Source: Escherichia coli
GTDB lineage: Bacteria; Pseudomonadota; Gammaproteobacteria; Enterobacterales; Enterobacteriaceae
Length of the DNA: 64,000 nucleotides
Direction: 5' to 3' (one strand)
NCBI RefSeq assembly: GCF_024502345.1
Contig: NZ_JALDNN010000001.1
Shown: positions 1-64,000 of the stretch, one piece after another
Layout of the letters: the number at the start of each line of letters is the position of its first letter
Numbering within the stretch: the first letter of the stretch is position 1
The notes under the pieces: model-generated
Seen by the model: the letters and a program-made list of their open reading frames with translations, nothing else
The model's database searches: none
Told to the model about the DNA's origin: nothing
Position numbers and translations under genes: made by a program

Positions 1-464
1 GTCATCGAAACCGACATTTTATCCAGCGGGATCTGGTCGAACAGGACTTTCATATCTTCCACGGTGTCGATAGCGACGCCCGCTTTGCCGACGTCACCCG
101 CCACGCGTGGGTTATCGGAGTCGTAGCCACGGTGGGTGGCAAGGTCAAACGCAACGGAAAGACCTTTTTGCCCGGCGGCCAGGTTACGGCGATAAAAAGC
201 GTTGGACTCTTTTGCTGTTGAAAAACCAGCATACTGACGGATGGTCCACGGTTGGGCGGTATACATAGTGGCACGCGGGCCACGAACGTAGGGCGGCAAA
301 CCAGGAAGGGTACCTGTCACCTCCAGATTATCGAGATCGGCTTCGGTATACAGCGGCTTGATGGCGATCCCTTCCGCGGTTTGCTGAACCAGCGAGTCGA
401 CAGTTTTCTCCCGACGGCTCAATTCCTTGTTGGCAAGCTGTTGCCACTCCTGCTCGTTAGACAT
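1..464 (-). CDS. scpA: methylmalonyl-CoA mutase, N-terminal part only (start codon at 464; gene runs off the window start)
   Basis: Minus-strand frame open to the window edge, so absent from the ORF track; hand translation from ATG (complement of 462-464) gives [63 protein letters not shown]..., the Sbm/ScpA N-terminus. Confidence 0.8.
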
Positions 465-667
465 TATTTGCTCCGTAAAACGCAATCAAAATGAGGGTAT
501 TTGCGATTACGGTGAGCTTTTTACGTGGGTTTGTCGCCAGCAAAAAAAATGCATTCAGACGTCGTTTTTTGCCGCCTGAGATTTGTCTATTTTGTGATGT
601 GATTCAAGGAATACAAAAAGAAGTGAGGATAACGCCTGATATGTGCTATCAGGCATTATTTGATGGA

Positions 668-1561
668 TTAATCCTGACGAAGGACTTTGTGACCATAATC
701 GAGCAACGCATCAGTGACTTTACGCATCATGCGGCTTTCAGGAGCAAAGCGGTGCCAGTAGAGCATCCGGCGTTGAAATAGCCCTGGCGTTAAGTCAATC
801 AGTTCACCGCTGGCTAGTTCTTTCTCGATTTGCAGGTGCGGGATCATACAGCAGGTGGTGCCCTGGCGAGCAAGTTGCACGAACGCTTCTGAAGAATTAA
901 CGATATGGCAGGGCACGCTGCCTGGAGGCAGATCGAAGTTTTGCTGCAAAAAGGCCTGGTGCATATCGTCAAGATGGTCAAAGGCGACCACAGGTGCTTT
1001 CAATAATGCCGAACGCGTTACGCCGTTAGGGAAATATTTTTCGGCAAACGGTTTTGAGCTGACGAACAGATAGTCAAGCGCACCGAGCTTATCGACAAGG
1101 CAACTCGGCAGCGCCTGATGTTGAATACTCACCGCGCCGACCACTTCGCCGCGGCGCAGACGTTCCTGAGTACGGGTTTCATCTTCTACCTGCAAGTTGA
1201 GGCGGATAGGCGAATCAGCCAACACAGGAGCCAGTGCCGGAAGCAACCACGTCGCCAGACTGTCGGCGTTGACCGCCAGTGAAAGCAGCAGCGGAGTCGA
1301 ACCGGTTTGTTCATCGCCCAGCCACTCTTCTTCCAGCAACTCCACCTGGCGCAGCAGTGCCAGCAGTTTTTGCCCTTGTTCCGTCGGGCGCGGCGGTACG
1401 GTACGCACCAACAGCGGCTGCCCGAACATATTTTCCAGTTGCTTAATGCGCTGTGAGACGGCTGATTGTGTAATGCACAGCTTTTGTGCCGCGCGCTCAA
1501 ATCCTCGTTCACGTATCACCGCATCCAGTGCCTGTAATGTTCTGTAGTCCGGGCGTTTCAT
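668..1561 (-). CDS. argP: LysR-family transcriptional regulator ArgP (IciA)
   Basis: ORF 668..1627; N-terminal HTH ([43 protein letters not shown]) and full-length match to ArgP; start set at the internal Met (MKRPDYR) to give ~297 aa. Confidence 0.92.
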
Positions 1562-1943
1562 TGCTGTTGTCTGCTCCTGGTAAATGCTTTTTCCTGCACT
1601 ATGACACAATTTTGTGTCAGGTTGCATATACCGCAGCCGTCGGCGGGTAACATTTGTATCAATGGTTAAACGCGCAGCTTAAAAGATCAGGGATTTGCGC
1701 TATTGCATTTCACTTAGCGACTTCGCGCCCTGGTTATGTTGAATGGCGTGGCGTTATTGCCTCTGTTCGCACCGTGGAGCGGCATACCCAGACCGTTGTA
1801 TGCTTTATTTGCGGGGCGAAAGGGGATGCCCGCCATTGCGCGATATTTTATGGATGAGTTAACCACGCGGCTTGCCAACGGGGTCTGAATCGCTTTTTTT
1901 GTATATAATGCGTGTGAAATTTCATACCACAGGCGAAACGATC

Positions 1944-2603
1944 ATGACGCAGGATGAATTGAAAAAAGCAGTAGGATGGGCGGCACTTCAGTATGTTCAG
2001 CCCGGCACCATTGTTGGTGTAGGTACAGGTTCCACCGCCGCACACTTTATTGACGCGCTCGGTACAATGAAAGGCCAGATTGAAGGGGCCGTTTCCAGTT
2101 CAGATGCTTCCACTGAAAAACTGAAAAGCCTCGGCATTCACGTTTTTGATCTCAACGAAGTCGACAGCCTTGGCATCTACGTTGATGGCGCAGATGAAAT
2201 CAACGGCCACATGCAAATGATCAAAGGCGGCGGCGCGGCGCTGACCCGTGAAAAAATCATTGCTTCGGTTGCAGAAAAATTTATCTGTATTGCAGACGCT
2301 TCCAAGCAGGTTGATATTCTGGGTAAATTCCCGCTGCCAGTAGAAGTTATCCCGATGGCACGTAGTGCAGTGGCGCGCCAGCTGGTGAAACTGGGCGGTC
2401 GTCCGGAATACCGTCAGGGCGTGGTGACCGATAATGGCAACGTGATCCTCGACGTCCACGGCATGGAAATCCTTGACCCGATAGCGATGGAAAACGCCAT
2501 AAATGCGATTCCTGGCGTGGTGACTGTTGGCTTGTTTGCTAACCGTGGCGCGGACGTTGCGCTGATTGGCACACCTGACGGTGTCAAAACCATTGTGAAA
2601 TGA
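1944..2603 (+). CDS. rpiA: ribose-5-phosphate isomerase A
   Basis: ORF 1872..2603; start at MTQDELKK (ATG 1944); ~219 aa with the RpiA GTGSTA motif. Confidence 0.93.
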
Positions 2604-2607
2604 TCTG

Positions 2608-2640
2608 ACGGGGGAACCTCCCCCGTTAAAAAAATTCTCT
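2608..2640 (+). terminator. possible hairpin terminator after rpiA (ACGGGGGAACCTCCCCCGT followed by an A/T run)
   Basis: Perfect 7-bp stem at 2608-2626 directly after the rpiA stop; the downstream tract is A-rich then T-rich, so direction and strength are uncertain. Confidence 0.35.
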
Positions 2641-2857
2641 TCATTAAATTTGGTGACATGTGTCACGCTTTTACCAGGAAATTGTCGATTGCTCTAAATA
2701 AATCCTCTAAACCAGCATATTCAACCAAGAAATACCTTTGCGTGATATTTCCTCAACATCGCGACGCAAACGTTCATATTGCCGCAATATTATTTTTTGA
2801 TATGTTGAAAGGCGGATGCAAATCCGCACACAACATTTCAAAGACAGGATTGGGTAA

Positions 2858-4090
2858 ATGGCAAAGGTATCGCTGGAGAAAGACAAGATTAAGTTTCTGC
2901 TGGTAGAAGGCGTGCACCAAAAGGCGCTGGAAAGCCTTCGTGCAGCAGGTTACACCAACATCGAATTTCACAAAGGCGCGCTGGATGATGAACAATTAAA
3001 AGAATCCATCCGCGATGCCCACTTCATCGGCCTGCGATCCCGTACCCATCTGACTGAAGACGTGATCAACGCCGCAGAAAAACTGGTCGCTATTGGCTGT
3101 TTCTGTATCGGAACAAACCAGGTTGATCTGGATGCGGCGGCAAAGCGCGGGATCCCGGTATTTAACGCACCGTTCTCAAATACGCGCTCTGTTGCGGAGC
3201 TGGTGATTGGCGAACTGCTGCTGCTATTGCGCGGCGTGCCGGAAGCCAATGCTAAAGCGCACCGTGGCGTGTGGAACAAACTGGCGGCGGGTTCTTTTGA
3301 AGCGCGCGGCAAAAAGCTGGGTATCATCGGCTACGGTCATATTGGTACGCAATTGGGCATTCTGGCTGAATCGCTGGGAATGTATGTTTACTTTTATGAT
3401 ATTGAAAACAAACTGCCGCTGGGCAACGCCACTCAGGTACAGCATCTTTCTGACCTGCTGAATATGAGCGATGTGGTGAGTCTGCATGTACCAGAGAATC
3501 CGTCCACCAAAAATATGATGGGCGCGAAAGAGATTTCGCTAATGAAGCCCGGCTCGCTGCTGATTAATGCCTCGCGCGGTACTGTGGTGGATATTCCGGC
3601 GCTGTGTGATGCGCTGGCGAGCAAACATCTGGCGGGGGCGGCAATCGACGTATTCCCGACGGAACCGGCGACCAATAGCGATCCATTTACCTCTCCACTG
3701 TGTGAATTCGACAACGTCCTTCTGACGCCACACATTGGCGGTTCGACTCAGGAAGCGCAGGAGAATATCGGCCTGGAAGTTGCGGGTAAATTGATCAAGT
3801 ATTCTGACAATGGCTCAACGCTCTCTGCGGTGAACTTCCCGGAAGTCTCGCTGCCACTGCATGGTGGTCGTCGTCTGATGCACATCCACGAAAACCGTCC
3901 GGGCGTGCTAACTGCGCTGAACAAAATCTTCGCCGAGCAGGGCGTCAACATCGCCGCGCAATATCTACAAACTTCCGCCCAGATGGGTTATGTAGTTATT
4001 GATATTGAAGCTGACGAAGACGTTGCCGAAAAAGCGCTGCAGGCAATGAAAGCTATTCCGGGTACCATTCGCGCCCGTCTGCTGTACTAA
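2858..4090 (+). CDS. serA: D-3-phosphoglycerate dehydrogenase
   Basis: 410-aa ORF; NAD-binding GIIGYGHIGTQ motif and C-terminal ACT domain; recognised as SerA. Confidence 0.95.
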   Translation: MAKVSLEKDKIKFLLVEGVHQKALESLRAAGYTNIEFHKGALDDEQLKESIRDAHFIGLRSRTHLTEDVINAAEKLVAIGCFCIGTNQVDLDAAAKRGIPVFNAPFSNTRSVAELVIGELLLLLRGVPEANAKAHRGVWNKLAAGSFEARGKKLGIIGYGHIGTQLGILAESLGMYVYFYDIENKLPLGNATQVQHLSDLLNMSDVVSLHVPENPSTKNMMGAKEISLMKPGSLLINASRGTVVDIPALCDALASKHLAGAAIDVFPTEPATNSDPFTSPLCEFDNVLLTPHIGGSTQEAQENIGLEVAGKLIKYSDNGSTLSAVNFPEVSLPLHGGRRLMHIHENRPGVLTALNKIFAEQGVNIAAQYLQTSAQMGYVVIDIEADEDVAEKALQAMKAIPGTIRARLLY

Positions 4091-4111
4091 TTCCCCTTCT
4101 CTGAAAATTAA

Positions 4112-4142
4112 CGGGCAGGTCACTGACTTGCCCGTTTTTTTA
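4112..4142 (+). terminator. rho-independent terminator of serA
   Basis: GC-rich hairpin CGGGCAGGTCACTGACTTGCCCG followed by TTTTTTT, 20 nt after the serA stop. Confidence 0.7.
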
Positions 4143-4271
4143 TCCCTTCTCCACACCGTTGCCGCGTTGCGCATTCTACTTTGCGAGTCTGCTCCAGAAA
4201 ATAAATCAAACTCAGATCAATGCGTTGTGTTTATTTAATGGGGATTTACGATGGCGGGACAGCATGGGGCT

Positions 4272-4410
4272 GTAACGGTAAAGCCCTCACCGAAGCGAGG
4301 GCTTAAAGGAGAAGGGTTATGATGCGACTTGTCATCATACTGATTGTACTGTTACTGATAAGTTTCGGAGCTTATTAACAGTCAGTCTCAGGGGAGGAGT
4401 CATCCTCCCT
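4272..4410 (-). ncRNA. Sib-like antisense RNA (antitoxin), copy 1; boundaries approximate
   Basis: Inferred from Ibs/Sib architecture: on the minus strand the palindrome AGCCCTCGCTTCGGTGAGGGCT followed by TTACCGTT (complement of 4279-4300) looks like the Sib terminator, overlapping the ibs 5' UTR. Confidence 0.4.
4319..4378 (+). CDS. Ibs-family type I toxin peptide (MMRLVIILIVLLLISFGAY, 19 aa)
   Basis: ATGATG start 7 nt after AAGGAG; extremely hydrophobic 19-aa product; position in the serA–fau intergenic region matches the known ibsC/sibC locus. Confidence 0.6.
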   Translation: MMRLVIILIVLLLISFGAY

Positions 4411-4663
4411 TACCCTTACTCACTAAATTAGGTCAAAGAATCAACGATGTCAATCAGGGCGATGCGGGGTGCATCGCCCTGAACCGAACTTTTTGATAGC
4501 CACTTCATCGCCCACGTTTACTGCCGTAATAGATCCTTTTTCCCAAAAATTATCTCTGTTTTGCATGGGGTTTTTCGAGCACGCTCGAAGAAAAGATTTA
4601 AAGGTAGATCAATGCGTTGTGGTTATTTAAAGAGAGCTTACGATAGCTGGGCAGCATGGGGCT

Positions 4664-4802
4664 GTAACGGTAAAGCCCTCACCGAAGCGAGGGCTTGAAG
4701 GAGAAGGGTTATGATGCGACTTGCCATCATACTGATTGTACTGTTACTCATAAGTTTCCCAGCTTATTAACAGTCAGTCACAGGGGAGGAGCAATCCTCC
4801 CT
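4664..4802 (-). ncRNA. Sib-like antisense RNA (antitoxin), copy 2; boundaries approximate
   Basis: Same inferred architecture as copy 1; palindrome at 4671-4692. Confidence 0.35.
4711..4770 (+). CDS. Ibs-family type I toxin peptide, variant (MMRLAIILIVLLLISFPAY, 19 aa)
   Basis: Paralogous 19-codon ORF in repeat copy 2; differs from copy 1 at V5A and G17P. Confidence 0.55.
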   Translation: MMRLAIILIVLLLISFPAY

Positions 4803-4870
4803 TACCCTTACTCACTAAATTAGGTTAAAGAATCAACGATGTCAATCAGGGCGATGCAGGTGTATCGCCC

Positions 4871-5419
4871 TTACCACTCCCAGACTTTCGACGGTGTAAC
4901 CACCGCAGGAAGAGGGATATCCCACTCTTCAACGGGGAGTTTTTCCACCAACTGACAATCATGCGCATAACCCACCGGTTGCGTTTTATAGTGCTGCCAG
5001 TTTTGTAAGGTCCGATCATAAAAACCACCGCCCATTCCCAGGCGCTGACCGTACTCATCAAAGGCGACCAGCGGTGTGATCAGCACGTCTAATCGGGAAA
5101 GGGGTAGCACGTCACGCACATCCAGTTTTGGCTCATGGATTTTCAACCTGTTCATCACCAGTTCGCTTTGCGGATGGTAATTCAGGAACAGCAAATTACC
5201 GGCACTAAAGGGATGCAAAACTGGAAGATATACGCGCTTACCGGCGCGCCAGAGTTGTTCTATGAGTGGCTGGGTGTCGAGTTCGCCATCAAAAGAGAGG
5301 AATACAGCGACCGTATGTGCCATCACCACCGGGGGATAAGTCATCATCCGGGTAGCGGCTTGTTGACCCATTTCCTGCTGTTGTTCCGGCGTTAACGCAC
5401 GACGACGTTGCCGAATCAT
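4871..5419 (-). CDS. fau: 5-formyltetrahydrofolate cyclo-ligase
   Basis: ORF 4871..5617; start set at MIRQRRRALTPEQ (complement of 5417-5419), giving 182 aa, downstream of the 6S RNA 3' end. Confidence 0.88.
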   Translation of the reverse strand: MIRQRRRALTPEQQQEMGQQAATRMMTYPPVVMAHTVAVFLSFDGELDTQPLIEQLWRAGKRVYLPVLHPFSAGNLLFLNYHPQSELVMNRLKIHEPKLDVRDVLPLSRLDVLITPLVAFDEYGQRLGMGGGFYDRTLQNWQHYKTQPVGYAHDCQLVEKLPVEEWDIPLPAVVTPSKVWEW

Positions 5420-5481
5420 TTTGCGGATTTCTTGTCGGGATAATGTCAGTGGGAGTTCTGGTAGTTGCGTCATGGCTGGTG

Positions 5482-5677
5482 CCAGATAAGAAGGGAATCT
5501 CCGAGATGCCGCCGCAGGCTGTAACCCTTGAACCCTTGGTTCAAGGTGAATGTGTCGTCGCAGTTTTAAGGCTTCTCGGACGGACCGAGCATGCTCACCA
5601 ACCGCGGAGCGCCACATTCTTGTGGTATGAAATATCGGCTCAGGGGACTGGCCCGCTTGCGAACATCTCAGAGAAAT
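5482..5677 (-). ncRNA. ssrS: 6S RNA
   Basis: Reverse complement reads AUUUCUCUGAGAUGUUCGCAAGCGGGCCAGUCCCCUGAGCCGAUAUUUCAUACCACAAGAAUGUGGCGCUCC...GGCAUCUCGGAGAUUCCCU, matching 6S RNA; lies between zapA and fau as expected. Confidence 0.9.
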
Positions 5678-5718
5678 TTTGTCTTCACGGTTACTCTACC
5701 ACAGTAAACCGAAAAGTG

Positions 5719-6114
<396 letters not shown>

Positions 6115-6215
6115 CTATAGCTACCCTGATGAGAAGAGACAAGCCCTTTTCTGGTCCACCAGGGCCCAAAGTGGTAGCATATCATGAATATTCCTCCCTT
6201 TGACGACGAATGCTT

Positions 6216-6794
6216 ATGTCTATACAGAACGAAATGCCTGGTTACAACGAAATGAACCAGTATCTGAACCAACAAGGGACGGGTCTGACCCCTGCTGAGA
6301 TGCATGGTTTAATCAGTGGGATGATATGTGGCGGTAACGATGACAGCTCATGGCTACCGCTACTTCACGACCTGACGAACGAAGGCATGGCTTTCGGTCA
6401 TGAGCTGGCACAGGCACTGCGTAAAATGCACTCTGCCACCAGCGATGCCCTGCAGGATGACGGCTTCCTTTTTCAGCTTTATCTGCCTGATGGCGATGAT
6501 GTCAGCGTTTTCGATCGGGCTGATGCATTGGCAGGTTGGGTCAATCACTTCCTGCTTGGTCTTGGCGTTACGCAACCGAAGCTGGATAAAGTGACCGGCG
6601 AAACCGGTGAAGCTATCGACGATCTGCGTAACATTGCGCAACTGGGTTACGACGAAGACGAAGATCAGGAAGAGCTTGAAATGTCGCTTGAAGAGATCAT
6701 CGAATACGTTCGTGTTGCCGCGCTGTTATGCCACGACACCTTTACTCATCCGCAACCGACCGCGCCAGAAGTACAAAAACCGACTCTACACTAA
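6216..6794 (+). CDS. ygfB: UPF0149-family protein YgfB
   Basis: ORF 6210..6794; [21 protein letters not shown]...; start taken at the second ATG (192 aa). Confidence 0.88.
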
Positions 6795-6819
6795 AAACAA
6801 AAAACGTAAGGAGAGTGTT

Positions 6820-8145
6820 ATGAGTGAGATATCCCGGCAAGAGTTTCAGCGTCGCCGTCAGGCCCTGGTGGAGCAAATGCAACCCGGCAGCGCCGCGCTG
6901 ATTTTTGCTGCACCAGAAGTAACACGTAGCGCCGACAGCGAATACCCCTATCGTCAGAACAGTGACTTCTGGTACTTCACCGGCTTTAACGAACCGGAAG
7001 CGGTGCTGGTGCTGATTAAAAGCGATGACACTCATAACCACAGCGTTCTGTTTAACCGCGTTCGCGACCTGACGGCGGAGATCTGGTTTGGCCGTCGCTT
7101 AGGCCAGGATGCCGCGCCAGAGAAACTGGGCGTTGACCGCGCACTGGCATTCAGCGAAATCAATCAGCAACTTTATCAACTACTTAACGGCCTGGATGTG
7201 GTTTACCATGCCCAGGGCGAATATGCATGTGCTGATGAAATCGTGAACAGTGCGCTGGAAAAACTGCGTAAAGGTTCGCGGCAAAATCTCACCGCACCGG
7301 CAACGATGATCGACTGGCGTCCTGTTGTTCATGAAATGCGCCTGTTCAAATCGCCAGAAGAGATTGCCGTACTCCGCCGCGCGGGAGAAATCACCGCCAT
7401 GGCACATACACGGGCGATGGAAAAATGCCGTCCGGGAATGTTCGAGTACCATCTGGAAGGCGAAATTCACCACGAATTTAACCGCCACGGTGCGCGCTAT
7501 CCGTCCTATAACACTATTGTCGGCAGCGGTGAAAACGGCTGCATTCTGCACTACACCGAAAACGAGAGTGAACTGCGCGACGGTGACCTGGTGTTGATTG
7601 ACGCGGGTTGTGAATACAAAGGTTACGCGGGCGATATTACCCGCACCTTCCCGGTCAACGGCAAATTCACCCAGGCCCAGCGTGAAATCTACGACATTGT
7701 GCTGGAGTCTCTCGAAACCAGCCTGCGCCTGTATCGTCCGGGAACTTCCATTCTGGAAGTCACTGGTGAAGTGGTGCGCATCATGGTTAGCGGCCTGGTA
7801 AAACTCGGCATCCTGAAAGGTGATGTTGATGAACTGATCGCTCAGAACGCCCATCGTCCTTTCTTTATGCATGGCCTTAGCCACTGGTTAGGACTGGATG
7901 TCCATGACGTTGGCGTTTATGGTCAGGATCGCTCGCGCATTCTGGAACCGGGCATGGTACTGACCGTAGAGCCTGGTCTGTATATCGCGCCGGATGCGGA
8001 TGTGCCAGAACAATATCGCGGTATCGGCATTCGTATTGAAGACGACATTGTGATTACCGAAACCGGCAACGAAAACCTCACCGCCAGCGTGGTGAAAAAG
8101 CCGGAAGAAATCGAAGCGTTGATGGCTGCTGCGAGAAAGCAATGA
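6820..8145 (+). CDS. pepP: Xaa-Pro aminopeptidase (aminopeptidase P II)
   Basis: ORF 6607..8145; start at MSEISRQEF (ATG 6820, GGAG RBS upstream), 441 aa; M24 metallopeptidase motifs. Confidence 0.93.
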   Translation: MSEISRQEFQRRRQALVEQMQPGSAALIFAAPEVTRSADSEYPYRQNSDFWYFTGFNEPEAVLVLIKSDDTHNHSVLFNRVRDLTAEIWFGRRLGQDAAPEKLGVDRALAFSEINQQLYQLLNGLDVVYHAQGEYACADEIVNSALEKLRKGSRQNLTAPATMIDWRPVVHEMRLFKSPEEIAVLRRAGEITAMAHTRAMEKCRPGMFEYHLEGEIHHEFNRHGARYPSYNTIVGSGENGCILHYTENESELRDGDLVLIDAGCEYKGYAGDITRTFPVNGKFTQAQREIYDIVLESLETSLRLYRPGTSILEVTGEVVRIMVSGLVKLGILKGDVDELIAQNAHRPFFMHGLSHWLGLDVHDVGVYGQDRSRILEPGMVLTVEPGLYIAPDADVPEQYRGIGIRIEDDIVITETGNENLTASVVKKPEEIEALMAAARKQ

Positions 8146-9320
8146 GCGTAATCATCGTCGGTGGCGGCATGGCGGGCGCGACGCTGGCGCTGGCTATTTC
8201 CCGGTTAAGTCACGGGGCGCTGCCGGTACATTTGATTGAAGCGACTGCGCCAGAGTCACATGCTCATCCGGGCTTTGATGGACGAGCGATAGCGCTGGCG
8301 GCGGGTACCTGTCAGCAACTGGCGCGCATCGGCGTCTGGCAATCTCTGGCTGATTGCGCAACCGCCATCACTACCGTGCATGTCAGCGATCGTGGTCATG
8401 CTGGATTCGTCACCCTCGCCGCAGAAGATTACCAACTGGCGGCGCTGGGGCAGGTTGTCGAATTGCATAATGTCGGGCAACGGCTGTTTGCATTGCTGCG
8501 AAAAGCACCTGGCGTAATGCTGCATTGCCCCGATCGCGTAGCTAACGTTGCCCGTACTCAGAGTCACGTTGAAGTGACGCTGGAGAGCGGCGAGATGCTG
8601 ACGGGCCGCGTGCTGATAGCCGCTGATGGCACCCATTCAGCGTTAGCCACCGCGTGCGGCGTTGATTGGCAGCAGGAGCCTTACGAACAACTGGCCGTGA
8701 TTGCCAACGTTGCGACTTCCGTTGCGCACGAAGGCCGCGCTTTTGAACGCTTCACGCAACATGGCCCGCTGGCGATGTTGCCGATGTCTGACGGACGCTG
8801 TTCGCTGGTCTGGTGTCATCCACTGGAACGGCGCGAAGAGGTGCTGTCGTGGAGCGACAAGAAGTTTTGCCGTGAACTCCAGTCGGCCTTTGGCTGGCGA
8901 CTTGGAAAAATTACCCACGCCGGTAAACGCAGTGCTTATCCGCTGGCGTTAACCCGCGCCGCCAGAGCTATTACCCATCGTACCGTGCTGGTGGGCAATG
9001 CGGCGCAAACTCTGCACCCGATTGCCGGGCAAGGGTTTAACCTCGGTATGCGAGATGTCATGAGCCTTGCGGAAACCCTGACTCAGGCGCATGAGCGCGG
9101 AGAAGACATCGGTGATTACGGCATATTGTGCCGCTATCAGCAGCGTCGACAGAGCGATCGCGAAGCAACCATCGGCGTCACGGACAGCCTGGTACATCTT
9201 TTTGCCAACCGTTGGGCACCGCTGGTTGTCGGGCGCAACATCGGACTGATGACGATGGAATTATTCACCCCGGCACGCGATGTGCTGGCGCAGCGCACCC
9301 TCGGTTGGGTGGCGCGTTGA
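8142..9320 (+). CDS. ubiH: 2-octaprenyl-6-methoxyphenol hydroxylase (FAD monooxygenase)
   Basis: 392 aa; N-terminal GGGMAG FAD fold; ATGA overlap with the pepP stop. Confidence 0.93.
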   Translation: MSVIIVGGGMAGATLALAISRLSHGALPVHLIEATAPESHAHPGFDGRAIALAAGTCQQLARIGVWQSLADCATAITTVHVSDRGHAGFVTLAAEDYQLAALGQVVELHNVGQRLFALLRKAPGVMLHCPDRVANVARTQSHVEVTLESGEMLTGRVLIAADGTHSALATACGVDWQQEPYEQLAVIANVATSVAHEGRAFERFTQHGPLAMLPMSDGRCSLVWCHPLERREEVLSWSDKKFCRELQSAFGWRLGKITHAGKRSAYPLALTRAARAITHRTVLVGNAAQTLHPIAGQGFNLGMRDVMSLAETLTQAHERGEDIGDYGILCRYQQRRQSDREATIGVTDSLVHLFANRWAPLVVGRNIGLMTMELFTPARDVLAQRTLGWVAR

Positions 9321-9342
9321 AGGCGGTTTTAAGGAATAAACA

Positions 9343-10545
9343 ATGCAAAGTGTTGATGTAGCCATTGTTGGTGGCGGCATGGTGGGGCTGGCGGTTGCCT
9401 GCGGCTTACAGGGGAGCGGCTTACGCGTTGCCGTACTGGAGCAGCGCGTACCGGAACCTCTGGCGGCGGATGCACCACCACAACTGCGCGTTTCGGCTAT
9501 CAATGCCGCCAGCGAAAAATTACTCACCCGTCTTGGCGTCTGGCAGGACATTCTCTCTCGTAGGGCCAGTTGTTATCACGGTATGGAAGTGTGGGACAAA
9601 GACAGTTTTGGTCACATTTCGTTTGACGATCAAAGCATGGGCTATAGCCATCTTGGGCATATCGTTGAAAACTCAGTGATTCACTACGCGCTGTGGAACA
9701 AAGCGCAGCAGTCGTCAGATATCACTCTGTTGGCCCCCGCAGAATTACAGCAGGTCGCCTGGGGAGAAAATGAAACTTTCCTGACGCTGAAAGATGGCAG
9801 CATGTTAACGGCGCGTCTGGTGATTGGCGCGGACGGTGCTAATTCCTGGTTGCGCAACAAAGCAGATATTCCGCTGACTTTCTGGGATTATCAGCATCAC
9901 GCGCTGGTAGCGACCATTCGCACGGAAGAACCGCATGATGCGGTGGCGCGGCAGGTTTTCCATGGCGAAGGCATTCTGGCCTTTTTACCGCTTAGCGATC
10001 CGCATCTTTGCTCAATTGTCTGGTCACTGTCGCCAGAGGAAGCGCAGCGGATGCAGCAGGCAAGTGAAGATGAATTTAATCGCGCGTTAAATATCGCTTT
10101 TGATAATCGCCTGGGCTTATGCAAGGTTGAGAGCGCGCGTCAGGTGTTCCCACTGACGGGGCGTTATGCGCGCCAGTTTGCCGCGCACCGTCTGGTGCTG
10201 GTGGGCGACGCCGCGCATACCATTCACCCGCTAGCGGGGCAGGGAGTAAATCTCGGCTTTATGGATGCTGCAGAGCTGATTGCTGAACTGAAACGGTTGC
10301 ATCGTCAGGGGAAAGACATCGGGCAGTACATTTACCTGCGCCGGTATGAGCGTAGCCGCAAGCACAGTGCGGCGCTGATGCTGGCTGGTATGCAGGGATT
10401 CCGCGATCTGTTTTCCGGTACCAATCCGGCGAAAAAACTGCTGCGTGATATTGGTTTGAAACTGGCCGACACGCTTCCTGGCGTTAAACCACAACTTATC
10501 CGCCAGGCAATGGGATTAAACGATTTGCCTGAATGGCTGCGCTAA
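9343..10545 (+). CDS. ubiI: 2-octaprenylphenol hydroxylase (VisC)
   Basis: 400 aa; paralogous FAD monooxygenase; VGGGMVG motif. Confidence 0.93.
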   Translation: MQSVDVAIVGGGMVGLAVACGLQGSGLRVAVLEQRVPEPLAADAPPQLRVSAINAASEKLLTRLGVWQDILSRRASCYHGMEVWDKDSFGHISFDDQSMGYSHLGHIVENSVIHYALWNKAQQSSDITLLAPAELQQVAWGENETFLTLKDGSMLTARLVIGADGANSWLRNKADIPLTFWDYQHHALVATIRTEEPHDAVARQVFHGEGILAFLPLSDPHLCSIVWSLSPEEAQRMQQASEDEFNRALNIAFDNRLGLCKVESARQVFPLTGRYARQFAAHRLVLVGDAAHTIHPLAGQGVNLGFMDAAELIAELKRLHRQGKDIGQYIYLRRYERSRKHSAALMLAGMQGFRDLFSGTNPAKKLLRDIGLKLADTLPGVKPQLIRQAMGLNDLPEWLR

Positions 10546-10699
10546 AAATTTCTCTTCTGCTGTTTATTTGATACCCATCACACTTTCATCTCCCGGTTTT
10601 TTCGCCGGGAGATTTTCCTCATTTGAAATAAACTAATTTCACCTCCGTTTTCGCATTATATTTTCTAATGTCATTATTTTTTGATTTAGTGTTTTTTGA

Positions 10700-23430: not shown

Positions 23431-25164
23431 GTGAAACAACAGATACAACTTCGTCGCCGTGAAGTCGATGAAACGGCAGACTTGCCCGCTGAATTGCCTC
23501 CCTTGCTGCGCCGTTTATACGCCAGCCGGGGAGTACGCAGTGCGCAAGAACTGGAACGCAGTGTTAAAGGTATGCTGCCCTGGCAGCAACTGAGCGGCGT
23601 CGAAAAGGCCGTTGAGATCCTTTACAACGCTTTTCGCGAAGGAACGCGGATTATTGTGGTCGGTGATTTTGATGCCGACGGCGCGACCAGCACGGCTCTA
23701 AGCGTGCTGGCGATGCGCTCGCTTGGTTGCAGCAATATCGACTATCTGGTACCAAACCGTTTCGAAGACGGTTACGGCTTAAGCCCGGAAGTAGTCGATC
23801 AGGCCCATGCCCGTGGCGCGCAGTTAATTGTCACGGTGGATAACGGTATTTCCTCCCATGCGGGCGTTGAACACGCTCGCTCGTTGGGCATTCCGGTTAT
23901 TGTTACCGATCACCATTTGCCGGGCGAAACATTACCCGCAGCGGAAGCGATCATTAACCCTAACTTGCGCGACTGTAATTTCCCGTCGAAATCACTGGCA
24001 GGCGTGGGTGTGGCGTTTTATCTGATGCTGGCGCTGCGCACCTTTTTGCGCGATCAGGGCTGGTTTGATGAGCGTGGCATCGCAATTCCTAACCTGGCAG
24101 AACTGCTGGATCTGGTCGCGCTGGGAACAGTGGCGGACGTCGTGCCGCTGGACGCTAATAATCGCATTCTGACCTGGCAGGGGATGAGTCGCATCCGTGC
24201 CGGAAAGTGCCGTCCAGGGATTAAAGCGCTGCTGGAAGTGGCAAACCGTGATGCACAAAAACTCGCCGCCAGCGATTTAGGTTTTGCGCTGGGGCCACGT
24301 CTCAATGCTGCCGGACGACTGGACGATATGTCCGTCGGTGTGGCGCTCTTGCTGTGCGACAACATCGGCGAAGCGCGCGTGCTGGCAAATGAACTCGATG
24401 CGCTAAACCAGACGCGAAAAGAGATCGAACAAGGAATGCAAGTTGAAGCCCTGACCCTGTGCGAGAAACTGGAGCGAAGTCGCGACACGCTACCCGGCGG
24501 GCTGGCAATGTATCACCCCGAATGGCATCAGGGCGTTGTCGGTATTCTGGCTTCGCGCATCAAAGAGCGTTTTCACCGTCCGGTTATCGCCTTTGCGCCA
24601 GCAGGTGATGGTACGCTGAAAGGTTCAGGTCGCTCCATTCAGGGGCTGCATATGCGTGATGCACTGGAGCGATTAGACACACTCTACCCTGGCATGATAC
24701 TGAAGTTTGGCGGTCATGCGATGGCGGCGGGTTTGTCGCTGGAAGAGGATAAATTCGAACTCTTTCAACAACGGTTTGGCGAACTGGTTACAGAGTGGCT
24801 GGACCCTTCGCTATTGCAAGGCGAAGTGGTGTCAGACGGTCCGTTAAGCCCGGCCGAAATGACCATGGAAGTGGCGCAGTTGCTGCGCGATGCTGGCCCG
24901 TGGGGGCAGATGTTCCCGGAGCCGCTGTTTGACGGTCATTTCCGTCTGCTGCAACAGCGGCTGGTGGGCGAACGTCATTTGAAGGTGATGGTCGAACCGG
25001 TCGGCGGCGGTCCACTGCTGGATGGTATTGCTTTTAATGTCGATACCGCCCTCTGGCCGGATAACGGCGTGCGCGAAGTGCAACTGGCTTACAAGCTCGA
25101 TATCAACGAGTTTCGCGGCAACCGCAGCCTGCAAATTATCATCGACAATATCTGGCCAATTTAG
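23431..25164 (+). CDS. recJ: single-stranded-DNA-specific 5'-3' exonuclease RecJ
   Basis: 577 aa; DHH phosphoesterase motifs (VVGDFDADGATS, DHH). Confidence 0.95.
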   Translation: MKQQIQLRRREVDETADLPAELPPLLRRLYASRGVRSAQELERSVKGMLPWQQLSGVEKAVEILYNAFREGTRIIVVGDFDADGATSTALSVLAMRSLGCSNIDYLVPNRFEDGYGLSPEVVDQAHARGAQLIVTVDNGISSHAGVEHARSLGIPVIVTDHHLPGETLPAAEAIINPNLRDCNFPSKSLAGVGVAFYLMLALRTFLRDQGWFDERGIAIPNLAELLDLVALGTVADVVPLDANNRILTWQGMSRIRAGKCRPGIKALLEVANRDAQKLAASDLGFALGPRLNAAGRLDDMSVGVALLLCDNIGEARVLANELDALNQTRKEIEQGMQVEALTLCEKLERSRDTLPGGLAMYHPEWHQGVVGILASRIKERFHRPVIAFAPAGDGTLKGSGRSIQGLHMRDALERLDTLYPGMILKFGGHAMAAGLSLEEDKFELFQQRFGELVTEWLDPSLLQGEVVSDGPLSPAEMTMEVAQLLRDAGPWGQMFPEPLFDGHFRLLQQRLVGERHLKVMVEPVGGGPLLDGIAFNVDTALWPDNGVREVQLAYKLDINEFRGNRSLQIIIDNIWPI

Positions 25165-25254
25165 CGTCATCTTCTCTATAAAAAAGAGCGTGGATTGGGT
25201 ACAATCCCGCTCTTATCACCGCATTTTGACTAGCTCAATAAAAGAAATCAGACC

Positions 25255-26353
25255 ATGTTTGAAATTAATCCGGTAAATAATCGCATTCAGGACCTCACGG
25301 AACGCTCCGACGTTCTTAGGGGGTATCTTTGACTACGACGCCAAGAAAGAGCGTCTGGAAGAAGTAAACGCCGAGCTGGAACAGCCGGATGTCTGGAACG
25401 AACCCGAACGCGCACAGGCGCTGGGTAAAGAGCGTTCCTCCCTCGAAGCCGTTGTCGACACCCTCGACCAAATGAAACAGGGGCTGGAAGATGTTTCTGG
25501 TCTGCTGGAACTGGCTGTAGAAGCTGACGACGAAGAAACCTTTAACGAAGCCGTTGCTGAACTCGACGCCCTGGAAGAAAAACTGGCGCAGCTTGAGTTC
25601 CGCCGTATGTTCTCTGGCGAATATGACAGCGCCGACTGCTACCTCGATATTCAGGCGGGGTCTGGCGGTACGGAAGCACAGGACTGGGCGAGCATGCTTG
25701 AGCGTATGTATCTGCGCTGGGCAGAATCGCGTGGTTTCAAAACTGAAATCATCGAAGAGTCGGAAGGTGAAGTGGCGGGTATTAAATCCGTGACGATCAA
25801 AATCTCCGGCGATTACGCTTACGGCTGGCTGCGTACAGAAACTGGCGTTCACCGCCTGGTGCGTAAAAGCCCGTTTGACTCCGGCGGTCGTCGCCACACA
25901 TCGTTCAGCTCTGCGTTTGTTTACCCGGAAGTTGATGATGATATTGATATCGAAATCAACCCGGCGGATCTGCGCATTGACGTTTATCGCGCGTCCGGCG
26001 CGGGCGGTCAGCACGTTAACCGTACCGAATCTGCGGTGCGTATTACCCACATCCCAACCGGGATCGTGACCCAATGCCAGAACGACCGTTCCCAGCACAA
26101 GAACAAAGACCAGGCCATGAAGCAGATGAAAGCGAAGCTTTATGAACTGGAGATGCAGAAGAAAAATGCCGAGAAACAGGCGATGGAAGATAACAAATCC
26201 GACATCGGCTGGGGCAGCCAGATTCGTTCTTATGTCCTTGATGACTCCCGCATTAAAGATCTGCGTACCGGGGTAGAAACCCGCAACACGCAGGCCGTGC
26301 TGGACGGCAGCCTGGATCAATTTATCGAAGCAAGTTTGAAAGCAGGGTTATGA
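25255..26353 (+). CDS. prfB: peptide chain release factor 2, with programmed +1 frameshift at CUU UGA C (25327-25333)
   Basis: Frame 0 from ATG 25255 gives [25 protein letters not shown] then an in-frame TGA at 25330-25332; the +1 frame from 25331 continues [12 protein letters not shown]... into ORF 25472..26353; AGGGGG SD-like element lies 3 nt upstream; GGQ motif present. Confidence 0.93.
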
Positions 26354-26362
26354 GGAACCAAC

Positions 26363-27880
26363 ATGTCTGAACAACACGCACAGGGCGCTGACGCGGTAGT
26401 CGATCTTAACAATGAACTGAAAACGCGTCGTGAGAAGCTGGCGAACCTGCGCGAGCAGGGGATTGCCTTCCCGAACGATTTCCGTCGCGATCATACCTCT
26501 GACCAATTGCACGCAGAATTCGACGGTAAAGAGAACGAAGAACTGGAAGCGCTGAACATCGAAGTCGCCGTTGCTGGCCGCATGATGACCCGCCGTATTA
26601 TGGGTAAAGCGTCTTTCGTTACCCTGCAGGATGTGGGTGGCCGCATTCAGCTGTACGTTGCCCGTGACGATCTGCCGGAAGGCGTTTACAACGAGCAGTT
26701 CAAAAAATGGGACCTCGGTGACATCCTCGGCGCGAAAGGTAAACTGTTCAAAACCAAAACCGGCGAACTGTCTATCCACTGTACCGAGCTGCGTCTGCTG
26801 ACCAAAGCACTGCGTCCGCTGCCGGATAAATTCCACGGCTTGCAGGATCAGGAAGCGCGCTATCGTCAGCGTTATCTGGATCTCATCTCTAACGATGAAT
26901 CCCGTAACACCTTTAAAGTGCGCTCGCAGATCCTCTCTGGTATTCGCCAGTTCATGGTGAACCGCGGCTTTATGGAAGTTGAAACGCCGATGATGCAGGT
27001 GATCCCTGGCGGTGCCGCTGCGCGTCCGTTTATCACCCACCATAACGCGCTGGATCTCGACATGTACCTGCGTATCGCGCCGGAACTGTACCTCAAGCGT
27101 CTGGTGGTCGGTGGCTTCGAGCGTGTATTCGAAATCAACCGTAACTTCCGTAACGAAGGTATCTCCGTACGTCATAACCCAGAGTTCACCATGATGGAAC
27201 TCTACATGGCTTACGCAGATTACAAAGATCTGATCGAGCTGACCGAATCGCTGTTCCGTACTCTGGCACAGGATATTCTCGGTAAGACGGAAGTGACCTA
27301 CGGCGACGTGACGCTGGACTTCGGTAAACCGTTCGAAAAACTGACCATGCGTGAAGCGATCAAGAAATATCGCCCGGAAACCGACATGGCGGATCTGGAT
27401 AACTTCGACTCTGCGAAAGCGATTGCTGAATCTATCGGTATCCACGTTGAGAAGAGCTGGGGTCTGGGCCGTATCGTTACCGAGATCTTCGAAGAAGTGG
27501 CAGAAGCACATCTGATTCAGCCGACCTTCATTACTGAATATCCGGCAGAAGTTTCTCCGCTGGCGCGTCGTAACGACATTAACCCGGAAATCACAGACCG
27601 CTTTGAGTTCTTCATCGGTGGTCGTGAAATCGGTAACGGCTTTAGCGAGCTGAATGACGCGGAAGATCAGGCGCAACGCTTCCTGGATCAGGTTGCCGCG
27701 AAAGACGCAGGTGACGACGAAGCGATGTTCTACGATGAAGATTACGTTACCGCACTGGAACATGGCTTACCGCCGACAGCAGGTCTGGGGATTGGCATCG
27801 ACCGTATGGTAATGCTGTTCACCAACAGCCATACCATCCGCGACGTTATTCTGTTCCCGGCGATGCGTCCGGTAAAATAA
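26363..27880 (+). CDS. lysS: lysyl-tRNA synthetase (constitutive)
   Basis: 505 aa; class II aaRS motifs. Confidence 0.95.
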
Positions 27881-27898
27881 GCATTACGTTATGCTCAC

Positions 27899-27926
27899 AA
27901 CCCCGGCAAATGTCGGGGTTTTTTAA
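27899..27926. terminator. bidirectional rho-independent terminator between lysS and idi
   Basis: AACCCCGGCAAATGTCGGGGTTTTTT; the T-run overlaps the idi stop codon. Confidence 0.75.
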
Positions 27927-28471
27927 TTGTGCTGCGCGAAAGTAGACAACAATTTTCTTGCTTCACTATTGGCTGCCTGCATCACCATCCACGGACTGAA
28001 CGCCCACGGTGTGGCATCAATACCGTGTAATACATCTGCTAAATCACACCATTGATAATCCATCACTTCATCATCGTTGATCTGTAACGCACTGGTGGTG
28101 CGTGCGGCAAATACCGGACACACTTCATTTTCCACAATGCCATTCGGATCGGTGGCGCGATAGCGAAAGTCAGGATAGATAGATTCAGGAGGCGTAATTT
28201 CCACGCCAAGCTCATAACGGCAACGGCGGATCACCGCGTCTTCGTTGCTTTCTCCCAGTTGTGGGTGCCCACAAACCGAGTTAGTCCACACGCCAGGCCA
28301 CGCTTTTTTGCTCAGTGCGCGGCGGGTAACTAATAATTGTCCTTTGGCATTAAACAGCCAACTGGAGAACGCGAGATGTAAGCGGGTGTCTGCCGTGTGT
28401 GCGGCATACTTTTCCAGCGTACCCGTGGGAACTCCCTGTGCATTCAATAAAATGACGTGTTCCGTTTGCAT
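27923..28471 (-). CDS. idi: isopentenyl-diphosphate delta-isomerase (Nudix type)
   Basis: 182 aa; [41 protein letters not shown]... Confidence 0.93.
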
Positions 28472-28720
28472 AATTTCTCACATGTAATTCTGATCACTCA
28501 TCATTATAGATAATTGAAGAGTGAAATGATTAACCAAGTGAGCGTTTATCGACAACCGCCCGTTTTGAGCGGATGCCGACAGGTAAAAACCATTTAAAAA
28601 AGTAGCATCATATATTTGAAGCGACTTTCAATGGCCATTGCAACACAGTCAGAAATGACAGGAATAGAGAGAGTAAAAAGCAACAGCAGACTGAATATAG
28701 CGCGCATTAAAAAATTCATA

Positions 28721-30169
28721 TTATTCTCCATGCTCATTTTTCTTCAGCTTGCGCATCAGAAGCCACATACGTACTGTCCTGACTTTTAAATCTTTATCAG
28801 AGACGGATTCCTTCACCAGGTCAGCATGATGCTGATAGCCATTAAAGAAGACGTTCAGCACAACGGCGCTAAGGGTTGCGAGCATAATGCCGCTATGTAG
28901 CAGCGGTTGCAGTACGGCCGGTAACTTAGAAAAGAAATCGTGAGAGAGCGTCGGAGTCATGCCAACGCCGAGACTGATCGCCACAATATAGAGGTTGTAA
29001 CGGTTGGTGGTGTAGTTACAGCGCGACAAAATTCGAATCCCTGTCGCCAGTACCATGCCGAACATCACTAGACCAGCGCCGCCCAGCACAAATTGCGGAA
29101 TGGAGGCTACCAGCACCGCCATTTTTGGCACCATGCCAAACAGGATTAATATAATTCCCGAAGAAATACACACCCAGCGGCTATGAACGCGCGTCACGCT
29201 AACCAGGCCAACGTTTTGTGAAAATGACGTGTGGGGGAAGCTGTTAAACGTGCCGCCTATCATTGTCCCTACGCCATCGACACGCAGCCCGCGAATAATA
29301 TCGTGCGAAGAGAGTTTACGACCGACTATTTCACCCAGTGCCAGGAACATCCCCATCGACTCGATAAACACGATGATTAACACGGCAGTCATGGTCAGAA
29401 TGGAAACGGGATCGAAAATCGGCATACCAAACGACATCGGCGTAACAATCGCAAACCATGAAGCATCATGTAGCCCGGATAAATTGACTTCATTCATCAT
29501 CCACGAAAGTAAAAAGCCAAATACAATCCCCAGTAATACTGCGACGTTGGACATAAATCCTTTCGCATAGCGAGTAATGAGCAAGATAAAAATTAAGACG
29601 GCAAAGGAGATACCTAAATAAACGGGATTACCATATTGCGGATTCCCTTTACCTCCGGCGGCCCAGTCAATGCCCACCTGAATGATGCTAAGCCCGATAG
29701 AAGTAATAACCACACCGGTAACCAGTGGCGGGAATAAAGGCATCAAGCGACCGATAAGTGGCGCTAATAATGTGGTGATAAAACCCGCGGCGATAGTGGC
29801 ACCAAATATCCCCAGCAGGCCGATATCCGGGTTCATCCCAATGGCTATCATTGGTGTTACAGCAGCAAAGGTCACCGACATAATCACCGGCAGGCGGATC
29901 CCCATAAAGCGGCCGATACCGATACATTGCAATAATGTGACGATCCCGCAGCAAAAGAGATCCGAGCTAATGAGCATCGCAATAGCTTCTTTTGAGAGGC
30001 CCAGTCGGTCACCAATCATAAGAGGAACAGCGACTGCACCTGCGTACATGACAAGGACGTGTTGCAGACCGAGTATGATCAGCTTTCCTGGTGATAATAT
30101 GCGGTCAACCTCATCAGTTGGGCGGTCTTGCCCAGAAGATGAGGGAAGTTGGGAATCTATGGCGCTCAT
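28721..30169 (-). CDS. uacT: uric acid:H+ symporter (NCS2/NAT family)
   Basis: ORF 28721..30298; start at MSAIDSQLPSSSGQDR (complement of 30167-30169), 482 aa; polytopic membrane protein. Confidence 0.9.
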   Translation of the reverse strand: MSAIDSQLPSSSGQDRPTDEVDRILSPGKLIILGLQHVLVMYAGAVAVPLMIGDRLGLSKEAIAMLISSDLFCCGIVTLLQCIGIGRFMGIRLPVIMSVTFAAVTPMIAIGMNPDIGLLGIFGATIAAGFITTLLAPLIGRLMPLFPPLVTGVVITSIGLSIIQVGIDWAAGGKGNPQYGNPVYLGISFAVLIFILLITRYAKGFMSNVAVLLGIVFGFLLSWMMNEVNLSGLHDASWFAIVTPMSFGMPIFDPVSILTMTAVLIIVFIESMGMFLALGEIVGRKLSSHDIIRGLRVDGVGTMIGGTFNSFPHTSFSQNVGLVSVTRVHSRWVCISSGIILILFGMVPKMAVLVASIPQFVLGGAGLVMFGMVLATGIRILSRCNYTTNRYNLYIVAISLGVGMTPTLSHDFFSKLPAVLQPLLHSGIMLATLSAVVLNVFFNGYQHHADLVKESVSDKDLKVRTVRMWLLMRKLKKNEHGE

Positions 30170-30604
30170 CAGTGTTTCTCCTTTCGCCCGCCAGAGTAAA
30201 AAGCAACCGTTTACGTTAATGAAACTGTCTAAACACATGCTCGTGGAGTGCCAGTTTTTGCGAGGAAGGGGAGTTAGAGACAGGAATTGCGGAGGCAATC
30301 ACATAATCGTGGTTAAACCACGAAAATGAGAAGAGAACCTGACAATGAAATTATCTGTAATTTTCTCATATTGATATTTCATTAATCATTCTGGCATGTC
30401 GCACTCTCGCATTTAATCGTTTTTATCTGGATAGCGCTCTTTTGGTCGGCAATGTTGAAATAATGAAAGCGGCATAGATTGAGGGGCAATAATTTGAACT
30501 CAGTCGCAAAATTATAATTAAAACGGTCATGCTACCTAATATATGCCCGTTTATTGCATCGCGAAATTTGAGAAGACATAACTCATTAAATGAAAGGGAT
30601 GCAA

Positions 30605-32524
30605 ATGAATAAGTTTATCGCTGCTGAAGCTGCGGAATGTATAGGCTGTCATGCTTGTGAAATTGCCTGTGCGGTGGCACACAATCAAGAAAACTGGCCG
30701 CTGAGTCACAGTGACTTTCGACCGCGTATCCACGTTGTAGGGAAAGGCCAGGCTGCGAATCCGGTGGCCTGCCATCACTGCAACAATGCCCCTTGCGTTA
30801 CGGCTTGTCCGGTTAATGCTCTGACTTTCCAGTCCGATAGCGTACAACTGGACGAGCAAAAATGTATTGGTTGTAAAAGATGCGCAATCGCTTGCCCCTT
30901 TGGCGTCGTTGAGATGGTCGATACGATTGCGCAGAAATGCGACCTTTGCAACCAGCGCAGTTTCGGCACGCAAGCCTGTATTGAAGTCTGCCCAACACAG
31001 GCTTTACGGCTGATGGACGATAAAGGGTTACAGCAGATAAAGGTGGCCCGCCAGCGCAAAACGGCAGCAGGAAAAGCGTCATCAGACGCTCAGCCATCTC
31101 GCAGTGCAGCGTTGCTCCCCGTTAACTCGCGTAAAGGCGCAGATAAAATTTCAGCAAGTGAACGGAAAAACCACTTTGGCAAAATCTATTGCGGGCTGGA
31201 TCCACAACAAGCGACTTATGAGAGTGACCGCTGTGTTTATTGTGCCGAAAAAGCTAACTGCAACTGGCATTGCCCGCTGCATAACGCTATTCCGGATTAC
31301 ATCCGTCTGGTACAGGAGGGAAAGATTATTGAAGCGGCAGAACTTTGCCACCAGACCAGTTCCTTACCAGAAATCTGCGGCAGGGTATGTCCACAGGACC
31401 GTCTTTGTGAAGGCGCATGTACTTTGAAAGATCACTCTGGCGCAGTCACTATCGGTAATCTGGAACGCTACATCACCGATACCGCGCTGGCGATGGGCTG
31501 GCGTCCCGATGTCAGCAAAGTTGTTCCCCGTAGCGAAAAAGTGGCGGTGATTGGGGCTGGGCCAGCAGGGTTAGGGTGTGCTGATATTCTGGCGCGCGCA
31601 GGAGTTCAGGTCGATGTCTTTGATCGCCATCCAGAAATTGGCGGTATGCTGACTTTTGGCATTCCTCCTTTCAAACTCGATAAAACGGTATTAAGCCAGC
31701 GGCGAGAGATATTCACCGCAATGGGAATCGACTTTCATCTTAACTGTGAAATTGGCCGCGATATTACCTTTAGCGATTTAACTTCTGAATATGATGCAGT
31801 TTTCATCGGCGTGGGGACTTACGGGATGATGCGAGCAGATCTGCCGCATGAAGATGCGCCCGGTGTCATTCAGGCTCTACCGTTCCTGACTGCCCATACC
31901 CGCCAGCTCATGGGATTGCCGGAGTCTGAAGAGTATCCGCTGACGGACGTGGAAGGTAAGCGAGTCGTGGTATTGGGCGGTGGCGATACGACAATGGATT
32001 GTTTGCGGACTTCCATTCGCCTCAATGCTGCCAGCGTGACCTGCGCGTATCGTCGTGATGAAGTCAGTATGCCGGGCTCGCGCAAAGAGGTGGTCAATGC
32101 GCGCGAGGAAGGTGTCGAGTTTCAGTTCAATGTTCAGCCGCAATATATCGCTTGTGACGAAGATGGGCGTTTAACTGCAGTGGGCCTGATTCGTACCGCC
32201 ATGGGGGAGCCGGGGCCGGATGGTCGCCGTCGTCCTCGTCCGGTAGCGGGTTCAGAGTTTGAATTGCCCGCCGATGTTCTCATTATGGCCTTTGGTTTCC
32301 AGGCGCATGCCATGCCGTGGTTGCAGGGCAGCGGAATTAAACTCGATAAATGGGGCCTGATTCAAACCGGTGACGTCGGGTATTTACCTACCCAGACGCA
32401 TCTGAAAAAAGTCTTTGCTGGTGGGGATGCAGTTCATGGCGCGGATCTGGTTGTCACTGCCATGGCCGCAGGAAGGCAGGCGGCGCGCGATATGTTAACT
32501 CTGTTTGATACGAAGGCATCGTGA
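30605..32524 (+). CDS. ygfT: putative Fe-S/FAD oxidoreductase (glutamate synthase small-subunit-like, with N-terminal ferredoxin domain)
   Basis: ORF 30590..32524; start at [19 protein letters not shown]; several CxxCxxCxxxCP clusters followed by GAGPAG dinucleotide-binding motifs; 639 aa. Confidence 0.9.
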
Positions 32525-33012
32525 TGAAATCGTTAATTATCGTTAATCCGGCTGACTGTATTGGCTGCCGTACTTGTGAAGTGGCCTGTGTGGTCGCTCA
32601 CCCTTCAGAACAGGAGTTGAATGCCGATGTCTTTTTACCCCGGCTGAAGGTACAGCGACTGGACTGCATCAGTGCGCCGGTGATGTGCCATCAGTGTGAA
32701 AACGCCCCTTGTGTTGGCGCTTGCCCCGTGGGGGCGCTGGCGATGGGCGAGCAGGTGGTGCAGACCAATTCTGCCCGTTGTATTGGCTGTCAGAGCTGTG
32801 TCAGTGCGTGTCCGTTTGGGATGATCACCATTCAGTCGTTGCCGGGGGATACCCGGCAACAAATCGTGAAATGCGATCTCTGTGAACAGCGGGAAGAGGG
32901 GCCAGCCTGCGTTGAATCTTGCCCGACACAGGCGCTGCAGTTGCTTACTGAAAGAGAACTCAGGCGAATCCGCCAGCAGCGTATTGTTGCCAGCGGTGAG
33001 AATCCTCTCTGA
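32521..33012 (+). CDS. ygfS: 4Fe-4S ferredoxin-type protein
   Basis: 163 aa with four CxxCxxCxxxCP-type motifs; ATGA overlap with the ygfT stop. Confidence 0.9.
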
Positions 33013-33018
33013 AAGAAA

Positions 33019-33042
33019 TCTCCGCGCTGAAAGGCGCGGAGA
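33019..33042. terminator. bidirectional hairpin terminator between ygfS and ghxQ
   Basis: TCTCCGCGCTGAAAGGCGCGGAGA perfect palindrome between convergent genes. Confidence 0.65.
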
Positions 33043-33047
33043 ATCTA

Positions 33048-34415
33048 TTAGATTGCCCAACCACCCGCGTAAAATGCGACCAGTGCGGCAGTAATGATCA
33101 CCGTACCAATATTCAGCTTTTGCCATTCGCGTGCAAAGACGCGGCCTACGACCAGTGTCACAAAGCCCAGCATAATACCGGTAACGATATTACAAGTTAG
33201 AACGATGAACACGGCACACACCAGGCCAGCCATAGCGTCAATAAAATCATTGAAATCCAGCTTCGAGACGTTACTTAACATCAGCAAACCTACGTACATC
33301 AGAGCGGGTGCAGTGGCGTAACCAGGGATCAAAAATGACAGCGGTGATAAGAACAGAATCAGCAGGAATAACGCCCCCACTACGGTTGCGGTTAACCCTG
33401 TTTTACCCCCGGCGGCGGTTCCTGCCGCTGATTCGATATAAACCGCTGCGGGCGCTGCGCCCACCAGGCCGGAGAATATTGAACTTACTGAGTCACTGGT
33501 CAGGGCTTTGCCGCCGTTGATGATCTGGTTGTCTTTATCCAACAAATTCGCCTGACCGGCGACGGCACGGATGGTGCCAGTGGCGTCGAACACTGCGGTC
33601 ATCACCAATGCCAGTACACTCGGAAGTACAGTTGGCTGGAGTGCGCCCATAATATCGAGGCTAAAAATCAGAGACTTACCATCTTCGCCAGTCAGGCTTG
33701 GCATCGCCACCAGACCGTGGTATTTCACCGCTGGATCAAAGATTAAGCCGATGATCGAGATGGCAATAATCACCAACAAGATCCCGCCGGGTACGCGGCA
33801 CTTTTCCAGGCCGAAGATGACCGCCAGCCCCAGCAAGCTCATCATCACCGGGAAGGAGGTAAACGCACCGAGCGCCACTGGCAAGCCTTCAATCGGGTTT
33901 TTGATAACCATTCCCACACCGTTAGCAGCAATCAGCAGCAGAAACAGGCCGATACCGATACCTGTACCGTGAGCTATCCCCATCGGTAAATTACGTAAGA
34001 TCCAGGTACGCACCCCGGTTACGGAAATGGCGGTGAAGATGACGCCCATCAGAAAGACCGCGCCCAGTGCGACAGGAACGCTAATTTGTTGCCCGAGTAC
34101 CAGACTGAATGCGGTAAACGCCGTCAAGGAAATCGCGCAACCAATCGCCATTGGCAAATTGGCCCATAATCCCATCAGCAACGAGCCGAAGCCCGCGACC
34201 AGACAGGTGGCAACAAACACAGCTGCGGGAGGAAAACCTGCTTTGCCCAGCATTCCCGGAACGACGATAACGGAATAAACCATGGCCAGAAAGGTCGTTA
34301 AGCCAGCCAGTACTTCCTGACGAACAGTACTGCCACGAGCGGTAATTTTAAAATAATTATCCAGCGCGCCCTGTGGCTTTGGTGCGTCCGGTGTTTGTAG
34401 GATGTCTCCAGACAT
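33048..34415 (-). CDS. ghxQ: guanine/hypoxanthine permease (AzgA-like NCS2 family)
   Basis: 455 aa, polytopic; [34 protein letters not shown]... Confidence 0.9.
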
Positions 34416-34450
34416 AATGATGTCCTCACGAGGATGTAAAAGTTTTATTA

Positions 34451-35770
34451 TTAGTTGCGTTCGTACACCAGACGACCATCAACGTAGGTGCGGTAGATCG
34501 AACGGTCATCGCCCAACGTCATCATCACGAACAATTTGTCGACTAAAGAAACAGAGTTGTCATAGCGCAGCTGCTGTAGCGGAGTGGCGGTGGGTTCCAT
34601 CACCACGAAATCAGCCTCTTTGCCAGGTAAAAAGTTGCCAATCAAATCGTCAAGGCCCAGAGATTTCGCTCCGCCGAGCGTGGCCAGGTAAAACGCTTCA
34701 TATGCCGAGAGGCGATAGCCTTGTAATTGCAACACTTTGTAGGCTTCGTTCAGCGTTTGCAGCATGTTGAAAGTGGTTCCGGCACCGATATCCGTTCCCA
34801 TGCCCACTTTGACTTTCTTCTGCCATGCTTTTTTCAAGTTGAATAAGCCGCTGCCGAGGTAAAGGTTGGAGGTCGGACAGAAAGCAATGCTGGATTTGGT
34901 TTCGCTGAGACGATCCCACTCTTTTTCTTCGAGATGGACGCAGTGAGCAAAGACACAGTTTTTACCGGTCAGGCCGTACTGATGGTAAACATCCAGATAA
35001 CCATCATGGTCAGGATAAAGCGAGTTCACCCAGGCAATTTCATCTTTGTTTTCACAGAGATGGGTATGTACCCACGTATCCGGATATTCCTCTTTCAGGC
35101 GTTGCGCCATCGCCATCTGTTCAGGAGAAGAAGTAGGGGCGAAGCGTGGTGTAATCGCATATAGCAGACGACCATTTTTGTGCCAGCGTTCAATCAGTTC
35201 TTTGCTTTGGTGATAGCTGCTTTCGGCAGTGTCGAGCAGATAATCCGGTGCGTTACGGTCCATCATCACCTTACCGGCAATCATACGCATATTGATATGA
35301 CTGGCGGCTTCAAACAGCGCATCAACGGATTGCGGATGAACAGTGCCAAACACCAGCGCCGTGGTGGTTCCGTTACGTAAAAGCTGCTTGATGAAGAACG
35401 CCGACATTTCGCGGGCGTACTCTAAATCCTCATAACGCCGTTCAGTAGGGAAGGTGTGTTTATTCAACCACTCCAGCAATTGCTCACCATAGGCCCCCAC
35501 CATTTCACTTTGCGGATAATGGATATGTGTATCGACAAAGCCCGGTACTATCAGTTTGCCGCGATAGTCGCGCACGCGAATGGTGTCAGGAATTTGATGC
35601 TTTCCGTTTTCCCATTCGCCAAACCATTCCACTTTTCCCTGTTTAATGAGTAATAAACCATCCTCAATAAACCGCAGCGCAGAGGCAATCTCTTCCGGGT
35701 TATCGACCGTACGGGTGACATCAATAAAACTGCCTCGTACCGCTTTTAACGTGTGTTCTCCTGACATCAT
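34451..35770 (-). CDS. guaD: guanine deaminase
   Basis: ORF 34451..35890; start at [15 protein letters not shown] (complement of 35765-35770); amidohydrolase metal site ([12 protein letters not shown]); 439 aa. Confidence 0.92.
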
Positions 35771-35784
35771 TGACTCCTTTACTG

Positions 35785-37185
35785 TTAATCCATCTCTTCC
35801 GCTGAGGTAATACCAGGCAGAACGTTTTCCTGTCGGTAGCCACCAGGGAGGATAATATTTAATAAAATCGCAGTTAACCCGCCAGCACAAATAGGGTTTT
35901 CAACTAATACATAAATAGAGGCTGGCAATATTTTAAAAATTTCGGGATCGTAGGAGACGCCAAGCCCTAAACCTAAAGAAGTGGCGACAATAAGTGTTTC
36001 ACGCCGCTTTAATCCGTTGGTGATGATGATGCGAATCCCAGCGATGGCAATCATGGAAAACATCAACGTCATTGCGCCTCCCAGAACTGCCGAGGGAATG
36101 GTCGTGAAGAAGCCGCCAATCATCGGAAATAAGCCGAGGATAACCAGCATTACCGCGATGGTTCGCCCGACATAACGTGAAGCGACGCCAGTCATCTGAA
36201 TAACCCCATTATTTTGCGCAAACGTGGTTAATGGTAATGAACCGACAGCGGAGGCGATAACAGAAACCAGACCATCTGCCAGCACGCCGCCTTTCAGTCG
36301 GGACTGATACTCTTCCCCCTGAATGGGGCGGCGGGAAACCATTGCCGTGGCGGTGATATCGCCGACTGCTTCCAGCACGCTAAGCAGATAAATCGTGCCA
36401 ACCACCAGGAACTGATGGAAGCTAAAACTAAAGCCGTATTTGAACGGATGCGGGATGGTGATTAACGGCAAATTGCGCATACTGCTGAAATCCACCATGC
36501 CCAGGCATAACGATGCGATATAGCCGACACATAGCCCAATGGCGATCCCTCCCATGCGTAGCAACGGACTGCGACAGCAGTTAAAGCCGATCACCACAAT
36601 TAAAACCAATAAACCAACGCCGAGATGTTCGTAATTGCCGAACGTACCGCTGCTTTTGGCTGCAAATCCTCCACCAAAATCGATAATGCCGACTTTAATC
36701 AGGCTTAAGCCGATCATCAGTACCACAATACCGCTGACGGTAGGCGTAATAACCCGACGTAAATAGGGCAAGATAAATGAAGATCCGACAACCAGAAATG
36801 CGCCAACGAAGGAGACGCCGAGAAGCGACGACATGATTAACTCTTCGTGAAAACCGTCGCTTTTCATGCTGCTGCCCAGCGCAATCATGACCGTAACAAA
36901 TGAAAAATTGACTGACTGAATTGAGAGTAGGCCAGAACCGACGATGCCGTAGCGGTTTACTTGTAACCAGGTACCAATACCAGAGGCGATCATCGCCATA
37001 GAAACAAGATAGGCGGTTGTTTCAGCGGAAAGCTGTAAGGCCGCACCCACGATTAACACGGGGGTTACCATCGGAACGAAAATTGCCAACAGATGGGTAA
37101 TGGCACCAACGAGAGCCTGATGAAAGGGAGGGCGATCCTCCAGTTCAAATATAAGGTCAGAACCTGCATGGTTTATATCAGACAT
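35785..37185 (-). CDS. xanQ: xanthine permease (NCS2 family)
   Basis: ORF 35785..37242; start at MSDINHAGSDLIFELEDRPPFHQA; 466 aa. Confidence 0.9.
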   Translation of the reverse strand: MSDINHAGSDLIFELEDRPPFHQALVGAITHLLAIFVPMVTPVLIVGAALQLSAETTAYLVSMAMIASGIGTWLQVNRYGIVGSGLLSIQSVNFSFVTVMIALGSSMKSDGFHEELIMSSLLGVSFVGAFLVVGSSFILPYLRRVITPTVSGIVVLMIGLSLIKVGIIDFGGGFAAKSSGTFGNYEHLGVGLLVLIVVIGFNCCRSPLLRMGGIAIGLCVGYIASLCLGMVDFSSMRNLPLITIPHPFKYGFSFSFHQFLVVGTIYLLSVLEAVGDITATAMVSRRPIQGEEYQSRLKGGVLADGLVSVIASAVGSLPLTTFAQNNGVIQMTGVASRYVGRTIAVMLVILGLFPMIGGFFTTIPSAVLGGAMTLMFSMIAIAGIRIIITNGLKRRETLIVATSLGLGLGVSYDPEIFKILPASIYVLVENPICAGGLTAILLNIILPGGYRQENVLPGITSAEEMD

Positions 37186-37349
37186 CCCTTCACTCCTTTT
37201 AAAGTAAATTTGATCATCTGAATTAGTAAAATAAATTCCCACGAATTTGGGGCGCAGGACGCCTTGAGAACGGCTTATCTCATTTTCGCAGTCACTATTT
37301 AGTCATCGTCCAAACAGAGAAACAGGCCGCCGAAGCGGCCATTTATTAT

Positions 37350-40220
37350 TTATATCTTTTCCAGCGCGGTGAGTATTTTCTCCGGTGTGAAATGCCATTC
37401 GCGTAACCAGATGCCGCATGCATCGTGAATTGCGGTAGCAATCGCCGGAGCTGCGCCATTTACACCGATTTCCGAGATCGATTTCGCCCCGAACGGGCCG
37501 ACTTTATCGTCGCTCGGCACCAGCACTGCGCGGAAATCACGCGGAATGTCACCAATTTTCGGTGCGCCGTAGCTGCGTAAATCACGCGTTAACGGGTGAC
37601 CTTCGGCGTCATAAATGATCTCTTCGCTCATACTGTGGCCGATAGCTCGCAGGGTAGCACCGTAGATTTGTCCCAATGCTAATTCCGGGTTGACCGGTGT
37701 ACCGCAGTCCAGCAAGGCGTAGAATTTATCCAGGCGGATTTCACCCGTACGCGTGTTGACGGCAACTTCAGCGAAGTTTGCGCCATACGGGAAGGCGAAA
37801 TCAGGCGTGATATAACTGCCAGTTCCCACCAGTGAACCAAAGCCGGTGCCGGTTTCGCCTTTATGAGCAATATCCCCGAAGCTGACTTCGCCTTTCTTGC
37901 CGCGCACGACGCCCGGCGTTGCCAGTTGAACATCTGCCACTGCCTCACCCAACATTTGCGCGCCGTGGAACAGAATTTTCTCCCGCAGATTTTCCGCTGC
38001 CAAACGCGCCGCGTTACCTGAGAAGCAAGTACCGGACGAGGCATATGCGCCTTTATCAAACAACGCATGATCGGTATCACCGGAGATAACATGCACGTCC
38101 TGCGGTGGGCAGTGCAGCACTTCTGCTGCCAGTTTCGTCACTACAGTATCCAGACCAGTACCAATATCCGCACCGCCAGAATGAACGATAAAGGTGCCGT
38201 CCGATTCCAGTTTGATCATGCAGTTAGCCTGATCGATATCCGGGATACCCGATTTCTGCATGATAATGGCGACGCCGCGACCGATGTGCCAGTCACCATT
38301 TTGCGGTTTCGGTGACGACCATTGGATCATCTCGCGACCCTGACGCAGGATCTCTTCCAGTGCACAGCTGGCGGCGGAAGGAACGGAGGTCGGCGCTTTA
38401 CCTTCACCGATTGCACCGAGAATTTTCAGCTCTTGCCCTTCGTGTACCCGGTTACGTTCGATAATTTCCAGTTGGTCGATCTGTAACTGTTCAGCCAGTT
38501 CCGCTAATGCCATGGTGATAGCGAAGTTACCTTTCGGTGCGCCATAACCCTGATAAGCACCATTTGGGCAAATGTTGCTGTAGTAGGTGGTGACCTGGAA
38601 ATCGACGTTATCGCACGGATATAACGGCAGCGACAGCGCCGGTCCGTTACACGGTACGGTGAGTGAGTGGTTGCCGTAAGGGCCAGTGTTGGCGCGGAAA
38701 TCCATCTTCACTGCCGTCAGGCGACCATCTTTTTTCGCTCCCAGTTTGACGGTGACTTTCGCGACGTGACGAGAGGTGTTAGCAATAAACTCTTCTTCAC
38801 GGGTGTAGCGGAACAGGACCGGACGCCCGGTCACGCAGGTTGCCCAGGCGCACACTTCTTCCAGCAGGATGTCCTGTTTGGAACCAAAACCGCCGCCAAC
38901 TCGTTCTTTAATGACATGAACTTTATGCTGTTTCATGCCCACGAGGCGCGCGACCTGGCGGCGTAAGTGCCATGGTACCTGGGTGGAGGCGTGGATAACC
39001 AGACGATCGCCGTCCATACGAGTAAAGCAGATATGTGTTTCAGTCGGGCACTGCTGCGCTTGCGTTGAGTTATAGGTTCGCTCAATGATCACATCGGCAT
39101 CGGCAAAGCCTTTGTCCATATCGCCAATATGACCATGAATACTGGCGGCGATATTTTTGCGTGGACGAGAACCGATCGGGAAGTTGATGATCATATGCTC
39201 GCCGCGCTGGGCTGCATGGCTGTTATCGTCTTCCAGAGTATCTGGCGCACCAGCAACATACACAACCGGTTCATCGTGCACGACAGGCGCATCTTCCGCC
39301 ATTGCTTCGTCGATCGACATTACCGGTTTAAGCACTTCATATTCAACGTCGATGAGCTTCAATGCTTCAAGCGCAATTTCTTCACTTTCAGCGACGACCG
39401 CAGCAACACGATCGCCGACGTGACGCATTTTCTTGCCGAACATACGGCGGTCAAGCGGTGACGGTTCCGGTGCGCTCTGCCCCCCCGGGGTATAGTAGAT
39501 ATCCGGGCAATTCAGATGAGTAATAACGTGAACGACGCCCGGTAAGGCTTCAGCTTTGCTGACATCCAGATGAGTAATCAGTGCGTGAGCGTGTGGGCTA
39601 CGTAACATTTTAATGACGCAGGCGTCAGCCGTTACGCGGTCTTCAACATAGCAGGGCTTCGCCTGCACCATTTTTGCGGCATCAGTTTTAGGATAATGCT
39701 TACCAATGACTTCAAGGTCGTCACGGAAAGTCGGAGCGATATCAATGGTGGCCTGCGGATTATTTTTACGTGCAACCGCCAGTTCAATGACCTGATAGTA
39801 TTGTTGCCAGCCTGCATCGCGGCTGAACAAACCAGAAAGCGCGTCGTCGATCTCTTCGCGGGTAGGTGCGGCGATGCGATCGAGAAGATCGGTGATAATC
39901 AGAGCCGCAGCTGGATCGTTATAACCAGACTGCACCACGCCAACATCAACCATTGCCTGTTGAACCAGACTTAACTCGTTCCATTTGCCCAGAGATTCTG
40001 CGGTACGAATATCTGCCTTCTCTAACTGTGCGGCAATAAGCAAGGACGCGTTAACGATATTACCGTTAAAGATAATTGCGTCAGAACCGGCAAACCCGAA
40101 GCCATCATCACTGTTGCGTACAGAGTGCATTCCCATGTTAAACAACAGCTTTTGCACGTTTTCGCCTAGATTAACGGTTAGCTCCTGAGGCGCGCCATTT
40201 AAAGTAAAGTGGATGATCAT
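37350..40220 (-). CDS. xdhD: molybdopterin-dependent hydroxylase (xanthine dehydrogenase family) with N-terminal Fe-S domain; putative selenium-dependent
   Basis: 956 aa; aldehyde oxidase/xanthine dehydrogenase Mo-binding domain signatures. Confidence 0.9.
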   Translation of the reverse strand: MIIHFTLNGAPQELTVNLGENVQKLLFNMGMHSVRNSDDGFGFAGSDAIIFNGNIVNASLLIAAQLEKADIRTAESLGKWNELSLVQQAMVDVGVVQSGYNDPAAALIITDLLDRIAAPTREEIDDALSGLFSRDAGWQQYYQVIELAVARKNNPQATIDIAPTFRDDLEVIGKHYPKTDAAKMVQAKPCYVEDRVTADACVIKMLRSPHAHALITHLDVSKAEALPGVVHVITHLNCPDIYYTPGGQSAPEPSPLDRRMFGKKMRHVGDRVAAVVAESEEIALEALKLIDVEYEVLKPVMSIDEAMAEDAPVVHDEPVVYVAGAPDTLEDDNSHAAQRGEHMIINFPIGSRPRKNIAASIHGHIGDMDKGFADADVIIERTYNSTQAQQCPTETHICFTRMDGDRLVIHASTQVPWHLRRQVARLVGMKQHKVHVIKERVGGGFGSKQDILLEEVCAWATCVTGRPVLFRYTREEEFIANTSRHVAKVTVKLGAKKDGRLTAVKMDFRANTGPYGNHSLTVPCNGPALSLPLYPCDNVDFQVTTYYSNICPNGAYQGYGAPKGNFAITMALAELAEQLQIDQLEIIERNRVHEGQELKILGAIGEGKAPTSVPSAASCALEEILRQGREMIQWSSPKPQNGDWHIGRGVAIIMQKSGIPDIDQANCMIKLESDGTFIVHSGGADIGTGLDTVVTKLAAEVLHCPPQDVHVISGDTDHALFDKGAYASSGTCFSGNAARLAAENLREKILFHGAQMLGEAVADVQLATPGVVRGKKGEVSFGDIAHKGETGTGFGSLVGTGSYITPDFAFPYGANFAEVAVNTRTGEIRLDKFYALLDCGTPVNPELALGQIYGATLRAIGHSMSEEIIYDAEGHPLTRDLRSYGAPKIGDIPRDFRAVLVPSDDKVGPFGAKSISEIGVNGAAPAIATAIHDACGIWLREWHFTPEKILTALEKI

Positions 40221-40996
40221 ACGGCTTCCTCCCCAGCCTGTTGGCAGTCGGCATACAGGTCGGCTACCAGAACTCCCGTGATATAGCGTTTATAGGCCAC
40301 GCTGCCCCGCAAATCTTCCTGCGGGAAAATGGCGTTGGCGACAGCCTGTTCAAGTGCATTGCCTTCCAGATTTTGTTTTTCGACATCGTGCAGACGCAGT
40401 GCTTTACTGGCGACGCCATCCAGCGCAATTCGCATACCGTCGTGGTCTGTCATTGCAACGGCTGCCGTCACGACGGTTAAACCTGCCTGAGAACGGCTAA
40501 TTTTGCGGGTCGCACAGGTGCGATACGGATCTTTAATGATAATTTCGGTTAGCAGGCGATCGCATGGGCAGGTCAGGTAGTCCTCGATTGACAGCGTTTC
40601 GCCGTTGCCAAAAACCAGTTCAGCATCCAGTGCCAGCAGGACGGGAAGCAGCACCGACTCTTCCTGCCGGGCGGCGATTTCACCACCAATGGTCGACTGA
40701 TTACGAACATGGCGTGAGTAAACAAAACCGAGGGCTTCACGCAGCGCTGCAGGAATAAATCGCGCATCACGCAGTGGCTGCAAGCGAGACATTGCGCCAA
40801 TCCGCAGTGCACCGTTATCCCAGTCAACCCAGTCCAGTTCCAGATCCTGTAAGGAAATGGCAATCTTTTTATCGGTACGGGTTGGTGTAGCATTGAGTTT
40901 GCTGCCCCCGGCGAACCAGACGGCTTCATCTTGGTAGCGGCGCTTCAGTTCCAGCGCCTGTTCGACAGAGTCGGGCCTGAAAAATTGTTCAATCAT
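40217..40996 (-). CDS. ygfM: FAD-binding subunit of molybdenum hydroxylase (CoxM/XdhB-like)
   Basis: 259 aa; overlaps the xdhD start by 4 nt. Confidence 0.88.
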   Translation of the reverse strand: MIEQFFRPDSVEQALELKRRYQDEAVWFAGGSKLNATPTRTDKKIAISLQDLELDWVDWDNGALRIGAMSRLQPLRDARFIPAALREALGFVYSRHVRNQSTIGGEIAARQEESVLLPVLLALDAELVFGNGETLSIEDYLTCPCDRLLTEIIIKDPYRTCATRKISRSQAGLTVVTAAVAMTDHDGMRIALDGVASKALRLHDVEKQNLEGNALEQAVANAIFPQEDLRGSVAYKRYITGVLVADLYADCQQAGEEAV

Positions 40997-41046
40997 CTTC
41001 TTTCCTTATTTAACCCTCTTCCCTGCGGGAAGAGGGCATCTGTCAT

Positions 41047-42375
41047 TTATGCCAGCGCATCCATCCGACGCCACATACTGGCAGCGGCTTTTCTGGCTTG
41101 TGCATAAATGGAATCGCAATCGAAGTTAAACTGACGGTCTTCATAGACCATCACACCATTGACCATTACGCTGTGAACGCTGCCTGAGCCCATACCGAAA
41201 GCGATATGCCCGGCGATATTGTCTGCCAGCAGCGGCGTCGGCGAGTTGTAATCGCAAATGGTTAAATCAGCTTTGTAACCGGCTTCCAGAAGCCCAAATT
41301 TCGCGCCAAAGTTGCGGCTCATCAGTTCGTTACCGTTAGTCAGGGCTTTGGCAAAACTGTCAGGCCACAGCGGATCACCCGCATCGCGATGTTTAAAGAA
41401 GGCAAATTTCATCTCTTCAAACATGTCCGAACCAATGCCGTCCGTTCCCAACGCCAGATTGCGGATGTCGCTAAGGTGATGGTTGTAGCCGACATGGTTG
41501 TTCATGTTTGAACGGGCGTTATGCACCAGGAACGCATCGCGCTGATTGAGTAGGGCGATGTCATCTTTCGACAAGTACAGCCCATGAGCGACCAGCGTTT
41601 TGCTGTCGATGAGATCGAATTGCGCCAGTCGTGCCAGCAGGTCTTTGCCGTACCAGTGGTGACTGTAGGAAACGTCGTAAAGGTCTTCCGCAGCGTGAAT
41701 ATGCAAACCACGGCCTGTGGCTTTCACGGCTTCACGCAGCATCTCCAGACCGGCATCCGGCACGGTAAACGGCGCGTGAGCACCGATATGTGCTTCCACC
41801 AGATACGGCTCGCTTGTCGCTTTCTTCGCCTCATCAATCAAACGGGCGAAACGGATGTTTTCTTCTACACCTTCCTGCAACTCTTTGATGCCGTTGTTAC
41901 GGTCAGTAGTTTCAAAACAGGTCATTGCGCGCAGGCCAACTTTTAAAAATGCGTCGCGCAATGTGGAGAGCGACCCGCCGATATACGCCGGAGAGGCATG
42001 GTGATCGATAACCGATGTACATCCGCTCTTAATCGCTTCCAGGGAACAAATCAGTCCGCTGTAATAGAGCGACTCTTCATCAAGGGCGCGATCGAGCCGC
42101 CACCAGAGATTTTTCAGCGTTGAGATGAAATCCGGGCAGGGGGCGATGTTTGCCATAATTCCGCGGGAAAGCCCCGAGTAAAAATGGTTGTGCGAGCAGA
42201 CAATTCCCGGCATCACAATCCGACCATGCATCTCTTTGTAGCTGGCATCGGGGTCGCGTTGCGTCAGGGCATCGCCGATAGCGACAATCACGTCATTTTC
42301 GATAGCGATATCAACGCCTTCCTGTACTTTCGCCGGGTGTAACTGCACTGCGGTGACATTCTTCAGAATCAACAT
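41047..42375 (-). CDS. ssnA: amidohydrolase/chlorohydrolase-family protein SsnA
   Basis: ORF 41047..42441; start at MLILKNVTAVQ (complement of 42373-42375); metal-dependent hydrolase HxH motif (SHNHFYS); 442 aa. Confidence 0.9.
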   Translation of the reverse strand: MLILKNVTAVQLHPAKVQEGVDIAIENDVIVAIGDALTQRDPDASYKEMHGRIVMPGIVCSHNHFYSGLSRGIMANIAPCPDFISTLKNLWWRLDRALDEESLYYSGLICSLEAIKSGCTSVIDHHASPAYIGGSLSTLRDAFLKVGLRAMTCFETTDRNNGIKELQEGVEENIRFARLIDEAKKATSEPYLVEAHIGAHAPFTVPDAGLEMLREAVKATGRGLHIHAAEDLYDVSYSHHWYGKDLLARLAQFDLIDSKTLVAHGLYLSKDDIALLNQRDAFLVHNARSNMNNHVGYNHHLSDIRNLALGTDGIGSDMFEEMKFAFFKHRDAGDPLWPDSFAKALTNGNELMSRNFGAKFGLLEAGYKADLTICDYNSPTPLLADNIAGHIAFGMGSGSVHSVMVNGVMVYEDRQFNFDCDSIYAQARKAAASMWRRMDALA

Positions 42376-42377
42376 GA

Positions 42378-45300
42378 TTACACCTCCACGCGGCCCAGCA
42401 GATAATGATGATGCTGGTGGACATGGCTGATGATGCGGCACATATCGTTCAGCTCCGGTGGTACGTTGTTAAACTGACCTTCGCTGTCGATGTTTAACAC
42501 CCAGCTTTGGTTATTCAGACGTACTCGTACCCGGCAATCTTCCACAAGGAAGCCTGGGTTGCTGCTGTTATCAAAGTCTTGCGCCAGGCTGAAGACGGTG
42601 ATTTTGTCTTTGTATGGTTTACCGTTCCACGGACAGAACTGAGCGCAGTTGCCGCATTCGTTACAGTAAGCGTCGAGGTGCAGCGTCTGGAATCTATTCT
42701 GGAAGCCAGGGACTGCAATGGAGACGTTGGCGCGGTTCGGGCAGACATCCACGCACTTGCTGCAAACGTAGTTACATTCAAGGCAGCGAGCAGCTTCCTG
42801 CGCGACAAACGCATCACGATCGTCACTGTTCACCAGCGTGATAGAGATATCGCCTTTACGTTGATAGATTTCCGCCGGATTGACGTTGTTCCAGTATTTA
42901 TTGTTCTGGTGGGAACGGATATTTTCCCGACTAAGGATGGCATCGGTCGCCCGACGCGCGGTTCCGACAGCAGCGACAATGGAGGATGGTCCGCGCTGTA
43001 CGTCGCCGATCATAAAGACGTCAGTCAGACGAGTTTCGCCATTATGGTCGACGTCTGGCCAGCCGTTTTTGTCCAGCGGTACGCCCATCGCATTCAGGGC
43101 TTCAGTATCCTGCTGTTCACCGATGGCGGTGATCAGACTGTCTACATGCAGTGTTACTGTTTCGTTGGTTTCAACCGGACGGCGACGACCTTTCTCATCG
43201 GGTTCGCCAAGCGACATAACGCGCAAGGTTAAGGTGCCATCAGCATCGAAACATTCCGGATTATTCAGGAAACGGAACTCCACGCCGTCGTGCAACGCTT
43301 CTTCATACTCTTCGCGCCATGCGGGCATCTCTTGCAGTGAACGACGGTAAACGATCGTTGCTTTTTCTACGCCTGGAACGCGTAACGCCGCACGAGCGCA
43401 GTCCATTGCGGTGTTACCCGCCCCGACAACGACCACATGTTTGCCCAGCTTGAGCGCTGTACCCTTGTTGTATTCACGCAGGAAGGGGAGTGATTTCCAG
43501 ACATTTTGGTTGTCGCCCGCCAGTTTCACACCGCTATTTTTATCAGTGCCGGTGGCAATCAGAACATAGTGGAAGCCCTGATTTTTTAACTGTTCAACGG
43601 TCAAATCGGGTGAGCAGCCATACTCAAATTTCACGCCGTGAGCGGCAACAAAATCGATATCGTGCTGAATTAACTCTGCAGGAATACGGAACTGAGGGAT
43701 GATATTTTTCACCACGCCGCCCGCATTGGCTTCGCGTTCAAACAGCGTAACCGGATGGCCCGCTCTGGCAAGGAAGTAACCTGCAGCCAGACCCGCCGGA
43801 CCTGCACCAATCACTGCAACCGGATGGCGTGAACCAGAACCGGCTGGTTTGTGCCAGCGTTGCTTATATTCATCCCAACCTTTTTCCAGCGCGACTTTTT
43901 TCAGTTCGCGGATATTCAGTGCACTGTCGTAATCCAGGCGGGTACAGTTGTATTGGCACTGGTGATCGCAAATATGACCGGTAATGGCGGGCAGGGCGTT
44001 GCGTTGGTAGATAAGTTCCAGCGCGTCGGCATAGCGGTGTTCGCCAAGCAGACGGATGTATTCCGGAATATCTTGCTTGATCGCGCAGGCAGTAACACAG
44101 GGGGCAACGTAGCAGTCGGTCAGCGGCAGGTCTTCTGCCACTTCAATACGCTCTTCTGGCTTCCAGTGTTTCTGGGTGTATTCCATGGTTAGCGCGTCTG
44201 CTGCCAGTCTGTTCAGTCGTTCGACGTCAACATGGTCAAGTCCCCAGGCGTCGGAGCCTTCCAGCTCGCGCATGCAGGCACTTAAACGCAGATAGCCACC
44301 AGGTTTCAGCAGGTCGGTTGCCATAGTAATAGGGCGAATACCTGTATCAAAAATATCGCGGATAGTCAGCTGACTGGCACCACCGGAATAAGAAATGGGC
44401 AGTTTGCCGTCAAAGGCGCGAGAGAGAACTGCTGCAACATTGATGGAGAGCGGGAACAGCGCACGGCCTGACATATACATCTCTTCACCAGGCAGTGCGC
44501 CTTTATTGTTGATGGTGCCGAGAGTGTTAGTCAGTTTTACGCCAAAGCCGAGTGATTTTTCTTTTGCCAGTGCCATCAGGCGTTCCAGCATTTCCAGTGC
44601 TTGCGTCAGCTTGAGGTCGTGATCAAATGACTCTTCTTTTAAGCCTATGTAACCGAAACCGCAGACATCGAGGATCTCACGAACACGCGCGTACCCCAGT
44701 AAGGTCGGGTTGAGTTTCACAAAGGTGTTGAGCCCTTTTTCTTCCAGCATGTAGCGGCAAATGGCTTCGATTTCATGCGGAGGACAGCCGTGCATGGTGG
44801 AGAGGGTGACGCCCTGCACCATACTGGTGGGGATGCGAGCGGGTAAGGCTTGCAAGCTTTCGCGTTTTTCCTGCAATCCGTGGCGGGCTAAAAATGCGTC
44901 ATCCTGGAGTAATTTATTCAGCGTATCGCGATATTGCGCGAATTTCGGATGGTCAGATGCGTCCATCATATTGTCGATGAACTGTTGCATCGGCGGTTGC
45001 TTAATACCTTCAAGGTTGTAACCGACGCTCATATTAAAGATGAACGATTTACCGGAATCAGAAGGCTGGAACATCGCTTCGAGAAGGTGCAGGGCAAACC
45101 AGGCTTTGAGGTATTCATCCCAGGCTTTAAGCAGGGTAAATTCGGTAGACCATTCGGTGTTAAAGCACTCGTCTTCGGCATCGATACAGGGCTTTTCCAG
45201 CTCCAGGCGGTCAAGAATTTGGACGGTTTTTAGTTCGATGAAGCGTCCGCCAGTCAGCCAGGAAGTGACAATATTTTGCGCGAGCTGCGTGTGCGGGCCA

Positions 45301-45476
45301 GCGGCAGGGCCGACGGGAGTGGCACAGGTTTCACCGAAGACGCTAACAGTTTTACCTTTTACAGGTGAGTAAAACTGTTGCTCGGGAATACCAAAGATTG
45401 AGCGTTGTTGTTGGTATTCATCAAATATGCGCGTCAAAAGTTCCTCAAACGGAATGGGACGCATAATATCCCCCAT
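42378..45476 (-). CDS. ygfK: large Fe-S/FAD oxidoreductase (putative selenate-reductase-type / glutamate-synthase-like subunit)
   Basis: 1032 aa; [21 protein letters not shown] dinucleotide fold, multiple Cys clusters near the C-terminus. Confidence 0.9.
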   Translation of the reverse strand: MGDIMRPIPFEELLTRIFDEYQQQRSIFGIPEQQFYSPVKGKTVSVFGETCATPVGPAAGPHTQLAQNIVTSWLTGGRFIELKTVQILDRLELEKPCIDAEDECFNTEWSTEFTLLKAWDEYLKAWFALHLLEAMFQPSDSGKSFIFNMSVGYNLEGIKQPPMQQFIDNMMDASDHPKFAQYRDTLNKLLQDDAFLARHGLQEKRESLQALPARIPTSMVQGVTLSTMHGCPPHEIEAICRYMLEEKGLNTFVKLNPTLLGYARVREILDVCGFGYIGLKEESFDHDLKLTQALEMLERLMALAKEKSLGFGVKLTNTLGTINNKGALPGEEMYMSGRALFPLSINVAAVLSRAFDGKLPISYSGGASQLTIRDIFDTGIRPITMATDLLKPGGYLRLSACMRELEGSDAWGLDHVDVERLNRLAADALTMEYTQKHWKPEERIEVAEDLPLTDCYVAPCVTACAIKQDIPEYIRLLGEHRYADALELIYQRNALPAITGHICDHQCQYNCTRLDYDSALNIRELKKVALEKGWDEYKQRWHKPAGSGSRHPVAVIGAGPAGLAAGYFLARAGHPVTLFEREANAGGVVKNIIPQFRIPAELIQHDIDFVAAHGVKFEYGCSPDLTVEQLKNQGFHYVLIATGTDKNSGVKLAGDNQNVWKSLPFLREYNKGTALKLGKHVVVVGAGNTAMDCARAALRVPGVEKATIVYRRSLQEMPAWREEYEEALHDGVEFRFLNNPECFDADGTLTLRVMSLGEPDEKGRRRPVETNETVTLHVDSLITAIGEQQDTEALNAMGVPLDKNGWPDVDHNGETRLTDVFMIGDVQRGPSSIVAAVGTARRATDAILSRENIRSHQNNKYWNNVNPAEIYQRKGDISITLVNSDDRDAFVAQEAARCLECNYVCSKCVDVCPNRANVSIAVPGFQNRFQTLHLDAYCNECGNCAQFCPWNGKPYKDKITVFSLAQDFDNSSNPGFLVEDCRVRVRLNNQSWVLNIDSEGQFNNVPPELNDMCRIISHVHQHHHYLLGRVEV

Positions 45477-45548
45477 AACCCTCTCCTTAGCTTATACAGA
45501 TATCATTGAGTGACCGGTGTTGAGAAATCCGGTGGTTTAGGGGGATAG

Positions 45549-45573
45549 AGCAACAATCGCACCACTCTTGCCA
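45549..45573 (-). promoter_or_regulatory. candidate sigma-54 (-24/-12) promoter for ygfK
   Basis: Minus-strand read: TGGTGC-gattg-TTGCT (GG-N10-GC spacing), overlapped by TGGCAA-gagtg-GTGCG; about 75-95 nt upstream of the ygfK start. Confidence 0.4.
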
Positions 45574-45797
45574 GGTTTGGCGGGAAATATAAAAAAATGT
45601 GAGGCGGCTCGAAACTTAAGGGCTTTTTGTGAATGAACTCACAGGTGCTAAATGAGAATTAAAATCACTCCTGAAAATTATTATTGCCAGCCCATTTATC
45701 ACTTTTTCTCTTTTCTCAAAATCAGTGATTCCTTATCATTATGATAAAGAGTGCCGGAAGGATTAAATATTTGAACGCAATCGTTTAACTACGTTTT

Positions 45798-46376
45798 CTA
45801 AATTTCTGTATACCTTTTCTTCGCTGTAATAAAGTCGTCCGGAGTATCAATATCTAAAATTATTTCTGCATTTTCTATTTCGACGGAATAATGATCTCCC
45901 ATAAGGAGTGCCTGACGCATATTGGTGACATTGGGTCGCTGGATTGCCTGCATCAGGCATGGTTTTGACACTAAAATCGGATGGCCGGGGATGCCATTAT
46001 GGAGTGGCAGTATTGCGCCATCATTTCGTAACGACCAGATTTTTCTAAAAATATCGATGGTGAGGGTTGGCATGTCACCGTGGGTGAGAAAACAATGTTC
46101 TGTTTGCACCGCGGGTACTGCGGCCTTTACTGATGTTAGTAAACCCTGCGCATAATCTGGGTTGTGGATAATAGTGATATTGCTCTGGTTCGCATAACGT
46201 TCGTGCAGTTCATTACCACGATAGCCGGTGACTAAAATAATTCGGCTACAAAACTGCAACGCATTTTTGATACTTGTATCAAGAATTGTTCCCTGTTGCC
46301 AGGGTAACATCATTTTCCATTGCCCCATTCTTGATGATAATCCGGCAGCGGTAATTATACAGTCGATGGCTGACAT
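45798..46376 (-). CDS. mocA: molybdenum cofactor cytidylyltransferase (MobA-like NTP transferase)
   Basis: 192 aa; MSAIDCIITAAGLSSRMGQWKMMLPW... nucleotidyltransferase fold. Confidence 0.9.
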   Translation of the reverse strand: MSAIDCIITAAGLSSRMGQWKMMLPWQQGTILDTSIKNALQFCSRIILVTGYRGNELHERYANQSNITIIHNPDYAQGLLTSVKAAVPAVQTEHCFLTHGDMPTLTIDIFRKIWSLRNDGAILPLHNGIPGHPILVSKPCLMQAIQRPNVTNMRQALLMGDHYSVEIENAEIILDIDTPDDFITAKKRYTEI

Positions 46377-46478
46377 AGTGGTTCCATTATTTATAGGGGC
46401 TAATAACGCCTGATAATTGCGTTACTTCCTGATGCATTAAGTTGGGGATAATTTATCCCAGAGAGGTCATAAAGACTC

Positions 46479-47249
46479 GTGAAAAGTATAGTTGACCCAT
46501 CGGCATTAGTCATTGATTTAGGCGCGCAGAAACGTCCCACTGTGATTTCTGTTGTTGGTGCTGGGGGGAAAACCAGCTTGCTTTTTTGGCTGGCAGAACT
46601 GCTCCAGGCTAGCGGCAGGCGTGTGTTAATCACGACGACAACACATATGTTTATGCCAACGTCTCACTGGCCCGTGGTTTTCTGTCGTGATCCCGCCATG
46701 CTTCCTCATGCGTCTCTTACATCCCCCATTTCATTTTGTTTTCACAGCTGGAAAGCGAACCAGGGAAAAGTGCAGGGATTTACGCCAGAAGCGATTGATG
46801 CACTGGTGCAACGACCAGAGTGTGACGTAATTCTCATTGAAGCAGATGGCTCGCGTGGAATGCCGTTAAAAGCGCCTGATGAGCACGAACCTTGCATACC
46901 CAAAAGCAGTTGCTGCGTGATTGCTGTGATGGGAGGACATACTTTGGGCGCGAAAGTGAGCACAGAAAATGTCCATCGCTGGTCGCAGTTTGCTGATATT
47001 ACCGTGTTAACACCTGATGCAACCTTGCAACTGAGCGATCTCGTTGCGCTGGTTCGCCACCCTCAGGGGGCGTTTAAAAACGTACCGCAAGGTTGTCGGC
47101 GAGTCTGGTTCATTAACCGTTTTTCTCAATGTGAGAATGCGATTGCACAAAGCGAGCTCCTTCAACCGCTGCAACAACACGACGTAGAGGCAATCTGGCT
47201 GGGCGATATACAAGAACATCCTGCAATCGCGCGCAGATTTGTGAATTAG
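46479..47249 (+). CDS. yqeC: selenium-dependent hydroxylase accessory protein YqeC
   Basis: 256 aa, GTG start; VVGAGGKTSLLF nucleotide-binding-like motif. Confidence 0.85.
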   Translation: MKSIVDPSALVIDLGAQKRPTVISVVGAGGKTSLLFWLAELLQASGRRVLITTTTHMFMPTSHWPVVFCRDPAMLPHASLTSPISFCFHSWKANQGKVQGFTPEAIDALVQRPECDVILIEADGSRGMPLKAPDEHEPCIPKSSCCVIAVMGGHTLGAKVSTENVHRWSQFADITVLTPDATLQLSDLVALVRHPQGAFKNVPQGCRRVWFINRFSQCENAIAQSELLQPLQQHDVEAIWLGDIQEHPAIARRFVN

Positions 47250-47296
47250 CGGCCCGGGTATTCCGGGTTACTGAAAGGATATCCATTGAGGTTGGT

Positions 47297-48922
47297 ATGA
47301 ATATTTTCACAGAGGCTGCAAAACTCGAAGAGCAAAATTGTCCGTTTGCGATGGCGCAAATTGTTGATAGCCGAGGCTCGACTCCCCGCCATTCTGCACA
47401 AATGTTAGTGCGCGCCGATGGTTCTATCGTCGGTACAATTGGTGGCGGAATGGTTGAGCGGAAGGTGATTGAAGAGTCACTTCAGGCATTGCAGGAACGT
47501 AAGCCGCGATTATTCCATGGACGTATGGCTCGTAACGGTGCGGATGCTGTCGGGTCAGATTGTGGAGGTGCAATGTCAGTATTTATCAGCGTCCATGGTA
47601 TGCGTCCACGTCTGGTGTTGATTGGCGCGGGGCATGTCAACCGGGCGATAGCCCAGAGTGCGGCGCTATTAGGATTTGATATTGCCGTTGCCGATATTTA
47701 TCGCGAAAGCCTCAATCCTGAACTATTCCCTCCATCAACCACGCTTCTCCATGCTGAGTCGTTTGGTGCAGCAGTGGAAGCACTGGATATTCGCCCTGAT
47801 AATTTTGTCCTGATTGCCACGAATAATCAGGATCGTGAAGCCCTCGACAAACTCATTGAACAGCCCATTGCATGGTTGGGGTTGCTGGCAAGTCGCCGCA
47901 AGGTTCAGCTTTTCCTGCGTCAATTGCGTGAGAAAGGCGTGGCTGAAGAACATATTGCCCGTTTACATGCGCCCGTTGGTTACAACATAGGTGCGGAAAC
48001 GCCGCAGGAGATCGCCATCAGCGTGCTGGCAGAAATATTACAGGTGAAAAATAACGCGCCGGGTGGGCTGATGATGAAACCTTCTCATCCTTCCGGACAC
48101 CAGCTGGTGGTGATTCGCGGTGCGGGAGATATCGCCAGTGGTGTGGCGCTACGTCTGTATCATGCGGGTTTTAAAGTGATCATGCTGGAAGTGGAAAAAC
48201 CGACAGTGATTCGTTGTACCGTGGCGTTTGCCCAGGCCGTGTTCGATGGCGAAATGACGGTCGAAGGCGTCACTGCTCGCCTGGCAACCAGCTCTGCGGA
48301 AGCGATGAAACTTACCGAACGCGGATTCATCCCTGTGATGGTAGATCCCGCCTGTTCATTGCTTGATGAACTGAAACCGCTTTGCGTGGTGGACGCTATT
48401 CTGGCGAAACAGAATTTGGGAACGCGGGCAGATATGGCACCAGTAACAATCGCGCTTGGGCCGGGCTTTACTGCAGGGAAGGATTGTCATGCGGTAATTG
48501 AAACAAATCGCGGGCACTGGCTCGGTCAGGTGATTTACTCTGGTTGTGCGCAGGAGAATACCGGTGTTCCTGGCAATATTATGGGGCATACCACCCGACG
48601 GGTGATCCGTGCTCCTGCTGCAGGCATTATGCGATCCAACGTGAAATTAGGCGATCTGGTGAAAGAGGGCGATGTGATTGCCTGGATTGGTGAGCATGAA
48701 ATTAAAGCACCGTTGACGGGGATGGTGCGTGGCTTGTTGAACGACGGCCTGGCAGTGGTCGGTGGTTTTAAAATTGGTGATATCGATCCTCGTGGTGAAA
48801 CGGCTGATTTCACCAGTGTTTCTGATAAAGCCCGGGCGATTGGCGGCGGCGTACTTGAGGCGTTAATGATGTTGATGCATCAGGGCGTGAAAGCGACAAA
48901 AGAAGTGCTGGAAGTGGCTTAA
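47297..48922 (+). CDS. yqeB: XdhC/CoxI-family maturation protein (selenium-dependent molybdenum hydroxylase system protein YqeB)
   Basis: 541 aa with Rossmann-like segments (LIGAGHVNRAIA, VVIRGAGDIASG). Confidence 0.88.
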   Translation: MNIFTEAAKLEEQNCPFAMAQIVDSRGSTPRHSAQMLVRADGSIVGTIGGGMVERKVIEESLQALQERKPRLFHGRMARNGADAVGSDCGGAMSVFISVHGMRPRLVLIGAGHVNRAIAQSAALLGFDIAVADIYRESLNPELFPPSTTLLHAESFGAAVEALDIRPDNFVLIATNNQDREALDKLIEQPIAWLGLLASRRKVQLFLRQLREKGVAEEHIARLHAPVGYNIGAETPQEIAISVLAEILQVKNNAPGGLMMKPSHPSGHQLVVIRGAGDIASGVALRLYHAGFKVIMLEVEKPTVIRCTVAFAQAVFDGEMTVEGVTARLATSSAEAMKLTERGFIPVMVDPACSLLDELKPLCVVDAILAKQNLGTRADMAPVTIALGPGFTAGKDCHAVIETNRGHWLGQVIYSGCAQENTGVPGNIMGHTTRRVIRAPAAGIMRSNVKLGDLVKEGDVIAWIGEHEIKAPLTGMVRGLLNDGLAVVGGFKIGDIDPRGETADFTSVSDKARAIGGGVLEALMMLMHQGVKATKEVLEVA

Positions 48923-48962
48923 ATGAAAATGGCCGGATGGTATTACCCCCCCGGCCTTAAAA

Positions 48963-49895
48963 TTACTGACAAATCACCGTTCCGGTTTTGCCTTCAATCC
49001 CTTCTTTCGCTTTGCTCAATACGGTAATCAGTGCTTCACGACCTGCGCGAGAGCGAGCAAACGAGGCGGCAGCTTCCACTTTAGGCAGCATAGAACCTTT
49101 CGCAAAATGACCTTCTTCGATAAAGCGTTCAGCATCACTTAATGACAGGCGATCGAGCCACTGTTCATTCTCTTTACCGAAGTTAATGGCCACTTTTTCT
49201 ACCGCAGTCAGAATGATCAGCATATCGGCATCAATCATTTCTGCTAAACGGGCGCTGGCCCAGTCTTTATCGATAACCGCGCTGGCACCACGCAGATGGT
49301 TACCTTCACGAATAACAGGAATACCACCACCGCCAACGGTGATCACCACCTGGCCTGCATCTACCAGAGCTTTAACCGTTTCTTTTTCAATAATATCAAC
49401 CGGTTTTGGCGAGGCAACAACACGGCGATAGCCGCGACCAGCATCTTCTTTCAGAGTGTAACCCTGTTTTGTCAGTTGCTCTGCTTCTTGCTCGGTAAAG
49501 AACGAACCGATCGGCTTGGTCGGGTTGAGGAATGCCGGATCGTTAGCGTCGACTTCGACCTGAGTAACCAGCGTTGCTACCGGTTTATTAATGCCCCGAG
49601 AAAGCAGTTCTTCTCTTAAGGCGTTTTGTAGATCGTAACCAATATAACCCTGGCTTAAGGCAACGCAGACAGACATCGGCAGCATTGGCGAGTGCGCTTC
49701 AGTTTTTGCAGCAGCTTCAAAGGCCTGGTTAATCATGCCCACCTGCGGCCCGTTACCATGAGTGACGATAACTTCATGTCCTTGGGCAATTAAATCAACA
49801 ATTGCCTGAGAAGTAATTTTTACCGCTTTCATTTGTCCGGCCAGGTCATCGCCCAGCGCATTCCCGCCCAGGGCGAGAACAATTTTCTTACTCAT
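48963..49895 (-). CDS. yqeA: carbamate kinase-like protein
   Basis: 310 aa; amino-acid kinase family (MSKKIVLALGGNAL...). Confidence 0.9.
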   Translation of the reverse strand: MSKKIVLALGGNALGDDLAGQMKAVKITSQAIVDLIAQGHEVIVTHGNGPQVGMINQAFEAAAKTEAHSPMLPMSVCVALSQGYIGYDLQNALREELLSRGINKPVATLVTQVEVDANDPAFLNPTKPIGSFFTEQEAEQLTKQGYTLKEDAGRGYRRVVASPKPVDIIEKETVKALVDAGQVVITVGGGGIPVIREGNHLRGASAVIDKDWASARLAEMIDADMLIILTAVEKVAINFGKENEQWLDRLSLSDAERFIEEGHFAKGSMLPKVEAAASFARSRAGREALITVLSKAKEGIEGKTGTVICQ

Positions 49896-49942
49896 TTTTC
49901 CTCACTCATCATTCTTGATTGTGTATAGATCCCTGACAGTGG

Positions 49943-51328
49943 TTAGAGCACGGGAGGGACAAACGGTTTGCGTCGCAGGAAACGACCTCGCCCGGCTTTG
50001 CCTGTAAAGGTGCCGTCACAGAAAATCGTTTCACCACGGGATAAGGTTCTGACAATCGCGCCCTGACAGGTAAAACCCTCCCATGGCGAGTAGTCGGCGT
50101 TGTCGTGGAGATGGCGATGCTGAATTTGTTGGCTCTGACGTGGGTCGATAATCACCACGTCGCCATCGGAACCGGGCGCTAATAATCCTTTTTGCGGCCA
50201 CAGGCCAAACAGCCTGGCGGGCATTGCGCTGGTTAATTCAACAAAGCGTTCCGGTGTTATACGTCCCGTCATCACGCCACTGGAAAACAGTAACTGCATG
50301 CGGTTTTCCACACCGGGTAAGCCATTTGGGCAGCGACTGAAATCGCCTTTAGAAATTTGCAGGCGTTGAGCCATCGAGAAGGTGCAGTGATCGGTCGCCA
50401 CCACGTCAATCGCACCATCGCTGATGCCACACCACAGTTTGTCCTGCTCGCGTACGTTACGCAGCGGTGGGCTAAGAATGAACTTCATGCCATCTTCTGT
50501 ATCGTAACTGCGTTCGTCCAACAGGAGATATTGTGGGCAGGTTTCAACCCAGACTGGCTGGTGATTCGCACGGGCAAGACGCAGATAATCCAGACCTAAG
50601 CCGTTAGACAGGTGCACGATATAGAGCGGGGCGTTACCGGCAATTTGTGCCAGGTTAATCATGCGGGCGATGGCTTCCGCTTCGCATTCCAGAGGGCGAC
50701 TCAAGGCATGATAGCGCGGCGCGGTTAACCCTGCGGCGATAAATTCCGCCCGCTTGCTGGCGATAGCCGCATCATTTTCCGGGTGCACGGTGGTCAGCGC
50801 GCCGGATTCATGCAGACGGCGTAATGCCTGCAAAACCTCGTCATCGTTGAGTTTGTATTGATAGGTTAAATAGAGTTTAAAACTGCTCAGTCCTTCCTCG
50901 ACCATCATCGGGATTTCGTCGAGGATTGCGTGATTAATGTGCTGGATCACACCGTGAAAGCTGTAATCGATGACCGCTTTATGGGCGGCATAACCACGAT
51001 AAACCTCCAGTTGATGGCGTAACCGACAGCCGTTTGGGCCAAATCCCATATGGTCAATAATGGTTGTTGTACCGCCACACGCAGCTGCGCGGGTACCGGT
51101 AAAAAAATCATCACAACTGCGCGCGATGCCGACATCAATATTGAAATGCGTATGGACATCCACGCCGCCAGGGAAAACGTAACAGCCAGTGGCATCAATT
51201 TCTTCATACGGGAGCTGCGGCGAAATATTGTTGCCCAACTGGCGAACAATCCCGCTTTCAATCAGCAAATCCTGTTTGGCTTGTCCATCTGCGTTAACGA
51301 CAGTGCCGTTTTTGATCAATACGCGCAT
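49943..51328 (-). CDS. hyuA: D-phenylhydantoinase (cyclic amidohydrolase/dihydropyrimidinase family)
   Basis: ORF 49943..51340; start at MRVLIKNGTVVNADGQ; metal-binding motif in GGVDVHTHFNID; 461 aa. Confidence 0.9.
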   Translation of the reverse strand: MRVLIKNGTVVNADGQAKQDLLIESGIVRQLGNNISPQLPYEEIDATGCYVFPGGVDVHTHFNIDVGIARSCDDFFTGTRAAACGGTTTIIDHMGFGPNGCRLRHQLEVYRGYAAHKAVIDYSFHGVIQHINHAILDEIPMMVEEGLSSFKLYLTYQYKLNDDEVLQALRRLHESGALTTVHPENDAAIASKRAEFIAAGLTAPRYHALSRPLECEAEAIARMINLAQIAGNAPLYIVHLSNGLGLDYLRLARANHQPVWVETCPQYLLLDERSYDTEDGMKFILSPPLRNVREQDKLWCGISDGAIDVVATDHCTFSMAQRLQISKGDFSRCPNGLPGVENRMQLLFSSGVMTGRITPERFVELTSAMPARLFGLWPQKGLLAPGSDGDVVIIDPRQSQQIQHRHLHDNADYSPWEGFTCQGAIVRTLSRGETIFCDGTFTGKAGRGRFLRRKPFVPPVL

Positions 51329-51380
51329 AGCAAACTCCAAAAACCCTCCGGCGAACCGGAGGGGAATAAGTGAAGAGTAA

Positions 51381-52592
51381 TTACTCTGTTGCCAGCCAGC
51401 TTAACGGGATTGCAGCGTACATCGCGGCACAGGTCACCAGGTGAGATTTCCAGGTTTTTTCGTTAGGTGCATGCGCTTCAGGTTCTTTACCCGGGCCAAA
51501 GCCGATCACCGGAATGCCGTGACGGCCCATGATAGATACGCCGTTAGTTGAGAAGGTCCACTTATCAACAACCGGCGCTTTGCCAAACAGCCCTTCGTAG
51601 GCATTCACCAGTGCTTTAACGGTGAAGTGATCTTCTTCCACTTTCCAGGTCGGGAAGTAGCATTCGGTTGGGTAAACCAGGCCAGTCCAGGACGGACGGT
51701 CGTAGTTGTACATAGAAACAACCGCGTTAGCTTTCTGTACTGCAGGCAGGGCGCGGATTTCGTCCAGCGCGCCTTCCCAGGTTTCGCCCCAGGTCAGACG
51801 GCGGTCAATAGAGACGGCGCAGCTATCTGCTACAGCGCAACGGCTTGGGGATGTGAAGAAGATTTCAGAAACGGTGAGGGTGCCTTTGCCGAGGAATTCG
51901 TCATAACCCAGACGTTGGGAGAGTTCTTGTAATTCGCCAAGAATCGGACCCATTTTGAAAATGGCGTTGTCACCGCGTTCTGGCGCAGAACCGTGGCAGC
52001 TAACACCCTGAACATCAATACGAATTTCCATACGACCGCGCTGACCACGGTATACCTGGCAGTCGGTTGGTTCGGTACTGACCACAAATTCCGGGCGAAT
52101 GCCGGATTGTTCAATAATGTACTGCCAGCACAGACCGTCGCAGTCTTCTTCCTGCACAGTACCGGTAACCAGCAGGGTATATTCATCTTCCAGACCGAGG
52201 TCTTTAATGATTTTACCGGCATAAACCATAGATGCCATGCCGCCTTCCTGGTCGGAAGTACCGCGACCACCGATCAGCTCATCAGTTTCCATGCCTTCGT
52301 ACGGATCGAAGTCCCAGTTTTTGATGTTGCCAATGCCGACGGTATCGATATGAGCGTCCATTGCCACCAGACGCGGGCCGTGGCCGATATAACCGAGAAC
52401 GTTACCCATCGGGTCGATTTCAACTTTATCGAAGCCGACTTTTTCCATCTCTTCTTTAATACGATGTACTACGCGTTTCTCGTCGCAGCTTTCACTGGGA
52501 ATAGCAACCATGTCGCGCAGGAAGCGAGTCATATCCGCCTGGTAATCTTTTGCTTTTTCAAGAATCAGTTTGAATGGAATATTCTTAGCCAT
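51381..52592 (-). CDS. ygeY: M20-family peptidase / amidohydrolase (ArgE/DapE-like)
   Basis: 403 aa; M20 metal-binding segments. Confidence 0.88.
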
Positions 52593-52649
52593 TATTTTTC
52601 TCCAGATTTTTTACTCCCCGTTTTGCAGGGAGCAGTTCCAATAGGGTGA

Positions 52650-53846
52650 TTAAGGTGCTACAGCGTGTTTGCCTTCCCAGACAACTTCGCGGTAGTGCTT
52701 CACGTCGGTGTCGCCTTCAGTGCTGATAACCAGCACTACGGCATCTTTGTTCAGCGCCAGTTTTTCCATCAGGCTTTGACGTTGCGGGTGATAATGAACC
52801 GCCGCGAGAACGCCCAAACCGACAGCGCCGGATTCACCGGAGATGATGCGCGGGTCGTTGCCGTACGGATTACCCAGCACGCGCATACCTAATGCGGCAA
52901 CGCTGTCCTGGCAGGAGATGAATTGGGTGGCGCAGTTACGTAGGATTTCCCAGCCCAGCGGGTTAGGTTCGCCACAGGCCAGGCCCGCCATGATGGTGGC
53001 CATATCACCGCCAACGTTGACGATGTCGCCTTTGACGCCGGAGCGATAAATACAGTCAGCTTTGTCAGGTTCAACAATAATGCTATGCAGATTTTGCGGG
53101 CTGTAGACGTCGACCAGATAACCCAGCACACCACCGGCCATTGCACCGACACCAGCTTGCAGCAGAACGTGCGTCGGGGTTACGCCCATTTCACGCATTT
53201 GCTCGACGGCTTCATCTGCCAGGGTTGCGTAGCCTTGCATGATCCAGGATGGGATTTTGGTGTAACCTTCCCATGCCGTGTCCTGTACTACTTCCCAGCC
53301 GTGCTGCTGCGCGTGTTGCATGGTCAGGCGAACGGTATCGTCATAGTTCATATCCGTGACGATGCACTCGGCACCGAGGTTCAGAATGGCGTCAACGCGT
53401 TCCTGAGCAGAACCTTTCGGCATGTAAATCACCGCATTCTGTCCGAGTTGCTGCGCTGCCCACGCCACACCGCGCCCGTGGTTGCCGTCGGTGGTGGTGG
53501 CGAAAGTCATTTTTTCGCCGATGGCATTTTTCAGGTGCTCAAATGACAGCGTTTCGATATCAAGATGATATTTTTCACACAATAATTGAGCGATAGCGTA
53601 CGCACCGCCGAGCATTTTGAAGGCGTTCAGACCGAATCGTTTTGATTCGTCTTTGACAAGAATTTTCTTCACACCAAAAAGGTTTGCGAGATCGTCCAGC
53701 GCACAAAGCGGTGTTGGGCGATAACCAGCTATTTTCTGGTGGAACTGGCGCGCCAGTTTGGCCTGGCTTTGCGAAAAGAGCGGTGATGTTTCGCCGTTGA
53801 AAAATTTGTTATCGGCGATATCAATCTTCAATGAGAAAACGGACAT
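52650..53846 (-). CDS. ygeX: 2,3-diaminopropionate ammonia-lyase (PLP-dependent)
   Basis: 398 aa; fold-type II PLP enzyme; recognised as YgeX/DpaL. Confidence 0.9.
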   Translation of the reverse strand: MSVFSLKIDIADNKFFNGETSPLFSQSQAKLARQFHQKIAGYRPTPLCALDDLANLFGVKKILVKDESKRFGLNAFKMLGGAYAIAQLLCEKYHLDIETLSFEHLKNAIGEKMTFATTTDGNHGRGVAWAAQQLGQNAVIYMPKGSAQERVDAILNLGAECIVTDMNYDDTVRLTMQHAQQHGWEVVQDTAWEGYTKIPSWIMQGYATLADEAVEQMREMGVTPTHVLLQAGVGAMAGGVLGYLVDVYSPQNLHSIIVEPDKADCIYRSGVKGDIVNVGGDMATIMAGLACGEPNPLGWEILRNCATQFISCQDSVAALGMRVLGNPYGNDPRIISGESGAVGLGVLAAVHYHPQRQSLMEKLALNKDAVVLVISTEGDTDVKHYREVVWEGKHAVAP

Positions 53847-53903
53847 ATCCTATCCTTTTGGCCTCTGGAAATAGAGGGCCGACCAGCTGATCGGCCCGAG
53901 GGG

Positions 53904-55094
53904 TTATTTCACGCGTTCTTGCGCTTCTTTCAGCAGTTGCTCGAGCAGTGCACCTGGTTTGGCGTATTTACGGGACAGGATCATCGCGGCGATGATATAA
54001 GGCTTCCAGCTGGCTTCTTTGTAGGTAGCGATACGGTATTTTTCGAATACGCCTTCAGTCACTTCACCTTCTTTGCAGGATACGCCGCTGATATCAGCTG
54101 GCAGGCAGTGCATGTACAGGGCTTCGCCATCACGGGTCAGTTCCATCATCTCTTCAGTACAATGCCAGTCTTTGTGTTGCGCGTTCTGTGCCAGACACTG
54201 TTTTTCCAGTGCTTTTAAGCCTTCGTGGTCGTTCGCACGCAGCAATTCAGTACGCTCTTCCATCACTTTGTAAGGTGCCCATGACTTCGGATAAACGATG
54301 TCTGCATCTTTGAACGCTTCTTCCATGCTGGTGACCTGACGGAAGCTACCGCCAGATGCTTTAGCATTGTTTTTCGCCACTTCAACCACATCCGGGATCA
54401 GGTCGTAGCCTTCCGGATGGGCCAGGGTGACATCCATACCGAAGCGAGTCATCAGACCGATGATGCCTTGTGGTACAGAGAGCGGTTTGCCATAGCTTGG
54501 AGAGTAGGCCCAGGTCATGGCGATTTTTTTACCTTTCAGGTTTTCCAGTGAACCAAAGTGTTCACGTAACCACGCGAGGTCAGCCATTGACTGAGTCGGG
54601 TGGTCAATATCGCATTGCAGGTTCACTAAAGCCGGACGCTGTGGCAGTACACCCTGCTTGTAACCGTCATCAAGTGCAGCGCCAACTTCACGCATATAGG
54701 CGTTGCCTGCGCCCAGATACATATCGTCGCGAATACCAATAGCGTCGGCGCAGAAGGAGATCATATTGGCGGTTTCACGCACGGTTTCGCCGTGAGCGAT
54801 TTGTGATTTGCCTTCGTCGAGATCTTGTTGTGCAAGGCCGAGCAGGTTAAGCGCGGAAGCATAAGAGAAGCGGGTACGGGTGGAGTTGTCGCGGAATACG
54901 GAAATACCTAATCCACTATTAAAGACTTTGGTTGAGATGTTTTCAGCACGCAGTGCTTTTAATGCTGCGGCAACGTCCAGTACTTGTTTCAGTTCATCTG
55001 GCGTCTGTTCCCACGTTAACAAAAAATCTTTCTCGTGAAGGTGAGAGGTCAGCGAATTGATATCCTTAATCAGCTCATTAACAGTTTTCATCAT
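53904..55094 (-). CDS. ygeW: carbamoyltransferase (aspartate/ornithine carbamoyltransferase superfamily)
   Basis: 396 aa; STRTR carbamoyl-phosphate-binding motif (NSTRTRFSY). Confidence 0.9.
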   Translation of the reverse strand: MMKTVNELIKDINSLTSHLHEKDFLLTWEQTPDELKQVLDVAAALKALRAENISTKVFNSGLGISVFRDNSTRTRFSYASALNLLGLAQQDLDEGKSQIAHGETVRETANMISFCADAIGIRDDMYLGAGNAYMREVGAALDDGYKQGVLPQRPALVNLQCDIDHPTQSMADLAWLREHFGSLENLKGKKIAMTWAYSPSYGKPLSVPQGIIGLMTRFGMDVTLAHPEGYDLIPDVVEVAKNNAKASGGSFRQVTSMEEAFKDADIVYPKSWAPYKVMEERTELLRANDHEGLKALEKQCLAQNAQHKDWHCTEEMMELTRDGEALYMHCLPADISGVSCKEGEVTEGVFEKYRIATYKEASWKPYIIAAMILSRKYAKPGALLEQLLKEAQERVK

Positions 55095-55184
55095 AAAGTC
55101 CCGGTAGTGGAATGACAGGCAAAGTGGTTTATTTCACTGTGACTTGCCAAAGTGATTGGTGTTTTCACAGCTATACCTGGGACT

Positions 55185-55200
55185 AACAATAAGTGTGCCA
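55185..55200 (-). promoter_or_regulatory. candidate sigma-54 promoter for the ygeW operon (perfect -24 TGGCAC, weak -12 TTGTT)
   Basis: Minus-strand read: TGGCAC-actta-TTGTT, about 90 nt upstream of ygeW and divergent from the sigma-54 activator gene ygeV. Confidence 0.35.
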
Positions 55201-55569
55201 GAATTATCCGCGCGGCTGCAAAAGACTAATTTGACGGATAATGTGTGGGGTTGATCACAAATTGATGCCAGCTTCTGGTTGTTTGTAAAATACGAAAACG
55301 TTTGGCTTTTTTTATCGCGTTATTTATTTGCTGCTAAGTATCAGAAATAAGATAAAGGGGCAGGCTATCTCTCTTCAGTTTGATAAACTCACCGCCGTAA
55401 TTCTCATATTGATATAGAAATGTGATATCTCTTCCATAATTTCATTAGAAAATGATAAAAATCTTATGTTTTTATCAAAGCCAATTTCGCCTGAGTTAAT
55501 ATCATCATGATCTGTGAACCATCAACGTCTTCAATGATCGACTTTTAAGTAAGTCTGGAAGGTAAAGCT

Positions 55570-64000: not shown

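What the first reader, a model, noticed from the sequence alone, without database searches (positions are those of the whole stretch)
4200..4870. Tandem pair of Ibs/Sib type I toxin–antitoxin repeats with two variant toxin peptides between serA and fau
Two direct repeats of roughly 390 bp periodicity, about 90% identical, each carry (i) a 19-codon ORF for an extremely hydrophobic peptide (MMRLVIILIVLLLISFGAY at 4319-4378; MMRLAIILIVLLLISFPAY at 4711-4770), (ii) an AAGGAG RBS, and (iii) a palindrome (AGCCCTCACCGAAGCGAGGGCT) that on the opposite strand reads as hairpin + UUACCGUU, i.e. a terminator for a fully overlapping antisense RNA. This is the Ibs toxin / Sib antisense RNA architecture. From memory, K-12 MG1655 has a single copy (sibC/ibsC) at this locus, so the copy number and the G17/P17 and V5/A5 peptide variants may be strain-specific. 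If both are expressed, each Sib RNA should discriminate its own ibs mRNA.
Basis: partly seen in the sequence, partly recalled or inferred. Interest (0 to 1): 0.5.

Follow-up and report, generated by a model that had tools for sequence, protein, structure and literature searches.

The report
Two tandem ibsC/sibC toxin–antitoxin copies
Between serA and fau this E. coli carries two side-by-side copies of the well-known Ibs/Sib small-toxin/antisense-RNA module where K-12 has one; about a third of complete E. coli genomes have the same arrangement and it is already annotated, so it is real but ordinary.

Summary
A 289-nt direct repeat (4180-4468 / 4572-4860) is 89% identical with 392-nt spacing. 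Each copy carries a 19-codon hydrophobic ORF, an AAGGAG ribosome-binding site and a hairpin palindrome. On the minus strand each copy matches Rfam SIB_RNA at 134 and 137 bits (threshold 56).

Both copies are SibC-type: 95.7% and 96.5% identical to K-12 SibC, at most 81% to SibA/B/D/E. Their ends and predicted fold match the annotated 141-nt K-12 RNA. K-12 does have only one unit here.

The arrangement is not strain-specific. The 801-bp region is 100% identical in E. coli 2014C-3011 and at least 99% identical in 1479 complete genomes. The inter-unit junction is present in 1870 of 5426 genomes (34%), including O157:H7. RefSeq already annotates both toxin genes. Published work reports variable Ibs copy number between strains (4 to 7).

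The G17 and P17 residues lie at the most variable Ibs position and in the TRD1 antitoxin recognition loop. The second recognition domain, TRD2, is nearly identical in the two copies. That is inference only.

Verdict: already known, low interest.

The parts
4110..4146 (+). serA intrinsic terminator (12-bp stem followed by a T-run). It marks the left boundary of the intergenic region.
   Evidence: Terminator scan; the serA ORF ends at 4090.
4180..4482 (.). Repeat unit 1, the serA-proximal ibs/sib module.
   Evidence: the repeat finder family D1; alignments A1.
4225..4252 (+). Putative ibs-1 promoter: -35 TTGTGT at 4225-4230, 16-nt spacer, -10 TACGAT at 4247-4252. A conserved CAGC at 4260-4263 lies near the likely transcription start. 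This is inference.
   Evidence: The -10-like element and the CAGC are conserved upstream of all five K-12 ibs genes and both window copies. Han 2010 mapped an ibsC 5' end downstream of conserved promoter elements and used a 159-nt mRNA. The simple consensus scan did not pick this site up.
4281..4304 (-). Sib-1 terminator hairpin: 10-bp stem with a UUCG loop, followed by UUUACC. On the + strand the same palindrome sits in the ibs-1 5' UTR just upstream of the SD.
   Evidence: MFE fold; the annotated K-12 sibC 3' end maps 4 nt past the stem; Han 2010 refers to 'the sibC termination hairpin'.
4306..4311 (+). ibs-1 Shine-Dalgarno AAGGAG, 7 nt before the ATG. It is complementary to the single-stranded anti-SD of Sib (TRD2 core, Sib +107..+113).
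   Evidence: Sequence; TRD2 definition in Han 2010; the fold shows this segment unpaired.
4319..4378 (+). ibs-1 ORF, 19 codons plus stop: MMRLVIILIVLLLISFGAY. RefSeq WP_071524576.1, annotated 'IbsC'.
   Evidence: Translation; PGAP annotation of the identical locus.
4277..4417 (-). Sib-1 antisense antitoxin RNA, 141 nt. The ends are inferred from collinearity with K-12 sibC (b4446).
   Evidence: 95.7% identical to K-12 SibC with no gaps; same MFE structure, z = -5.96; Rfam hit.
4425..4453 (-). Sib-1 promoter: -35 TTGACA at 4453-4448, 17-nt spacer, -10 TAATTT at 4430-4425, transcription start at 4417.
   Evidence: Sequence. These bases correspond to positions 1-29 of the Rfam model. The 7-nt distance from the -10 fits the annotated K-12 5' end.
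4454..4482 (.). Perfect 12-bp inverted repeat with a 5-nt loop at the right end of unit 1. It is a copy of the fau-terminator hairpin and probably insulates the two units. The insulating role is inference.
   Evidence: Inverted repeats I1 and I2; alignment to 4846-4870.
4483..4571 (.). Unique 89-nt spacer between the units. It is absent from one-copy genomes.
   Evidence: No similarity to K-12 sib loci or to the rest of the window. A junction query is covered at 80% or more in 1870 of 5426 genomes. The spacer is 16.7% diverged from the O157:H7 allele.
4572..4870 (.). Repeat unit 2, the fau-proximal ibs/sib module.
   Evidence: the repeat finder family D1; alignments.
4617..4644 (+). Putative ibs-2 promoter: -35 TTGTGG at 4617-4622, 16-nt spacer, -10 TACGAT at 4639-4644. 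This is inference.
   Evidence: In register with the unit 1 promoter.
4673..4696 (-). Sib-2 terminator hairpin, which is also the ibs-2 5' UTR palindrome.
4698..4703 (+). ibs-2 Shine-Dalgarno AAGGAG.
4711..4770 (+). ibs-2 ORF: MMRLAIILIVLLLISFPAY. RefSeq WP_001387035.1, annotated 'Ibs family toxin'.
4669..4809 (-). Sib-2 antisense antitoxin RNA, 141 nt.
   Evidence: 96.5% identical to K-12 SibC; MFE fold z = -4.53; Rfam 137 bits.
4817..4845 (-). Sib-2 promoter: -35 TTGACA at 4845-4840, -10 TAATTT at 4822-4817, transcription start at 4809.
4846..4870 (.). Imperfect hairpin immediately after the fau stop codon. It is the fau terminator and the right end of unit 2.

Best explanation
The region holds two tandem, intact copies of the SibC-type ibs/sib type I toxin-antitoxin module at the chromosomal locus where K-12 carries the single ibsC/sibC pair.

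Mechanism, by homology with the characterised K-12 system and not shown here: each unit is transcribed on the + strand from a weak promoter into an ibs mRNA of about 160 nt, which encodes a 19-residue membrane-depolarising peptide. On the minus strand a strong promoter (perfect TTGACA -35) makes a 141-nt Sib RNA. That RNA is fully complementary to the ribosome-binding site and the whole ORF. Sib first contacts the ibs mRNA through the P5 apical loop (TRD1, opposite codons 15-18) or through the single-stranded anti-SD linker (TRD2). Pairing then spreads, translation is blocked and the duplex is probably cleaved by RNase III.

The two copies differ at 8 of 141 Sib positions. Three of these are in TRD1, including the dinucleotide that gives Gly17 versus Pro17. 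Only one is in TRD2, and it is a G-U wobble in one direction. Because either TRD alone suffices in K-12, I infer (probability about 0.6) that each Sib can also repress the other unit's ibs mRNA through TRD2. The pair would then act as a partly redundant, cross-protected double module and not as two insulated systems.

The two-copy state is a common, old E. coli polymorphism and not a peculiarity of one strain.
For: - Rfam RF00113 hits both copies at 134 and 137 bits against a gathering score of 56.
- Both Sib copies align without gaps to the annotated K-12 sibC (b4446, 141 nt). They are 95.7% and 96.5% identical to it, but at most 81% identical to SibA/B/D/E.
- The MFE structure is identical to that of K-12 SibC, with z-scores of -6.0 and -4.5.
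- Seven of the 8 inter-copy differences fall in unpaired positions (P = 0.0026).
- ORFs, SD, start codons, the -35 TTGACA and the terminator hairpins are intact in both units.
- PGAP annotates both CDS as IbsC or Ibs family toxin in the 100%-identical strain 2014C-3011 and in O157:H7.
- K-12 has one unit. The two-copy junction is found in 1870 of 5426 complete genomes, and 1479 genomes are at least 99% identical over the full 801 bp.
- The TRD definitions and the 'either domain suffices' result come from Han 2010, PMC2943612.
- TRD duplex energies: TRD1 cognate -37.7 and -38.3 versus cross -21.0 and -24.3 kcal/mol; TRD2 cognate -39.4 and -41.7 versus cross -39.5 and -35.3. Non-cognate K-12 pairs give -17 to -27.
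- Toxicity, membrane depolarisation and RNase III involvement come from reviews PMC8309996 and PMC4147584.
- Strain-variable Ibs copy number is reported in PMC2887945 and PMC7232551.
Against: - No expression or toxicity data exist for these two alleles. V5 and the C-terminal residues are reported to matter for IbsC toxicity. The A5 and P17 changes in copy 2, or G17 in copy 1, could therefore weaken the toxin.
- The ibs promoters are weak matches to consensus, and the generic scan did not find them.
- The cross-repression inference rests on short-duplex thermodynamics. K-12 SibD and SibE also share long complementary runs next to TRD2, yet Sib repression in K-12 is described as cognate-only except for ibsA. 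A single mismatch at +113 could matter more than the energy suggests.
Confidence: 0.9

Rival explanations
1. The two modules are fully insulated. Each Sib represses only its own ibs mRNA, as reported for most K-12 Sib/ibs pairs. Specificity would be set by the TRD1 loop difference (UCC versus UGG at +49..51) together with the +113 difference in TRD2.
For: Sib RNAs in K-12 are reported to repress only cognate ibs mRNAs, except for ibsA. The TRD1 cross-duplex energies (-21.0 and -24.3 kcal/mol) are as poor as those of the K-12 SibC/SibD non-cognate pair. The one TRD2 difference lies in the C107-C113 segment that Han 2010 changed to retarget SibC.
Against: TRD2 differs at one nucleotide only. In the Sib-1/ibs-2 direction that position is a G-U wobble with no energy loss (-39.5 versus -39.4). 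In the other direction the loss is about 6 kcal/mol, leaving the duplex far stronger than any K-12 non-cognate pair. Han 2010 found that changing only one TRD did not abolish repression.
Confidence: 0.3
2. One of the two copies is a decaying, non-functional duplicate. The toxin would be attenuated by A5/P17 or G17, or the promoter weakened, and the copy kept only by linkage.
For: V5 and the C-terminal residues are reported as important for IbsC toxicity. Unit 2 is 4% diverged between the window and O157:H7, against 0.2-0.8% in the flanking genes. Many lineages, including K-12, have only one unit.
Against: Both units keep an intact ORF, SD, Sib -35 and -10, terminator and all Sib stems. Seven of 8 differences are in loops. 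Pro at position 17 is the native residue of K-12 IbsB and IbsE, and position 17 is Q/P/S/A/P across the family. The single-copy unit of Escherichia sp. MOD1-EC7003 encodes exactly the copy 2 peptide.
Confidence: 0.1
3. The repeat is a non-coding intergenic repeat (REP- or BIME-like) or a chance similarity, and the short ORFs are accidental.
For: Nineteen-codon ORFs are common by chance in any sequence (one search lists dozens of short ORFs).
Against: The covariance-model hits have E about 1e-28. The units are 95-96% identical to an experimentally characterised K-12 gene pair. Curated RefSeq protein names are attached to both ORFs.
Confidence: 0.01

Closest known systems
ibsC/sibC of E. coli K-12 MG1655 (b4665/b4446), serA-fau intergenic region
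   Same: Same chromosomal locus and same orientation. The Sib RNA is the same length (141 nt) and has the same predicted fold. Identity is 95.7% and 96.5%. The terminator hairpin, anti-SD and -35/-10 are identical. The peptides differ from IbsC only at residue 17 (copy 1) or residues 5 and 17 (copy 2).
   Different: There are two units separated by an 89-nt spacer that K-12 lacks entirely. The TRD1 loop trinucleotide at +49..51 is UCC or UGG where K-12 has GCU. The K-12 unit looks like a mosaic: left flank as unit 1, right flank and TRD2 as unit 2, and a unique Ser17 codon.
Tandem ibsD-sibD/ibsE-sibE (yqiK-hldE) and ibsA-sibA/ibsB-sibB (yegL-mdtA) pairs of K-12
   Same: The architecture is the same: two head-to-tail ibs/sib modules in one intergenic region, 335-376 bp apart, against 392 bp here.
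   Different: Those pairs are more diverged from each other (SibD/E 90%, SibA/B 78%) and differ at 3-4 positions in TRD2. The window pair is 94.3% identical with a single TRD2 difference. They also sit at different loci and belong to a different Sib subtype (at most 81% identity).
Two-copy ibsC-type locus annotated in RefSeq E. coli genomes (for example 2014C-3011 NZ_CP027591 and O157:H7 Z910 NZ_CP062752)
   Same: 2014C-3011 is 100% identical over 801 bp. Both CDS are annotated (WP_071524576.1, WP_001387035.1).
   Different: O157:H7 carries a different copy 2 allele (MMRLVIILIVLLLISLPAY, WP_100635201.1) and a spacer 16.7% diverged from the window's. PGAP does not annotate the sib RNA genes in these records.
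Other tandemly duplicated chromosomal type I TA loci (ldrA-C/rdlA-C; zorO-orzO/zorP-orzP of EHEC)
   Same: A small hydrophobic toxin and an antisense RNA antitoxin, duplicated in tandem in one intergenic region, with copy number that varies between strains.
   Different: The families are unrelated in sequence. In those systems the antitoxin pairs with the 5' UTR, whereas Sib overlaps the entire ORF and the RBS.

Membership tests
Ibs/Sib type I toxin-antitoxin (Rfam RF00113 SIB_RNA; NCBI 'Ibs family toxin') | Antisense RNA gene matching the SIB_RNA covariance model above its gathering score | tested here: met
   134.2 and 137 bits against a gathering score of 56, over the full model 1-147, on the minus strand.
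Ibs/Sib type I toxin-antitoxin (Rfam RF00113 SIB_RNA; NCBI 'Ibs family toxin') | An 18-19-codon, highly hydrophobic ORF on the opposite strand, lying with its SD entirely inside the Sib-transcribed segment | tested here: met
   ORFs at 4319-4378 and 4711-4770 lie inside Sib-1 (4277-4417) and Sib-2 (4669-4809). GRAVY is 2.46 and 2.27 against 1.98-2.59 for K-12 IbsA-E. The consensus MM[RK]L.IIL..LL..SF.AY is kept.
Ibs/Sib type I toxin-antitoxin (Rfam RF00113 SIB_RNA; NCBI 'Ibs family toxin') | Sib promoter, a roughly 140-nt transcript and a Rho-independent-type terminator hairpin collinear with a mapped family member | tested here: met
   At sequence level only: TTGACA-17-TAATTT, a start 7 nt downstream, a 10-bp UUCG hairpin and a 3' end collinear with annotated K-12 sibC.
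Ibs/Sib type I toxin-antitoxin (Rfam RF00113 SIB_RNA; NCBI 'Ibs family toxin') | Conserved Sib secondary structure (P1 closing stem, P2, P5 loop = TRD1, P7, single-stranded anti-SD = TRD2) | tested here: met
   The MFE structures of both copies are the same as for K-12 SibC, and no shuffle folds as well. Seven of 8 differences are unpaired.
Ibs/Sib type I toxin-antitoxin (Rfam RF00113 SIB_RNA; NCBI 'Ibs family toxin') | Peptide is toxic or membrane-depolarising when over-expressed, and toxicity is relieved by the Sib RNA | not testable with these tools
   Shown only for K-12 alleles in the literature. The G17 and A5/P17 alleles have not been tested.
Ibs/Sib type I toxin-antitoxin (Rfam RF00113 SIB_RNA; NCBI 'Ibs family toxin') | Abundant antisense transcripts are actually produced | not testable with these tools
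SibC subtype (orthologue or paralogue of K-12 ibsC/sibC) | Closest K-12 paralogue is SibC, and the locus is serA-fau | tested here: met
   95.7% and 96.5% identity to SibC against 64-81% to the other four K-12 Sib RNAs. The flanks are serA and fau.
Cognate-only Sib/ibs recognition (mutual discrimination of paralogues) | Both TRD1 and TRD2 differ enough between paralogues to prevent cross-pairing | tested here: inconclusive
   TRD1 differs at 3 positions, and the cross-duplex is 14-17 kcal/mol weaker than the cognate one. TRD2 differs at 1 position, with a loss of 0 or 6 kcal/mol. This is an in-silico test only.

The most novel reading that the evidence does not exclude
The two SibC-type units may be a natural intermediate in the evolution of antitoxin specificity. 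TRD1, and with it toxin residue 17, has already diverged, while TRD2 is still shared. That would give asymmetric cross-repression: Sib-1 would repress ibs-2 fully, and Sib-2 would repress ibs-1 more weakly. The spacer and unit 2 are 5-20 times more diverged between E. coli lineages than the flanking genes, and the units show gene-conversion-like mosaics. Together these would point to long-standing diversifying selection or recurrent recombination on this module, and away from neutral duplication and loss.
Probability: 0.25. Interest if true: 0.35.

Novelty: already known. Interest (0 to 1): 0.12.

Why it matters
It matters little as a discovery. The family, its mechanism, its tandem organisation and its strain-variable copy number are all published, and this exact two-copy locus is annotated in thousands of RefSeq genomes.

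Three modest points are useful. First, K-12 under-represents the locus, because about a third of E. coli carry a second SibC-type module. Second, the natural copy 1/copy 2 pair differs in TRD1 but barely in TRD2, so it is a ready-made test of the two-domain recognition model of Han et al. Third, automated annotation omits the sib RNA genes in these genomes.

Tried and rejected
- The primary description of the family (Fozo et al. 2008) is not held in the library, under either the PubMed id or my recalled PMC id. The supplements of Fozo 2010 that would list Ibs coordinates per strain are not held either. I therefore found no sentence in the literature that names two copies specifically at serA-ygfA. 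The 'already known' verdict rests on RefSeq annotation and on published per-strain Ibs counts.
- The generic sigma-70 and terminator scan found only the serA terminator and two unconvincing promoter-like sites. It missed the sib promoters (-10 TAATTT scores 3 of 6) and the Sib terminators (poor U-tract). Promoters and ends were assigned instead by collinearity with K-12 annotation.
- I looked for the origin of the 89-nt spacer. BLAST with short words found nothing in the window or in the three K-12 sib loci. There is only a weak in-register similarity to the serA-terminator region: 33 of 89 matches against 22.2 +/- 4.2, with 0.9% of other offsets doing as well. This is suggestive, not proven.
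- I tried to settle which came first, duplication or deletion. One exact 20-mer scan of the species-representative genomes returned only 3 loci. One was a two-copy E. coli and two were single-copy unnamed Escherichia species. E. albertii, E. fergusonii and Salmonella were not recovered, so the ancestral state stays open.
- Enrichment of inter-copy differences in TRD1 plus TRD2 (4 of 8) is not significant (P = 0.16).
- NCBIfam and Pfam scans were not run, because the peptides (19 aa) are below the tools' minimum length.
Full report
**Observation**

The window is an E. coli chromosome segment with the gene order rpiA-serA-[intergenic]-fau-ssrS-zapA-ygfB-pepP. The serA-fau intergenic region contains one family of direct repeats. 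The two copies lie at 4180-4468 and 4572-4860, are 289 nt long and 89% identical, and start 392 nt apart. With a 1-nt indel the homology continues through a hairpin to 4482 in copy 1 and about 4870 in copy 2.

- the palindrome AGCCCTCACCGAAGCGAGGGCT (4282-4303; 4674-4695);
- AAGGAG (4306-4311; 4698-4703);
- a 19-codon ORF (4319-4378, MMRLVIILIVLLLISFGAY; 4711-4770, MMRLAIILIVLLLISFPAY).

The description is accurate in every checked detail.

**Identity**

On the minus strand both copies match the Rfam SIB_RNA model (RF00113) over its full length. The scores are 134.2 and 137 bits against a gathering score of 56, with E about 1e-28.

I fetched the three K-12 MG1655 sib loci from NC_000913.3, where the RNAs are annotated, and aligned all five K-12 Sib RNAs with the two window copies. 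Both window copies align without gaps to the 141-nt SibC (b4446). This places Sib-1 at 4417->4277 and Sib-2 at 4809->4669. They are 95.7% and 96.5% identical to SibC, 94.3% identical to each other, and 64-81% identical to SibA, B, D and E. Both are therefore SibC-type.

The first ~36 positions of the Rfam model are in fact the promoter and the leader just upstream of +1. TTGACA (4453-4448 / 4845-4840) is followed by 17 nt and then TAATTT, and the annotated 5' end lies 7 nt further on. The model also stops short of the terminator. As a result the Rfam coordinates are shifted by about 36 nt relative to the transcript.

Folding each 141-mer gives the same minimum-energy structure as K-12 SibC:
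- a P1 closing stem;
- the P2 hairpin;
- a P5 hairpin whose 8-nt loop holds positions +48-55;
- the P7 hairpin;
- a single-stranded CUCCUU(U/C)AA anti-SD linker;
- a 10-bp UUCG terminator hairpin followed by UUUACC.

The z-scores are -6.0, -4.5 and -5.5, and no shuffle folds as well.

**How it most likely works**

This section rests on homology and nothing in it was shown here. In K-12, Ibs peptides depolarise the membrane and stop growth when over-produced. Sib RNAs, which are made constitutively, prevent this.

Han et al. (PMC2943612) defined two independent target-recognition domains in SibC. TRD1 spans +46..+68, the P5 loop, and targets the ORF. TRD2 spans +99..+115, the J1/7 anti-SD, needs the P1 stem, and targets the translation-initiation region. 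Either one alone is sufficient. Loss of both abolishes repression even though about 100 nt of complementarity remain. Pairing then spreads, translation initiation is blocked, and RNase III probably cleaves the duplex.

All these elements are intact in both window units.

The ibs promoters are only inferred: TTGTGT/TTGTGG, 16 nt, TACGAT, then a conserved CAGC. The -10-like element and the CAGC are conserved upstream of all seven ibs genes compared, but the generic scan did not find them.

**Differences between the two copies**

The Sib genes differ at 8 of 141 positions: +17, +18, +30, +50, +51, +61, +86 and +113. Seven of the 8 are unpaired in the predicted structure, where 35% of positions are unpaired (hypergeometric P = 0.0026). 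Both copies therefore keep every stem, which argues against decay of either.

Three differences are in TRD1. Positions +50 and +51 are the antisense of codon 17 and produce Gly17 (GGA) versus Pro17 (CCA); K-12 has Ser17 (AGC). Position 17 is Q, P, S, A and P in K-12 IbsA-E. The 'variant peptides' thus sit at the known hypervariable position of the family, and Pro is native to IbsB and IbsE.

Only one difference (+113) is in TRD2.

Short-duplex energies, in kcal/mol:

| Domain | Cognate | Cross | K-12 non-cognate pairs |
|---|---|---|---|
| TRD1 | -37.7 / -38.3 | -21.0 / -24.3 | -16.6 to -27.7 |
| TRD2 | -39.4 / -41.7 | -39.5 (Sib-1 on ibs-2, G-U wobble) / -35.3 (Sib-2 on ibs-1) | -17 to -27 |

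Under the rule that either TRD suffices, I expect cross-repression through TRD2. It is an inference with roughly 0.6 probability. SibD and SibE in K-12 also share long complementary runs next to TRD2, yet Sib repression in K-12 is described as cognate-only except for ibsA, so one mismatch in the C107-C113 core may matter more than its energy suggests.

**Is it strain-specific or novel?**

No. The 801-bp region 4080-4880 is 100% identical in E. coli 2014C-3011 and at least 99% identical in 1479 complete genomes. A 181-nt query across the unit 1/spacer/unit 2 junction is covered at 80% or more in 1870 of 5426 genomes (34%). In the remaining genomes that match, only 41 nt of the hairpin region is hit, as expected for one-copy loci such as K-12. 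All but one of 7296 matching places are chromosomal.

PGAP annotates both toxin genes in these records: WP_071524576.1 as 'IbsC' and WP_001387035.1 as 'Ibs family toxin'. O157:H7 carries a third allele, WP_100635201.1.

Published counts of Ibs genes vary by strain: K-12 5, O157:H7 EDL933 6, Sakai 7, S. boydii 7, S. sonnei 7, E. fergusonii 7 and AIEC NRG857c 4. [quoted passage not shown]

Its own refutation criterion for novelty is also met, because sequenced strains carry the identical two-copy arrangement.

**Evolutionary notes**

The 89-nt spacer (4483-4571) has no detectable homologue in the window or in K-12 sib loci. In the register of the repeat it is weakly similar to the serA-terminator region: 33 of 89 matches against 22.2 +/- 4.2, with 0.9% of other offsets doing as well. 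This hints at an old 392-bp tandem duplication whose non-functional part has decayed.

The single K-12 unit is a mosaic. Its left flank and upstream region match unit 1. Its TRD2, P2 loop and right flank match unit 2. Its codon 17 is unique.

Two unnamed Escherichia species recovered from the species-representative genomes have a single unit. In one, the body matches window unit 2 (A5, P17). In the other, residues 16-17 match O157 unit 2 (L16, P17). Unit 2 is therefore the likely orthologue of the single-copy gene. The polarity, duplication in E. coli versus repeated loss, is not settled.

Between the window and O157:H7 the divergence along the region is as follows:

| Segment | Divergence |
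|---|---|
| Flanking genes (serA, fau, ssrS, zapA) | 0-0.8% (third codon positions, serA and fau only: 0.7-2.5%) |
| Unit 1 | 0.7% |
| Unit 2 | 4.0% |
| Spacer | 16.7% |

This is a sharp local hot spot. At 5 of the unit 2 differences, O157 unit 2 carries the unit 1 base, a pattern that looks like gene conversion.

**Verdict**

The region is a tandem pair of SibC-type ibs/sib type I toxin-antitoxin modules. It is a known, annotated and widespread E. coli polymorphism relative to K-12.

What remains is modest. The natural pair differs in TRD1 but hardly in TRD2, which makes it a clean test of the two-domain recognition model. The spacer and unit 2 show unexplained excess divergence.

Interest is 0.12 and the novelty class is 'already known'.

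Noticed in passing
window 4483-4870 (spacer and unit 2), compared with L003: There is a local divergence hot spot. Against O157:H7 the spacer differs by 16.7% (15 of 90) and unit 2 by 4.0%. Unit 1 differs by 0.7% and serA, fau, ssrS and zapA by 0-0.8%. At 5 of the unit 2 differences, O157 unit 2 carries the unit 1 base, which looks like gene conversion. At least three spacer haplotype classes exist among E. coli: at least 99%, about 90% and about 87% identical to the window.
   Followed up: partly
window 4454-4482 and 4846-4870: The right end of unit 1 carries a perfect 12-bp palindrome (TCAGGGCGATGC-GGGGT-GCATCGCCCTGA). It is a copy of the hairpin that follows the fau stop codon, where the palindrome is imperfect, and it directly abuts the Sib -35 box. 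The repeat therefore includes a duplicated fau terminator, which may insulate the two units in both directions.
   Followed up: partly
window 4091-4179 versus 4483-4571: In the register of the 392-nt period, the region upstream of unit 1 (the serA terminator) and the inter-unit spacer share 33 of 89 identities. Other offsets give 22.2 +/- 4.2, and 0.9% of them reach 33. The spacer may be a decayed copy of the serA-terminator region from an old duplication.
   Followed up: partly
L002 / L004 (K-12 serA-fau region) versus window 4180-4870: The single K-12 ibsC/sibC unit is a mosaic of the two window units. Its upstream part matches unit 1. Its TRD2, P2 loop and 3' flank match unit 2. Its codon 17 (AGC) is unique. 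This is consistent with recombination between the repeats.
   Followed up: partly
window 4303-4453 and 4695-4845 (Rfam hit coordinates): The Rfam RF00113 model starts at the sib promoter (TTGACA...TAATTT, model positions 1-29; the first ~36 positions lie upstream of +1) and ends before the terminator hairpin. Its hit coordinates are therefore offset by about 36 nt from the annotated 141-nt transcript, 4417-4277 and 4809-4669.
   Followed up: yes
L001, L002, L003 (RefSeq PGAP annotations): PGAP annotates the ibs CDSs but no sib ncRNA genes in these genomes, including a K-12 MG1655 assembly. The curated NC_000913.3 record does carry sibC. This is an annotation gap for the antitoxin genes.
   Followed up: no
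window 4871-5617 and 5494-5677: The longest minus-strand ORF ending at the fau stop codon (248 aa, 4871-5617) runs through the 6S RNA gene ssrS (5494-5677). RefSeq annotates fau as 603 nt (4871-5473) in PGAP records and 549 nt in NC_000913.3. This is the known ssrS-fau tandem arrangement, and the fau start differs between annotations.
   Followed up: no
window 62299-62369 (+): This is the only other Rfam gathering-level hit in the 64-kb window besides 6S and the two Sib RNAs: a tRNA gene. It was not examined.
   Followed up: no
L007 (E. coli SCPM-O-B-8794): This E. coli genome, one of three hits in the species-representative collection, also has two units, about 391 nt apart. It is only about 89% identical to the window over serA 3'-unit 1-spacer, and its spacer resembles the O157 type. 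It appears to be an unusually divergent allele of the locus.
   Followed up: no

Follow-up and report, generated by a model that had tools for sequence, protein, structure and literature searches.

When an open reading frame (ORF) caller cuts a gene in two, is the gene broken, or is it read in two frames? The question is raised by prfB, the gene for release factor 2 (RF2), in the Escherichia coli DNA analysed here (the window, a single stretch of 64,000 nucleotides), where the mechanical ORF list divides it into a 25-aa piece (25255..25332) and a 293-aa piece (25472..26353), the latter starting at the first ATG of the +1 frame. A true inactivating 1-nt indel, in a pseudogene or as a sequencing or assembly error, could leave the same two pieces. 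The answer to which we assign a probability of about 0.98 is that the site is the E. coli programmed +1 ribosomal frameshift, which makes RF2 synthesis self-limiting. An earlier note on this DNA had attributed the split of the ORF track to this textbook RF2 recoding site, and the present analysis supports that account in every part.

Anatomy of the site and of its product

Over the region read (25100-26600), the prfB site contains the string cttAGGGGGTATCTTTGACtac, and its anatomy is established directly. Frame 0 opens with the ATG at 25255-25257 and runs for 25 codons (ORF0, the start codon and first 25 sense codons, Met1-Leu25 of RF2; 25255..25329, + strand), as given by translation and by the match with RF2 chains, before TGA at 25330-25332 follows as codon 26, exactly where the earlier note had placed an in-frame UGA. 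This UGA is an RF2-specific stop and, with the C that follows (25330..25333, +), forms a weak termination context (PMC12421855). Immediately upstream are the slippery CUUU (25327..25330, +), composed of CUU (CTT at 25327-25329, Leu25, the P-site codon) and the U of UGA (mechanism in PMC12421855), and a 3-nt spacer UAU (25324..25326, +; Tyr24), which would be the E-site codon during the ribosome pause. The Shine-Dalgarno (SD)-like element AGGGGG, recognised from its sequence and its anti-SD pairing, is internal to the gene, where it encodes Arg22-Gly23 in frame 0 (25318..25323, +). The slippery CUU UGA C context that the earlier note had described is present as stated, and its spacing of 3 nt for AGGGGG is correct when counted to the CUU codon, the distance to the UGA being 6 nt. 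Assembled, the motif is AGGGGG-TAT-CTT-TGA-C, with C25333 as its final base.

The shift skips U25330 and makes GAC (25331-25333) the first codon of the new frame. Bounded by a TAA (25274-25276) and the TGA at 26351-26353, the +1 frame is open from 25277 onward and contains 340 open codons counted from 25331; its coding part, Asp26 to Leu365 with the natural UGA stop (25331..26353, +), is supported by translation, by family and structure matches and by the joined coding sequence (CDS) of RefSeq. An intact downstream frame of this length, with the SPF and GGQ motifs of RF2 in place and no pseudogene flag in RefSeq, argues against an inactivated gene, as does the conserved 13-base signal that flanks the supposed defect. 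Searched with up to one mismatch allowed on both strands of the 64-kb window, this composite motif, AGGGGGNNNCTTTGAC (13 specified bases), occurs once, against the 0.05 occurrences expected from shuffles. The bare heptamer CTTTGAC is at chance level in the window (11 seen, 7.9 expected), and because it is not rare on its own, the prfB signal consists in the combination of the elements and their position in the gene.

The 365-aa protein formed by Met1-Leu25 and Asp26-Leu365 together can be identified just as directly. It scores 525.9 bits on the NCBIfam model TIGR00020, 'peptide chain release factor 2', for which the curated prfB cut-off is 370 bits, and the alignment covers residues 12-362 in a single stretch that spans the junction, while the prfA (RF1) models reach only 304-306 bits, under their own cut-offs. 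Two Pfam domains are found, PCRF (PF03462) at residues 31-219 and RF-1 (PF00472) at 228-337. E. coli RF2 structure chains align from 1-365 to 1-365, across Leu25-Asp26; taking the chain sequences as supplied by their depositors, residue 298 is the sole difference from 1gqe, and residue 246, Ala here and Thr there, the sole difference from 1ml5 and other K-12-type chains. The joined product thus belongs to the RF2 class by a full-length match above the cut-off and better than that to RF1, and by the presence of both the SPF tripeptide (S205-P206-F207; 25868-25876, +) and GGQ (G250-G251-Q252; 26003-26011, +), which lie intact within the +1 frame. In RF2, SPF is the tripeptide that recognises the stop codon and GGQ is the catalytic motif. 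The conceptual translation with a +1 shift that had been suggested as a check therefore yields full-length RF2 from the 25-codon leader and the +1 frame, the suggested comparison with reference RF2 gives an alignment to 1gqe and 1ml5 over residues 1-365, and the downstream RF2 homology that the earlier note had reported in the +1 frame is present well above the family cut-off.

The codon for residue 246 (GCG; 25991-25993, +, within the +1 frame) specifies the canonical E. coli B-type allele, Thr246 being peculiar to K-12 laboratory strains (PMC5373646), and the strain is therefore not a K-12 derivative. According to the literature, Ala246 RF2 terminates better than the K-12 form, and in an MG1655 background it is associated with a frameshifting of about 21%, compared with about 28% for the K-12 allele (PMC5373646). 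The strain would combine the canonical RF2 loop with the fully active Ala246 form of the protein.

Three further readings of the locus bear on the same data. The UGA at codon 26 might be read through, by a near-cognate tRNA or as selenocysteine, with frame 0 kept; the stop context UGA-C is leaky and UGA readthrough does occur at a low level in E. coli (PMC5373646), yet frame 0 reaches another stop 31 codons beyond the UGA and has no RF2 similarity there, the RF2 homology from residue 26 onward lying exclusively in the +1 frame. Nor did an Rfam scan of 25000-26500 (E <= 1) return any match, SECIS elements and frameshift stimulators included, and no significant fold was found at 25300-25400 (-31.4 kcal/mol, z = -1.46, a fold matched by 16 of 200 shuffles), and we regard readthrough, with or without selenocysteine, as extremely improbable. 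It could also be argued that AGGGGG, whose pairing with the anti-SD is good, is an ordinary ribosome-binding site, and that RF2 arises by initiation or re-initiation downstream, from the second of two separate genes, as would fit the ORF lister's choice of ATG 25472 for the start of the long ORF. The +1 frame has no ATG, GTG or TTG in 25277-25472, so that initiation downstream would lose RF2 residues 1-72; residues 12-72, however, are covered by the alignments to the RF2 family profile and to Thermus RF2 chains, which are continuous over the junction, and the approximately 150 nt between AGGGGG and ATG 25472 are far over the spacing between an SD and its start codon. Two genes with separate starts are hence scarcely credible, and the locus holds no route to full-length RF2 other than the frameshift.

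Finally, the opposite strand carries a long open frame of its own, a 334-aa ORF at 25316-26320 (-), which could in principle be the real gene. Pfam gives no match for it at E <= 0.1 and RefSeq no annotation, and it lies wholly opposite a gene with a 525.9-bit family match; we rejected it as a shadow ORF, and the chance that it is a gene is vanishingly small. Highly expressed genes whose codon bias is strong often have long shadow ORFs of this kind on their antisense strand. No evidence obtained here contradicts the reading of the site as a programmed frameshift.

Conservation within E. coli and across species

Many E. coli chromosomes carry the 1301-bp prfB region with 100% identity, and 5425 of 5426 complete genomes contain the locus. 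On identical DNA, RefSeq annotates a two-piece CDS as 'prfB, peptide chain release factor 2, programmed frameshift', joined over 25255..26353 (coordinates of locus L125, which coincide with those of the window), in agreement with the earlier statement that prfB is not a pseudogene. A 61-nt query centred on the site matched 5424/5426 E. coli genomes, with an identity of at least 99% in 4410, and in the three lowest-identity variants examined, all still labelled as programmed frameshift by RefSeq, the changes are only at 25309, 25336 and 25340, outside the motif. That the site is essentially fixed in E. coli follows directly from these matches. An indel error or a decaying gene would have to take the form of an identical 'defect' in 5424-5425 of the 5426 genomes, which weighs heavily against either. 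The locus or the 61-nt site region went unmatched in one or two of the 5426 genomes, and prfB was found on one E. coli record labelled plasmid. The whole window is collinear, at approximately 99% identity, with one strain whose prfB is 100% identical.

The signal was also searched for outside the species, with AGGGGGNNTCTTTGAC in one genome per species over approximately 100,000 species, which gave at least 120 loci, and those 120 were analysed. In 108 of the 120 matches listed, the +1 frame beyond the TGA specifies an RF2 homologue (25-99.7% identity), and in 106 of these 108 the alignment begins at the residue corresponding to E. coli residue 26; among the other 12 matches listed, three are cut off by the end of the locus and nine are unrelated chance matches. 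The RF2-positive loci among the matches listed come from Gamma-, Beta-, Alpha- and Deltaproteobacteria-type lineages, Bacillota, Bacteroidota, Gemmatimonadota, Fusobacteriota and others, and conservation of the junction at the same codon in distant bacteria is thus a direct observation. The recurrence of one codon in 108 of the 120 matches listed, distant phyla included, is a further argument against an inactivating indel or an error, and we give a pseudogene or a faulty sequence practically no credence. Since the sample was selected on the motif, these numbers speak for the specificity of the motif for prfB and not for its prevalence among prfB genes. A survey of 12,753 genomes found the prfB frameshift in 64%, with AGGGGG, CTTT, TGA and C almost invariant (PMC12421855).

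Among the matches listed, 109 loci bear the motif with enough flanking sequence, all of them prfB or probable prfB, and in these the TGA lies at codon 21-32, mostly 25, 26 or 28. Their spacer codon is TAT in 62, TCT in 28, TTT in nine and CAT in seven of the matches listed, counts that hold within a search pattern which sets the third base of the spacer to T. By lineage, again among the matches listed, most Proteobacteria have TAT and Bacillota have TCT, while TTT or CAT is found in other groups. Two metagenome-assembled genomes, those of loci L039 (motif at 3947) and L053 (motif at 11017), have the full prfB motif with early stops in the +1 frame, which ends after 69 and 234 codons, respectively, though the sequence continues; assembly error or decaying prfB copies could account for these stops.

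Proposed mechanism of the shift

The mechanism of the E. coli prfB frameshift, including the role of the UGA-C context, has been summarised previously (PMC12421855). Applied to the present coordinates, ribosomes would initiate at ATG 25255, read 25 codons and halt when CUU (Leu25) occupies the P site and UGA-C the A site, while AGGGGG of the mRNA, 3 nt upstream of CUU, would pair with the 3' end of the 16S rRNA. With RF2 plentiful, the UGA would be read by RF2 itself and the 25-residue peptide released, whereas with RF2 scarce the ribosome would wait at the weak stop until the peptidyl-tRNA-Leu moved from CUU to the overlapping UUU, a slip that the pause, the SD-anti-SD duplex and the weak pairing at CUU would together permit. 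GAC (25331-25333) would then be decoded as Asp26, and translation in the +1 frame would lead to the 365-residue RF2. In this classic case, a protein and a recoding event compete for a stop codon in the protein's own gene, and the protein thereby sets its own level.

We infer from the identity with the studied E. coli sequence that the shift occurs in this strain and responds to the level of RF2. Ribosome profiling of the native E. coli prfB locus gave a frameshifting of about 21-28%, termination with release of the 25-residue product being the outcome of most passes through the site, and frameshifting rises when RF3 is deleted (PMC5373646). The parts attributed here to SD-anti-SD pairing and to the E-site tRNA would likewise be those described for prfB in the E. 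coli literature. The predicted pairing energies are consistent with such a part for the SD-like element: among prfB 12-mers, the one from 25317 is predicted to pair most strongly with the 16S 3' end (-12.6 kcal/mol), and the one tested for the site itself (25316-25327, -11.4 kcal/mol) is in the top 0.3% of + strand 12-mers in the window. For these calculations the anti-SD was represented by the established sequence of the 16S 3' end, GAUCACCUCCUUA, the window containing no 16S gene. That no significant downstream structure was found fits a site where SD pairing and a slow stop drive the shift.

Considering how often the 25-residue peptide would be released, we asked whether it might have a function of its own, which we judge very unlikely. 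A Pfam search with the ORF0 peptide found no family match, and its sequence is constrained in any case, being the N-terminus of RF2.

Genomic context and comparison with known systems

RefSeq gives the gene order xerD-dsbC-recJ-prfB-lysS, with idi convergent. The lysine-tRNA ligase gene lysS (26363..27880, +) starts 9 nt 3' of the prfB stop, and the two genes are probably co-transcribed, as suggested by this spacing and by what is established of the prfB-lysS operon; the only terminator-like site on the + strand in a scan of 25000-28100 follows lysS, at 27899-27920, which is consistent with that operon. In the same scan, no promoter-like match reached the threshold in the recJ-prfB spacer, and since the totals equal the shuffle expectation the scan is uninformative on the prfB promoter. 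The prfB gene itself ends in a UGA, followed by G (26351-26363 region), that is read by RF2 only, and the GAGG before lysS overlaps this stop. The 90-nt recJ-prfB spacer contains an extended inverted repeat, AGAGCG-TGGATTG...CAATCC-CGCTCT (approximately 25184-25214), and folds at -22.1 kcal/mol; an A-run precedes the repeat on the + strand, which puts a T-run on the minus-strand side, and this strong hairpin may serve to terminate recJ or to block transcription from the antisense direction.

Two other places in the window deserve mention. An insertion sequence of the IS3 family (approximately 63140-64000, -) interrupts ygeQ beside tRNA-Gly(CCC) (62299-62372), and the ygeQ/IS3 junction is present at a query cover of at least 80% in only 187 of the 5426 E. 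coli genomes; the element continues past the end of the window, and its orfA-orfB -1 programmed frameshift site is just outside. Cross-matches of the window with the reference strain also revealed a pair of direct repeats of approximately 270 bp and 92% identity (approximately 4214-4871), annotated in that strain as two Ibs-family type I toxin loci, with the 6S RNA gene (ssrS) nearby.

The main value of the prfB site lies in correct annotation and in the control of sequence quality. It accounts for the halving of an essential gene in a naive ORF track and guards against a false pseudogene call. One base gained or lost in 25318-25333 would destroy or mimic the signal, and the sequence here is for that reason free of indel errors; the use of the site as an internal quality control, which the earlier note had advised, is appropriate.

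The site is already known, being the prfB frameshift base for base, and is annotated in public genomes. Craigen and Caskey reportedly gave the first description of the E. coli prfB +1 frameshift, in 1985-86, and the present site does not differ from it: AGGGGG-UAU-CUU-UGA-C is identical, the stop is at the same codon 26, the product has the same 365 aa and the recJ-prfB-lysS context is shared. At the level of sequence, all its defining features are present, and the dependence of its efficiency on RF2 is documented for the identical sequence. What distinguishes the gene from that of K-12 laboratory strains is the RF2 encoded, with Ala246 in place of Thr246. The prfB genes of other bacteria, such as those of Bacillota (AGGGGG-UCU-CUU-UGA-C) and Bacteroidota, have in common with it the SD-like element, the 3-nt spacing and CUUUGAC, and their junction is, as here, at the residue aligned with E. 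coli Asp26, but the E-site spacer codon varies by lineage and the leader comprises 21-32 codons among the matches listed. The -1 frameshifts of E. coli, in dnaX and in transposases of the IS3 and IS1 families, are likewise recoding events with joined CDSs in RefSeq, and at the dnaX and IS911-type -1 sites, too, an internal SD-like element acts as a stimulator. The -1 sites nevertheless move the ribosome the other way, on heptamers of the form X XXY YYZ and usually with a downstream stem-loop or pseudoknot, and, unlike prfB, they have neither a stop codon in the A site nor feedback by their product.

Follow-up and report, generated by a model that had tools for sequence, protein, structure and literature searches.

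The urate transporter gene of Escherichia coli lies back to back with genes for an iron-sulfur flavoprotein and a ferredoxin, which raises the question of what YgfT and YgfS contribute to urate degradation and with which partners they would exchange electrons. We analyzed a 64,000-nucleotide stretch of E. coli DNA (the window), in which the locus is organized as follows:

28594-28719, minus strand: yqfG, a 41-aa ORF with a 1-base gap, 3′ of uacT (RefSeq annotation)
28721-30169, minus strand: uacT, NCS2 urate/proton symporter, 482 aa from ATG (ORF, domain search, RefSeq)
30605-32524, plus strand: ygfT, 639 aa, with a 4x[4Fe-4S] HydN/HycB-like domain, a 2x[4Fe-4S] Fer4_20 domain and a GltD-like FAD/NAD(P)H domain (ORF, domains)
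32524-33012, plus strand: ygfS, 162 aa, HydN/HycB-like ferredoxin, 4x[4Fe-4S] (ORF, domains)
33019-33042, minus strand: GC-rich hairpin plus T-run between the convergent genes ygfS and ghxQ (terminator-like site found on this strand)

The divergent arrangement of uacT and ygfT-ygfS described in an earlier, sequence-only reading of this DNA was confirmed, as coordinates, strands and identities agree with the ORFs and with RefSeq, where the products are named "urate/proton symporter UacT" and "formate-dependent uric acid utilization protein YgfT". The annotation also contains the selenium/molybdenum hydroxylase cluster that was said to adjoin these genes (ghxQ, guaD, xanQ, xdhD, ygfM, ssnA, ygfK, mocA, yqeC, yqeB and onward). 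The locus is an ordinary one that is already annotated in E. coli; the 6-kb region has a match in 5419 of the 5426 complete E. coli genomes (95-99.1% identity), with the same three genes in RefSeq there. UacT of the window is 99.8% identical to RefSeq UacT and belongs to the Xan_ur_permease/NCS2 family (TIGR03173, 510 bits, cut-off 414), and uacT has a dN/dS of 0.014-0.03. A uacT start at TTG 30298, present in a program-made ORF list, was rejected because the extension covers conserved promoter elements and differs from the annotated start. An in-frame ATG at 30590 is a less likely start of ygfT, as the Shine-Dalgarno sequence AAAGGGA precedes 30605 and the orthologues all begin with MNKF. The ygfS ATG shares one base with the ygfT TGA (GTGATG), and ygfS is predicted to be translationally coupled to ygfT.

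The pathway that the locus would serve has been described. XdhD-YgfM converts urate into 2,8-dioxopurine with NADH, after which YgfK/SsnA dearomatize and open the ring, YgfK being the dearomatization step and using NAD(P)H (PMC12507026). An independent preprint reports the same route (10.1101/2025.04.24.650524). The sequence-only reading had favored a reductive over an oxidative route for urate; since the reductive route has been demonstrated experimentally, and has been published biochemistry since 2025, this prediction is correct but no longer new. Its statement that YgfT is implicated in formate-dependent urate degradation is also in agreement with the literature: according to later papers citing Iwadate & Kato 2019, YgfT and its paralogue AegA are both reported to be necessary for urate degradation that depends on formate and FDH-H. 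Urate strongly induces ygfT and only modestly aegA, and NADP+ or urate itself have been proposed as destinations of the AegA/YgfT electrons. The reaction and the electron partners of YgfT were considered undefined, and this still holds: PMC12507026 and the preprint 10.1101/2025.04.24.650524 contain 0 occurrences of ygfT or ygfS, and a 2021 review calls the function of the YgfT/AegA family unknown. Earlier literature had established the identities of the genes, the need for aegA/ygfT as well as for formate and FDH-H, the induction by urate, the binding of sigma-54 at ygfT, and that XdhD and YgfK use NAD(P)H; new here are the cofactor motifs and their conservation, the likeness to HycB, the fdhF neighborhood in three genera and the conserved architecture of the control region.

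YgfT consists of a HydN-like 4Fe-4S domain (residues 1-157), a Fer4_20 domain (188-298) and a Pyr_redox_2 domain (312-623), and scores 1499 bits on its own equivalog NF009451 (cut-off 1154). YgfS was found to be a 4Fe-4S dicluster protein of the HydN/HycB type. These domain searches agree with the earlier description of YgfT as a ferredoxin fused to a GltD-like FAD/NAD(P) oxidoreductase and of YgfS as a 4Fe-4S ferredoxin. A Pfam search returned only Fer4-type, Fer4_20 and Pyr_redox_2 domains for YgfT and only Fer4 for YgfS, with no molybdenum, FMN or TIM-barrel domain. As neither protein has a substrate-binding catalytic domain, this indicates that they form an electron-transfer module and not a urate-converting enzyme. 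With 16+8 cluster cysteines in YgfT and 16 in YgfS, the two proteins combine ten conserved [4Fe-4S] motifs, an FAD site and a GltD-type NAD(P)H site. Among ten YgfT orthologues (58-93% identity) all 16 N-terminal cysteines, seven of the eight Fer4_20 ligands (C272 is present in at least 90%), the FAD motif GAGPAG, residues Y482-R483-R484-D485 and every position of the NAD(P)H-site stretch V454-D465 except 463 are invariant. Likewise, 16/16 cysteines of YgfS are invariant in nine orthologues (44-88% identity). The dN/dS values of ~0.07 for ygfT and 0.09-0.16 for ygfS indicate purifying selection, the constraint on ygfS being the weakest of the region.

The E. coli paralogue AegA (NF009408, 'formate-dependent uric acid utilization protein AegA') has the same layout of a HydN-like 4x[4Fe-4S] domain, Fer4_20 and a GltD-like flavin domain. 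YgfT of the window reaches 950 bits on the AegA model, however, which is below the cut-off of 1003, whereas it passes that of its own model, and in E. coli only ygfT has a dedicated downstream ferredoxin gene. The aegA gene of E. coli is solitary and lies next to narQ.

Among solved structures, YgfS and YgfT residues 1-104 come closest to HycB from the formate hydrogenlyase of E. coli (7z0s_B, E ~1e-30) and to the HycB3/HycB4 subunits of hydrogen-dependent CO2 reductase (7qv7). The 16-cysteine, four-cluster pattern of YgfS and the YgfT N-terminus is the same as that of HycB3/HycB4 and of the FDH-H partners HycB, HydN and YsaA, and these ferredoxins were placed in one paralogous group (Pinske 2018). 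The HycB-type relatives are proteins that accept electrons from FdhF, which we counted in favor of the electron path proposed below. YgfS is not HydN itself, as its 134 bits fall under the HydN equivalog cut-off of 260, and unlike HycB-type proteins it is predicted to deliver electrons to a flavoprotein and not to a hydrogenase.

HydN and YsaA raise the dye-linked activity of FDH-H while H2 production is unaffected (Pinske 2018). Accordingly, YgfS could be mainly an accessory or stabilizer of FdhF, as proposed for HydN, and not a carrier that the electrons must pass through, a role that the ferredoxin domain of YgfT might share; or the pair could be decaying and in part redundant, as a duplicate of AegA plus HydN/YsaA. 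The dN/dS of ygfS, the absence of ygfTS from ~4% of complete E. coli genomes and the clean loss of ygfS in Citrobacter sp. R56 would fit such a role. That Citrobacter is the sole exception, however: in all other lineages examined ygfS lies 3′ of ygfT-like genes, with the start/stop overlap wherever coordinates were read, and an AegA-type protein of Buttiauxella is also paired with a YgfS-like partner. In addition, the cluster cysteines of YgfS are kept even where identity falls to 44%, and the single E. coli loss inspected is an IS1 deletion of the entire cluster and not of ygfTS by itself. We therefore regard this explanation as very improbable.

The neighborhood in other lineages points to formate. 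In Klebsiella, Enterobacter and Serratia a selenocysteine fdhF gene lies directly 3′ of the permease gene, divergent from ygfT-ygfS. The encoded proteins (715-717 aa) reach 1045 bits on TIGR01591 and 1527 bits against 1aa6, the FDH-H of E. coli, and the genes contain an in-frame TGA at codon 140 in the context CCARV-U-HGP. The Serratia permease is orthologous to UacT (82%), and fdhF begins ~54 bp past its gene. The fdhF gene of E. coli is unlinked to the locus.

Residues 176-631 of YgfT align end to end with GltD, the beta subunit of NADPH-glutamate synthase (6s6s, E 1e-108), including its two-cluster Fer4_20, FAD and NADPH sites, and this part also resembles NfnB and the N-terminal half of dihydropyrimidine dehydrogenase. 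Unlike these proteins, YgfT lacks a catalytic partner domain, be it GltB-like, FMN or NfnA-like, and begins with a polyferredoxin instead. GltD, the closest solved relative, transfers electrons from NADPH to Fe-S clusters. If YgfT did the same, it would be an NADPH:ferredoxin-type reductase passing electrons through YgfS to an acceptor such as a Mo hydroxylase or Se/Mo cofactor maturation, with formate being needed for some other purpose. This direction would leave unexplained both the dependence on formate and FDH-H and the fdhF gene in the same divergent unit in three genera. Moreover, NADPH, with a redox potential of -320 mV, would be a poor donor for HycB-type low-potential clusters. Although NAD(P)H-dependent reduction of a pathway acceptor is listed as an option in the 2021 review, we consider this reading rather improbable. 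The same review raised flavin-based bifurcation for AegA, and the likeness to NfnB (4ylf, 5jca) as well as the bifurcating formate dehydrogenase described for the urate fermenter G. acidurici would be in line with a YgfT flavin that couples formate/ferredoxin and NAD(P)H pools for a difficult reduction. This Nfn-type scheme appears most improbable to us, as GltD and not NfnB is the best match and as an NfnA-like partner (FAD plus [2Fe-2S]) adjoining ygfT was found in none of eight lineages.

NAD(P)-linked soluble formate dehydrogenases, such as the NADP-dependent enzyme of Moorella thermoacetica, combine an FdhF-type with a GltD/NfnB-like subunit. The solved chains 9bov_A and 8oh5_C each join a GltD-like module to one that resembles molybdopterin oxidoreductases. 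We propose that the products of the locus, together with FdhF, form a similar chain from a Mo/W-selenocysteine formate site over Fe-S clusters and a GltD-like flavin to a pyridine nucleotide, except that here the parts would be separate proteins, that FdhF would be common to the hydrogenlyase, and that the activity is predicted from sequence. UacT brings urate in, and FdhF (formate dehydrogenase H) would oxidize formate. YgfS would dock on FdhF as a HycB/HydN-type four-cluster ferredoxin and hand the electrons to the homologous N-terminal domain of YgfT, from where the pair of Fer4_20 clusters would carry them on to FAD for the reduction of NAD(P)+. XdhD-YgfM and YgfK would spend the resulting NAD(P)H in their two reductive steps. 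Uptake and reductant supply would be switched on jointly from two divergent sigma-54 promoters that share a single palindromic enhancer, a candidate YgeV/UacR site, with a CRP/FNR-family site at about -68 of each promoter and a PurR operator in the uacT leader. We give this reading a probability of about 0.55; the order and direction of electron flow, and the role of YgfS as an adaptor, are what we infer.

Such a chain would account for the dependence of urate degradation on formate and fdhF. FdhF is bound loosely by HycB in the hydrogenlyase; for HydN and YsaA it was suggested that they direct electrons from FDH-H to alternative acceptors, and in two-hybrid assays AegA binds HydN, YsaA and HycB but not FdhF (Pinske 2018). 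The loose binding and the two-hybrid pattern fit a small-ferredoxin adaptor such as YgfS. The lack of interaction between AegA and FdhF also counts against the chain, however, as does the unchanged FDH-H dye activity upon deletion of aegA (Pinske 2018). The unlinked fdhF of E. coli, the weak constraint on ygfS, its loss in strain R56 and its absence from the iModulon mentioned below are further points on that side. Because XdhD-YgfM and YgfK are active in vitro when NAD(P)H is supplied, even if YgfT/YgfS are absent, catalysis does not require the module, which could be replaced by any source of NAD(P)H.

In all lineages examined the ygfT-ygfS pair lies beside, and often divergent from, a gene for a Mo enzyme of the xanthine dehydrogenase family (Buttiauxella, Mixta; in E. 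coli xdhD is four genes away). Electrons from FdhF might bypass free NAD(P)H and run through the clusters of YgfS and YgfT directly to the Fe-S chains in XdhD-YgfM and/or YgfK, so that the low-potential drive of formate would reach thermodynamically tight reductions, with the flavin/NAD(P)H site serving as a side entrance or safety valve. In agreement with this, transfer 'directly to uric acid' was among the original proposals, the YgfK step by itself is described as thermodynamically unfavorable (PMC12507026), and the 2,8-dioxopurine dehydrogenase of clostridia works with some low-potential donor other than NAD(P)H (10.1101/2025.04.24.650524). However, the Mo enzymes of the E. coli and Buttiauxella types have their own FAD subunit or domain, XdhD-YgfM runs on NADH, and a pure wire would not need the almost wholly invariant NAD(P)H-binding motif of YgfT. 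We consider this direct transfer unlikely.

The 435 bp between uacT and ygfT (30170-30604), rightly called an AT-rich control region before (39% GC versus 51% for the window), are predicted to be a conserved bidirectional sigma-54 control region. The elements in it, and related ones elsewhere in the window, are:

30201-30216, minus strand: PurR-type operator ACGTAAACGGTTGCTT in the predicted uacT leader, ~+12 to +27 (matrix score, conservation)
30238-30254, minus strand: predicted sigma-54-type uacT promoter CTGGCACTCCACGAGCA, with correct GG and GC spacing (conservation)
30288-30303, unstranded: CRP-type dyad TGCGGAGGCAATCACA, centered ~-68.5 from the predicted uacT start (conservation)
30364-30376, unstranded: palindromic upstream activating sequence TCTCATATTGATA, candidate YgeV (UacR) site common to both promoters (recurrence, conservation)
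30493-30508, unstranded: second CRP/FNR-family dyad TTTGAACTCAGTCGCA, centered ~-68.5 from the predicted ygfT start (conservation)
30542-30558, plus strand: ygfT sigma-54 promoter TATGCCCGTTTATTGCA, weak -24, good -12 (equals published ChIP-seq site)
30882-30897, minus strand: intragenic PurR-like motif GGGCAAGCGATTGCGC inside ygfT (published motif assignment, 14.0 bits)
45734-45746, unstranded: palindrome TATCATAATGATA upstream of ygfK, ~170 bp upstream of the sigma-54 site 45549-45565
55402-55414, unstranded: palindrome element TCTCATATTGATA in the ygeW-ygeV spacer, ~200 bp upstream of the ygeW sigma-54 site 55185-55201
61219-61231, unstranded: palindrome element TATCAATATGAG in reverse orientation upstream of xdhA, ~100 bp upstream of the xdhA sigma-54 site 61106-61122

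The proteins named for these DNA sites and the uacT transcription start are likewise inferred. The pattern TMTCANNNTGATA has six matches in the window versus 0.07 expected. An exact 12-mer of the spacer palindrome recurs at 55403-55414 and 61220-61231, the copy at 45734-45746 is a perfect palindrome, and each of these three copies lies 100-200 bp upstream of a ChIP-mapped sigma-54 site. One copy is present in the spacer upstream of ygfT in each of eight lineages, 108-128 bp from the minus-strand promoter. The YgeV iModulon (a co-expression module) includes both ygfT and uacT, but not ygfS.

The sequence at 30542-30558 is that of sigma-54 ChIP-seq site OS32, assigned to ygfT and located 36 bp upstream of the gene (PMC4591121), and is invariant in seven aligned sequences. 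The uacT site is absent from the main-text ChIP table of that study and by score alone is not significant (57 sites of at least 9 bits in the window, ~0.4 expected in the spacer). Its TGGCA and GAGCA are invariant in the seven sequences, and canonical sigma-54 promoters (13.5-18.9 bits) occupy the same place, at the same palindrome distance, in Klebsiella, Enterobacter, Buttiauxella and Mixta. In the E. coli formate regulon, FhlA activates hycA and hypA from sites between their two promoters. Two back-to-back sigma-54 sites in one spacer are a feature that the uacT/ygfT region shares with hycA/hypA, a pair for which both sites are in the PMC4591121 table; here, however, the presumed activator is YgeV, acting at the palindrome TATCA-N3-TGATA, and PurR and CRP/FNR-type sites are added.

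Both half-sites of the uacT-side dyad are invariant in the seven-sequence alignment while its spacer varies, and the position reads TGTGAAATCAATCACG in Klebsiella and TGTGAATGGAGTCACG in Enterobacter. The ygfT-side dyad, TTTGA-N6-TCGCA, is kept in Escherichia, Citrobacter, Pseudocitrobacter, Klebsiella and Enterobacter, and reads TTTGAGCCAATTCACA in Serratia. Urate degradation is reported to be repressed by glucose.

With a matrix built from 21 PurR ChIP sites elsewhere in the genome, the box in the uacT leader obtained the top score of the whole window (19.8 bits). It scores identically or nearly so in the four Escherichia/Citrobacter loci scanned, and its core is invariant in the seven-sequence alignment. 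Cho et al. assigned a PurR ChIP-chip region to 'ygfT-ygfS' with the intragenic motif, which scores lower and whose conservation is uninformative as it lies within coding sequence; by estimated coordinates, that region stops ~100 bp short of the uacT-leader box.

At the outer ends of the locus, the hairpin at 33019-33042, being on the minus strand, was read as the ghxQ terminator, and the ygfTS transcript may end there too. ORFs like yqfG (42-44 aa, with a common ..SRF.. motif) are also present 3′ of the permease gene in Pseudocitrobacter and Klebsiella.

The locus, on an E. coli-type chromosome, consists of a transporter gene transcribed divergently from two genes on the opposite strand:

28721-30169, minus strand, uacT (482 aa)
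30605-32524, plus strand, ygfT (639 aa)
32524-33012, plus strand, ygfS (162 aa), whose ATG shares one base with the stop codon of ygfT

The 435 bp spacer that separates uacT from ygfT (30170-30604) has a GC content of 39%, compared with 51% for the window. Open reading frames, RefSeq and Pfam/NCBIfam searches confirmed the gene positions, strands and domain assignments of the sequence-only reading, and the RefSeq annotation contains identical genes in identical order. A longer, TTG-started uacT ORF (to 30298) was rejected because it overlaps an invariant promoter block and differs from the annotated start. The 6 kb around the locus has a match in 5419 of the 5426 complete E. coli genomes, with identities of 95-99.1%. 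UacT was assigned to the Xan_ur_permease family (PF00860, E 6e-124), scored 509.8 with TIGR03173 (cut-off 414) and is 99.8% identical to the protein that RefSeq calls a urate/proton symporter. That urate is its probable specific substrate follows from this identity and from the urate transport by UacT reported by Papakostas & Frillingos (2012), as relayed by a citing paper. A small ORF of 41-44 aa, yqfG (28594-28719, minus strand), directly follows the NCS2 permease gene in E. coli and Pseudocitrobacter. It also follows the Klebsiella permease gene, whose product is only 41% identical, and the ORFs have a ..SRF.. motif in common; those of the two comparison loci from other genomes are located at 5931-6059 of L016 and 4072-4206 of L022. 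This points to yqfG as probably encoding a small protein conserved as a partner of these transporters.

The expectation, formed from the sequence, that urate follows a reductive rather than an oxidative route was borne out experimentally in 2025 (PMC12507026), and an independent preprint (10.1101/2025.04.24.650524) reports the same route; the idea is therefore no longer new. XdhD-YgfM converts urate to 2,8-dioxopurine with NADH, YgfK together with SsnA and NAD(P)H dearomatises 2,8-dioxopurine and opens the ring, and HyuA, YgeY, YgeW/YqeA and YgeX complete the pathway to pyruvate (PMC12507026). Neither of these two reports mentions ygfT or ygfS. According to papers citing Iwadate & Kato (2019), urate degradation at low oxygen needs aegA (encoding the E. 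coli YgfT paralogue) or ygfT, formate, and formate dehydrogenase H (FDH-H, encoded by fdhF); in the proposal of Iwadate & Kato, as given there, both proteins take electrons from FDH-H and pass them to NADP+ or urate. The tie between YgfT and formate-dependent urate breakdown, also part of the sequence-only reading, agrees with these citing papers and with the RefSeq/NCBIfam name of YgfT, "formate-dependent uric acid utilization protein". The locus is real and was correctly described; its genes have been annotated before, and most of it has been explained. What remains of interest is the proposed role of YgfT and YgfS in electron supply and the architecture of the control region, both of which are made testable by the comparative evidence.

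YgfT matched the NCBIfam equivalog NF009451 over residues 1-639 of 639 with 1499.4 bits (cut-off 1154), and the Klebsiella orthologue also exceeded this cut-off (1206.8 bits). The N-terminal HydN-like domain of YgfT contains 16 cysteines arranged in four CxxCxxCxxxC-type motifs (residues 12-22, 56-68, 87-97 and 112-129), all of which are invariant in 10 orthologues. Its other domains are Fer4_20 (PF14691, E 1e-36), with eight further cysteines of which seven are invariant among orthologues, and Pyr_redox_2 (PF07992, E 2e-26). The FAD motif GAGPAG (317-322) is invariant in the orthologue alignment, in which the YRRD (482-485) of the second dinucleotide site, GGGDT...YRRD, and V454-D465, with one variable position, are conserved as well. 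YgfS has 16 cysteines in four [4Fe-4S] motifs, again all invariant among orthologues, and the invariance holds down to 58% identity for YgfT and 44% for YgfS. With 134.5 bits, YgfS remained under the cut-off (260) of the HydN equivalog NF007658, and its sequence identifies it as a paralogue of HydN rather than HydN proper.

Residues 176-631 of YgfT align end to end with the beta subunit of NADPH-glutamate synthase (6s6s, E 1e-108) and with NfnB. The YRRD motif, common to YgfT and NADPH-dependent GltD, would indicate a preference for NADPH. Reverse electron flow, starting from NADPH, appears less likely to us than flow towards NAD(P)+, and so does bifurcation of the Nfn type. Pfam searches detected in YgfT no domain able to bind or reduce a purine, only ferredoxin-type, Fer4_20 and pyridine-nucleotide oxidoreductase domains. 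In the main rival explanation, which we regard as improbable, electrons would run along an Fe-S wire directly into the molybdenum enzyme or YgfK: such a wire would make better use of formate's low potential, but YgfT has an almost entirely invariant NAD(P)H site and the hydroxylases carry FAD subunits.

The closest PDB matches of YgfS and of residues 1-104 of YgfT were HycB of the E. coli formate hydrogenlyase (7z0s_B) and HycB3/HycB4 of the hydrogen-dependent CO2 reductase (7qv7), ferredoxins that take electrons from FdhF. The hold of HycB on FdhF is only loose, HydN and YsaA have been proposed as alternative outlets for FDH-H electrons, and AegA binds HydN, YsaA and HycB but not FdhF. Together, the likeness to HycB and these three properties suggest that a small HydN-type ferredoxin may function as adaptor between FdhF and the AegA/YgfT flavoproteins, and that YgfS would be the obvious dedicated adaptor for YgfT.

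Gene neighbourhoods were compared in loci obtained from a scan of representative genomes with YgfT, limited to 12 close loci, and in contigs bearing YgfS homologues. In Escherichia, Citrobacter and Pseudocitrobacter (type A), uacT is divergent from ygfT-ygfS, which is followed by ghxQ-guaD-xanQ-xdhD-ygfM-ssnA; ygfK was seen in the window only, the comparison loci ending before it. In Klebsiella, Enterobacter and Serratia (type B), a permease gene followed by fdhF is divergent from ygfT-ygfS, and ssnA-ygfK are next after ygfT-ygfS in Klebsiella and Enterobacter. In Buttiauxella and Mixta (type C), an operon for a fused XdhAB-type molybdenum hydroxylase is transcribed divergently from a pair made up of an AegA/YgfT-type and a ygfS-like gene, and this unit adjoins ygeV. 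A ygfS-like gene follows the ygfT-like gene in all cases except Citrobacter sp. R56.

Judged by its sequence, the type B fdhF is genuine: its product scored 1045 bits with TIGR01591 and 1527 bits against E. coli FDH-H, and in all three genera an in-frame TGA is present at codon 140, inside CCARV-U-HGP. The Serratia permease is a UacT orthologue (82%), and fdhF starts ~54 bp past it. A functional link between FdhF and the locus is suggested by the presence of its gene in the divergent unit of three genera, as well as by the genetics of Iwadate & Kato (2019) as cited by others; in E. coli, fdhF is unlinked to the locus. The type B neighbourhood, of which we found no description in the literature searched, provides independent support for a FdhF-YgfS-YgfT chain. 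As for other genes near the cluster, the molybdenum hydroxylase in Klebsiella, Enterobacter and Serratia (L015/L016, L017/L018 and L021) is a fused XdhA-XdhB-type protein of 1068-1071 aa with a separate 152-aa 2Fe-2S subunit, and not XdhD-YgfM. In Klebsiella and Enterobacter, the stretch from ygfS to ssnA lacks guaD, xanQ and ghxQ.

The model that we consider best supported, with a probability of about 0.55 for the whole, combines uptake, electron supply and joint regulation. UacT would import urate and FdhF would oxidise formate; the electrons would pass to YgfS, the clusters of YgfT, its FAD and finally NAD(P)+, and the NAD(P)H would be spent by XdhD-YgfM and YgfK. Uptake and supply of reductant would be co-activated from one enhancer and tuned by PurR and CRP/FNR-type proteins. 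The electron-supply part is essentially the hypothesis of Iwadate & Kato, to which the adaptor role of YgfS and the support from the fdhF neighbourhood are added here.

Alignment of seven spacers from Escherichia and Citrobacter revealed discrete invariant blocks. The following features were assigned to the control region:

30201-30216, minus strand, candidate PurR box ACGTAAACGGTTGCTT in the predicted uacT leader
30238-30254, minus strand, predicted sigma-54 promoter of uacT, CTGGCACTCCACGAGCA
30288-30303, no strand, CRP/FNR-family dyad on the uacT side, TGCGGAGGCAATCACA, centred ~68 bp upstream of the predicted start
30364-30376, no strand, palindrome between the promoters, TCTCATATTGATA, candidate YgeV/UacR enhancer site for both
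30493-30508, no strand, CRP/FNR-family dyad on the ygfT side, TTTGAACTCAGTCGCA, centred ~68 bp upstream of the predicted start
30542-30558, plus strand, sigma-54 promoter of ygfT, TATGCCCGTTTATTGCA, the sequence of the ChIP-seq site assigned to ygfT

Occupancy of the ygfT promoter by sigma-54 is known from ChIP-seq (site OS32, PMC4591121). Its -12 element (TTGCA) is perfect, the -24 element reads TGC rather than GGC, and the sequence, which scores 4.0 bits, is invariant in the seven spacers. The uacT promoter motif has correctly spaced GG and GC elements and is conserved; its score (9.3 bits) is not significant by itself, and it is absent from the main sigma-54 ChIP table (PMC4591121). Canonical sigma-54 promoters (13.5-18.9 bits) occupy the homologous position in Klebsiella, Enterobacter, Buttiauxella and Mixta. 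Expression of ygfT is strongly induced by urate and falls in a ygeV mutant, and both ygfT and uacT belong to the YgeV co-expression module. No sigma-70 promoter was found in the spacer; the five matches in 4.8 kb, against 5.3 expected, are all within genes. An Rfam search of 28000-33500 (E<=1) gave nothing in the spacer, only a chance-level sRNA match at 28548-28650, and the spacer therefore contains no known riboswitch or sRNA. A 16-nt direct repeat, AAnCACATnnTCGTGG (30231/30297), was rejected as due to chance, each copy being only partly conserved. Elsewhere, strong sigma-54-like motifs are located on the sense strand within the coding sequences of ssnA (41621-41637, minus strand, CTGGCACGACTGGCGCA, 15.3 bits) and ygeW (54178-54194, minus strand, CTGGCACAGAACGCGCA, 13.6 bits). 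The former, upstream of ygfM-xdhD, might serve as an internal promoter from which the urate reductase genes are transcribed.

Enhancer sites were sought as dyad-symmetric sites 80-200 bp upstream of the sigma-54 promoters of the regulon. The pattern TATCA-N3-TGATA has six matches in the window against 0.07 expected, and besides these the exact 12-mer is present upstream of xdhA. Either the 12-mer or a perfect palindrome is located 100-200 bp upstream of the other three ChIP-mapped sigma-54 sites (ygeW, ygfK and xdhA), giving four out of four for the cluster. In eight lineages each spacer contains exactly one copy, 108-128 bp from the minus-strand promoter. The palindrome is taken to be the site from which YgeV (UacR), the presumed sigma-54 activator, would serve both promoters. 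That the palindrome is an IHF site is unlikely: it is dyad-symmetric, it does not match WATCAANNNNTTR, and it is located 110-200 bp upstream and not between enhancer and promoter. An extra perfect palindrome, TATCAAGATGATA, is present in the coding region of ygeX (dpaL; 53558-53570).

The two CRP/FNR-family dyads flank the palindrome and are both conserved across genera; the starts predicted downstream of them are near 30227 (minus strand, uacT) and 30569 (plus strand, ygfT). Urate degradation is reported to be repressed by glucose, and a CRP site has been described between ygeV and ygeW. A perfect CRP consensus upstream of ygfK (45628-45643, TGTGAATGAACTCACA) and a one-mismatch site in the ygeW-ygeV spacer (55244-55259, TGTGGGGTTGATCACA) are consistent with this repression. 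PurR boxes were scored as 16-bp palindromes (ACGNAAACGTTTGCNT) with a matrix derived from 21 ChIP sites at other genomic positions (training range 14.0-25.8 bits). The box in the uacT leader was the top one in the window (19.8 bits), outranking the ChIP-confirmed ygfK and gcvT sites. The reported PurR ChIP-chip region covers the 5' end of ygfT and part of the spacer, and Cho et al. assigned to it a weaker intragenic motif at 30882-30897, which the leader box also outranks. The score of the leader box is equal or near-equal in the four Escherichia/Citrobacter loci scanned, and no such box was found in Klebsiella, Serratia or Buttiauxella. A further PurR-type box, ACGAAAACGTTTGGCT (55292-55307, 17.7 bits), is situated in the ygeW-ygeV spacer between the ygeW sigma-54 promoter and the palindrome and is absent from the published PurR ChIP table.

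A more far-reaching and correspondingly more tentative proposal is that FdhF, YgfS and YgfT might act together as a soluble formate:NAD(P)+ oxidoreductase dedicated to reductive purine breakdown; E. coli is not credited with such an activity. As docking adaptor, YgfS would draw FdhF away from the hydrogenlyase, and transporter and module would be co-fired from a bidirectional sigma-54 enhancer with a single palindrome, which would also respond to purine sufficiency (through PurR), to carbon status (CRP) and probably to oxygen (FNR-like site). A considerable part of human urate is removed by gut bacteria, and work is under way to build the E. coli urate cluster into urate-lowering probiotics; in the engineered strain only the ygeV-ygeW promoter region has so far been altered. 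The catalytic steps are now known and need four reducing equivalents. If formate delivers these via FdhF-YgfS-YgfT, flux in the gut would depend on how much formate is available, on the selenium and molybdenum status and on how the divergent unit is expressed. The map of the control region offers targets (palindrome, PurR box and CRP site) for lifting purine and glucose repression of urate uptake.

The dN/dS ratios of ygfT (~0.07) and ygfS (0.09-0.16) indicate purifying selection, with a constraint 2-10 times looser than that on uacT, ghxQ, guaD, xanQ and xdhD (0.014-0.033); ygfS is the least constrained gene of the region. The pathway enzymes work in vitro without YgfT and YgfS, and ygfS is dispensable in one Citrobacter (sp. 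R56). We judge a mere accessory or redundant role for the two proteins less likely than the supply of electrons. In the R56 locus (L005, 11911-11975) ygfS is cleanly absent, the end of ghxQ lies ~60 bp after ygfT and the rest of the cluster is intact. A match to ygfT-ygfS is lacking in 222 of the 5426 complete E. coli genomes (~4%). In the one case of loss that we looked at, strain PK8217 (L019, 4001-5490), IS1 replaces the region from ygfT codon 16 to mid-ygeV, and the whole uricolytic cluster is gone. Compared with its flanks, ygfT-ygfS (30605-33012) is a local divergence hotspot: relative to other Escherichia species YgfT is 91-93% and YgfS 88-91% identical, against 95-99% for the flanking proteins, and an identity of at least 99% is reached in only 9 E. 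coli genomes over ygfT-ygfS and in 90 over the 6-kb region.

Follow-up and report, generated by a model that had tools for sequence, protein, structure and literature searches.

In Escherichia coli, −4 and −1 are the commonest spacings between genes, and 707 of 2987 gene pairs genome-wide (23.7%) are spaced by −8 to +6 nt. Pairs with such junctions include hyfHI, astDB, menDH and ydbH/ynbE, which are translationally coupled by termination-reinitiation (Huber et al. 2019, 2023). Coupling was found in four of the five native −4 pairs tested in E. coli, while bioB/bioF, also a −4 pair, showed none. The contribution of the Shine-Dalgarno (SD) motif is reported to range from essential to nil, and coupling efficiency peaks at spacings of −4 to +3 nt and declines with distance. 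Coupling has likewise been demonstrated experimentally, often via long-range RNA structure, for trpB-trpA, rplK-rplA and atpH-atpA (cited in Huber 2019 and Brown & Wade 2025), three pairs whose stop codon overlaps or lies next to the following start. A second peak of E. coli spacings lies at +9 to +12 nt, with the SD in the spacer (Huber 2023); initiation at such short-spacer junctions is presumed to be independent or just partly coupled. Finally, in the xanthine dehydrogenase/CO dehydrogenase/aldehyde oxidoreductase family (COG1319, COG1529 and COG2080), the median distance between genes for the FAD, Mo and Fe-S subunits is close to −4 across prokaryotes.

The pairs described below have the same ATGA/TGATG geometry as hyfHI, astDB, menDH and ydbH/ynbE and, like them, are co-directional, lie on one transcript and carry an SD motif within the upstream ORF. 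As in trpB-trpA, rplK-rplA and atpH-atpA, the stop codon of one gene lies beside or overlaps the start of the next. The difference is that coupling was established by experiment in those systems, whereas the present pairs are known by their geometry, coupling would follow by analogy, and their SDs range from very strong (xdhD, ssnA, xdhC) to weak (ubiH, ygfS).

Gene coordinates and feature list

The window, i.e. the whole stretch of DNA analysed (64,000 nt), is a segment of the E. coli chromosome running from rpiA/serA through xdhABC/actS. Gene coordinates were transferred to the window from the RefSeq annotation of E. coli ET350, and every junction was then read. A junction was classed as tight when a co-directional pair overlapped or abutted with a stop-to-start spacing of −8 to +6 nt. 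The comparison of junctions across genera drew on look-ups of SsnA homologues. The features referred to below are the following:

6820..8145, plus strand: pepP CDS (RefSeq projection)
8142..9320, plus strand: ubiH CDS (RefSeq projection)
8142..8145, plus strand: ATGA of pepP stop and ubiH start (−4), weak SD (−3.0 kcal/mol)
32521..32527, plus strand: GTGATGA of ygfT stop and ygfS start, TGATG giving −1; weak ygfS SD (−3.3 kcal/mol)
33019..33042, minus strand: terminator-like hairpin after ghxQ, at the end of the xanQ-guaD-ghxQ unit
35765..35770, minus strand: tandem guaD start codons ATGATG, the second ATG (35765-35767) lying 6 nt after the SD
35774..35779, minus strand: guaD SD, AAGGAG (anti-SD duplex −8.2 kcal/mol)
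35771..35784, minus strand: xanQ-guaD intergenic spacer, CAGTAAAGGAGTCA, predicted to be unstructured; K-12 distance +14 (Huber 2023, Table S2)
35785..35787, minus strand: xanQ stop codon TAA (xanQ CDS 35785-37185, RefSeq projection)
37325..37340, minus strand: terminator-like hairpin after xdhD, at the end of the ygfK-ssnA-ygfM-xdhD unit
37350..40220, minus strand: xdhD CDS (RefSeq projection)
40217..40996, minus strand: ygfM CDS (RefSeq projection)
40217..40220, minus strand: ATGA of ygfM stop and xdhD start (−4), strong SD GGGGAGGA inside ygfM
41013..41037, minus strand: GC-rich hairpin of 11 bp in the 50-nt ssnA-ygfM spacer (−20.2 kcal/mol, z = −4.7)
42373..42380, minus strand: ygfK stop TAA (42378-42380), TC gap and ssnA ATG (42373-42375), SD GGAGG inside ygfK
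57388..57867, minus strand: xdhC CDS (RefSeq projection)
57864..58742, minus strand: xdhB CDS (RefSeq projection)
57864..57867, minus strand: ATGA of xdhB stop and xdhC start (−4), SD −9.4 kcal/mol

Five tight junctions

A preliminary description of this DNA had listed 4-nt overlaps at four junctions and a ygfK stop within 2 nt of the ssnA start. The ATGA overlaps of pepP/ubiH (plus strand), ygfM/xdhD and xdhB/xdhC (both minus strand) were present exactly as described, and the ygfK and ssnA codons are indeed separated by 2 nt (TC). At ygfT/ygfS an overlap also exists (TGATG), its length being 1 nt with the annotated ATG rather than 4 nt; a −4 overlap is obtained only if the GTG at 32521 is used as the ygfS start. 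A second in-frame TGA immediately follows the native ygfT stop, so that an ancestral ATGA remains visible. All five pairs are thus spaced within −8 to +6 nt. The two genes of each pair are co-directional and share a transcript; neither a terminator nor a promoter intervenes, since a spacing that is negative or 0-2 nt leaves no room for one. In each case an SD is placed 5-12 nt ahead of the start, inside the upstream ORF; by anti-SD duplex energy the top three of the window are those of xdhD, ssnA and xdhC (−11.3, −10.6 and −9.4 kcal/mol, respectively), and those of ubiH and ygfS are weak.

Across 6-8 enterobacterial genera the junctions remain tight, though the adjacent bases differ between genera. 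That is, the ygfM>xdhD ATGA was found in six of six genera; ygfT>ygfS is a plain ATGA in four other genera and its spacing is always −4 or −1; and ygfK>ssnA is spaced by +2 in four genera and by −4 (ATGA) in four others, with no other spacing. For the pairs of the window the K-12 entries of Table S2 in Huber et al. 2023 give identical distances, including −1 for ygfT/ygfS and −4 for xdhB/xdhC (the latter entered as ‘complex yes’), i.e. this table already contains the gene pairs of E. coli K-12 together with their distances.

Within the molybdenum hydroxylase family, the −4 spacing of ygfM>xdhD (FAD subunit, then Mo/Fe-S subunit) is close to the median of −3.4 for COG1319>COG1529 in the same order (n = 403). 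For xdhB>xdhC (FAD, then Fe-S subunit), also at −4, the family data cover only the reverse order, COG2080>COG1319, with a median of −4 (n = 477). XdhD departs from the family in having the Fe-S and Mo subunits fused in one protein, and xdhA>xdhB differs from the family's overlaps in being a +10 spacer. In the supplements of Huber 2023 no pan-prokaryote spacing statistics were found for the COG pairs corresponding to ygfK>ssnA, ygfT>ygfS and xanQ>guaD.

Security of the start codons

If the real starts lay further downstream (or, for guaD, upstream), the overlaps would vanish or xanQ and guaD would truly overlap. Alternative in-frame starts do exist for ygfS (GTG 32521), guaD (TTG 35890) and ssnA (GTG 42441), the guaD start differs by one codon between the K-12 and PGAP annotations, and Trabulsiella SsnA is annotated as both 442 and 444 aa. 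Such an annotation artefact is nonetheless very improbable. The ATGA starts of ubiH, xdhD and xdhC are the first start codons in their ORFs, and the next in-frame ATG, at codon 10, 29 and 16, respectively, falls within conserved N-terminal sequence. Conserved domains or β-strands start between residues 2 and 12 (the FAD_binding_3 domain of UbiH at residue 2), and the peptides MIIHF and MLILK at the N-terminus are kept across genera, as are protein lengths, homologue lengths agreeing with the annotated starts (442-445 aa for SsnA). Moreover, the ygfS and ssnA junctions stay tight under any of the candidate starts, and no supported start yields an overlap of xanQ and guaD.

The xanQ/guaD junction and the spacers dividing the units

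The xanQ stop had also been placed 16 nt inside the guaD start region, which proved incorrect: there is zero overlap. On the minus strand the order is TAA, CAGTAAAGGAGTCA, ATG ATG, with the xanQ stop upstream of guaD, and the genes are separated by 14 nt if guaD starts at the ATG at 35770, as in K-12, or by 17 nt if it starts at the ATG at 35767, as in PGAP; both values lie outside the range of −8 to +6 nt. The figure of 16 nt is simply the length of the flagged stretch 35770-35785, which reaches from the opening base of the guaD ATG to the closing base of the xanQ TAA. The ATG at 35767 is the start conserved in five other genera, where the homologues are 438 aa long. The maximal guaD ORF, which would start from TTG 35890 and overlap xanQ, was rejected on account of the homologue length of 438 aa and the conserved SD and ATG at 35779-35765.

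The opening energy of the guaD translation initiation region (TIR), 5.5 kcal/mol, is the joint third-lowest among the 48 genes of the window that were scored. Most likely, guaD initiates largely on its own at an exposed, strong SD. The flagged site is simply a ribosome-binding site and contains no overlap. The junction can be compared with the +9 to +12 nt peak of E. coli, together with xdhA>xdhB (+10) and prfB>lysS (+9): the three spacers are too short for a terminator plus a promoter and long enough for an SD. At +14/+17, xanQ>guaD lies just beyond the peak, in the +11 to +20 zone, where coupling efficiency is gene-specific.

Two larger coupled units, xanQ–guaD–ghxQ and xdhD–ygfM–ssnA–ygfK, had been proposed, and neither is supported. 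The first, encoding two transporters and one soluble enzyme, is joined by spacer junctions of 14-17 nt (xanQ>guaD) and 35 nt (guaD>ghxQ). The second was written in reverse, as transcription runs ygfK>ssnA>ygfM>xdhD, and a hairpin-bearing spacer of about 50 nt parts ssnA from ygfM, dividing the transcript into two tight pairs. A comparable hairpin of differing sequence occurs in this spacer in six of six genera. Terminator-like hairpins were seen only 3′ of xdhD and 3′ of ghxQ, and an Rfam scan of the whole window gave no match in the purine cluster, the only matches being 6S RNA, two SIB RNAs and one tRNA.

Density of tight junctions and the case for coupling

Tight junctions make up 7 of the 30 co-directional pairs in the window (23%), which is no enrichment over the E. 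coli baseline (binomial p = 1.0), and the purine cluster alone (5 of 16 pairs) is not enriched either (p = 0.55). That is, such junctions are non-random genome-wide, yet are found here at average density. They are real but ordinary, because they represent the commonest bacterial operon junction and the exact pairs were already catalogued. Overall, we consider it probable that the window contains standard E. coli operon junctions of two kinds, five tight ones and spacer junctions, a reading in which geometry, start codons and conservation across genera are established and coupling is proposed from analogy.

Coupling at the five junctions (−4, −1 and +2 nt) is plausible, a reasonable inference from the tested E. 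coli pairs and the conservation across genera. After terminating on the upstream gene, a ribosome would already sit at the next start, so that downstream translation would follow upstream translation at least partly. It may re-initiate there, aided by the SD inside the upstream gene, or alternatively may unfold local structure and thereby allow a new 30S subunit to enter. Such coupling would suit XdhD-YgfM and XdhB-XdhC as probable complex subunits, and also YgfK and SsnA, two enzymes that obligately act together; for pepP>ubiH it is likely to be incidental. The predicted TIR opening energy was not significantly higher in the tight pairs than in the other genes of the window (10.8 versus 9.2 kcal/mol, p = 0.18) and anti-SD strength did not differ significantly between them (p = 0.71); the comparison therefore gives no structural support for or against coupling by RNA unfolding.

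The overlaps could instead be neutral by-products of compact genomes, each gene initiating independently at its SD with no meaningful coupling. ATGA arises easily, because the start codon already provides three of its four bases, and Brown & Wade ascribe the abundance of −4 spacings to this ease of evolution. For xdhD, ssnA and xdhC, the strength of the internal SDs could allow fully independent initiation, bioBF is uncoupled in spite of its −4 overlap, and the density reported above is merely the genome average. In addition, pepP and ubiH have no functional relation, and the distance between them differs from species to species (median +1, quartiles −4 to 18). We nevertheless regard this explanation as rather unlikely, since the tight geometry has been held in every genus examined despite turnover of the surrounding bases, four of the five tested −4 pairs are coupled, and the weak SDs of ubiH and ygfS argue against efficient de novo initiation.

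Stoichiometry and protein complexes

Fixed stoichiometry had been deduced from the overlaps; it does not follow, as junction geometry alone does not fix protein ratios. In ribosome profiling data (Burkhardt 2017), relative translation varies about equally in overlapping and non-overlapping ORF pairs, which also favours the neutral explanation, and of the tight pairs in E. coli about 70%, pepP/ubiH among them, encode proteins that are not complex subunits. A literature search linking ‘proportional synthesis’ with coupling returned no match. Complex subunits are, however, 4.5-fold enriched among tight pairs, which speaks against neutrality. Fixed stoichiometry would be biologically meaningful only for XdhD-YgfM and XdhB-XdhC, the probable complex subunits. 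The domain content of XdhD+YgfM, and of XdhA+B+C, fits a Mo/FAD/Fe-S hydroxylase, and XdhD co-purifies with a protein of about 30 kDa, putatively YgfM (Li 2025); Huber 2023 had scored ygfM/xdhD as ‘not complex’ before this result. YgfK and SsnA show activity only in combination. They were purified separately, and SsnA also functions with the C. difficile reductase UacX. For PepP/UbiH, YgfT/YgfS and XanQ/GuaD/GhxQ no sign of a complex was found.

The urate-degradation cluster is induced only in particular anaerobic, urate-supplemented conditions.

Implications

A more speculative and, in our judgement, decidedly doubtful proposal is that this cluster consists of conserved translational modules, in which the tight junctions (ygfK>ssnA, ygfM>xdhD, ygfT>ygfS and xdhB>xdhC) would identify proteins that have to be produced together and the spacers of about 50 nt, with their hairpins, would insulate the modules and tune mRNA stability or translation. 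If this were true, YgfK and SsnA might form a complex while being translated, or might pass reduced yanthine, a thermodynamically unfavourable intermediate, directly from one to the other. On the preferred reading of standard operon junctions, the importance of the finding outside correct annotation is slight, short stop/start overlaps being the default junction of bacterial operons. A practical consequence concerns re-engineering of the urate-degradation cluster, e.g. in uricolytic probiotic strains: the ygfK>ssnA and ygfM>xdhD junctions should be preserved, because polar or start-codon edits upstream may lower the amount of the downstream protein.

Overlapping and abutting gene junctions

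Every junction was inspected in mRNA orientation (A>B denotes transcription order). The six for which a preliminary description had proposed overlapping or near-abutting boundaries are:

8142-8145, +: pepP>ubiH, ...AAAGCA ATGA GCG, 4-nt overlap
32521-32527, +: ygfT>ygfS, ...TCG TGA TGA AAT (GTGATGA); the annotated ATG gives TGATG, a 1-nt overlap
35770-35785, -: xanQ>guaD, TAA CAGTAAAGGAGTCA ATG ATG; stop of xanQ upstream of guaD
40217-40220, -: ygfM>xdhD, ...GGGGAGGAAGCCGT ATGA TC, 4-nt overlap
42373-42380, -: ygfK>ssnA, ...GTGGAGGTG TAA TC ATG, 2-nt gap
57864-57867, -: xdhB>xdhC, ...GGGGGGAAAATTGCA ATGA AT, 4-nt overlap

Five of the six claims agreed with the junction sequences, that is, the 4-nt ATGA overlaps at pepP/ubiH, xdhD/ygfM and xdhB/xdhC, the ygfK stop within 2 nt of the ssnA start, and, more loosely, ygfT/ygfS, where the overlap exists but is not the 4 nt implied; the exception was xanQ/guaD. 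The ygfT gene ends with two consecutive in-frame TGA stops, such that the ygfS ATG shares 1 nt with the first and makes up a classical ATGA together with the second. The loci of SsnA homologues in seven further enterobacterial genera were compared, and the four of these genera that have the ygfT>ygfS pair all show ATGA. The second TGA thus indicates that this ATGA persists behind a newer stop codon; judging from the sequences compared, E. coli ygfT appears to have acquired an earlier stop where other genera have a plain ATGA.

Several overlapping or closely spaced junctions were absent from the preliminary description:

20715-20734, +: sdhE/ygfX, 20-nt overlap with a GTG start of ygfX, the longest in the window
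23425-23431, +: dsbC>recJ, +5 nt, GTG start
26353-26363, +: prfB>lysS, +9 nt
28719-28721, -: uacT>yqfG, +1 nt; yqfG encodes a 41-aa small protein
58742-58753, -: xdhA>xdhB, +10 nt, with a Shine-Dalgarno (SD) sequence in the spacer

In addition, the ygfX stop (21120-21128) is changed from TAA to TCA in this strain, adding two residues.

The evidence speaks against start codons further downstream, which would remove the overlaps. In each ORF that begins at one of the three ATGA junctions, no start codon precedes the ATG. The FAD-binding domain alignment of UbiH begins at residue 2, and in XdhD and XdhC the first β-strand of the 2Fe-2S ferredoxin fold lies right at the N-terminus, the next in-frame ATG (codon 29 and codon 16, respectively) falling within that domain. 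SsnA homologues are 442-445 aa long, and the lengths of XdhD (956 aa), YgfM (259 aa) and GuaD (438 aa) are constant in every genus examined. Together, these observations indicate that the overlaps are not annotation artefacts.

Frequency relative to the E. coli baseline

Spacings of -4, followed by -1, are the most frequent among co-directional E. coli pairs, and 707 of 2,987 pairs (24%) lie at -8 to +6 nt (Huber et al. 2023), hereafter tight pairs. No excess was detected in the window (7 of 30 co-directional pairs, 23%, versus 24% in E. coli; p = 1.0) or in the purine cluster (5 of 16 tight; p = 0.55), and 5 of the 30 pairs overlap against about 15% expected. Tight junctions therefore exceed chance genome-wide, but not in this window specifically. 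The K-12 spacings were already listed by Huber et al. 2023 (Table S2): xdhB/xdhC -4, ygfK/ssnA +2, ssnA/ygfM 50, ygfM/xdhD -4, xanQ/guaD +14, guaD/ghxQ 35, ygfT/ygfS -1 and pepP/ubiH -4. The junctions belong to a well-described class in which operon genes are spaced at -4 or -1 or nearly abut.

The xanQ/guaD junction

The xanQ stop had been placed 16 nt inside the guaD start region, which is wrong as stated: it lies upstream of guaD, with a spacer of 14 nt to the first ATG (K-12 annotation) or 17 nt to the second (PGAP annotation). The second ATG, a canonical 6 nt downstream of AAGGAG, is the one found in Citrobacter, Atlantibacter, [Enterobacter] lignolyticus, Yokenella and Edwardsiella. Among the compared genera a xanQ>guaD spacer was found in every case (13-30 nt), and guaD>ghxQ spacing was 29-238 nt. 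Unlike the other claimed junctions, xanQ>guaD is thus a short SD-bearing spacer. Since this spacer is predicted to be unstructured and the guaD translation initiation region ranks among the window's most accessible, the simplest reading of the folding predictions is that guaD would initiate independently of xanQ.

Possible translational coupling

In the literature, coupling by termination-reinitiation was seen in four of the five native E. coli -4 pairs tested, with a variable SD contribution; efficiency peaks at -4 to +3 nt, drops through +14 nt and is mostly lost by about +38 nt. The SDs of xdhD, ssnA and xdhC (-11.3, -10.6 and -9.4 kcal/mol), located inside the upstream gene, are the three strongest of 48 genes scored. 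Those of ubiH (-3.0 kcal/mol) and ygfS (-3.3 kcal/mol) are weak, which suggests greater dependence on a ribosome delivered from upstream. The predicted opening energy of initiation regions was slightly higher in tight pairs than in the rest, a difference that was not significant.

Transcription units and spacer hairpins

The proposed xdhD-ygfM-ssnA-ygfK unit is indeed one transcription unit, but its true order is ygfK>ssnA>ygfM>xdhD and a 50-nt hairpin spacer interrupts it. Terminator-like hairpins occur only after xdhD and after ghxQ. The ssnA>ygfM spacer contains an 11-bp GC-rich hairpin (41013-41037, -; -20.2 kcal/mol, z = -4.7), with an equivalent of different sequence in 6 of 6 genera. 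Hairpins of 8-14 bp, GC-rich and just upstream of the next SD, were seen in four of the spacers of about 50 nt in the urate-degradation operons, namely ssnA>ygfM, ygeY>hyuA, dpaL>ygeY and ygeW>dpaL. Those other than ssnA>ygfM lie at:

~51340-51363, -: ygeY>hyuA spacer hairpin
52593-52649, -: dpaL>ygeY spacer hairpin
53847-53903, -: ygeW>dpaL spacer hairpin

The ygeY>hyuA hairpin is present in the window and in 7 of 7 other genera with completely different sequence, and the hyuA>arcC and guaD>ghxQ spacers have no such hairpin. Retention of the hairpin while its sequence changes (ssnA>ygfM, ygeY>hyuA) suggests a selected structure, which may act, for example, as an mRNA stabiliser, partial terminator or translational insulator.

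Gene content and strain background

The gene map was transferred by blastn from the RefSeq annotation of E. coli strain ET350. The order is rpiA-serA, ibsC/sib, fau-ssrS-zapA, ygfB-pepP-ubiH-ubiI, gcvTHP, bglA, yqfB, yqfA, ygfZ, sdhE-ygfX, fldB, xerD-dsbC-recJ-prfB-lysS, idi, uacT and ygfT-ygfS, followed on the minus strand by ghxQ-guaD-xanQ, xdhD-ygfM-ssnA-ygfK, mocA, yqeC-yqeB, arcC-hyuA-ygeY-dpaL-ygeW, ygeV, xdhCBA and actS. Every mapped CDS is intact save yqfB, and prfB has its normal programmed frameshift. In yqfB (N4-acetylcytidine amidohydrolase; 18035-18345, +), a 1-nt deletion near 18055 (T7 run in ET350, T6 here) shifts the frame after codon 9; the change is either real, making yqfB a pseudogene in this strain, or an error of homopolymer sequencing. 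Between serA and fau are two tandem SIB antitoxin RNA/ibs toxin modules (4303-4453, - and 4695-4845, -; Rfam scores 134 and 137 bits), where the reference strain is annotated with a single ibsC.

A 5-kb query around the xanQ/guaD junction (33000-38000) matched 5,263 records, in 5,262 of 5,426 complete E. coli genomes, with a top identity of only 99.2%. Divergence from ET350 is also seen at the left end (~1-1900) and at the right end (past ~63134), where a LysR-family gene and a GH15 gene are truncated. This collection thus holds no close representative of the source strain.

Stoichiometry and conservation

The preliminary description was correct about what is routine operon architecture, apart from the one mis-described junction, and over-reached in proposing fixed stoichiometry. 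Geometry does not set protein ratios: the spread of translation efficiency ratios is about the same for overlapping and non-overlapping ORF pairs (Burkhardt et al. 2017), and in ~70% of tight E. coli pairs the products are not subunits of a complex. For some pairs there is nevertheless a rationale for matched synthesis. A ~30 kDa protein, putatively YgfM, co-purifies with XdhD in a preparation that reduces urate to 2,8-dioxopurine, and XdhB and XdhC have been scored as subunits of a complex. YgfK and SsnA are active only together, yet were purified separately, and SsnA is also functional with a clostridial reductase. PepP/UbiH and the transporter-deaminase-transporter trio XanQ-GuaD-GhxQ are without such a rationale.

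Among the compared genera, ygfM>xdhD is joined by ATGA in 6 of 6, with varying flanking codons. For ygfK>ssnA, E. coli, Citrobacter, Atlantibacter and Edwardsiella have a +2 spacing and Klebsiella, [E.] lignolyticus, Yokenella and Intestinirhabdus have ATGA; 7 of 8 genera carry GGAGG 7-11 nt upstream of ssnA (GGGAGC in Intestinirhabdus). In a set of 1,695 prokaryotic genomes, median spacings are about -4 for pairs of genes encoding FAD, Mo and Fe-S subunits in this enzyme family (xanthine dehydrogenase/CO dehydrogenase/aldehyde oxidoreductase), whereas PepP>UbiH is variable (median +1, quartiles -4 to 18). Tightness is thus kept where the products work together.

What the first reader, a model, noticed from the sequence alone, without database searches (positions are those of the whole stretch)
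37350..48922. Cryptic selenium/molybdenum hydroxylase module with its own maturation genes
xdhD (Mo hydroxylase with Fe-S N-terminus), ygfM (FAD subunit), ssnA (amidohydrolase) and ygfK (1032-aa Fe-S/FAD oxidoreductase) form a tightly packed minus-strand operon with 4-nt start/stop overlaps. Immediately upstream lie mocA (Mo-cofactor cytidylyltransferase) and divergent yqeC–yqeB (XdhC-like maturation proteins). Comparative genomics associates this gene set with selenium-dependent molybdenum hydroxylases, but the physiological substrate and the nature of the selenium cofactor in E. coli remain unresolved as far as I know. The co-location with purine transporters and guaD suggests an anaerobic purine or urate branch.
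Basis: partly seen in the sequence, partly recalled or inferred. Interest (0 to 1): 0.55.

Follow-up and report, generated by a model that had tools for sequence, protein, structure and literature searches.

The report
Known E. coli anaerobic urate pathway
This stretch is the E. coli gene block that starts the oxygen-free breakdown of uric acid; its function was worked out experimentally in 2023-2025, so the finding is largely ordinary, but whether selenium is needed in E. coli is untested and the 'iron-sulfur' domain of XdhD has no cysteines.

Summary
The block occurs in 5185 of 5426 complete E. coli genomes.

The guess of an anaerobic urate branch was right, but the substrate is no longer unknown. 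Two 2025 papers show that XdhD-YgfM reduces urate to 2,8-dioxopurine. YgfK (NADPH) and SsnA then reduce and open the ring. [quoted passage not shown]

Selenium dependence is shown only for the clostridial orthologue. For E. coli I found no test.

Corrections:
- Only one gene junction has a 4-nt overlap.
- YqeC is a P-loop NTPase, not XdhC-like.
- Only the N-terminal half of YqeB is XdhC-like.

Additions from this work:
- The YqeB core domain occurs fused to XdhC, MocA or YqeC in other organisms, which ties the three accessory genes to one process.
- All eight cysteine ligands of XdhD's two [2Fe-2S] sites are replaced. The replacements are invariant in 107 proteobacterial orthologues. I found no paper that mentions this. 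It leaves the path of electrons from FAD to molybdenum unexplained.

Verdict: already known; modest interest.

The parts
37350..40220 (-). xdhD: molybdenum subunit, urate to 2,8-dioxopurine reductase (956 aa)
   Evidence: ORF. TIGR03313, 2119 bits against a cut-off of 1102. Pfam MoCoBD_1, MoCoBD_2, Ald_Xan_dh_C, Fer2_2. Two aa differences from K-12 XdhD, whose activity was shown in PMC12507026. E606 and the catalytic-type Glu E917 are present.
39771..40220 (-). XdhD residues 1-150: [2Fe-2S]-like double domain with no cysteines (ligand positions are D38, A44, D47, S59, S98, N101, S133, D135)
   Evidence: No Cys before residue 190. Alignments to aldehyde oxidoreductase and to nine Cys-bearing Fe-S subunits or fusions. 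Ligand substitutions conserved in 107 orthologues of at least 75% identity: six positions counted in the alignment, S98 and N101 seen only as the conserved motif VQSGYNDPA in sampled sequences.
40217..40996 (-). ygfM: FAD-binding subunit (259 aa); its stop overlaps the xdhD start by 4 nt
   Evidence: TIGR03312, 488 bits. Junction read. A protein of about 30 kDa, taken to be YgfM, co-purifies with XdhD. No conserved Cys cluster.
41014..41036 (-). perfect 10-bp hairpin in the 50-nt ssnA-ygfM spacer; function unknown
   Evidence: Inverted repeat I8, 100% complementary with a 3-nt loop; sequence read.
41047..42375 (-). ssnA: amidohydrolase that opens the ring of reduced 2,8-dioxopurine (442 aa)
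   Evidence: TIGR03314, 731 bits. Activity of the K-12 enzyme. Four aa differences from K-12.
42378..45476 (-). ygfK: NADPH:2,8-dioxopurine oxidoreductase, an Fe-S flavoprotein (1032 aa)
   Evidence: TIGR03315, 1780 bits. Pfam Fer4_20 and Pyr_redox_2, plus weaker C-terminal ferredoxin-type (Fer4_7) matches and Cys motifs. Activity. Six aa differences from K-12.
45549..45565 (-). sigma-54 promoter of ygfK (GTGGTGCGATTGTTGCT), ending 72 nt before the ATG
   Evidence: Exact match to the ChIP-seq-mapped K-12 site OS31.
45798..46376 (-). mocA: CTP:molybdopterin cytidylyltransferase; makes the MCD form of the cofactor
   Evidence: TIGR03310, 215 bits. Function as reviewed in PMC2997495.
46479..47249 (+). 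yqeC: SIMIBI-class P-loop NTPase, proposed cofactor-maturation factor (256 aa)
46880..46896 (+). sigma-54 promoter inside yqeC that drives yqeB; it overlaps the codons of the invariant HEPC motif
   Evidence: Exact match to K-12 site IS34, validated there by mutagenesis, RT-qPCR and western blot. Codon register.
47297..48922 (+). yqeB: XdhC-type cofactor chaperone (residues 12-247) fused to the selenium-trait core domain (residues 271-526)
   Evidence: Pfam XdhC_CoxI and XdhC_C. TIGR03309 on residues 271-526. PDB relatives 2we7 and 3on5 for the N-terminal half only. Core model pLDDT 94.7: a Rossmann-like part plus a BCCP-like barrel. Identical in protein sequence to K-12.
37325..37340 (-). GC-rich hairpin followed by a T-rich run just after the xdhD stop; likely end of the ygfK-ssnA-ygfM-xdhD transcript
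   Evidence: Terminator-like site; sequence read. Inference only.
   Evidence: NCBIfam matches above cut-off. Order as in RefSeq. Enzyme roles.
55570..57348 (+). ygeV: sigma-54 enhancer-binding protein, presumed activator of the cluster
   Evidence: Sigma-54 activator domain matches. RefSeq annotation. ygeV is required for urate use according to Iwadate & Kato 2019, as cited.
28721..37185 (.). flanking purine genes: uacT (28721-30169 -), ygfT (30605-32524 +), ygfS (32524-33012 +), ghxQ (33048-34415 -), guaD (34451-35767 -), xanQ (35785-37185 -)
   Evidence: RefSeq annotation mapped onto the window. NCBIfam matches for UacT and YgfT.

Best explanation
The region is the upstream half of the E. 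coli reductive (2,8-dioxopurine) uric-acid degradation cluster, together with the genes that mature its molybdenum cofactor.

Shown by published experiments on K-12 proteins that differ from these by 0-6 residues:
- XdhD with YgfM removes the C6 oxygen of urate reductively, giving 2,8-dioxopurine.
- YgfK uses NADPH to reduce that purine.
- SsnA hydrolyses the reduced ring.
- MocA makes the cytosine-dinucleotide form of the cofactor.
- Sigma-54 promoters lie upstream of ygfK and inside yqeC. The latter drives yqeB.

Inferred, not shown for E. coli:
- The XdhC-like half of YqeB holds the cofactor, while its core domain exchanges the terminal ligand on molybdenum for selenium supplied via SelD.
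- YqeC assists as a nucleotide-driven factor.
- YqeB then inserts the finished cofactor into XdhD.

Unexplained:
- XdhD has no cysteine ligands for the two [2Fe-2S] clusters that normally wire FAD to molybdenum.
For: Identity.

Conservation and selection: the block is present in 5185 of 5426 complete E. coli genomes. Against K-12 there are 128 nucleotide but only 16 amino-acid differences across the seven genes.

Function: XdhD-YgfM, urate to 2,8-dioxopurine with NADH; YgfK plus SsnA to ureidomethyl-hydantoin; mutant phenotypes of xdhD, xdhA and ygfK deletions. Independent reconstitution with the E. coli enzymes apart from the molybdoenzyme, and matching E. coli mutants.

Regulation: both published sigma-54 sites are exactly conserved.

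Maturation link:
- YqeB carries an XdhC module.
- Among 150 representatives, the YqeB core occurs alone (49), fused to XdhC (about 40, in both orders), to MocA (12, in both orders) or to YqeC (10, in both orders).
- In 80 genomic loci, YqeC is next to the YqeB core in 71 and an XdhC-like gene in 60.
- YqeC has the fold of the metallochaperone-rich SIMIBI NTPases.

Selenium: SelD is required for the C. sporogenes orthologue; yqeB is required in C. difficile; the YqeB core family is found only in selD-positive genomes.
Against: - I found no experiment that tests selenium, yqeB or yqeC in E. coli.
- Deleting yqeC in C. difficile gave no phenotype.
- The YqeB core has no invariant cysteine, and its BCCP-like barrel lacks the carrier lysine, so no selenium-carrying residue can be named.
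- In XdhD the eight [2Fe-2S] cysteines are absent. The published picture of YgfM-FAD passing NADH electrons to molybdenum, as in Rhodobacter xanthine dehydrogenase, therefore lacks its wire. I found no turnover rates in the passages of that paper that I read.
Confidence: 0.85

Rival explanations
1. E. coli XdhD is an ordinary sulfur-type (Mo=S) hydroxylase. YqeB acts only as its XdhC-type chaperone, and selenium is not needed in E. coli.
For: I found no E. coli data for a selenium requirement. YqeB carries a complete XdhC module, and E. coli has no other XdhC-type gene beside xdhABC or xdhD. yqeC is dispensable in C. difficile.
Against: The YqeB core domain is restricted to selD-positive genomes. 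The clostridial orthologue purified from a selD mutant is inactive. yqeB is required for urate-dependent growth in C. difficile. The core domain, YqeC and MocA are conserved, under purifying selection here, and fused to one another elsewhere.
Confidence: 0.25
2. XdhD-YgfM is not self-sufficient. Because the [2Fe-2S] wire is missing, electrons reach molybdenum in vivo from another Fe-S protein of the island (YgfK, YgfT/YgfS, AegA) or by a route that bypasses YgfM. The NADH activity seen in vitro would then be slow or indirect.
For: All eight Cys ligands are replaced, and the replacements are conserved in 107 orthologues. YgfM has no compensating conserved Cys. Firmicute relatives keep the cysteines and have no YgfM-like or XdhB-like gene in their loci. 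ygfT and aegA are required for formate-dependent urate use and were proposed to carry electrons from formate dehydrogenase. ygfK is co-transcribed and rich in Fe-S motifs.
Against: Affinity-purified XdhD with a ~30 kDa partner made 2,8-dioxopurine from urate and NADH. AlphaFold3 predicts a confident XdhD-YgfM dimer. No structure or distance was computed here.
Confidence: 0.4
3. The operon encodes a selenate reductase, as the RefSeq and TIGRFAM names suggest.
For: The names 'putative selenate reductase subunit YgfK' and 'Se_sel_red_Mo/FAD'. Bebien et al. 2002, as cited.
Against: Selenate was neither required for YgfK activity nor did it enhance it, and YgfK selectively reduces 2,8-dioxopurine. 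Every gene has a demonstrated step in urate breakdown.
Confidence: 0.04
4. XdhD is a hypoxanthine or xanthine oxidase, the older annotation, working in purine salvage.
For: The names 'probable hypoxanthine oxidase XdhD' in some records. Similarity to XdhA.
Against: The K-12 xdhD deletion strain still consumes xanthine and accumulates urate, whereas the xdhA deletion strain does not consume xanthine. XdhD scores 517 bits against a cut-off of 780 for the XdhA model.
Confidence: 0.04

Closest known systems
E. coli K-12 ygfK-ssnA-ygfM-xdhD / mocA / yqeC-yqeB locus (b2875-b2881): the reductive or '2,8-dioxopurine' uric-acid pathway (Li et al. 2025, PMC12507026; Liu et al. 2025, bioRxiv 10.1101/2025.04.24.650524)
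   Same: Same genes, order, strands and lengths. 98.8% DNA identity over the shared stretch. 0-6 amino-acid differences per protein. Both sigma-54 sites are identical.
   Different: YqeC carries G176V at a glycine kept in at least 90% of the family. The yqeB-yqeA spacer is 40 bp here against about 220 bp in K-12 and O121, which carry a repeat-flanked insert.
Clostridium sporogenes 2,8-dioxopurine dehydrogenase (XdhAC/DOPDH), a selenium-dependent molybdenum hydroxylase
   Same: Same reaction, urate to and from 2,8-dioxopurine. Fused Fe-S-like and Mo domains. Lies in a cluster with ygfK, ssnA, hyuA, ygeW, ygeY, ygeX. Co-occurs with YqeB, YqeC and SelD.
   Different: The clostridial enzyme has no FAD subunit, does not use NAD(P)H, and is described as having Fe-S binding domains. 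Firmicute XdhD-like fusions seen here keep all eight cysteines. E. coli XdhD has YgfM but no cysteine ligands. Selenium dependence is shown only for the clostridial enzyme.
4-hydroxybenzoyl-CoA reductase alpha subunit (Thauera aromatica, PDB 1rm6/1sb3)
   Same: Best solved-structure match to the Mo domain of XdhD (E=4e-80, residues 355-953). From my own knowledge, it also runs the family chemistry in the reductive, dehydroxylating direction.
   Different: Different substrate. From my own knowledge and not checked here, its Fe-S clusters sit on a separate gamma subunit and an extra [4Fe-4S] on the FAD subunit. YgfM has no such conserved cysteines.
XdhC cofactor chaperones (Rhodobacter capsulatus XdhC; PDB 2we7, 3on5)
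   Same: YqeB residues 12-247 match XdhC_CoxI and XdhC_C. XdhC binds the cofactor, has its terminal sulfur installed, and inserts it.
   Different: YqeB carries an extra 270-residue core domain (TIGR03309) with no solved relative. That domain is found only in selD-positive genomes.
Nicotinate dehydrogenase of Eubacterium barkeri (PDB 3hrd), the structurally characterised selenium-containing molybdenum hydroxylase
   Same: Same enzyme family (E=4e-44 and 2e-27 to its two Mo subunits). From my own knowledge, selenium there is a terminal ligand on molybdenum, which is the model for what YqeB and YqeC may build.
   Different: Different substrate and subunit layout. No selenium data exist for XdhD.
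Dihydropyrimidine dehydrogenase / NfnA / glutamate-synthase small-subunit type Fe-S flavoproteins
   Same: YgfK residues about 440-850 match them. The logic is the same: NADPH to FAD to Fe-S to a ring-reducing site.
   Different: YgfK has N-terminal (1-450) and C-terminal (850-1032) regions without Pfam assignment or solved relatives. Its substrate is a purine.

Membership tests
Reductive (2,8-dioxopurine) uric-acid degradation gene cluster | Presence of xdhD/xdhAC-type molybdoenzyme, ygfK (or uacX) and ssnA together | tested here: met
   All three score above the NCBIfam cut-offs and are adjacent on one strand.
Reductive (2,8-dioxopurine) uric-acid degradation gene cluster | Downstream genes hyuA, ygeW (plus yqeA), ygeY, ygeX nearby | tested here: met
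   Window 48963-55091; all above cut-off.
Reductive (2,8-dioxopurine) uric-acid degradation gene cluster | Enzymes catalyse urate to 2,8-dioxopurine, then ring reduction and opening | not testable with these tools
   Shown for K-12 proteins that differ by 2, 1, 6 and 4 residues. Not measured for this allele.
Xanthine-oxidase family molybdenum hydroxylase (XdhD) | Two molybdopterin-cofactor binding domains and the a/b hammerhead domain | tested here: met
   Pfam MoCoBD_1 4e-72, MoCoBD_2 7e-68, Ald_Xan_dh_C 6e-31.
Xanthine-oxidase family molybdenum hydroxylase (XdhD) | Conserved active-site glutamate near the C-terminus | tested here: met
   E917 in 'GAKSISEIG' aligns with the Glu of 'GASGVGELP' in aldehyde oxidoreductase. 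That this is the catalytic residue is from my own knowledge.
Xanthine-oxidase family molybdenum hydroxylase (XdhD) | Two [2Fe-2S] clusters, each bound by four cysteines in the N-terminal domains or small subunit | tested here: not met
   The domains are present, but the ligand positions are D38, A44, D47, S59, S98, N101, S133, D135, and there is no Cys in residues 1-189. The same holds in 107 orthologues.
Xanthine-oxidase family molybdenum hydroxylase (XdhD) | FAD-binding partner subunit | tested here: met
   YgfM matches TIGR03312 and keeps the AGGS and TIGGE motifs when aligned with XdhB. FAD binding itself was not tested.
Selenium-dependent molybdenum hydroxylase trait | YqeB (TIGR03309) and YqeC (TIGR03172) encoded in the genome, near the hydroxylase | tested here: met
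Selenium-dependent molybdenum hydroxylase trait | Enzyme activity requires selenium or SelD; labile selenium present in the enzyme | not testable with these tools
   Shown for C. sporogenes DOPDH and by growth in C. difficile. I found no E. coli test. selD is not in this window.
XdhC/CoxI cofactor chaperone family (YqeB) | XdhC_CoxI N-terminal domain plus XdhC Rossmann domain | tested here: met
   Pfam 1e-19 and 1e-32; PDB 2we7, 4e-27.
   YqeC matches only PF19842 and TIGR03172. Its fold is that of SIMIBI P-loop NTPases.
Selenate reductase (database name of YgfK, YgfM, XdhD) | Selenate is the substrate or is required | not testable with these tools
   In the published assay, selenate was neither required for YgfK activity nor did it enhance it. 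Selenate reduction itself was not assayed there.
Sigma-54-dependent operon | -24/-12 promoter element upstream, with an enhancer-binding protein nearby | tested here: met
   Exact matches to the ChIP-validated K-12 sites. ygeV lies at 55570-57348. Activation by YgeV was not tested here.

The most novel reading that the evidence does not exclude
Proteobacterial XdhD would be a xanthine-oxidase-family enzyme that has lost both [2Fe-2S] clusters. All eight cysteine ligands are replaced, and the replacements are conserved, while the fold is kept and an FAD subunit is present. If so, the canonical FAD to Fe-S to Fe-S to Mo wire does not exist. Urate reduction in E. coli would have to be powered in some other way: by docking of another Fe-S flavoprotein of the island (YgfK, YgfT/YgfS, AegA), or by a redox ping-pong at molybdenum. 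I found no mention of this in the papers searched. It would sit on top of a selenium ligand whose presence in E. coli is still untested.
Probability: 0.4. Interest if true: 0.6.

Novelty: already known. Interest (0 to 1): 0.3.

Why it matters
The locus is the E. coli version of the gut-bacterial pathway that disposes of about a third of human urate, and it is already being engineered into probiotics.

Two questions remain.
- Does the E. coli enzyme need selenium, and how do YqeB and YqeC install it? This is the least understood way in which cells use selenium.
- How does a molybdenum enzyme without its iron-sulfur wire obtain electrons?

Both bear on how to make the first, rate-setting step work well in engineered strains. 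Both are testable in the most tractable organism available.

Tried and rejected
- Rfam scan of the whole window: nothing in 37-49 kb, only 6S RNA, two Sib RNAs and a tRNA elsewhere.
- Sigma-70 promoter and terminator scans: counts no higher than in shuffled sequence, so only the hairpin after xdhD is mentioned, and as inference.
- Generic sigma-54 pattern search: 47 matches against 45 expected, so uninformative. Only the exact published sites were used.
- An extra Fe-S cluster in YgfM, as in 4-hydroxybenzoyl-CoA reductase: rejected. C143 and C145 are not conserved in Edwardsiella or Rhodocyclaceae orthologues.
- YqeB's BCCP-like barrel as a swinging-arm carrier: not supported. From my reading of the sequence against E. 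coli BCCP recalled from memory, the hairpin that carries the modified lysine is shortened and has no lysine. The core has no invariant cysteine.
- Solved structures: none for XdhD, the YgfK termini, YqeC or the YqeB core.
- Literature on selenium dependence in E. coli, or on the missing cysteines: nothing in the searchable library. Subscription papers such as Iwadate & Kato 2019 and Xi et al. 2000 could not be read.
- Genomic context of one stand-alone YqeB (P0234): an XdhC-like gene is adjacent, but no hydroxylase lies in the 11.6-kb contig.
- Where in evolution the cysteines were lost could not be fixed. The homologue list is cut at the best 120, all of at least 75% identity.

Full report
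OBSERVATION

One detail differs: the mechanical ssnA ORF extends to a GTG at 42441, whereas the annotated ATG at 42375 gives the 442-aa protein.

Megablast finds the 11.6-kb stretch in 5185 of 5426 complete E. coli genomes. The best match is 99.3% (O121 strains), and K-12 is 98.8% identical.

RefSeq annotation of both genomes gives xdhD, ygfM, ssnA, ygfK, mocA, yqeC and yqeB in this order. All seven proteins exceed the curated cut-offs of their NCBIfam models.

Against K-12 every gene has the same length and no internal stop. There are 128 nucleotide but only 16 amino-acid differences, and YqeB is identical. The exact protein sequences exist in NCBI E. coli records. This is therefore a natural, selectively maintained locus, not a decaying one.

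CORRECTIONS TO THE OBSERVATION

Only xdhD and ygfM overlap by 4 nt. ygfK and ssnA are 2 nt apart. ssnA and ygfM are 50 nt apart, with a perfect 10-bp hairpin between them.

YqeC is not XdhC-like. In YqeB only residues 12-247 are XdhC-like.

The 'Fe-S N-terminus' of XdhD is treated in its own section below.

WHAT IT IS

The literature held here settles the function.

Li et al. 2025 (PMC12507026) purified E. coli XdhD, which brought down a ~30 kDa protein taken to be YgfM. They showed NADH-dependent reduction of urate to 2,8-dioxopurine. YgfK plus SsnA with NAD(P)H convert that to ureidomethyl-hydantoin. HyuA, YgeW, YgeY and YgeX then lead to pyruvate. Deletions of xdhD, xdhA and ygfK behave accordingly.

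Liu et al. 2025 (bioRxiv 10.1101/2025.04.24.650524) reached the same pathway by isotope tracing in C. sporogenes and E. coli K-12 mutants. [quoted passage not shown] They also showed that YgfK needs NADPH and is indifferent to selenate.

The downstream genes lie in this window at 48963-55091, and ygeV at 55570-57348. It runs from uacT (28.7 kb) to xdhABC (61 kb).

REGULATION

Two sigma-54 sites mapped in K-12 by ChIP-seq are exactly conserved here:
- GTGGTGCGATTGTTGCT, ending 72 nt before ygfK.
- TGAGCACGAACCTTGCA, inside yqeC.

Bonocora et al. showed that the second site is the promoter of yqeB. The YgeV activator is encoded nearby. According to Iwadate & Kato 2019, as cited, it is needed for urate use.

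MATURATION GENES

MocA is the cytidylyltransferase that makes the MCD cofactor.

YqeB is a fusion of an XdhC-type chaperone with a 270-residue core domain, TIGR03309.

I searched 1.8 billion cluster representatives with YqeB and classified the best 150 hits:
- The core occurs alone in 49.
- It is fused to XdhC in about 40.
- It is fused to a MocA-type transferase in 12.
- It is fused to YqeC in 10.
In each case both gene orders are seen.

A scan of one genome per species returned 80 loci, 48 of them from Collinsella:
- YqeC is adjacent in 71.
- An XdhC-like gene is adjacent in 60.
- Uricolytic downstream genes are present in 48.

These fusions and neighbourhoods are independent evidence that the three accessory genes act on one object, the MCD cofactor.

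AlphaFold models are confident (pLDDT 91 and 94.7).

I therefore infer, but cannot show, the following. YqeB holds the cofactor as XdhC does while its terminal ligand is exchanged. YqeC supplies nucleotide-driven assistance.

Selenium itself is supported by three lines of evidence:
- The core family is restricted to selD-positive genomes.
- DOPDH purified from a C. sporogenes selD mutant is inactive.
- C. difficile needs yqeB for growth on urate, although a yqeC deletion had no phenotype.

For E. coli I found no test. Li et al. do not mention selenium, yqeB, yqeC or mocA.

THE UNEXPECTED POINT: NO CYSTEINES IN THE FE-S DOMAIN OF XdhD

XdhD has no cysteine in its first 189 residues. Yet residues 1-150 are clearly homologous to the two [2Fe-2S] domains:
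- Pfam Fer2_2, E=6e-12.
- The NCBIfam model for the XdhC Fe-S subunit, E=4e-16.
- The N-terminus of aldehyde oxidoreductase.

I aligned it with E. coli XdhC, four separate Fe-S subunits and three fused firmicute XdhD-like proteins from the fetched loci. All eight ligand columns hold Cys in those nine proteins. In E. coli XdhD they are D38, A44, D47, S59, S98, N101, S133 and D135, and a Rhodocyclaceae XdhD carries the same replacements.

The replacements are conserved across 107 orthologues of at least 75% identity, from Enterobacterales, Photobacterium, Paludibacterium and Rhodocyclaceae. Five positions are invariant and S133 holds in 104 of 107. S98 and N101 were seen only as the conserved motif VQSGYNDPA in sampled sequences.

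YgfM has no conserved cysteine cluster that could compensate.

From my own knowledge, all characterised family members pass electrons from molybdenum through two [2Fe-2S] clusters to FAD over roughly 25-35 A. I did not compute a distance here.

The two E. coli-focused papers describe YgfM as 'the electron-transfer module' and model the complex on Rhodobacter xanthine dehydrogenase. Neither mentions this, nor did any other paper I could search.

Possible resolutions:
- A partner Fe-S flavoprotein. YgfK is co-transcribed. YgfT and AegA are genetically required for formate-dependent urate use.
- Slow, non-physiological NADH turnover in vitro.
- A ping-pong at molybdenum.

I rate this as a real sequence fact whose meaning is unknown.

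COMPARISON AND NOVELTY

The locus is the K-12 uricolytic cluster in another strain, so it is already known.

The nearest solved structure for the Mo domain is 4-hydroxybenzoyl-CoA reductase.

The database name 'selenate reductase' and the older name 'hypoxanthine oxidase' are contradicted by published assays and mutants.

Differences from K-12 are minor:
- YqeC G176V, at a glycine kept in at least 90% of the family.
- Absence of a repeat-flanked insert of about 180 bp between yqeB and yqeA.

VERDICT

Interest is modest (0.3). It rests on the untested selenium requirement in E. coli and on the cluster-less Fe-S domain of XdhD.

Noticed in passing
window 39771-40220 (XdhD residues 1-150): The [2Fe-2S]-like double domain of XdhD has no cysteines. 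The eight ligand positions are D38, A44, D47, S59, S98, N101, S133 and D135, conserved in 107 proteobacterial orthologues. Firmicute relatives keep all eight Cys. None of the papers searched mentions this.
   Followed up: yes
window 46880-46896, inside yqeC: The validated intragenic sigma-54 promoter for yqeB is written in the codons of YqeC's invariant D/E-H-E-P-C-I motif. The DNA string GCACGArCCTTGCAT, including the synonymous choices CCT and TGC, is kept in Kluyvera (with one base changed, CAC to CAT), Cedecea, Edwardsiella, Photobacterium and a Rhodocyclaceae genome. This suggests the promoter itself is conserved.
   Followed up: partly
window 47004-47006 (yqeC codon 176): This strain has Val (GTG) where K-12 has Gly (GGG), at a glycine kept in at least 90% of 32 aligned YqeC proteins. 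The exact variant protein is on 51 contigs in public data, so it is a natural allele. Its effect is unknown.
   Followed up: partly
window 48923-48962 (yqeB-yqeA spacer): The spacer is 40 bp with a single hairpin (GGCCGGATGGTATTACCCCCCCGGCC). K-12 and O121 have about 220 bp, in which a repeat-like insert is flanked by two copies of that hairpin.
   Followed up: partly
window 41014-41036: A perfect 10-bp hairpin (CCCTCTTCCC-GCA-GGGAAGAGGG) in the 50-nt gap between ssnA and ygfM, inside the operon. It has no T-run after it. It could be an RNA stability or processing element.
   Followed up: no
L004 (Kluyvera), L005 (Cedecea), L007 (Photobacterium): The slot after ssnA is variable. Kluyvera and Cedecea have no ygfM-xdhD there; the next gene is a divergently oriented YgfT-like gene, and XdhD is encoded elsewhere. 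Photobacterium has a split XdhA-like Mo subunit (743 aa) plus a Cys-bearing Fe-S subunit (163 aa) there, and a Cys-less XdhD elsewhere on the same contig.
   Followed up: partly
proteins P0195-P0344: The YqeB core domain occurs in nature fused to XdhC, to MocA-type transferases and to YqeC, each in both orders. Most stand-alone versions have a Cys in the C-terminal 'DPR.....C.T.SDKARAIGGG' motif where E. coli has Phe.
   Followed up: partly
window 4303-4453, 4695-4845, 5494-5677, 62299-62369: Rfam finds two Sib antitoxin RNAs, 6S RNA (ssrS) and a tRNA (annotated tRNA-Gly in RefSeq). None is related to the finding.
   Followed up: no
window 41047-42441: The mechanical ORF for ssnA extends 66 nt upstream to a GTG inside the end of ygfK. 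The annotated ATG at 42375 matches NCBIfam position 1 and K-12, so the longer form is probably not used.
   Followed up: partly

Follow-up and report, generated by a model that had tools for sequence, protein, structure and literature searches.

The window, that is, the whole 64,000-nucleotide stretch of DNA that was analysed, is a segment of the Escherichia coli chromosome spanning the ygeV-to-xdhD purine/urate cluster, in reversed orientation relative to MG1655. By the open reading frame list and the RefSeq annotation, ygfK is the first gene of the ygfK–ssnA–ygfM–xdhD operon and is preceded by mocA. Between the two genes lies a spacer of 321 bp with 39% G+C, which on the ygfK strand includes the stretch ...ccaaacCTGGCAAGAGTGGTGCGATTGTTGCTctatcc...; the region, annotated as mocA followed by ygfK, is found in 5167 of 5426 complete E. 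coli genomes. Relative to MG1655, the spacer carries two SNPs (45748 and 45702), both outside the motif cores. The genes referred to below are:

42378..45476, minus strand: ygfK, first gene of the ygfK–ssnA–ygfM–xdhD operon
45798..46376, minus strand: mocA (ygfJ), the gene preceding ygfK
55570..57348, plus strand: ygeV, a bacterial enhancer-binding protein gene about 10 kb from the ygfK promoter, annotated as a sigma-54-dependent regulator

In the reductive degradation of uric acid, XdhD–YgfM reduces urate to 2,8-dioxopurine, the flavin/Fe-S reductase YgfK dearomatises this product and SsnA opens the ring; urate degradation is slowed by glucose (Life Metab 2025). The enzymes of the operon (XdhD–YgfM, YgfK and SsnA) carry out the committed steps with which the anaerobic reductive pathway begins. 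Gut bacteria remove urate by this route, and it is being engineered into probiotic E. coli against gout. Regulation of the cluster is described in the literature as poorly understood.

Within the spacer, two overlapping sequences on the ygfK strand resemble the −24/−12 element of sigma-54 promoters, in which GG and GC stand ten bases apart in the context TGGCAC-N5-TTGCW. Together with the transcript predicted from the more proximal one, they are:

45558..45574, minus strand: motif A, an overlapping sigma-54-like match, CTGGCAAGAGTGGTGCG (PSSM match; Escherichia only)
45565..45549, minus strand: motif B, sigma-54 promoter core, GTGGTGCGATTGTTGCT (identity with a ChIP-seq site, PSSM match, conservation)
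45538, minus strand: predicted transcription start (+1, an A), 11 nt 3′ of the motif B 17-mer (−24/−12 geometry)
45477..45538, minus strand: predicted 62-nt 5′ untranslated region with the Shine–Dalgarno sequence AAGGAGAG

Both had been pointed out in the earlier note, and both are present where it placed them, with exact GG-N10-GC spacing. Motif B reads TGGTGC-gattg-TTGCT at 45564..45549, with the TGG of the −24 half at 45564-45562 and the TTGC of the −12 half at 45553-45550, so that the GG falls at 45563-45562 and the GC at 45551-45550. Motif A reads TGGCAA-gagtg-GTGCG at 45573..45558 on the minus strand, 9 bp upstream of motif B, and owes its existence to a coincidental GC in the −24 half of motif B (TGGTGC). 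Both share the strand of ygfK; motif B lies 73–88 nt and motif A 82–97 nt upstream of the ygfK ATG, so that the distance of 75–95 nt given earlier is close without being exact. The description of a 320-bp AT-rich leader holds for the size and composition of the spacer but not for the word leader: the predicted 5′ untranslated region takes up only 62 nt, everything upstream of it being control DNA.

The motifs were scored with a position-specific scoring matrix (PSSM) based on Bonocora 2015, whose 135 high-stringency sigma-54 ChIP-seq motifs were reduced to 130 by leaving out the five local sites. Motif B scores 14.0–14.2 bits, which places it second among the approximately 128,000 positions of the window and at the 44th percentile of real sites. 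The top three matches in the window are the ChIP-confirmed sites of xdhA, ygfK and ygeW. About 2.1 matches as good as motif B are expected by chance per 64 kb on both strands, and 0.005 in this spacer on this strand. Motif A, at 7.9–8.3 bits, ranks 67th in the window and falls below 99% of the 130 ChIP-defined sites; a score as high as this is expected 0.12 times in the spacer on this strand. Simpler patterns are not enriched in the window, where bare TGG-N9-TGC occurs 51 times versus 47.4 expected and the consensus with up to three mismatches 336 times versus 343.6 expected. Judged by these scores and chance expectations, the sequence alone makes motif B a good candidate and motif A a weak one.

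The decisive support for motif B is published ChIP-seq occupancy together with conservation across species. Site OS31 in Table 1 of Bonocora 2015 (PMC4591121), with its peak centre at 3014019 and an FAT of 26, is assigned to ygfK with the motif GTGGTGCGATTGTTGCT, a distance of 62 nt from predicted start to ATG and the flag ‘P’, for predicted in EcoCyc. Its FAT is the 11th highest among the 135 ChIP-seq sites. Motif B and this EcoCyc-predicted promoter are the same 17-mer on the same strand at the same 62-nt distance, with no difference between them, and 62 nt falls in the 1–204 nt range of most intergenic-sense sites in that table. In a microarray study, ygfK mRNA was 2.4-fold down in an rpoN deletion (Zhao, Liu and Burgess 2010, PMC2831329) and 2.1-fold up 5 min after sigma-54 induction (Zhao 2010, PMC2831329). 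In vitro genomic SELEX with RpoN lists the ygeV/ygeW spacer, and ygfK is absent from that list.

For the comparison across species we assembled 80 ygfK loci, one genome per species, from Enterobacterales, Aeromonas, Vibrionaceae, Shewanella, some Betaproteobacteria and Spirochaetes, of which 79 were usable. In 74 of these 79 loci, the best sigma-54 match within 400 nt upstream of ygfK reaches a score of 10 or more and is located 49–154 nt from the start codon; the five without an equivalent motif are four Spirochaetes, which also lack the dyad described below, and one betaproteobacterial metagenome-assembled genome. The median best score upstream of ygfK is 15.0, against 3.4 for the opposite strand and 4.2 for a coding stretch. 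Among 33 distinct motif B 17-mers, the TGG at −26 to −24 and the TTGC at −15 to −12 are invariant and the positions between them variable, the signature of a selected −24/−12 element.

We conclude that motif B is very probably a functional sigma-54 promoter for the ygfK operon, with a predicted start site. The proposal that a sigma-54 promoter drives ygfK–ssnA–ygfM–xdhD is thus borne out by the OS31 occupancy, the rpoN expression data and the presence of the motif in 74 of 79 species. That such a promoter precedes ygfK was already known from the EcoCyc prediction, the 2010 promoter call, the 2015 ChIP-seq data and the 2023 iModulon. What the present analysis adds is modest: the choice between motifs A and B is settled for B, the depth of conservation is established, and an upstream activating sequence (UAS) of the DioR type and CRP sites are recognised.

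The predicted +1 at 45538, placed by the −24/−12 geometry, agrees with the figure of 62 nt to the ATG in Bonocora 2015. Near its 5′ end, the predicted untranslated region contains a hairpin, ACCGG-N11-CCGGT, at 45533..45513 (+6..+26). When the first 40 nt of the leader are folded, each of the 16 genera compared has a minimum-energy hairpin that begins 4–14 nt from the predicted 5′ end; the stems differ between genera and most energies are no better than those of shuffled sequences (z = −0.86 for E. coli), so that a 5′-proximal hairpin as a feature of the transcript is only hinted at. A search of the leader and spacer against Rfam returned no family at E ≤ 1. Consensus scans found neither a sigma-70-type promoter above threshold on the ygfK strand of the spacer nor a terminator after mocA, and read-through transcription from mocA may contribute to ygfK. 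The label ALTERNATIVES stands over these sigma-70/terminator, Rfam and leader-hairpin results.

Upstream of motif B, the spacer holds further conserved elements, numbered here from the predicted start:

45598..45613, minus strand: conserved block TTCGAgccgccTCACA, centre −67.5, with a perfect CRP right half (TCACATTT) and a poor left half
45628..45643, minus strand: CRP-type site TGTGAgttcatTCACA, centre −97.5 (perfect core; conservation; CRP SELEX)
45652..45667, minus strand: conserved block TGATTTTAATTCTCAT, −129..−114, at a fixed offset in Enterobacterales
45713..45725, minus strand: weaker second enhancer site CTGATTTTGAGAA, centre −181, of which only the right half (TGAGA) is good
45734..45746, minus strand: main enhancer dyad TATCAtaaTGATA, centre −202, candidate UAS for YgeV (conservation)

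The main dyad sits within the 19-mer CTTTATCATAATGATAAGG (45749..45731), and the second site CTGATTTTGAGAA lies 21 bp from it. A dyad of the form TATCA-N3-TGATA with at most one mismatch is present in 68 of 71 ygfK loci versus 2 of 71 composition-matched shuffled sequences. Dyad centres cluster at −181/−182, −201 to −203 and −214/−215, a spacing of about one or two turns of the helix. There are other genera in which −181/−182 is the position of the strong dyad, and in Vibrionaceae a second site lies about 19 bp from the first. Near other sigma-54-like matches, the dyad occurs in 6 of 48 cases versus 12 of 772 for random positions; by position, most of these appear to be divergent promoters that share the ygfK enhancer, and the other promoters of the cluster lie outside the loci compared, which makes the association uninformative. 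In Morganella (loci L044, L046 and L047), a second sigma-54-like motif, (A/G)TGGCCCGGAACTTGCT, scores 14.9 bits about 500 nt upstream of ygfK on the opposite strand; it is directed away from ygfK and has the dyad region in common with the ygfK promoter, which suggests, from sequence, a divergent sigma-54 promoter pair on one enhancer.

The same dyad accompanies the other sigma-54 sites of the cluster, which are located in the window as follows:

30542..30558, plus strand: ygfT sigma-54 site (OS32)
55201..55185, minus strand: ygeW sigma-54 site (OS30)
61122..61106, minus strand: xdhA sigma-54 site (OS29)
45734-45746, 30364-30376, 55402-55414, 55500-55512 and 61241-61253, upstream of the four sigma-54 sites: cluster dyads, TATCA-N3-TGATA (variant TCTCA-N3-TGATA)

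These dyads belong to ygfK, ygfT (TCTCATATTGATA, at −199), the ygeV–ygeW spacer (two) and xdhA. With at most one mismatch, the dyad occurs seven times in the 64-kb window, and five of these occurrences fall in the four sigma-54 upstream regions, where 0.13 are expected; none of 1000 simulations reached five. Like ygfK, the xdhA, ygeW and ygfT sites have TATCA-N3-TGATA-type dyads approximately 130–330 bp upstream of the predicted start and are members of the YgeV iModulon. Among the four upstream regions, a perfect dyad and a perfect CRP core are found at ygfK alone; the ChIP signal of ygfK is the strongest (FAT 26 versus 11, 3 and 3), and its −24 half is atypical in reading TGGTGC, not TGGCAC. 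Elsewhere in the window, a perfect dyad (TATCAAGATGATA, 53558-53570) lies inside the coding sequence just downstream of ygeW, apparently ygeX; it may have arisen by chance or be a YgeV-type site internal to the gene.

The most obvious candidate to bind the dyad is YgeV, whose Pfam domains are a PAS domain (162-205), Sigma54_activat (272-439, E = 8e-71), an AAA lid and HTH_8 (548-587). The gene ygeV, which the earlier note mentioned as a nearby sigma-54 activator, lies about 10 kb away, and its product has the domains of a complete enhancer-binding protein (PAS, Sigma54_activat and HTH_8). The inferred YgeV iModulon includes the ygfK operon (Lamoureux et al. 2023), and the reported effect of YgeV is only on ygfT. 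In the literature that mentions YgeV we found no YgeV binding site, binding data or YgeV-dependent ygfK expression. A ygeV homologue lies within 4 kb of ygfK in 1 of the 80 loci (L060), a count that covers the fetched loci only and makes co-occurrence uninformative. We regard the link between YgeV and the ygfK promoter as plausible and the −202 dyad as probably the YgeV site, with YgeV the presumed binder. As a candidate YgeV operator, the dyad has no description for E. coli in the literature searched. Two other identities were rejected by inspection: an FNR box has its half-sites in the opposite order, and the resemblance to a Fur box is confined to Escherichia, the conserved feature being ATCA-N3-TGAT with a free N3.

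The CRP-type site TGTGAgttcatTCACA, located between dyad and promoter, is the only perfect TGTGA-N6-TCACA in the 64-kb window. A CRP core with at most one mismatch occurs at any position in 32 of 71 loci versus 1 of 71 shuffled sequences; in 27 loci, almost exclusively Enterobacterales, it is at −97.5 or −98.5. The in vitro targets of CRP in genomic SELEX include ygfK, ygeV<>ygeW and ygfT<>ygfU. As at ygfK, the ygeV–ygeW spacer has a CRP-like core, here with one mismatch (TGTGATCAACCCCACA on the ygeW strand, 55244-55259), whose centre is about 77 nt upstream of the sigma-54 start predicted for ygeW. The block centred at −67.5 has two mismatches to the CRP core. Its pattern, GA-N6-TCAC(A/G) followed by an A/T-rich run, is found at a near-fixed offset from Escherichia to Aeromonas, Photobacterium and Shewanella and is kept even in loci without the −97.5 core; going by its sequence, a weak second site for CRP is one possibility and a different architectural site another. 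In the TGATTTTAATTCTCAT block, ATTCTCAT/ATACTCAT is retained in Vibrionaceae, and part of the block is the half-site TTCTCA, which inverts the TGAGAA found at −177. By inspection there is no convincing match to the IHF consensus (WATCAANNNNTTR) between enhancer and promoter. An architectural or co-activating role of CRP at the ygfK promoter is a possibility to which we give somewhat less than even weight.

A closely related arrangement has been predicted in Clostridiales, where the DioR regulon comprises ygeW–ygfK–ssnA–ygeY, yqeC–ygfJ–yqeB and xdhABC (Nie et al. 2019, PMC6615313). The DioR UAS was predicted as ATTTATCA-N3-TGATAAnn, with C. difficile variants AATTCTCA-N3-TGAGAATT, the dyads being TTATCA-N3-TGATAA or TTCTCA-N3-TGAGAA approximately 175–390 bp upstream of the start codon (PMC6615313). 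The ygfK cluster and the DioR regulon share homologous target genes and the combination of a sigma-54 promoter with UAS dyads, and the predicted UAS of the C. botulinum ygeW–ygfK–ssnA–ygeY operon, ATTTATCATAATGATAAGG, agrees with CTTTATCATAATGATAAGG of E. coli in 18 of the 19 positions. Written as T(A/C)TCA-N3-TGA(T/G)A, the dyad motif of the E. coli cluster is the one given by Nie et al. 2019. The DioR regulon is a computational prediction in Firmicutes, and E. coli and YgeV are outside that paper (PMC6615313). Unlike the DioR regulon, the proteobacterial ygfK promoter has additional CRP-type sites.

In mechanism only, the ygfK promoter also resembles that of prpBCDE, with the difference that CRP-type sites occupy the usual position of IHF. 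The prpBCDE promoter of E. coli and Salmonella is a sigma-54 promoter with PrpR, IHF and CRP, in which a dedicated enhancer-binding protein and control by CRP–cAMP bring a nutrient signal and catabolite repression together on one promoter. There, IHF is the documented bending protein.

Taken together, these elements lead us to a model that we consider likely as a whole, in which sigma-54 acts at motif B, YgeV at the dyad and CRP between them; the start site, the involvement of YgeV and the role of CRP are what we infer. RNA polymerase with sigma-54 would form a closed complex at motif B. The −202 dyad, with the −181 site as a weaker one, would be occupied by an enhancer-binding protein, most likely YgeV, which would contact the polymerase through DNA looping and use ATP to open the promoter. 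Transcription would start at about 45538 and give a ygfK–ssnA–ygfM–xdhD mRNA with a 62-nt leader. CRP–cAMP at −97.5, and possibly at −67.5, would sit between enhancer and promoter, conferring catabolite control and probably supplying the DNA bend. With a start site that is predicted, the term promoter, as opposed to binding site, stops short of formal proof. The microarray effects on ygfK of only about two-fold are a point against the model, as is the absence of ygfK from the RpoN SELEX list.

Both overlapping motifs have been put forward in print before, motif A by Zhao 2010 and motif B by Bonocora 2015. Zhao 2010 (PMC2831329) proposed aaccTGGCAAGAGTGGTGCGATtgtt, which is motif A, as the ygfK promoter. 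It is very improbable, in our view, that motif A (TGGCAAgagtgGTGCG, 45573..45558) is functional, or that A and B serve as alternative registers 9 bp apart. Apart from its assignment by Zhao, Liu and Burgess, motif A has the right GG-N10-GC spacing and, in TGGCA, the better −24 half, but its −12 region, GTGCG, is without TTGC, and its score is low, with the chance expectation given above. Nor is it found outside Escherichia: at its offset only three loci, all Escherichia, score above 6 (8.25, 6.4 and 6.3), the median over 74 anchored loci is −18, and in many genera the GC of the would-be −12 element is replaced by GT or CC. MEME applied to the ChIP-seq data picked motif B, and the peak centre is 18 bp from B versus 27 bp from A. 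Motif A is most likely a chance overlap, specific to Escherichia and probably non-functional, and the suggestion that it forms a second functional element is not supported, given its low score and narrow distribution. That both motifs are functionless chance matches in an A/T-rich spacer has next to no probability as a joint account. The minimal pattern does occur at the chance rate in the window, and 64 kb should contain about two matches of the quality of motif B. Against this, motif B is on the right strand and at the right distance from the gene, the expectation for this spacer and strand is 0.005, and occupancy in vivo is combined with conservation across species; chance is refuted for B and remains the best description of A.

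A different alternative accepts motif B as a sigma-54 binding site that rarely or never fires and has the operon transcribed mainly by sigma-70 polymerase, which would either read through from mocA or start at a promoter in the spacer that depends on CRP. Bonocora et al. (PMC4591121) noted that sigma-54 binding sites are not necessarily promoters, and such a reading would accommodate the expression changes of only about two-fold linked to rpoN, the perfect CRP site in the spacer, the presence of ygfK in the CRP SELEX list, the undetected terminator after mocA and a TATATT hexamer seen by eye at 45591-45586. The A/T run that holds this hexamer is not conserved as a −10 hexamer, however, and the scan gave no sigma-70-type promoter above threshold on the ygfK strand. 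Were the site inactive, it would not have retained an invariant −24/−12 element at a constrained distance from ygfK in 74 species together with a helically phased dyad, and an equivalent arrangement of sigma-54 promoter and dyad is predicted for the clostridial cluster. We therefore hold transcription by sigma-70 past an inactive motif B to be unlikely and retain motif B as the ygfK promoter.

A broader reading, which we offer tentatively and consider rather doubtful in its entirety, is that the spacer is a complete, long-conserved enhancer-dependent switch in which the dyads would be the YgeV operator, YgeV the proteobacterial counterpart of DioR, and CRP–cAMP at −97.5 and −67.5 a replacement for IHF, bending the DNA to bring YgeV to the sigma-54 polymerase. 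If so, the operator would have remained almost unchanged between Firmicutes and Gammaproteobacteria, and uric-acid catabolism would depend on a purine signal as well as on glucose being absent. The literature searched contains no E. coli YgeV operator and no architectural role of CRP at the ygfK promoter. For engineering of the pathway and for definition of the YgeV regulon, three points would be useful: the correct choice between two published promoter assignments, the operator-like dyad common to all four sigma-54 promoters of the cluster, and the CRP sites as a possible explanation of glucose repression.

Two further observations concern the neighbouring genes. An intragenic sigma-54 site in yqeC (46880-46896, plus strand), pointing at yqeB, is Bonocora site IS34, TGAGCACGAACCTTGCA. 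Near-identical counterparts, GGGGCACGAACCTTGCA and AGGGCATGAACCTTGCA, occur in Edwardsiella, Enterobacillus and Ferrimonas (loci L018, L022, L026 and L051, minus strand), and this sequence conservation suggests an internal promoter for yqeB. The strain also differs from MG1655 in the gap between the convergent genes yqeA and yqeB, which is 40 bp here (48923-48962) and 220 bp in MG1655 (locus L001, 15395-15614), where 180 bp of extra REP-like repeats are flanked by a near-duplicate of the hairpin GGCCGGGTGGGTAATACCATCCGGCC.

Follow-up and report, generated by a model that had tools for sequence, protein, structure and literature searches.

The closest described system is the ygeW-ygeX-ygeY-hyuA-yqeA cluster of Escherichia coli K-12 (b2870-b2874), whose lower-module biochemistry is covered by Liu et al. 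(Nat Microbiol 2025), Li et al. (Life Metab 2025), Kasahara et al. (2023) and Liu et al. (Cell 2023). Oxidation of xanthine by XdhABC supplies urate, which XdhD-YgfM reduces to 2,8-dioxopurine (Li et al.); the reconstituted upper route leads from urate via 2,8-dioxopurine to ureidomethylhydantoin, and the two 2025 studies (Liu; Li) achieved stepwise in vitro reconstitution from urate all the way to pyruvate. In the lower module, HyuA cleaves the 5-(ureidomethyl)hydantoin ring, yielding 2,3-diureidopropionate (Li et al.; published reconstitutions), and (R)-2,3-diureidopropionate loses one of its ureido groups to phosphorolysis by YgeW, with release of carbamoyl phosphate (Liu et al. preprint; Li et al.). 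YgeW accepts the (R) enantiomer only and is stimulated by YqeA (Liu et al.), which converts carbamoyl phosphate and ADP into ATP, CO2 and NH3; formation of ATP from 2,3-diureidopropanoate by YgeW plus YqeA in the presence of ADP has been demonstrated (Liu et al. preprint). YgeY takes off the remaining ureido group by hydrolysis, producing 2,3-diaminopropionate (Li et al.; published reconstitutions), and YgeX performs the final step to pyruvate and 2 NH3 (published reconstitutions), in good agreement with the build-up of 2,3-diaminopropionate in published ygeX mutants.

Several other systems share parts of this logic. Just as in the arginine deiminase pathway, with its catabolic ornithine carbamoyltransferase (OTC) and carbamate kinase, ureido phosphorolysis yields carbamoyl phosphate and then ATP at the substrate level, a parallel drawn by Liu et al. 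(preprint) themselves. YgeW belongs to the same superfamily as OTC and has the STRTR, HPxQ and HCLP motifs, but it forms a separate, knotted family, and the substrate is a urate-derived C3 diureide rather than citrulline. The route of arginine synthesis via N-acetylcitrulline supplies the nearest characterised relatives of both YgeW (N-acetylornithine carbamoyltransferase, AOTC, 74 bits) and YgeY (ArgE, 61 bits). By analogy, 2,3-diureidopropionate may be regarded as a short-chain counterpart of N-alpha-acyl-citrulline, combining an N-alpha-acyl with a distal ureido group, although the present route is catabolic, its C3 skeleton is D-configured and N-alpha carries carbamoyl instead of acetyl. 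The PydA/PydB/PydC system of reductive pyrimidine breakdown and the industrial D-hydantoinase/N-carbamoylase process likewise employ a cyclic amidohydrolase followed by decarbamoylation; here, in contrast, decarbamoylation is split between an energy-conserving phosphorolytic transferase and an M20 hydrolase of the ArgE/DapE type, and a nitrilase-type or AmaB-type carbamoylase is not used. Indeed, a search of solved structures with YgeY returned no nitrilase-type or AmaB-type relatives at E below 1e-4. Finally, the uricolytic variant of Clostridioides difficile and Fusobacterium follows the same pathway with the same HyuA, YgeY and YgeX steps, but UacY, a D-aminoacylase homologue, replaces YgeW and YqeA and acts hydrolytically, without ATP recovery, whereas the two enzymes that yield ATP are retained in the E. 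coli-type block.

The locus described here lies in a 64,000-nt stretch of E. coli DNA (the window) from a non-K-12 strain with 99.7% identity to O103 and other isolates. The block at 48963-55094 comprises five uninterrupted minus-strand open reading frames (ORFs), as seen in the ORF listing of the window, and is transcribed in the order ygeW, ygeX, ygeY, hyuA, yqeA. An earlier note made from the sequence had described five minus-strand genes with short gaps over exactly this span, located between the xdhABC and xdhD modules, and this description holds: all five genes are intact, the intergenic gaps calculated with RefSeq starts are 57, 57, 52 and 47 nt, and both modules are where the note placed them (Table 1). 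Compared with K-12 b2870-b2874, the locus, genes, gene order, sigma-54 promoter sequence and neighbours are the same, and we see no difference of substance. The block is ordinary, core-like E. coli DNA: at least 80% of it is present at at least 95% identity in 5160 of 5426 complete E. coli genomes, and its GC content is 51.5%, as compared with 51.3% for the window. The remaining urate genes (xdhD-ygfM, ygfK, ssnA and the urate permease gene uacT) all map within positions 28721-45476 of the window and are thus linked to the block.

Table 1. Coordinates of the block, its control elements and its neighbours, counted from the first nucleotide of the window
Feature	Coordinates	Strand	Basis
Upstream pathway half: ygfK, ssnA, ygfM, xdhD	37350-45476	-	Gene coordinates; enzymology from Li et al.
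xdhD	37350-40220	-	In upstream pathway half
ygfK	42378-45476	-	In upstream pathway half
Sigma-54 site of ygfK-xdhD half	45549-45564	-	ChIP-seq site OS31
Perfect CRP consensus before ygfK-xdhD half (putative)	45628-45643		Sequence match
Terminator-like hairpin with T-rich tail, between convergent yqeA and yqeB	48931-48956	-	Folding; end of unit
yqeA/arcC, carbamate kinase	48963-49895	-	TIGR00746, carbamate kinase structures
hyuA, D-hydantoinase/dihydropyrimidinase	49943-51328	-	TIGR02033, D-hydantoinase structures, HxH motif
Hairpin CCCTCCGG-TTCG-CCGGAGGG followed by TTTTT, ygeY/hyuA gap	51344-51363	-	Folding
ygeY, M20 (ArgE/DapE-type) metallo-amidohydrolase	51381-52592	-	TIGR03526
ygeX/dpaL, PLP-dependent 2,3-diaminopropionate ammonia-lyase	52650-53846	-	TIGR03528, PDB 4D9G
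GC-rich hairpin directly after ygeW stop	53876-53897	-	9 bp stem, weak T tail
ygeW, knotted carbamoyltransferase	53904-55091	-	NF005538, PDB 3Q98, motifs; published activity
Sigma-54 (-24/-12) promoter of ygeW, TGGCACACTTATTGTT	55185-55200	-	Motif match; ChIP-seq site OS30
CRP-like site TGTGGGGTTGATCACA, 1 mismatch, upstream of sigma-54 promoter (putative)	55244-55259	.	Sequence match
ygeV (= isrR), sigma-54 enhancer-binding protein, divergent	55570-57348	+	Sigma-54 activator family matches
xdhABC, xanthine to urate	57388-61050	-	Gene coordinates; function from Li et al.
Sigma-54 site of xdhABC	61106-61122	-	ChIP-seq site OS29

All five products score above the curated NCBIfam cut-offs in HMM searches. 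YgeW (ORF 53904-55094, 396 aa; of two ATGs in succession, RefSeq takes the second, at 55091, as the start) scores 825 bits against NF005538 (cut-off 453) and 676 against TIGR03316, but only 133 bits against the OTC model, for which the cut-off is 281. It matches the E. coli YgeW structure PDB 3Q98 over its full length (898 bits) and carries STRTR at residue 70, HPTQ at 164 and HCLP at 328. Near-identity to 3Q98, which is termed knotted in the NCBIfam name and by Li et al. (2011) in their title, implies that the fold would contain a trefoil knot. YgeX (398 aa) scores 650 bits against TIGR03528, the 2,3-diaminopropionate ammonia-lyase family of PLP fold type II (cut-off 532), and 910 bits against the E. 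coli YgeX structure PDB 4D9G over residues 1-398. YgeY (403 aa) scores 722 bits against TIGR03526 (cut-off 322), and its orthologues carry the M20 catalytic and dimerisation domains (PF01546 and PF07687); a PDB search yielded no close solved structure, the closest solved relatives being of the ArgE and DapE type only (best, ArgE, 1e-16). The hyuA ORF extends over 49943-51340 (465 aa from a TTG), while the RefSeq ATG at 51328, with a GGAG Shine-Dalgarno sequence 6 nt upstream, gives 461 aa; HyuA scores 675 bits against TIGR02033 (cut-off 393), matches the D-hydantoinase structure 1YNY with an E value of 1e-109 and has HTH at residues 59-61 as its N-terminal HxH metal motif. YqeA (310 aa) scores 385.6 bits against TIGR00746 (cut-off 358.25) and is similar over its full length to the solved carbamate kinase 1B7B (E value 5.5e-90).

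Functional statements about the block rest on the cited papers; our own analysis concerns which genes are present and whether they are intact, the match of the promoter, and synteny. On this combined basis we are highly confident that the five genes constitute the lower half of the reductive ('2,8-dioxopurine') pathway by which uric acid is degraded anaerobically. The system is already known, its biochemistry having been worked out in 2023-2025, and the enzyme order, ATP formation and genetic requirement have been shown by others. In the strain studied here, XdhD-YgfM would convert urate to 2,8-dioxopurine, and YgfK and SsnA would reduce 2,8-dioxopurine and open its six-membered ring, the product being 5-(ureidomethyl)hydantoin. 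HyuA would then hydrolyse the hydantoin ring to (R)-2,3-diureidopropionate, from which YgeW, using phosphate, would remove a single ureido group (most likely the one at position 3), leaving 3-amino-2-ureidopropionate and carbamoyl phosphate. By moving the phosphate to ADP, YqeA would generate one ATP per urate and pull the unfavourable YgeW reaction forward; YgeY would hydrolyse the remaining N-alpha-ureido group, and YgeX would deaminate the resulting 2,3-diaminopropionate to pyruvate and ammonia.

Could the five enzymes instead have unrelated substrates and be neighbours by chance, with HyuA acting on exogenous phenylhydantoins, YgeX detoxifying diaminopropionate and YgeW plus YqeA acting on oxamate? 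Before 2023 such a reading had some footing, since HyuA was known just as a D-phenylhydantoinase and YgeX just as a diaminopropionate ammonia-lyase, and YgeW had no known substrate. We now regard both the general reading and this particular version of it as having a negligible probability. The same five-gene order recurs in Aeromonas, Morganella, Klebsiella, Arsenophonus, Salmonella and Serratia, that is, in seven genera including E. coli, with different flanking genes, and urate co-induces the genes in three phyla (published). Furthermore, an E. coli MS 200-1 derivative lacking exactly ygeW-arcC no longer grows anaerobically on urate or adenine but still grows on allantoin (Kasahara et al. 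2023), and E. coli and C. sporogenes mutants in single genes build up the predicted intermediates. Taken with the sequential reconstitution, the published genetics effectively refutes unrelated, unlinked substrates. What the earlier note had proposed from the sequence alone (ring opening, decarbamoylation with ATP recovery, a cyclic ureide or purine-derived intermediate as the substrate, and perhaps a single route formed by the block and the flanking xdh modules) is thus borne out by published experiments: HyuA acts on a urate-derived hydantoin, YgeW is a phosphorolytic decarbamoylase with YqeA making ATP (Liu et al. preprint), the reconstituted intermediates derive from urate, and XdhABC makes the urate that XdhD-YgfM reduces. 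Among its candidate substrates, diaminopropionate was right, while oxamate/oxalurate and dihydropyrimidines are not the true ones. Its remark that the intermediates were not fully assigned is outdated, as they were assigned in 2025, save for the position of the ureido group in one monoureide and for two early intermediates whose assignment is provisional.

That monoureide depends on which ureido group YgeW removes. We consider it probable that YgeW removes the 3-ureido and YgeY the N-alpha-ureido group. Liu et al. fed [1,3-15N2]urate to a ygeY mutant of C. sporogenes and recovered only M+1 monoureide, which implies loss of N3 and C2, i.e. of the 3-ureido group. The homology ranking points the same way: YgeW is far nearer to the distal-amine carbamoyltransferases (AOTC, 74 bits; OTC, 72; putrescine carbamoyltransferase, PTC, 62) than to aspartate carbamoyltransferase, ATC (just 33), its HCLP motif also counts for removal of the 3-ureido group, and the only detectable solved relatives of YgeY are N-alpha-deacylases such as ArgE (61 bits), DapE and LysK. 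Together, the 15N tracing and this ranking favour the 3-ureido group. Li et al. propose the reverse, with YgeW phosphorolysing the 2-ureido (N-alpha) group to give albizziin (2-amino-3-ureidopropionate) and YgeY hydrolysing the 3-ureido group. In their hands the product of HyuA plus YgeW (or plus C. difficile UacY) co-elutes with commercial albizziin, albizziin is converted to pyruvate by YgeY and YgeX, and an over-expressing strain accumulates albizziin. However, since Liu et al. saw the isomers as two closely spaced peaks, co-elution alone is weak evidence, and we judge the reversed order unlikely, albeit with the proviso that the tracing was performed in C. sporogenes and E. coli may differ. 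There may be an E. coli-specific difference, or both enzymes may be promiscuous; a 2025 commentary lists the cleavage order among the unsettled points.

Expression of the block starts from a sigma-54 promoter located some 80 nt before ygeW, with a predicted leader of about 80 nt. The motif, read 55200-55185, is identical in sequence to ChIP-seq site OS30 (Bonocora 2015), an RpoN gSELEX peak falls in the ygeV/ygeW spacer, and the element is shared by the same six other genera, where it is kept 81-123 nt upstream of ygeW. The window also contains sister sigma-54 sites for each of ygfK, xdhA and ygfT. The putative CRP-like site (Table 1) agrees with the report by Li et al. of a native Crp-binding site in the ygeV/ygeW spacer and of glucose repression of the pathway. 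A gene for an enhancer-binding protein adjoins ygeW in all seven genera, and the YgeV iModulon groups ygeW, ygeX, ygeY and hyuA with xdh and ygf genes; YgeV is presumed to be the direct activator of the cluster. Transcription would start at the sigma-54 promoter, with YgeV, encoded divergently, as the presumed activator and with an input from CRP, and would stop at the hairpin after yqeA (-17.9 kcal/mol, z -2.49).

Whether the block forms one operon, as the earlier note had it, is less clear-cut. The promoter before ygeW and the terminator-like hairpin after yqeA agree with this; on the other side, there are internal hairpins. We found no E. coli transcript map spanning all five genes in the literature, where the units are variously named the 'ygeWXY operon', a single-gene 'ygeW' and the 'ygeW-arcC operon'. 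The alternative is that terminators split the block into two or three units (ygeW, ygeX-ygeY and hyuA-yqeA) that are co-regulated at the regulon level only. It draws on the stable hairpins directly after ygeW (centroid -18.3 kcal/mol, z -1.25) and directly before hyuA (-18.4 kcal/mol, z -2.87), the second with a T5 run, on the presence of hairpins at both positions in all seven genera examined, on databases and papers that cite 'ygeW' or 'ygeWXY' as units, and on the absence of yqeA from the 13-gene YgeV iModulon list. Yet the second hairpin is only about 15 nt from the hyuA start codon and this spacer holds the Shine-Dalgarno sequence, meaning that any hyuA transcript must begin upstream and cross the hairpin. 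Promoter-like sigma-70 sites are no commoner in the block than in shuffled sequences (5 versus 7.2 expected), no internal sigma-54 ChIP site has been reported for ygeX, ygeY, hyuA or yqeA, and among the seven genera the T-run after the pre-hyuA hairpin is limited to E. coli and Morganella. Moreover, hyuA co-varies with ygeWXY in the iModulon, and in C. sporogenes insertions that disrupt ygeW and ygeX have polar effects (published). Separate units are improbable in our estimation, and we infer a single read-through transcript in which the internal hairpins tune expression rather than stop transcription.

The two internal hairpins are conserved in position and divergent in sequence: the sequence of the pre-hyuA hairpin differs among the genera, and in E. 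coli, Klebsiella, Salmonella and Arsenophonus the hyuA Shine-Dalgarno sequence is paired in the outer helix of this hairpin. They appear not to have been described before, and we put forward only tentatively, as the less probable case, that they are functional sub-operonic control elements. If so, they could cause ygeW, ygeXY and hyuA-yqeA to be expressed to different extents, perhaps by partial termination or by stabilisation of mRNA segments; alternatively, translation of hyuA could be coupled to termination of ygeY.

The five minus-strand genes that the earlier note had placed at 48963-55094 are indeed there: in the ORF listing this span is filled by five minus-strand ORFs, which RefSeq, in a strain with 99.7% identity, annotates as arcC/yqeA, hyuA, ygeY, dpaL/ygeX and ygeW. 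All five products exceeded the curated NCBIfam cut-offs of their families. For hyuA the start codon is most likely the ATG at 51328, which has a GGAG 6 nt upstream, and not the TTG at 51340; the two neighbouring ATGs of ygeW are 55094 and 55091. Measured from these start codons, the spacers between the genes are 57, 57, 52 and 47 nt long, and every reading frame is intact. Structures of the E. coli proteins YgeW (3Q98) and YgeX (4D9G) have been solved, for HyuA and YqeA there are homologous structures only, and for YgeY only distant ArgE/DapE relatives. The window is from the chromosome of E. coli. The queried span was matched in 5178 of the 5426 complete genomes of this species, 5160 of them with at least 80% of the span at 95% identity or higher; the block is missing from the other 248 (~4.6%).

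Features of the five-gene block and its surroundings (window coordinates; genes of the block in order of transcription)
Feature	Coordinates	NCBIfam model	Score (bits)	Description
uacT	28721-30169 (approximate)			
ygfT-ygfS				listed between uacT and ghxQ
ygfT sigma-54 site	30542-30558			
ghxQ, guaD, xanQ				listed between ygfT-ygfS and the xdhD module
xdhD-ygfM-ssnA-ygfK	37350-45476			
ygfK sigma-54 site	45564-45549			
CRP site	45628-45643			perfect consensus, TGTGAATGAACTCACA; upstream of the ygfK sigma-54 promoter
mocA, yqeC, yqeB				molybdenum and selenium cofactor maturation; listed between ygfK and the five-gene block
ygeW	53904-55091	NF005538	825	knotted carbamoyltransferase
ygeX (dpaL)		TIGR03528	650	diaminopropionate ammonia-lyase
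ygeY		TIGR03526	722	M20 hydrolase
hyuA		TIGR02033	675	D-hydantoinase/dihydropyrimidinase
yqeA (arcC)	48963-49895	TIGR00746	386	carbamate kinase
Second hairpin	51363-51344			stable; just before hyuA; CCCTCCGG-TTCG-CCGGAGGG, then TTTTT
First hairpin	53897-53876			stable; directly 3' of ygeW
ygeW sigma-54 element	55200-55185			TGGCACACTTATTGTT
CRP-like site	55244-55259			one mismatch; upstream of the ygeW sigma-54 promoter
ygeV	55570-57348			divergent sigma-54 activator gene
xdhCBA	57388-61050			
xdhA sigma-54 site	61122-61106			

This locus is the very one that has already been characterised, neither a new member nor a variant, and its function is known in detail. The route was reconstituted in 2025 by two groups, Liu et al. 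(Nat Microbiol 10:2291; preprint) and Li et al. (Life Metab); the biochemistry and regiochemistry of Liu et al. are cited here from the preprint and its supplement. According to both groups, XdhD-YgfM reduces urate to 2,8-dioxopurine, YgfK and SsnA yield 5-(ureidomethyl)hydantoin, HyuA opens the ring of the latter to give 2,3-diureidopropionate, YgeW phosphorolyses one ureido group, YqeA makes ATP from carbamoyl phosphate and ADP, YgeY takes off the other ureido group to leave 2,3-diaminopropionate, and YgeX produces pyruvate and ammonia. That YgeW and YqeA together make ATP from 2,3-diureidopropanoate was measured directly (Liu et al. preprint). Genetic evidence is also published: acetate production from urate was lost in E. 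coli and C. sporogenes mutants (Liu et al.), and Kasahara et al. (preprint) deleted exactly ygeW-dpaL-ygeY-hydA-arcC in E. coli MS 200-1, obtaining a mutant that lost anaerobic growth on urate and on adenine but kept it on allantoin.

Given the published reconstitutions and the measured ATP, the earlier reading of the block, in which a purine-derived cyclic ureide is ring-opened and decarbamoylated with recovery of ATP, was correct in all main respects. Its suggestion that xdhABC, the five-gene block and the xdhD module form one pathway holds as well, since XdhABC supplies urate from xanthine (Li et al.) and XdhD-YgfM reduces it; its remark that the intermediates are not fully assigned has been overtaken by the 2025 reconstitutions.

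The block is embedded in a purine/urate region of ~32 kb that lies entirely inside the window. Beside a sigma-54 activator gene, the order OTCace, PALP, M20, amidohydrolase, AA_kinase is identical in the neighbourhoods of all six other genera compared (Aeromonas, Morganella, Klebsiella, Arsenophonus, Salmonella and Serratia), with variable outer flanks. YgeW homologues are 85-92% identical across Enterobacterales and Aeromonas (E. coli, Morganella, Arsenophonus, Serratia, Aeromonas), a level of conservation that points to very strong constraint or else to a recent horizontal spread of the block.

Several local departures were seen. In E. coli NCTC9064 (L003 6357-9051, corresponding to about 30300-59000 of the window) an IS1A is joined to a truncated xdhA, and the ygfT-to-xdhB stretch, i.e. 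the entire uricolytic cluster with the five genes, is absent. In the insect symbiont Arsenophonus nasoniae (L007 345-2660) xdhA is split into three ORFs of 532, 137 and 64 aa, an apparent pseudogene, yet the ygeW-yqeA block and its activator are intact. The yqeB homologue of Salmonella enterica (L008 12675-13541) has only 288 aa where that of E. coli has 541, and between this homologue and ygfK a yqeC was not called; in Salmonella the cluster occurs in some lineages only and lies near a Y1 transposase gene. At the far end of the window, tRNA-Gly (62299-62369) precedes a ygeQ remnant and an IS3-family element (62299-64000), whereas in E. coli O103 ML775 a phage-like island that carries an integrase (L001 33337-45695) comes after this tRNA-Gly; the window's arrangement over at least 80% of 61000-64000 is common to only 161 genomes. 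A tandem pair of Sib antitoxin RNAs, with ibs toxin ORFs on the strand opposite them, and ssrS, the gene for 6S RNA (4303-4453, 4695-4845 and 5494-5677), are ordinary known features with no relation to the block.

The sigma-54-type element upstream of ygeW matches at every position the ChIP-seq site OS30, which Bonocora et al. (2015) assigned to ygeW; its sister sites at ygfK, xdhA and ygfT lie in the window as well. The ygeV/ygeW spacer was recovered by RpoN gSELEX too. Across the whole window a generic sigma-54 pattern gave 47 matches against 44.6 expected, i.e. no enrichment, and we retained only sites coinciding with published ChIP-seq peaks. In all six other genera a sigma-54 element lies 81-123 nt upstream of ygeW. 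The CRP-like sites upstream of the ygeW and ygfK promoters are consistent with the Crp site and glucose repression described by Li et al., and these predicted sites may be the cause of that repression; the coupling of CRP sites with sigma-54 promoters is unusual. Searches of the ygeV-ygeW spacer for repeats and inverted repeats that could serve as a YgeV upstream activating sequence gave weak, unconvincing pairs only. In EHEC, where ygeV has been given the new name isrR, it ranks among the genes that indole induces most strongly and regulates LEE virulence genes (PMC9426417).

The weakest part of the earlier proposal is the claim that the five genes form an operon. In its favour are the sigma-54 promoter and a hairpin with a T-rich tail between the convergent yqeA and yqeB, which marks the end of the unit. 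A sigma-70 promoter scan of the block returned 5 sites against 7.2 expected and so makes no case for an internal promoter. Against it stand the two stable internal hairpins. The same two gaps hold hairpins of unrelated sequence in all seven genera, with z-scores against dinucleotide shuffles of -1.1 to -3.7 for the ygeW-ygeX gap and -1.7 to -3.6 for the ygeY-hyuA gap, and the hyuA-yqeA gap (2-95 nt) is unstructured save in Aeromonas. Among these genera, only E. coli and Morganella have a T-run after the second hairpin. In E. coli merely ~15 nt, ribosome-binding site included, separate this hairpin from the hyuA start codon, which means that every hyuA message must cross it; in four genera the hyuA Shine-Dalgarno sequence is drawn into its outer helix, in E. 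coli through pairing of the GGAG with an ACUCU segment. Rfam searches of the whole window at the gathering threshold and of 48800-55650 at E up to 1 gave no hit to a known RNA element, riboswitch or leader within the block. The literature, in which we found no transcript map of the block, refers variously to 'ygeW', 'ygeWXY' and 'ygeW-arcC', and the 13-gene YgeV iModulon includes ygeW, ygeX, ygeY and hyuA but not yqeA. The gene yqeA follows hyuA at a distance of only 47 nt, and its absence from the iModulon may be an artefact of thresholding or may point to differential expression. We infer a single sigma-54-initiated transcript; its internal hairpins would not delimit independent units but would adjust the stability of segments, partial termination or the coupling of translation.

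The two reconstitutions disagree on which ureido group YgeW cleaves. According to Liu et al., YgeW takes the 3-ureido group to give (R)-3-amino-2-ureidopropanoate and YgeY takes the 2-ureido group, whereas according to Li et al. YgeW takes the 2-ureido group to give albizziin and YgeY the 3-ureido group. Percudani's commentary lists the order as unresolved, and our literature search found no later paper deciding it. When a C. sporogenes ygeY mutant was given [1,3-15N2]urate, only the M+1 monoureide accumulated (Liu et al. supplement), which means that the N3-C2 carbamoyl unit, i.e. the 3-ureido group, had been lost. The two synthetic monoureide isomers form a close elution doublet (same supplement), which weakens arguments from co-elution. 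By homology (N-acetylornithine carbamoyltransferase, AOTC, 74 bits; ornithine carbamoyltransferase, OTC, 72; putrescine carbamoyltransferase, PTC, 62; aspartate carbamoyltransferase, ATC, 33), the nearest relatives of YgeW are carbamoyltransferases whose target is the distal amine of a diamine substrate, either N-alpha-substituted or simple, the alpha-amine being the target of ATC. YgeW also carries the motif HCLP, the OTC-type variant of what is HPLP in aspartate carbamoyltransferases. The sole detectable solved relatives of YgeY are the N-alpha-deacylases ArgE, DapE, LysK and CPG2. Both sets of relatives point in the same direction as the isotope test: 2,3-diureidopropionate can be seen as a C3 counterpart of N-acyl-citrulline, and YgeW with YgeY as akin to AOTC with ArgE working in reverse. 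While this argument from protein relatedness is suggestive only, we consider the order of Liu et al., for which the isotope test comes from C. sporogenes, to be probably the right one.

Gut bacteria dispose of about one-third of human urate by the uricolytic pathway, from which they gain ATP as well as fitness in the gut, and engineered E. coli Nissle over-expressing the cluster lowers serum urate in mice. The biological and medical importance of the pathway is thus already published and the present finding adds no new knowledge to it; what is unexplored, the conserved intercistronic hairpins and the disputed order of ureido cleavage, is minor. The block is a good example of a correct inference made from sequence alone, and both the order of ureido cleavage and the transcript architecture of the block are relevant to those who engineer flux through this pathway.
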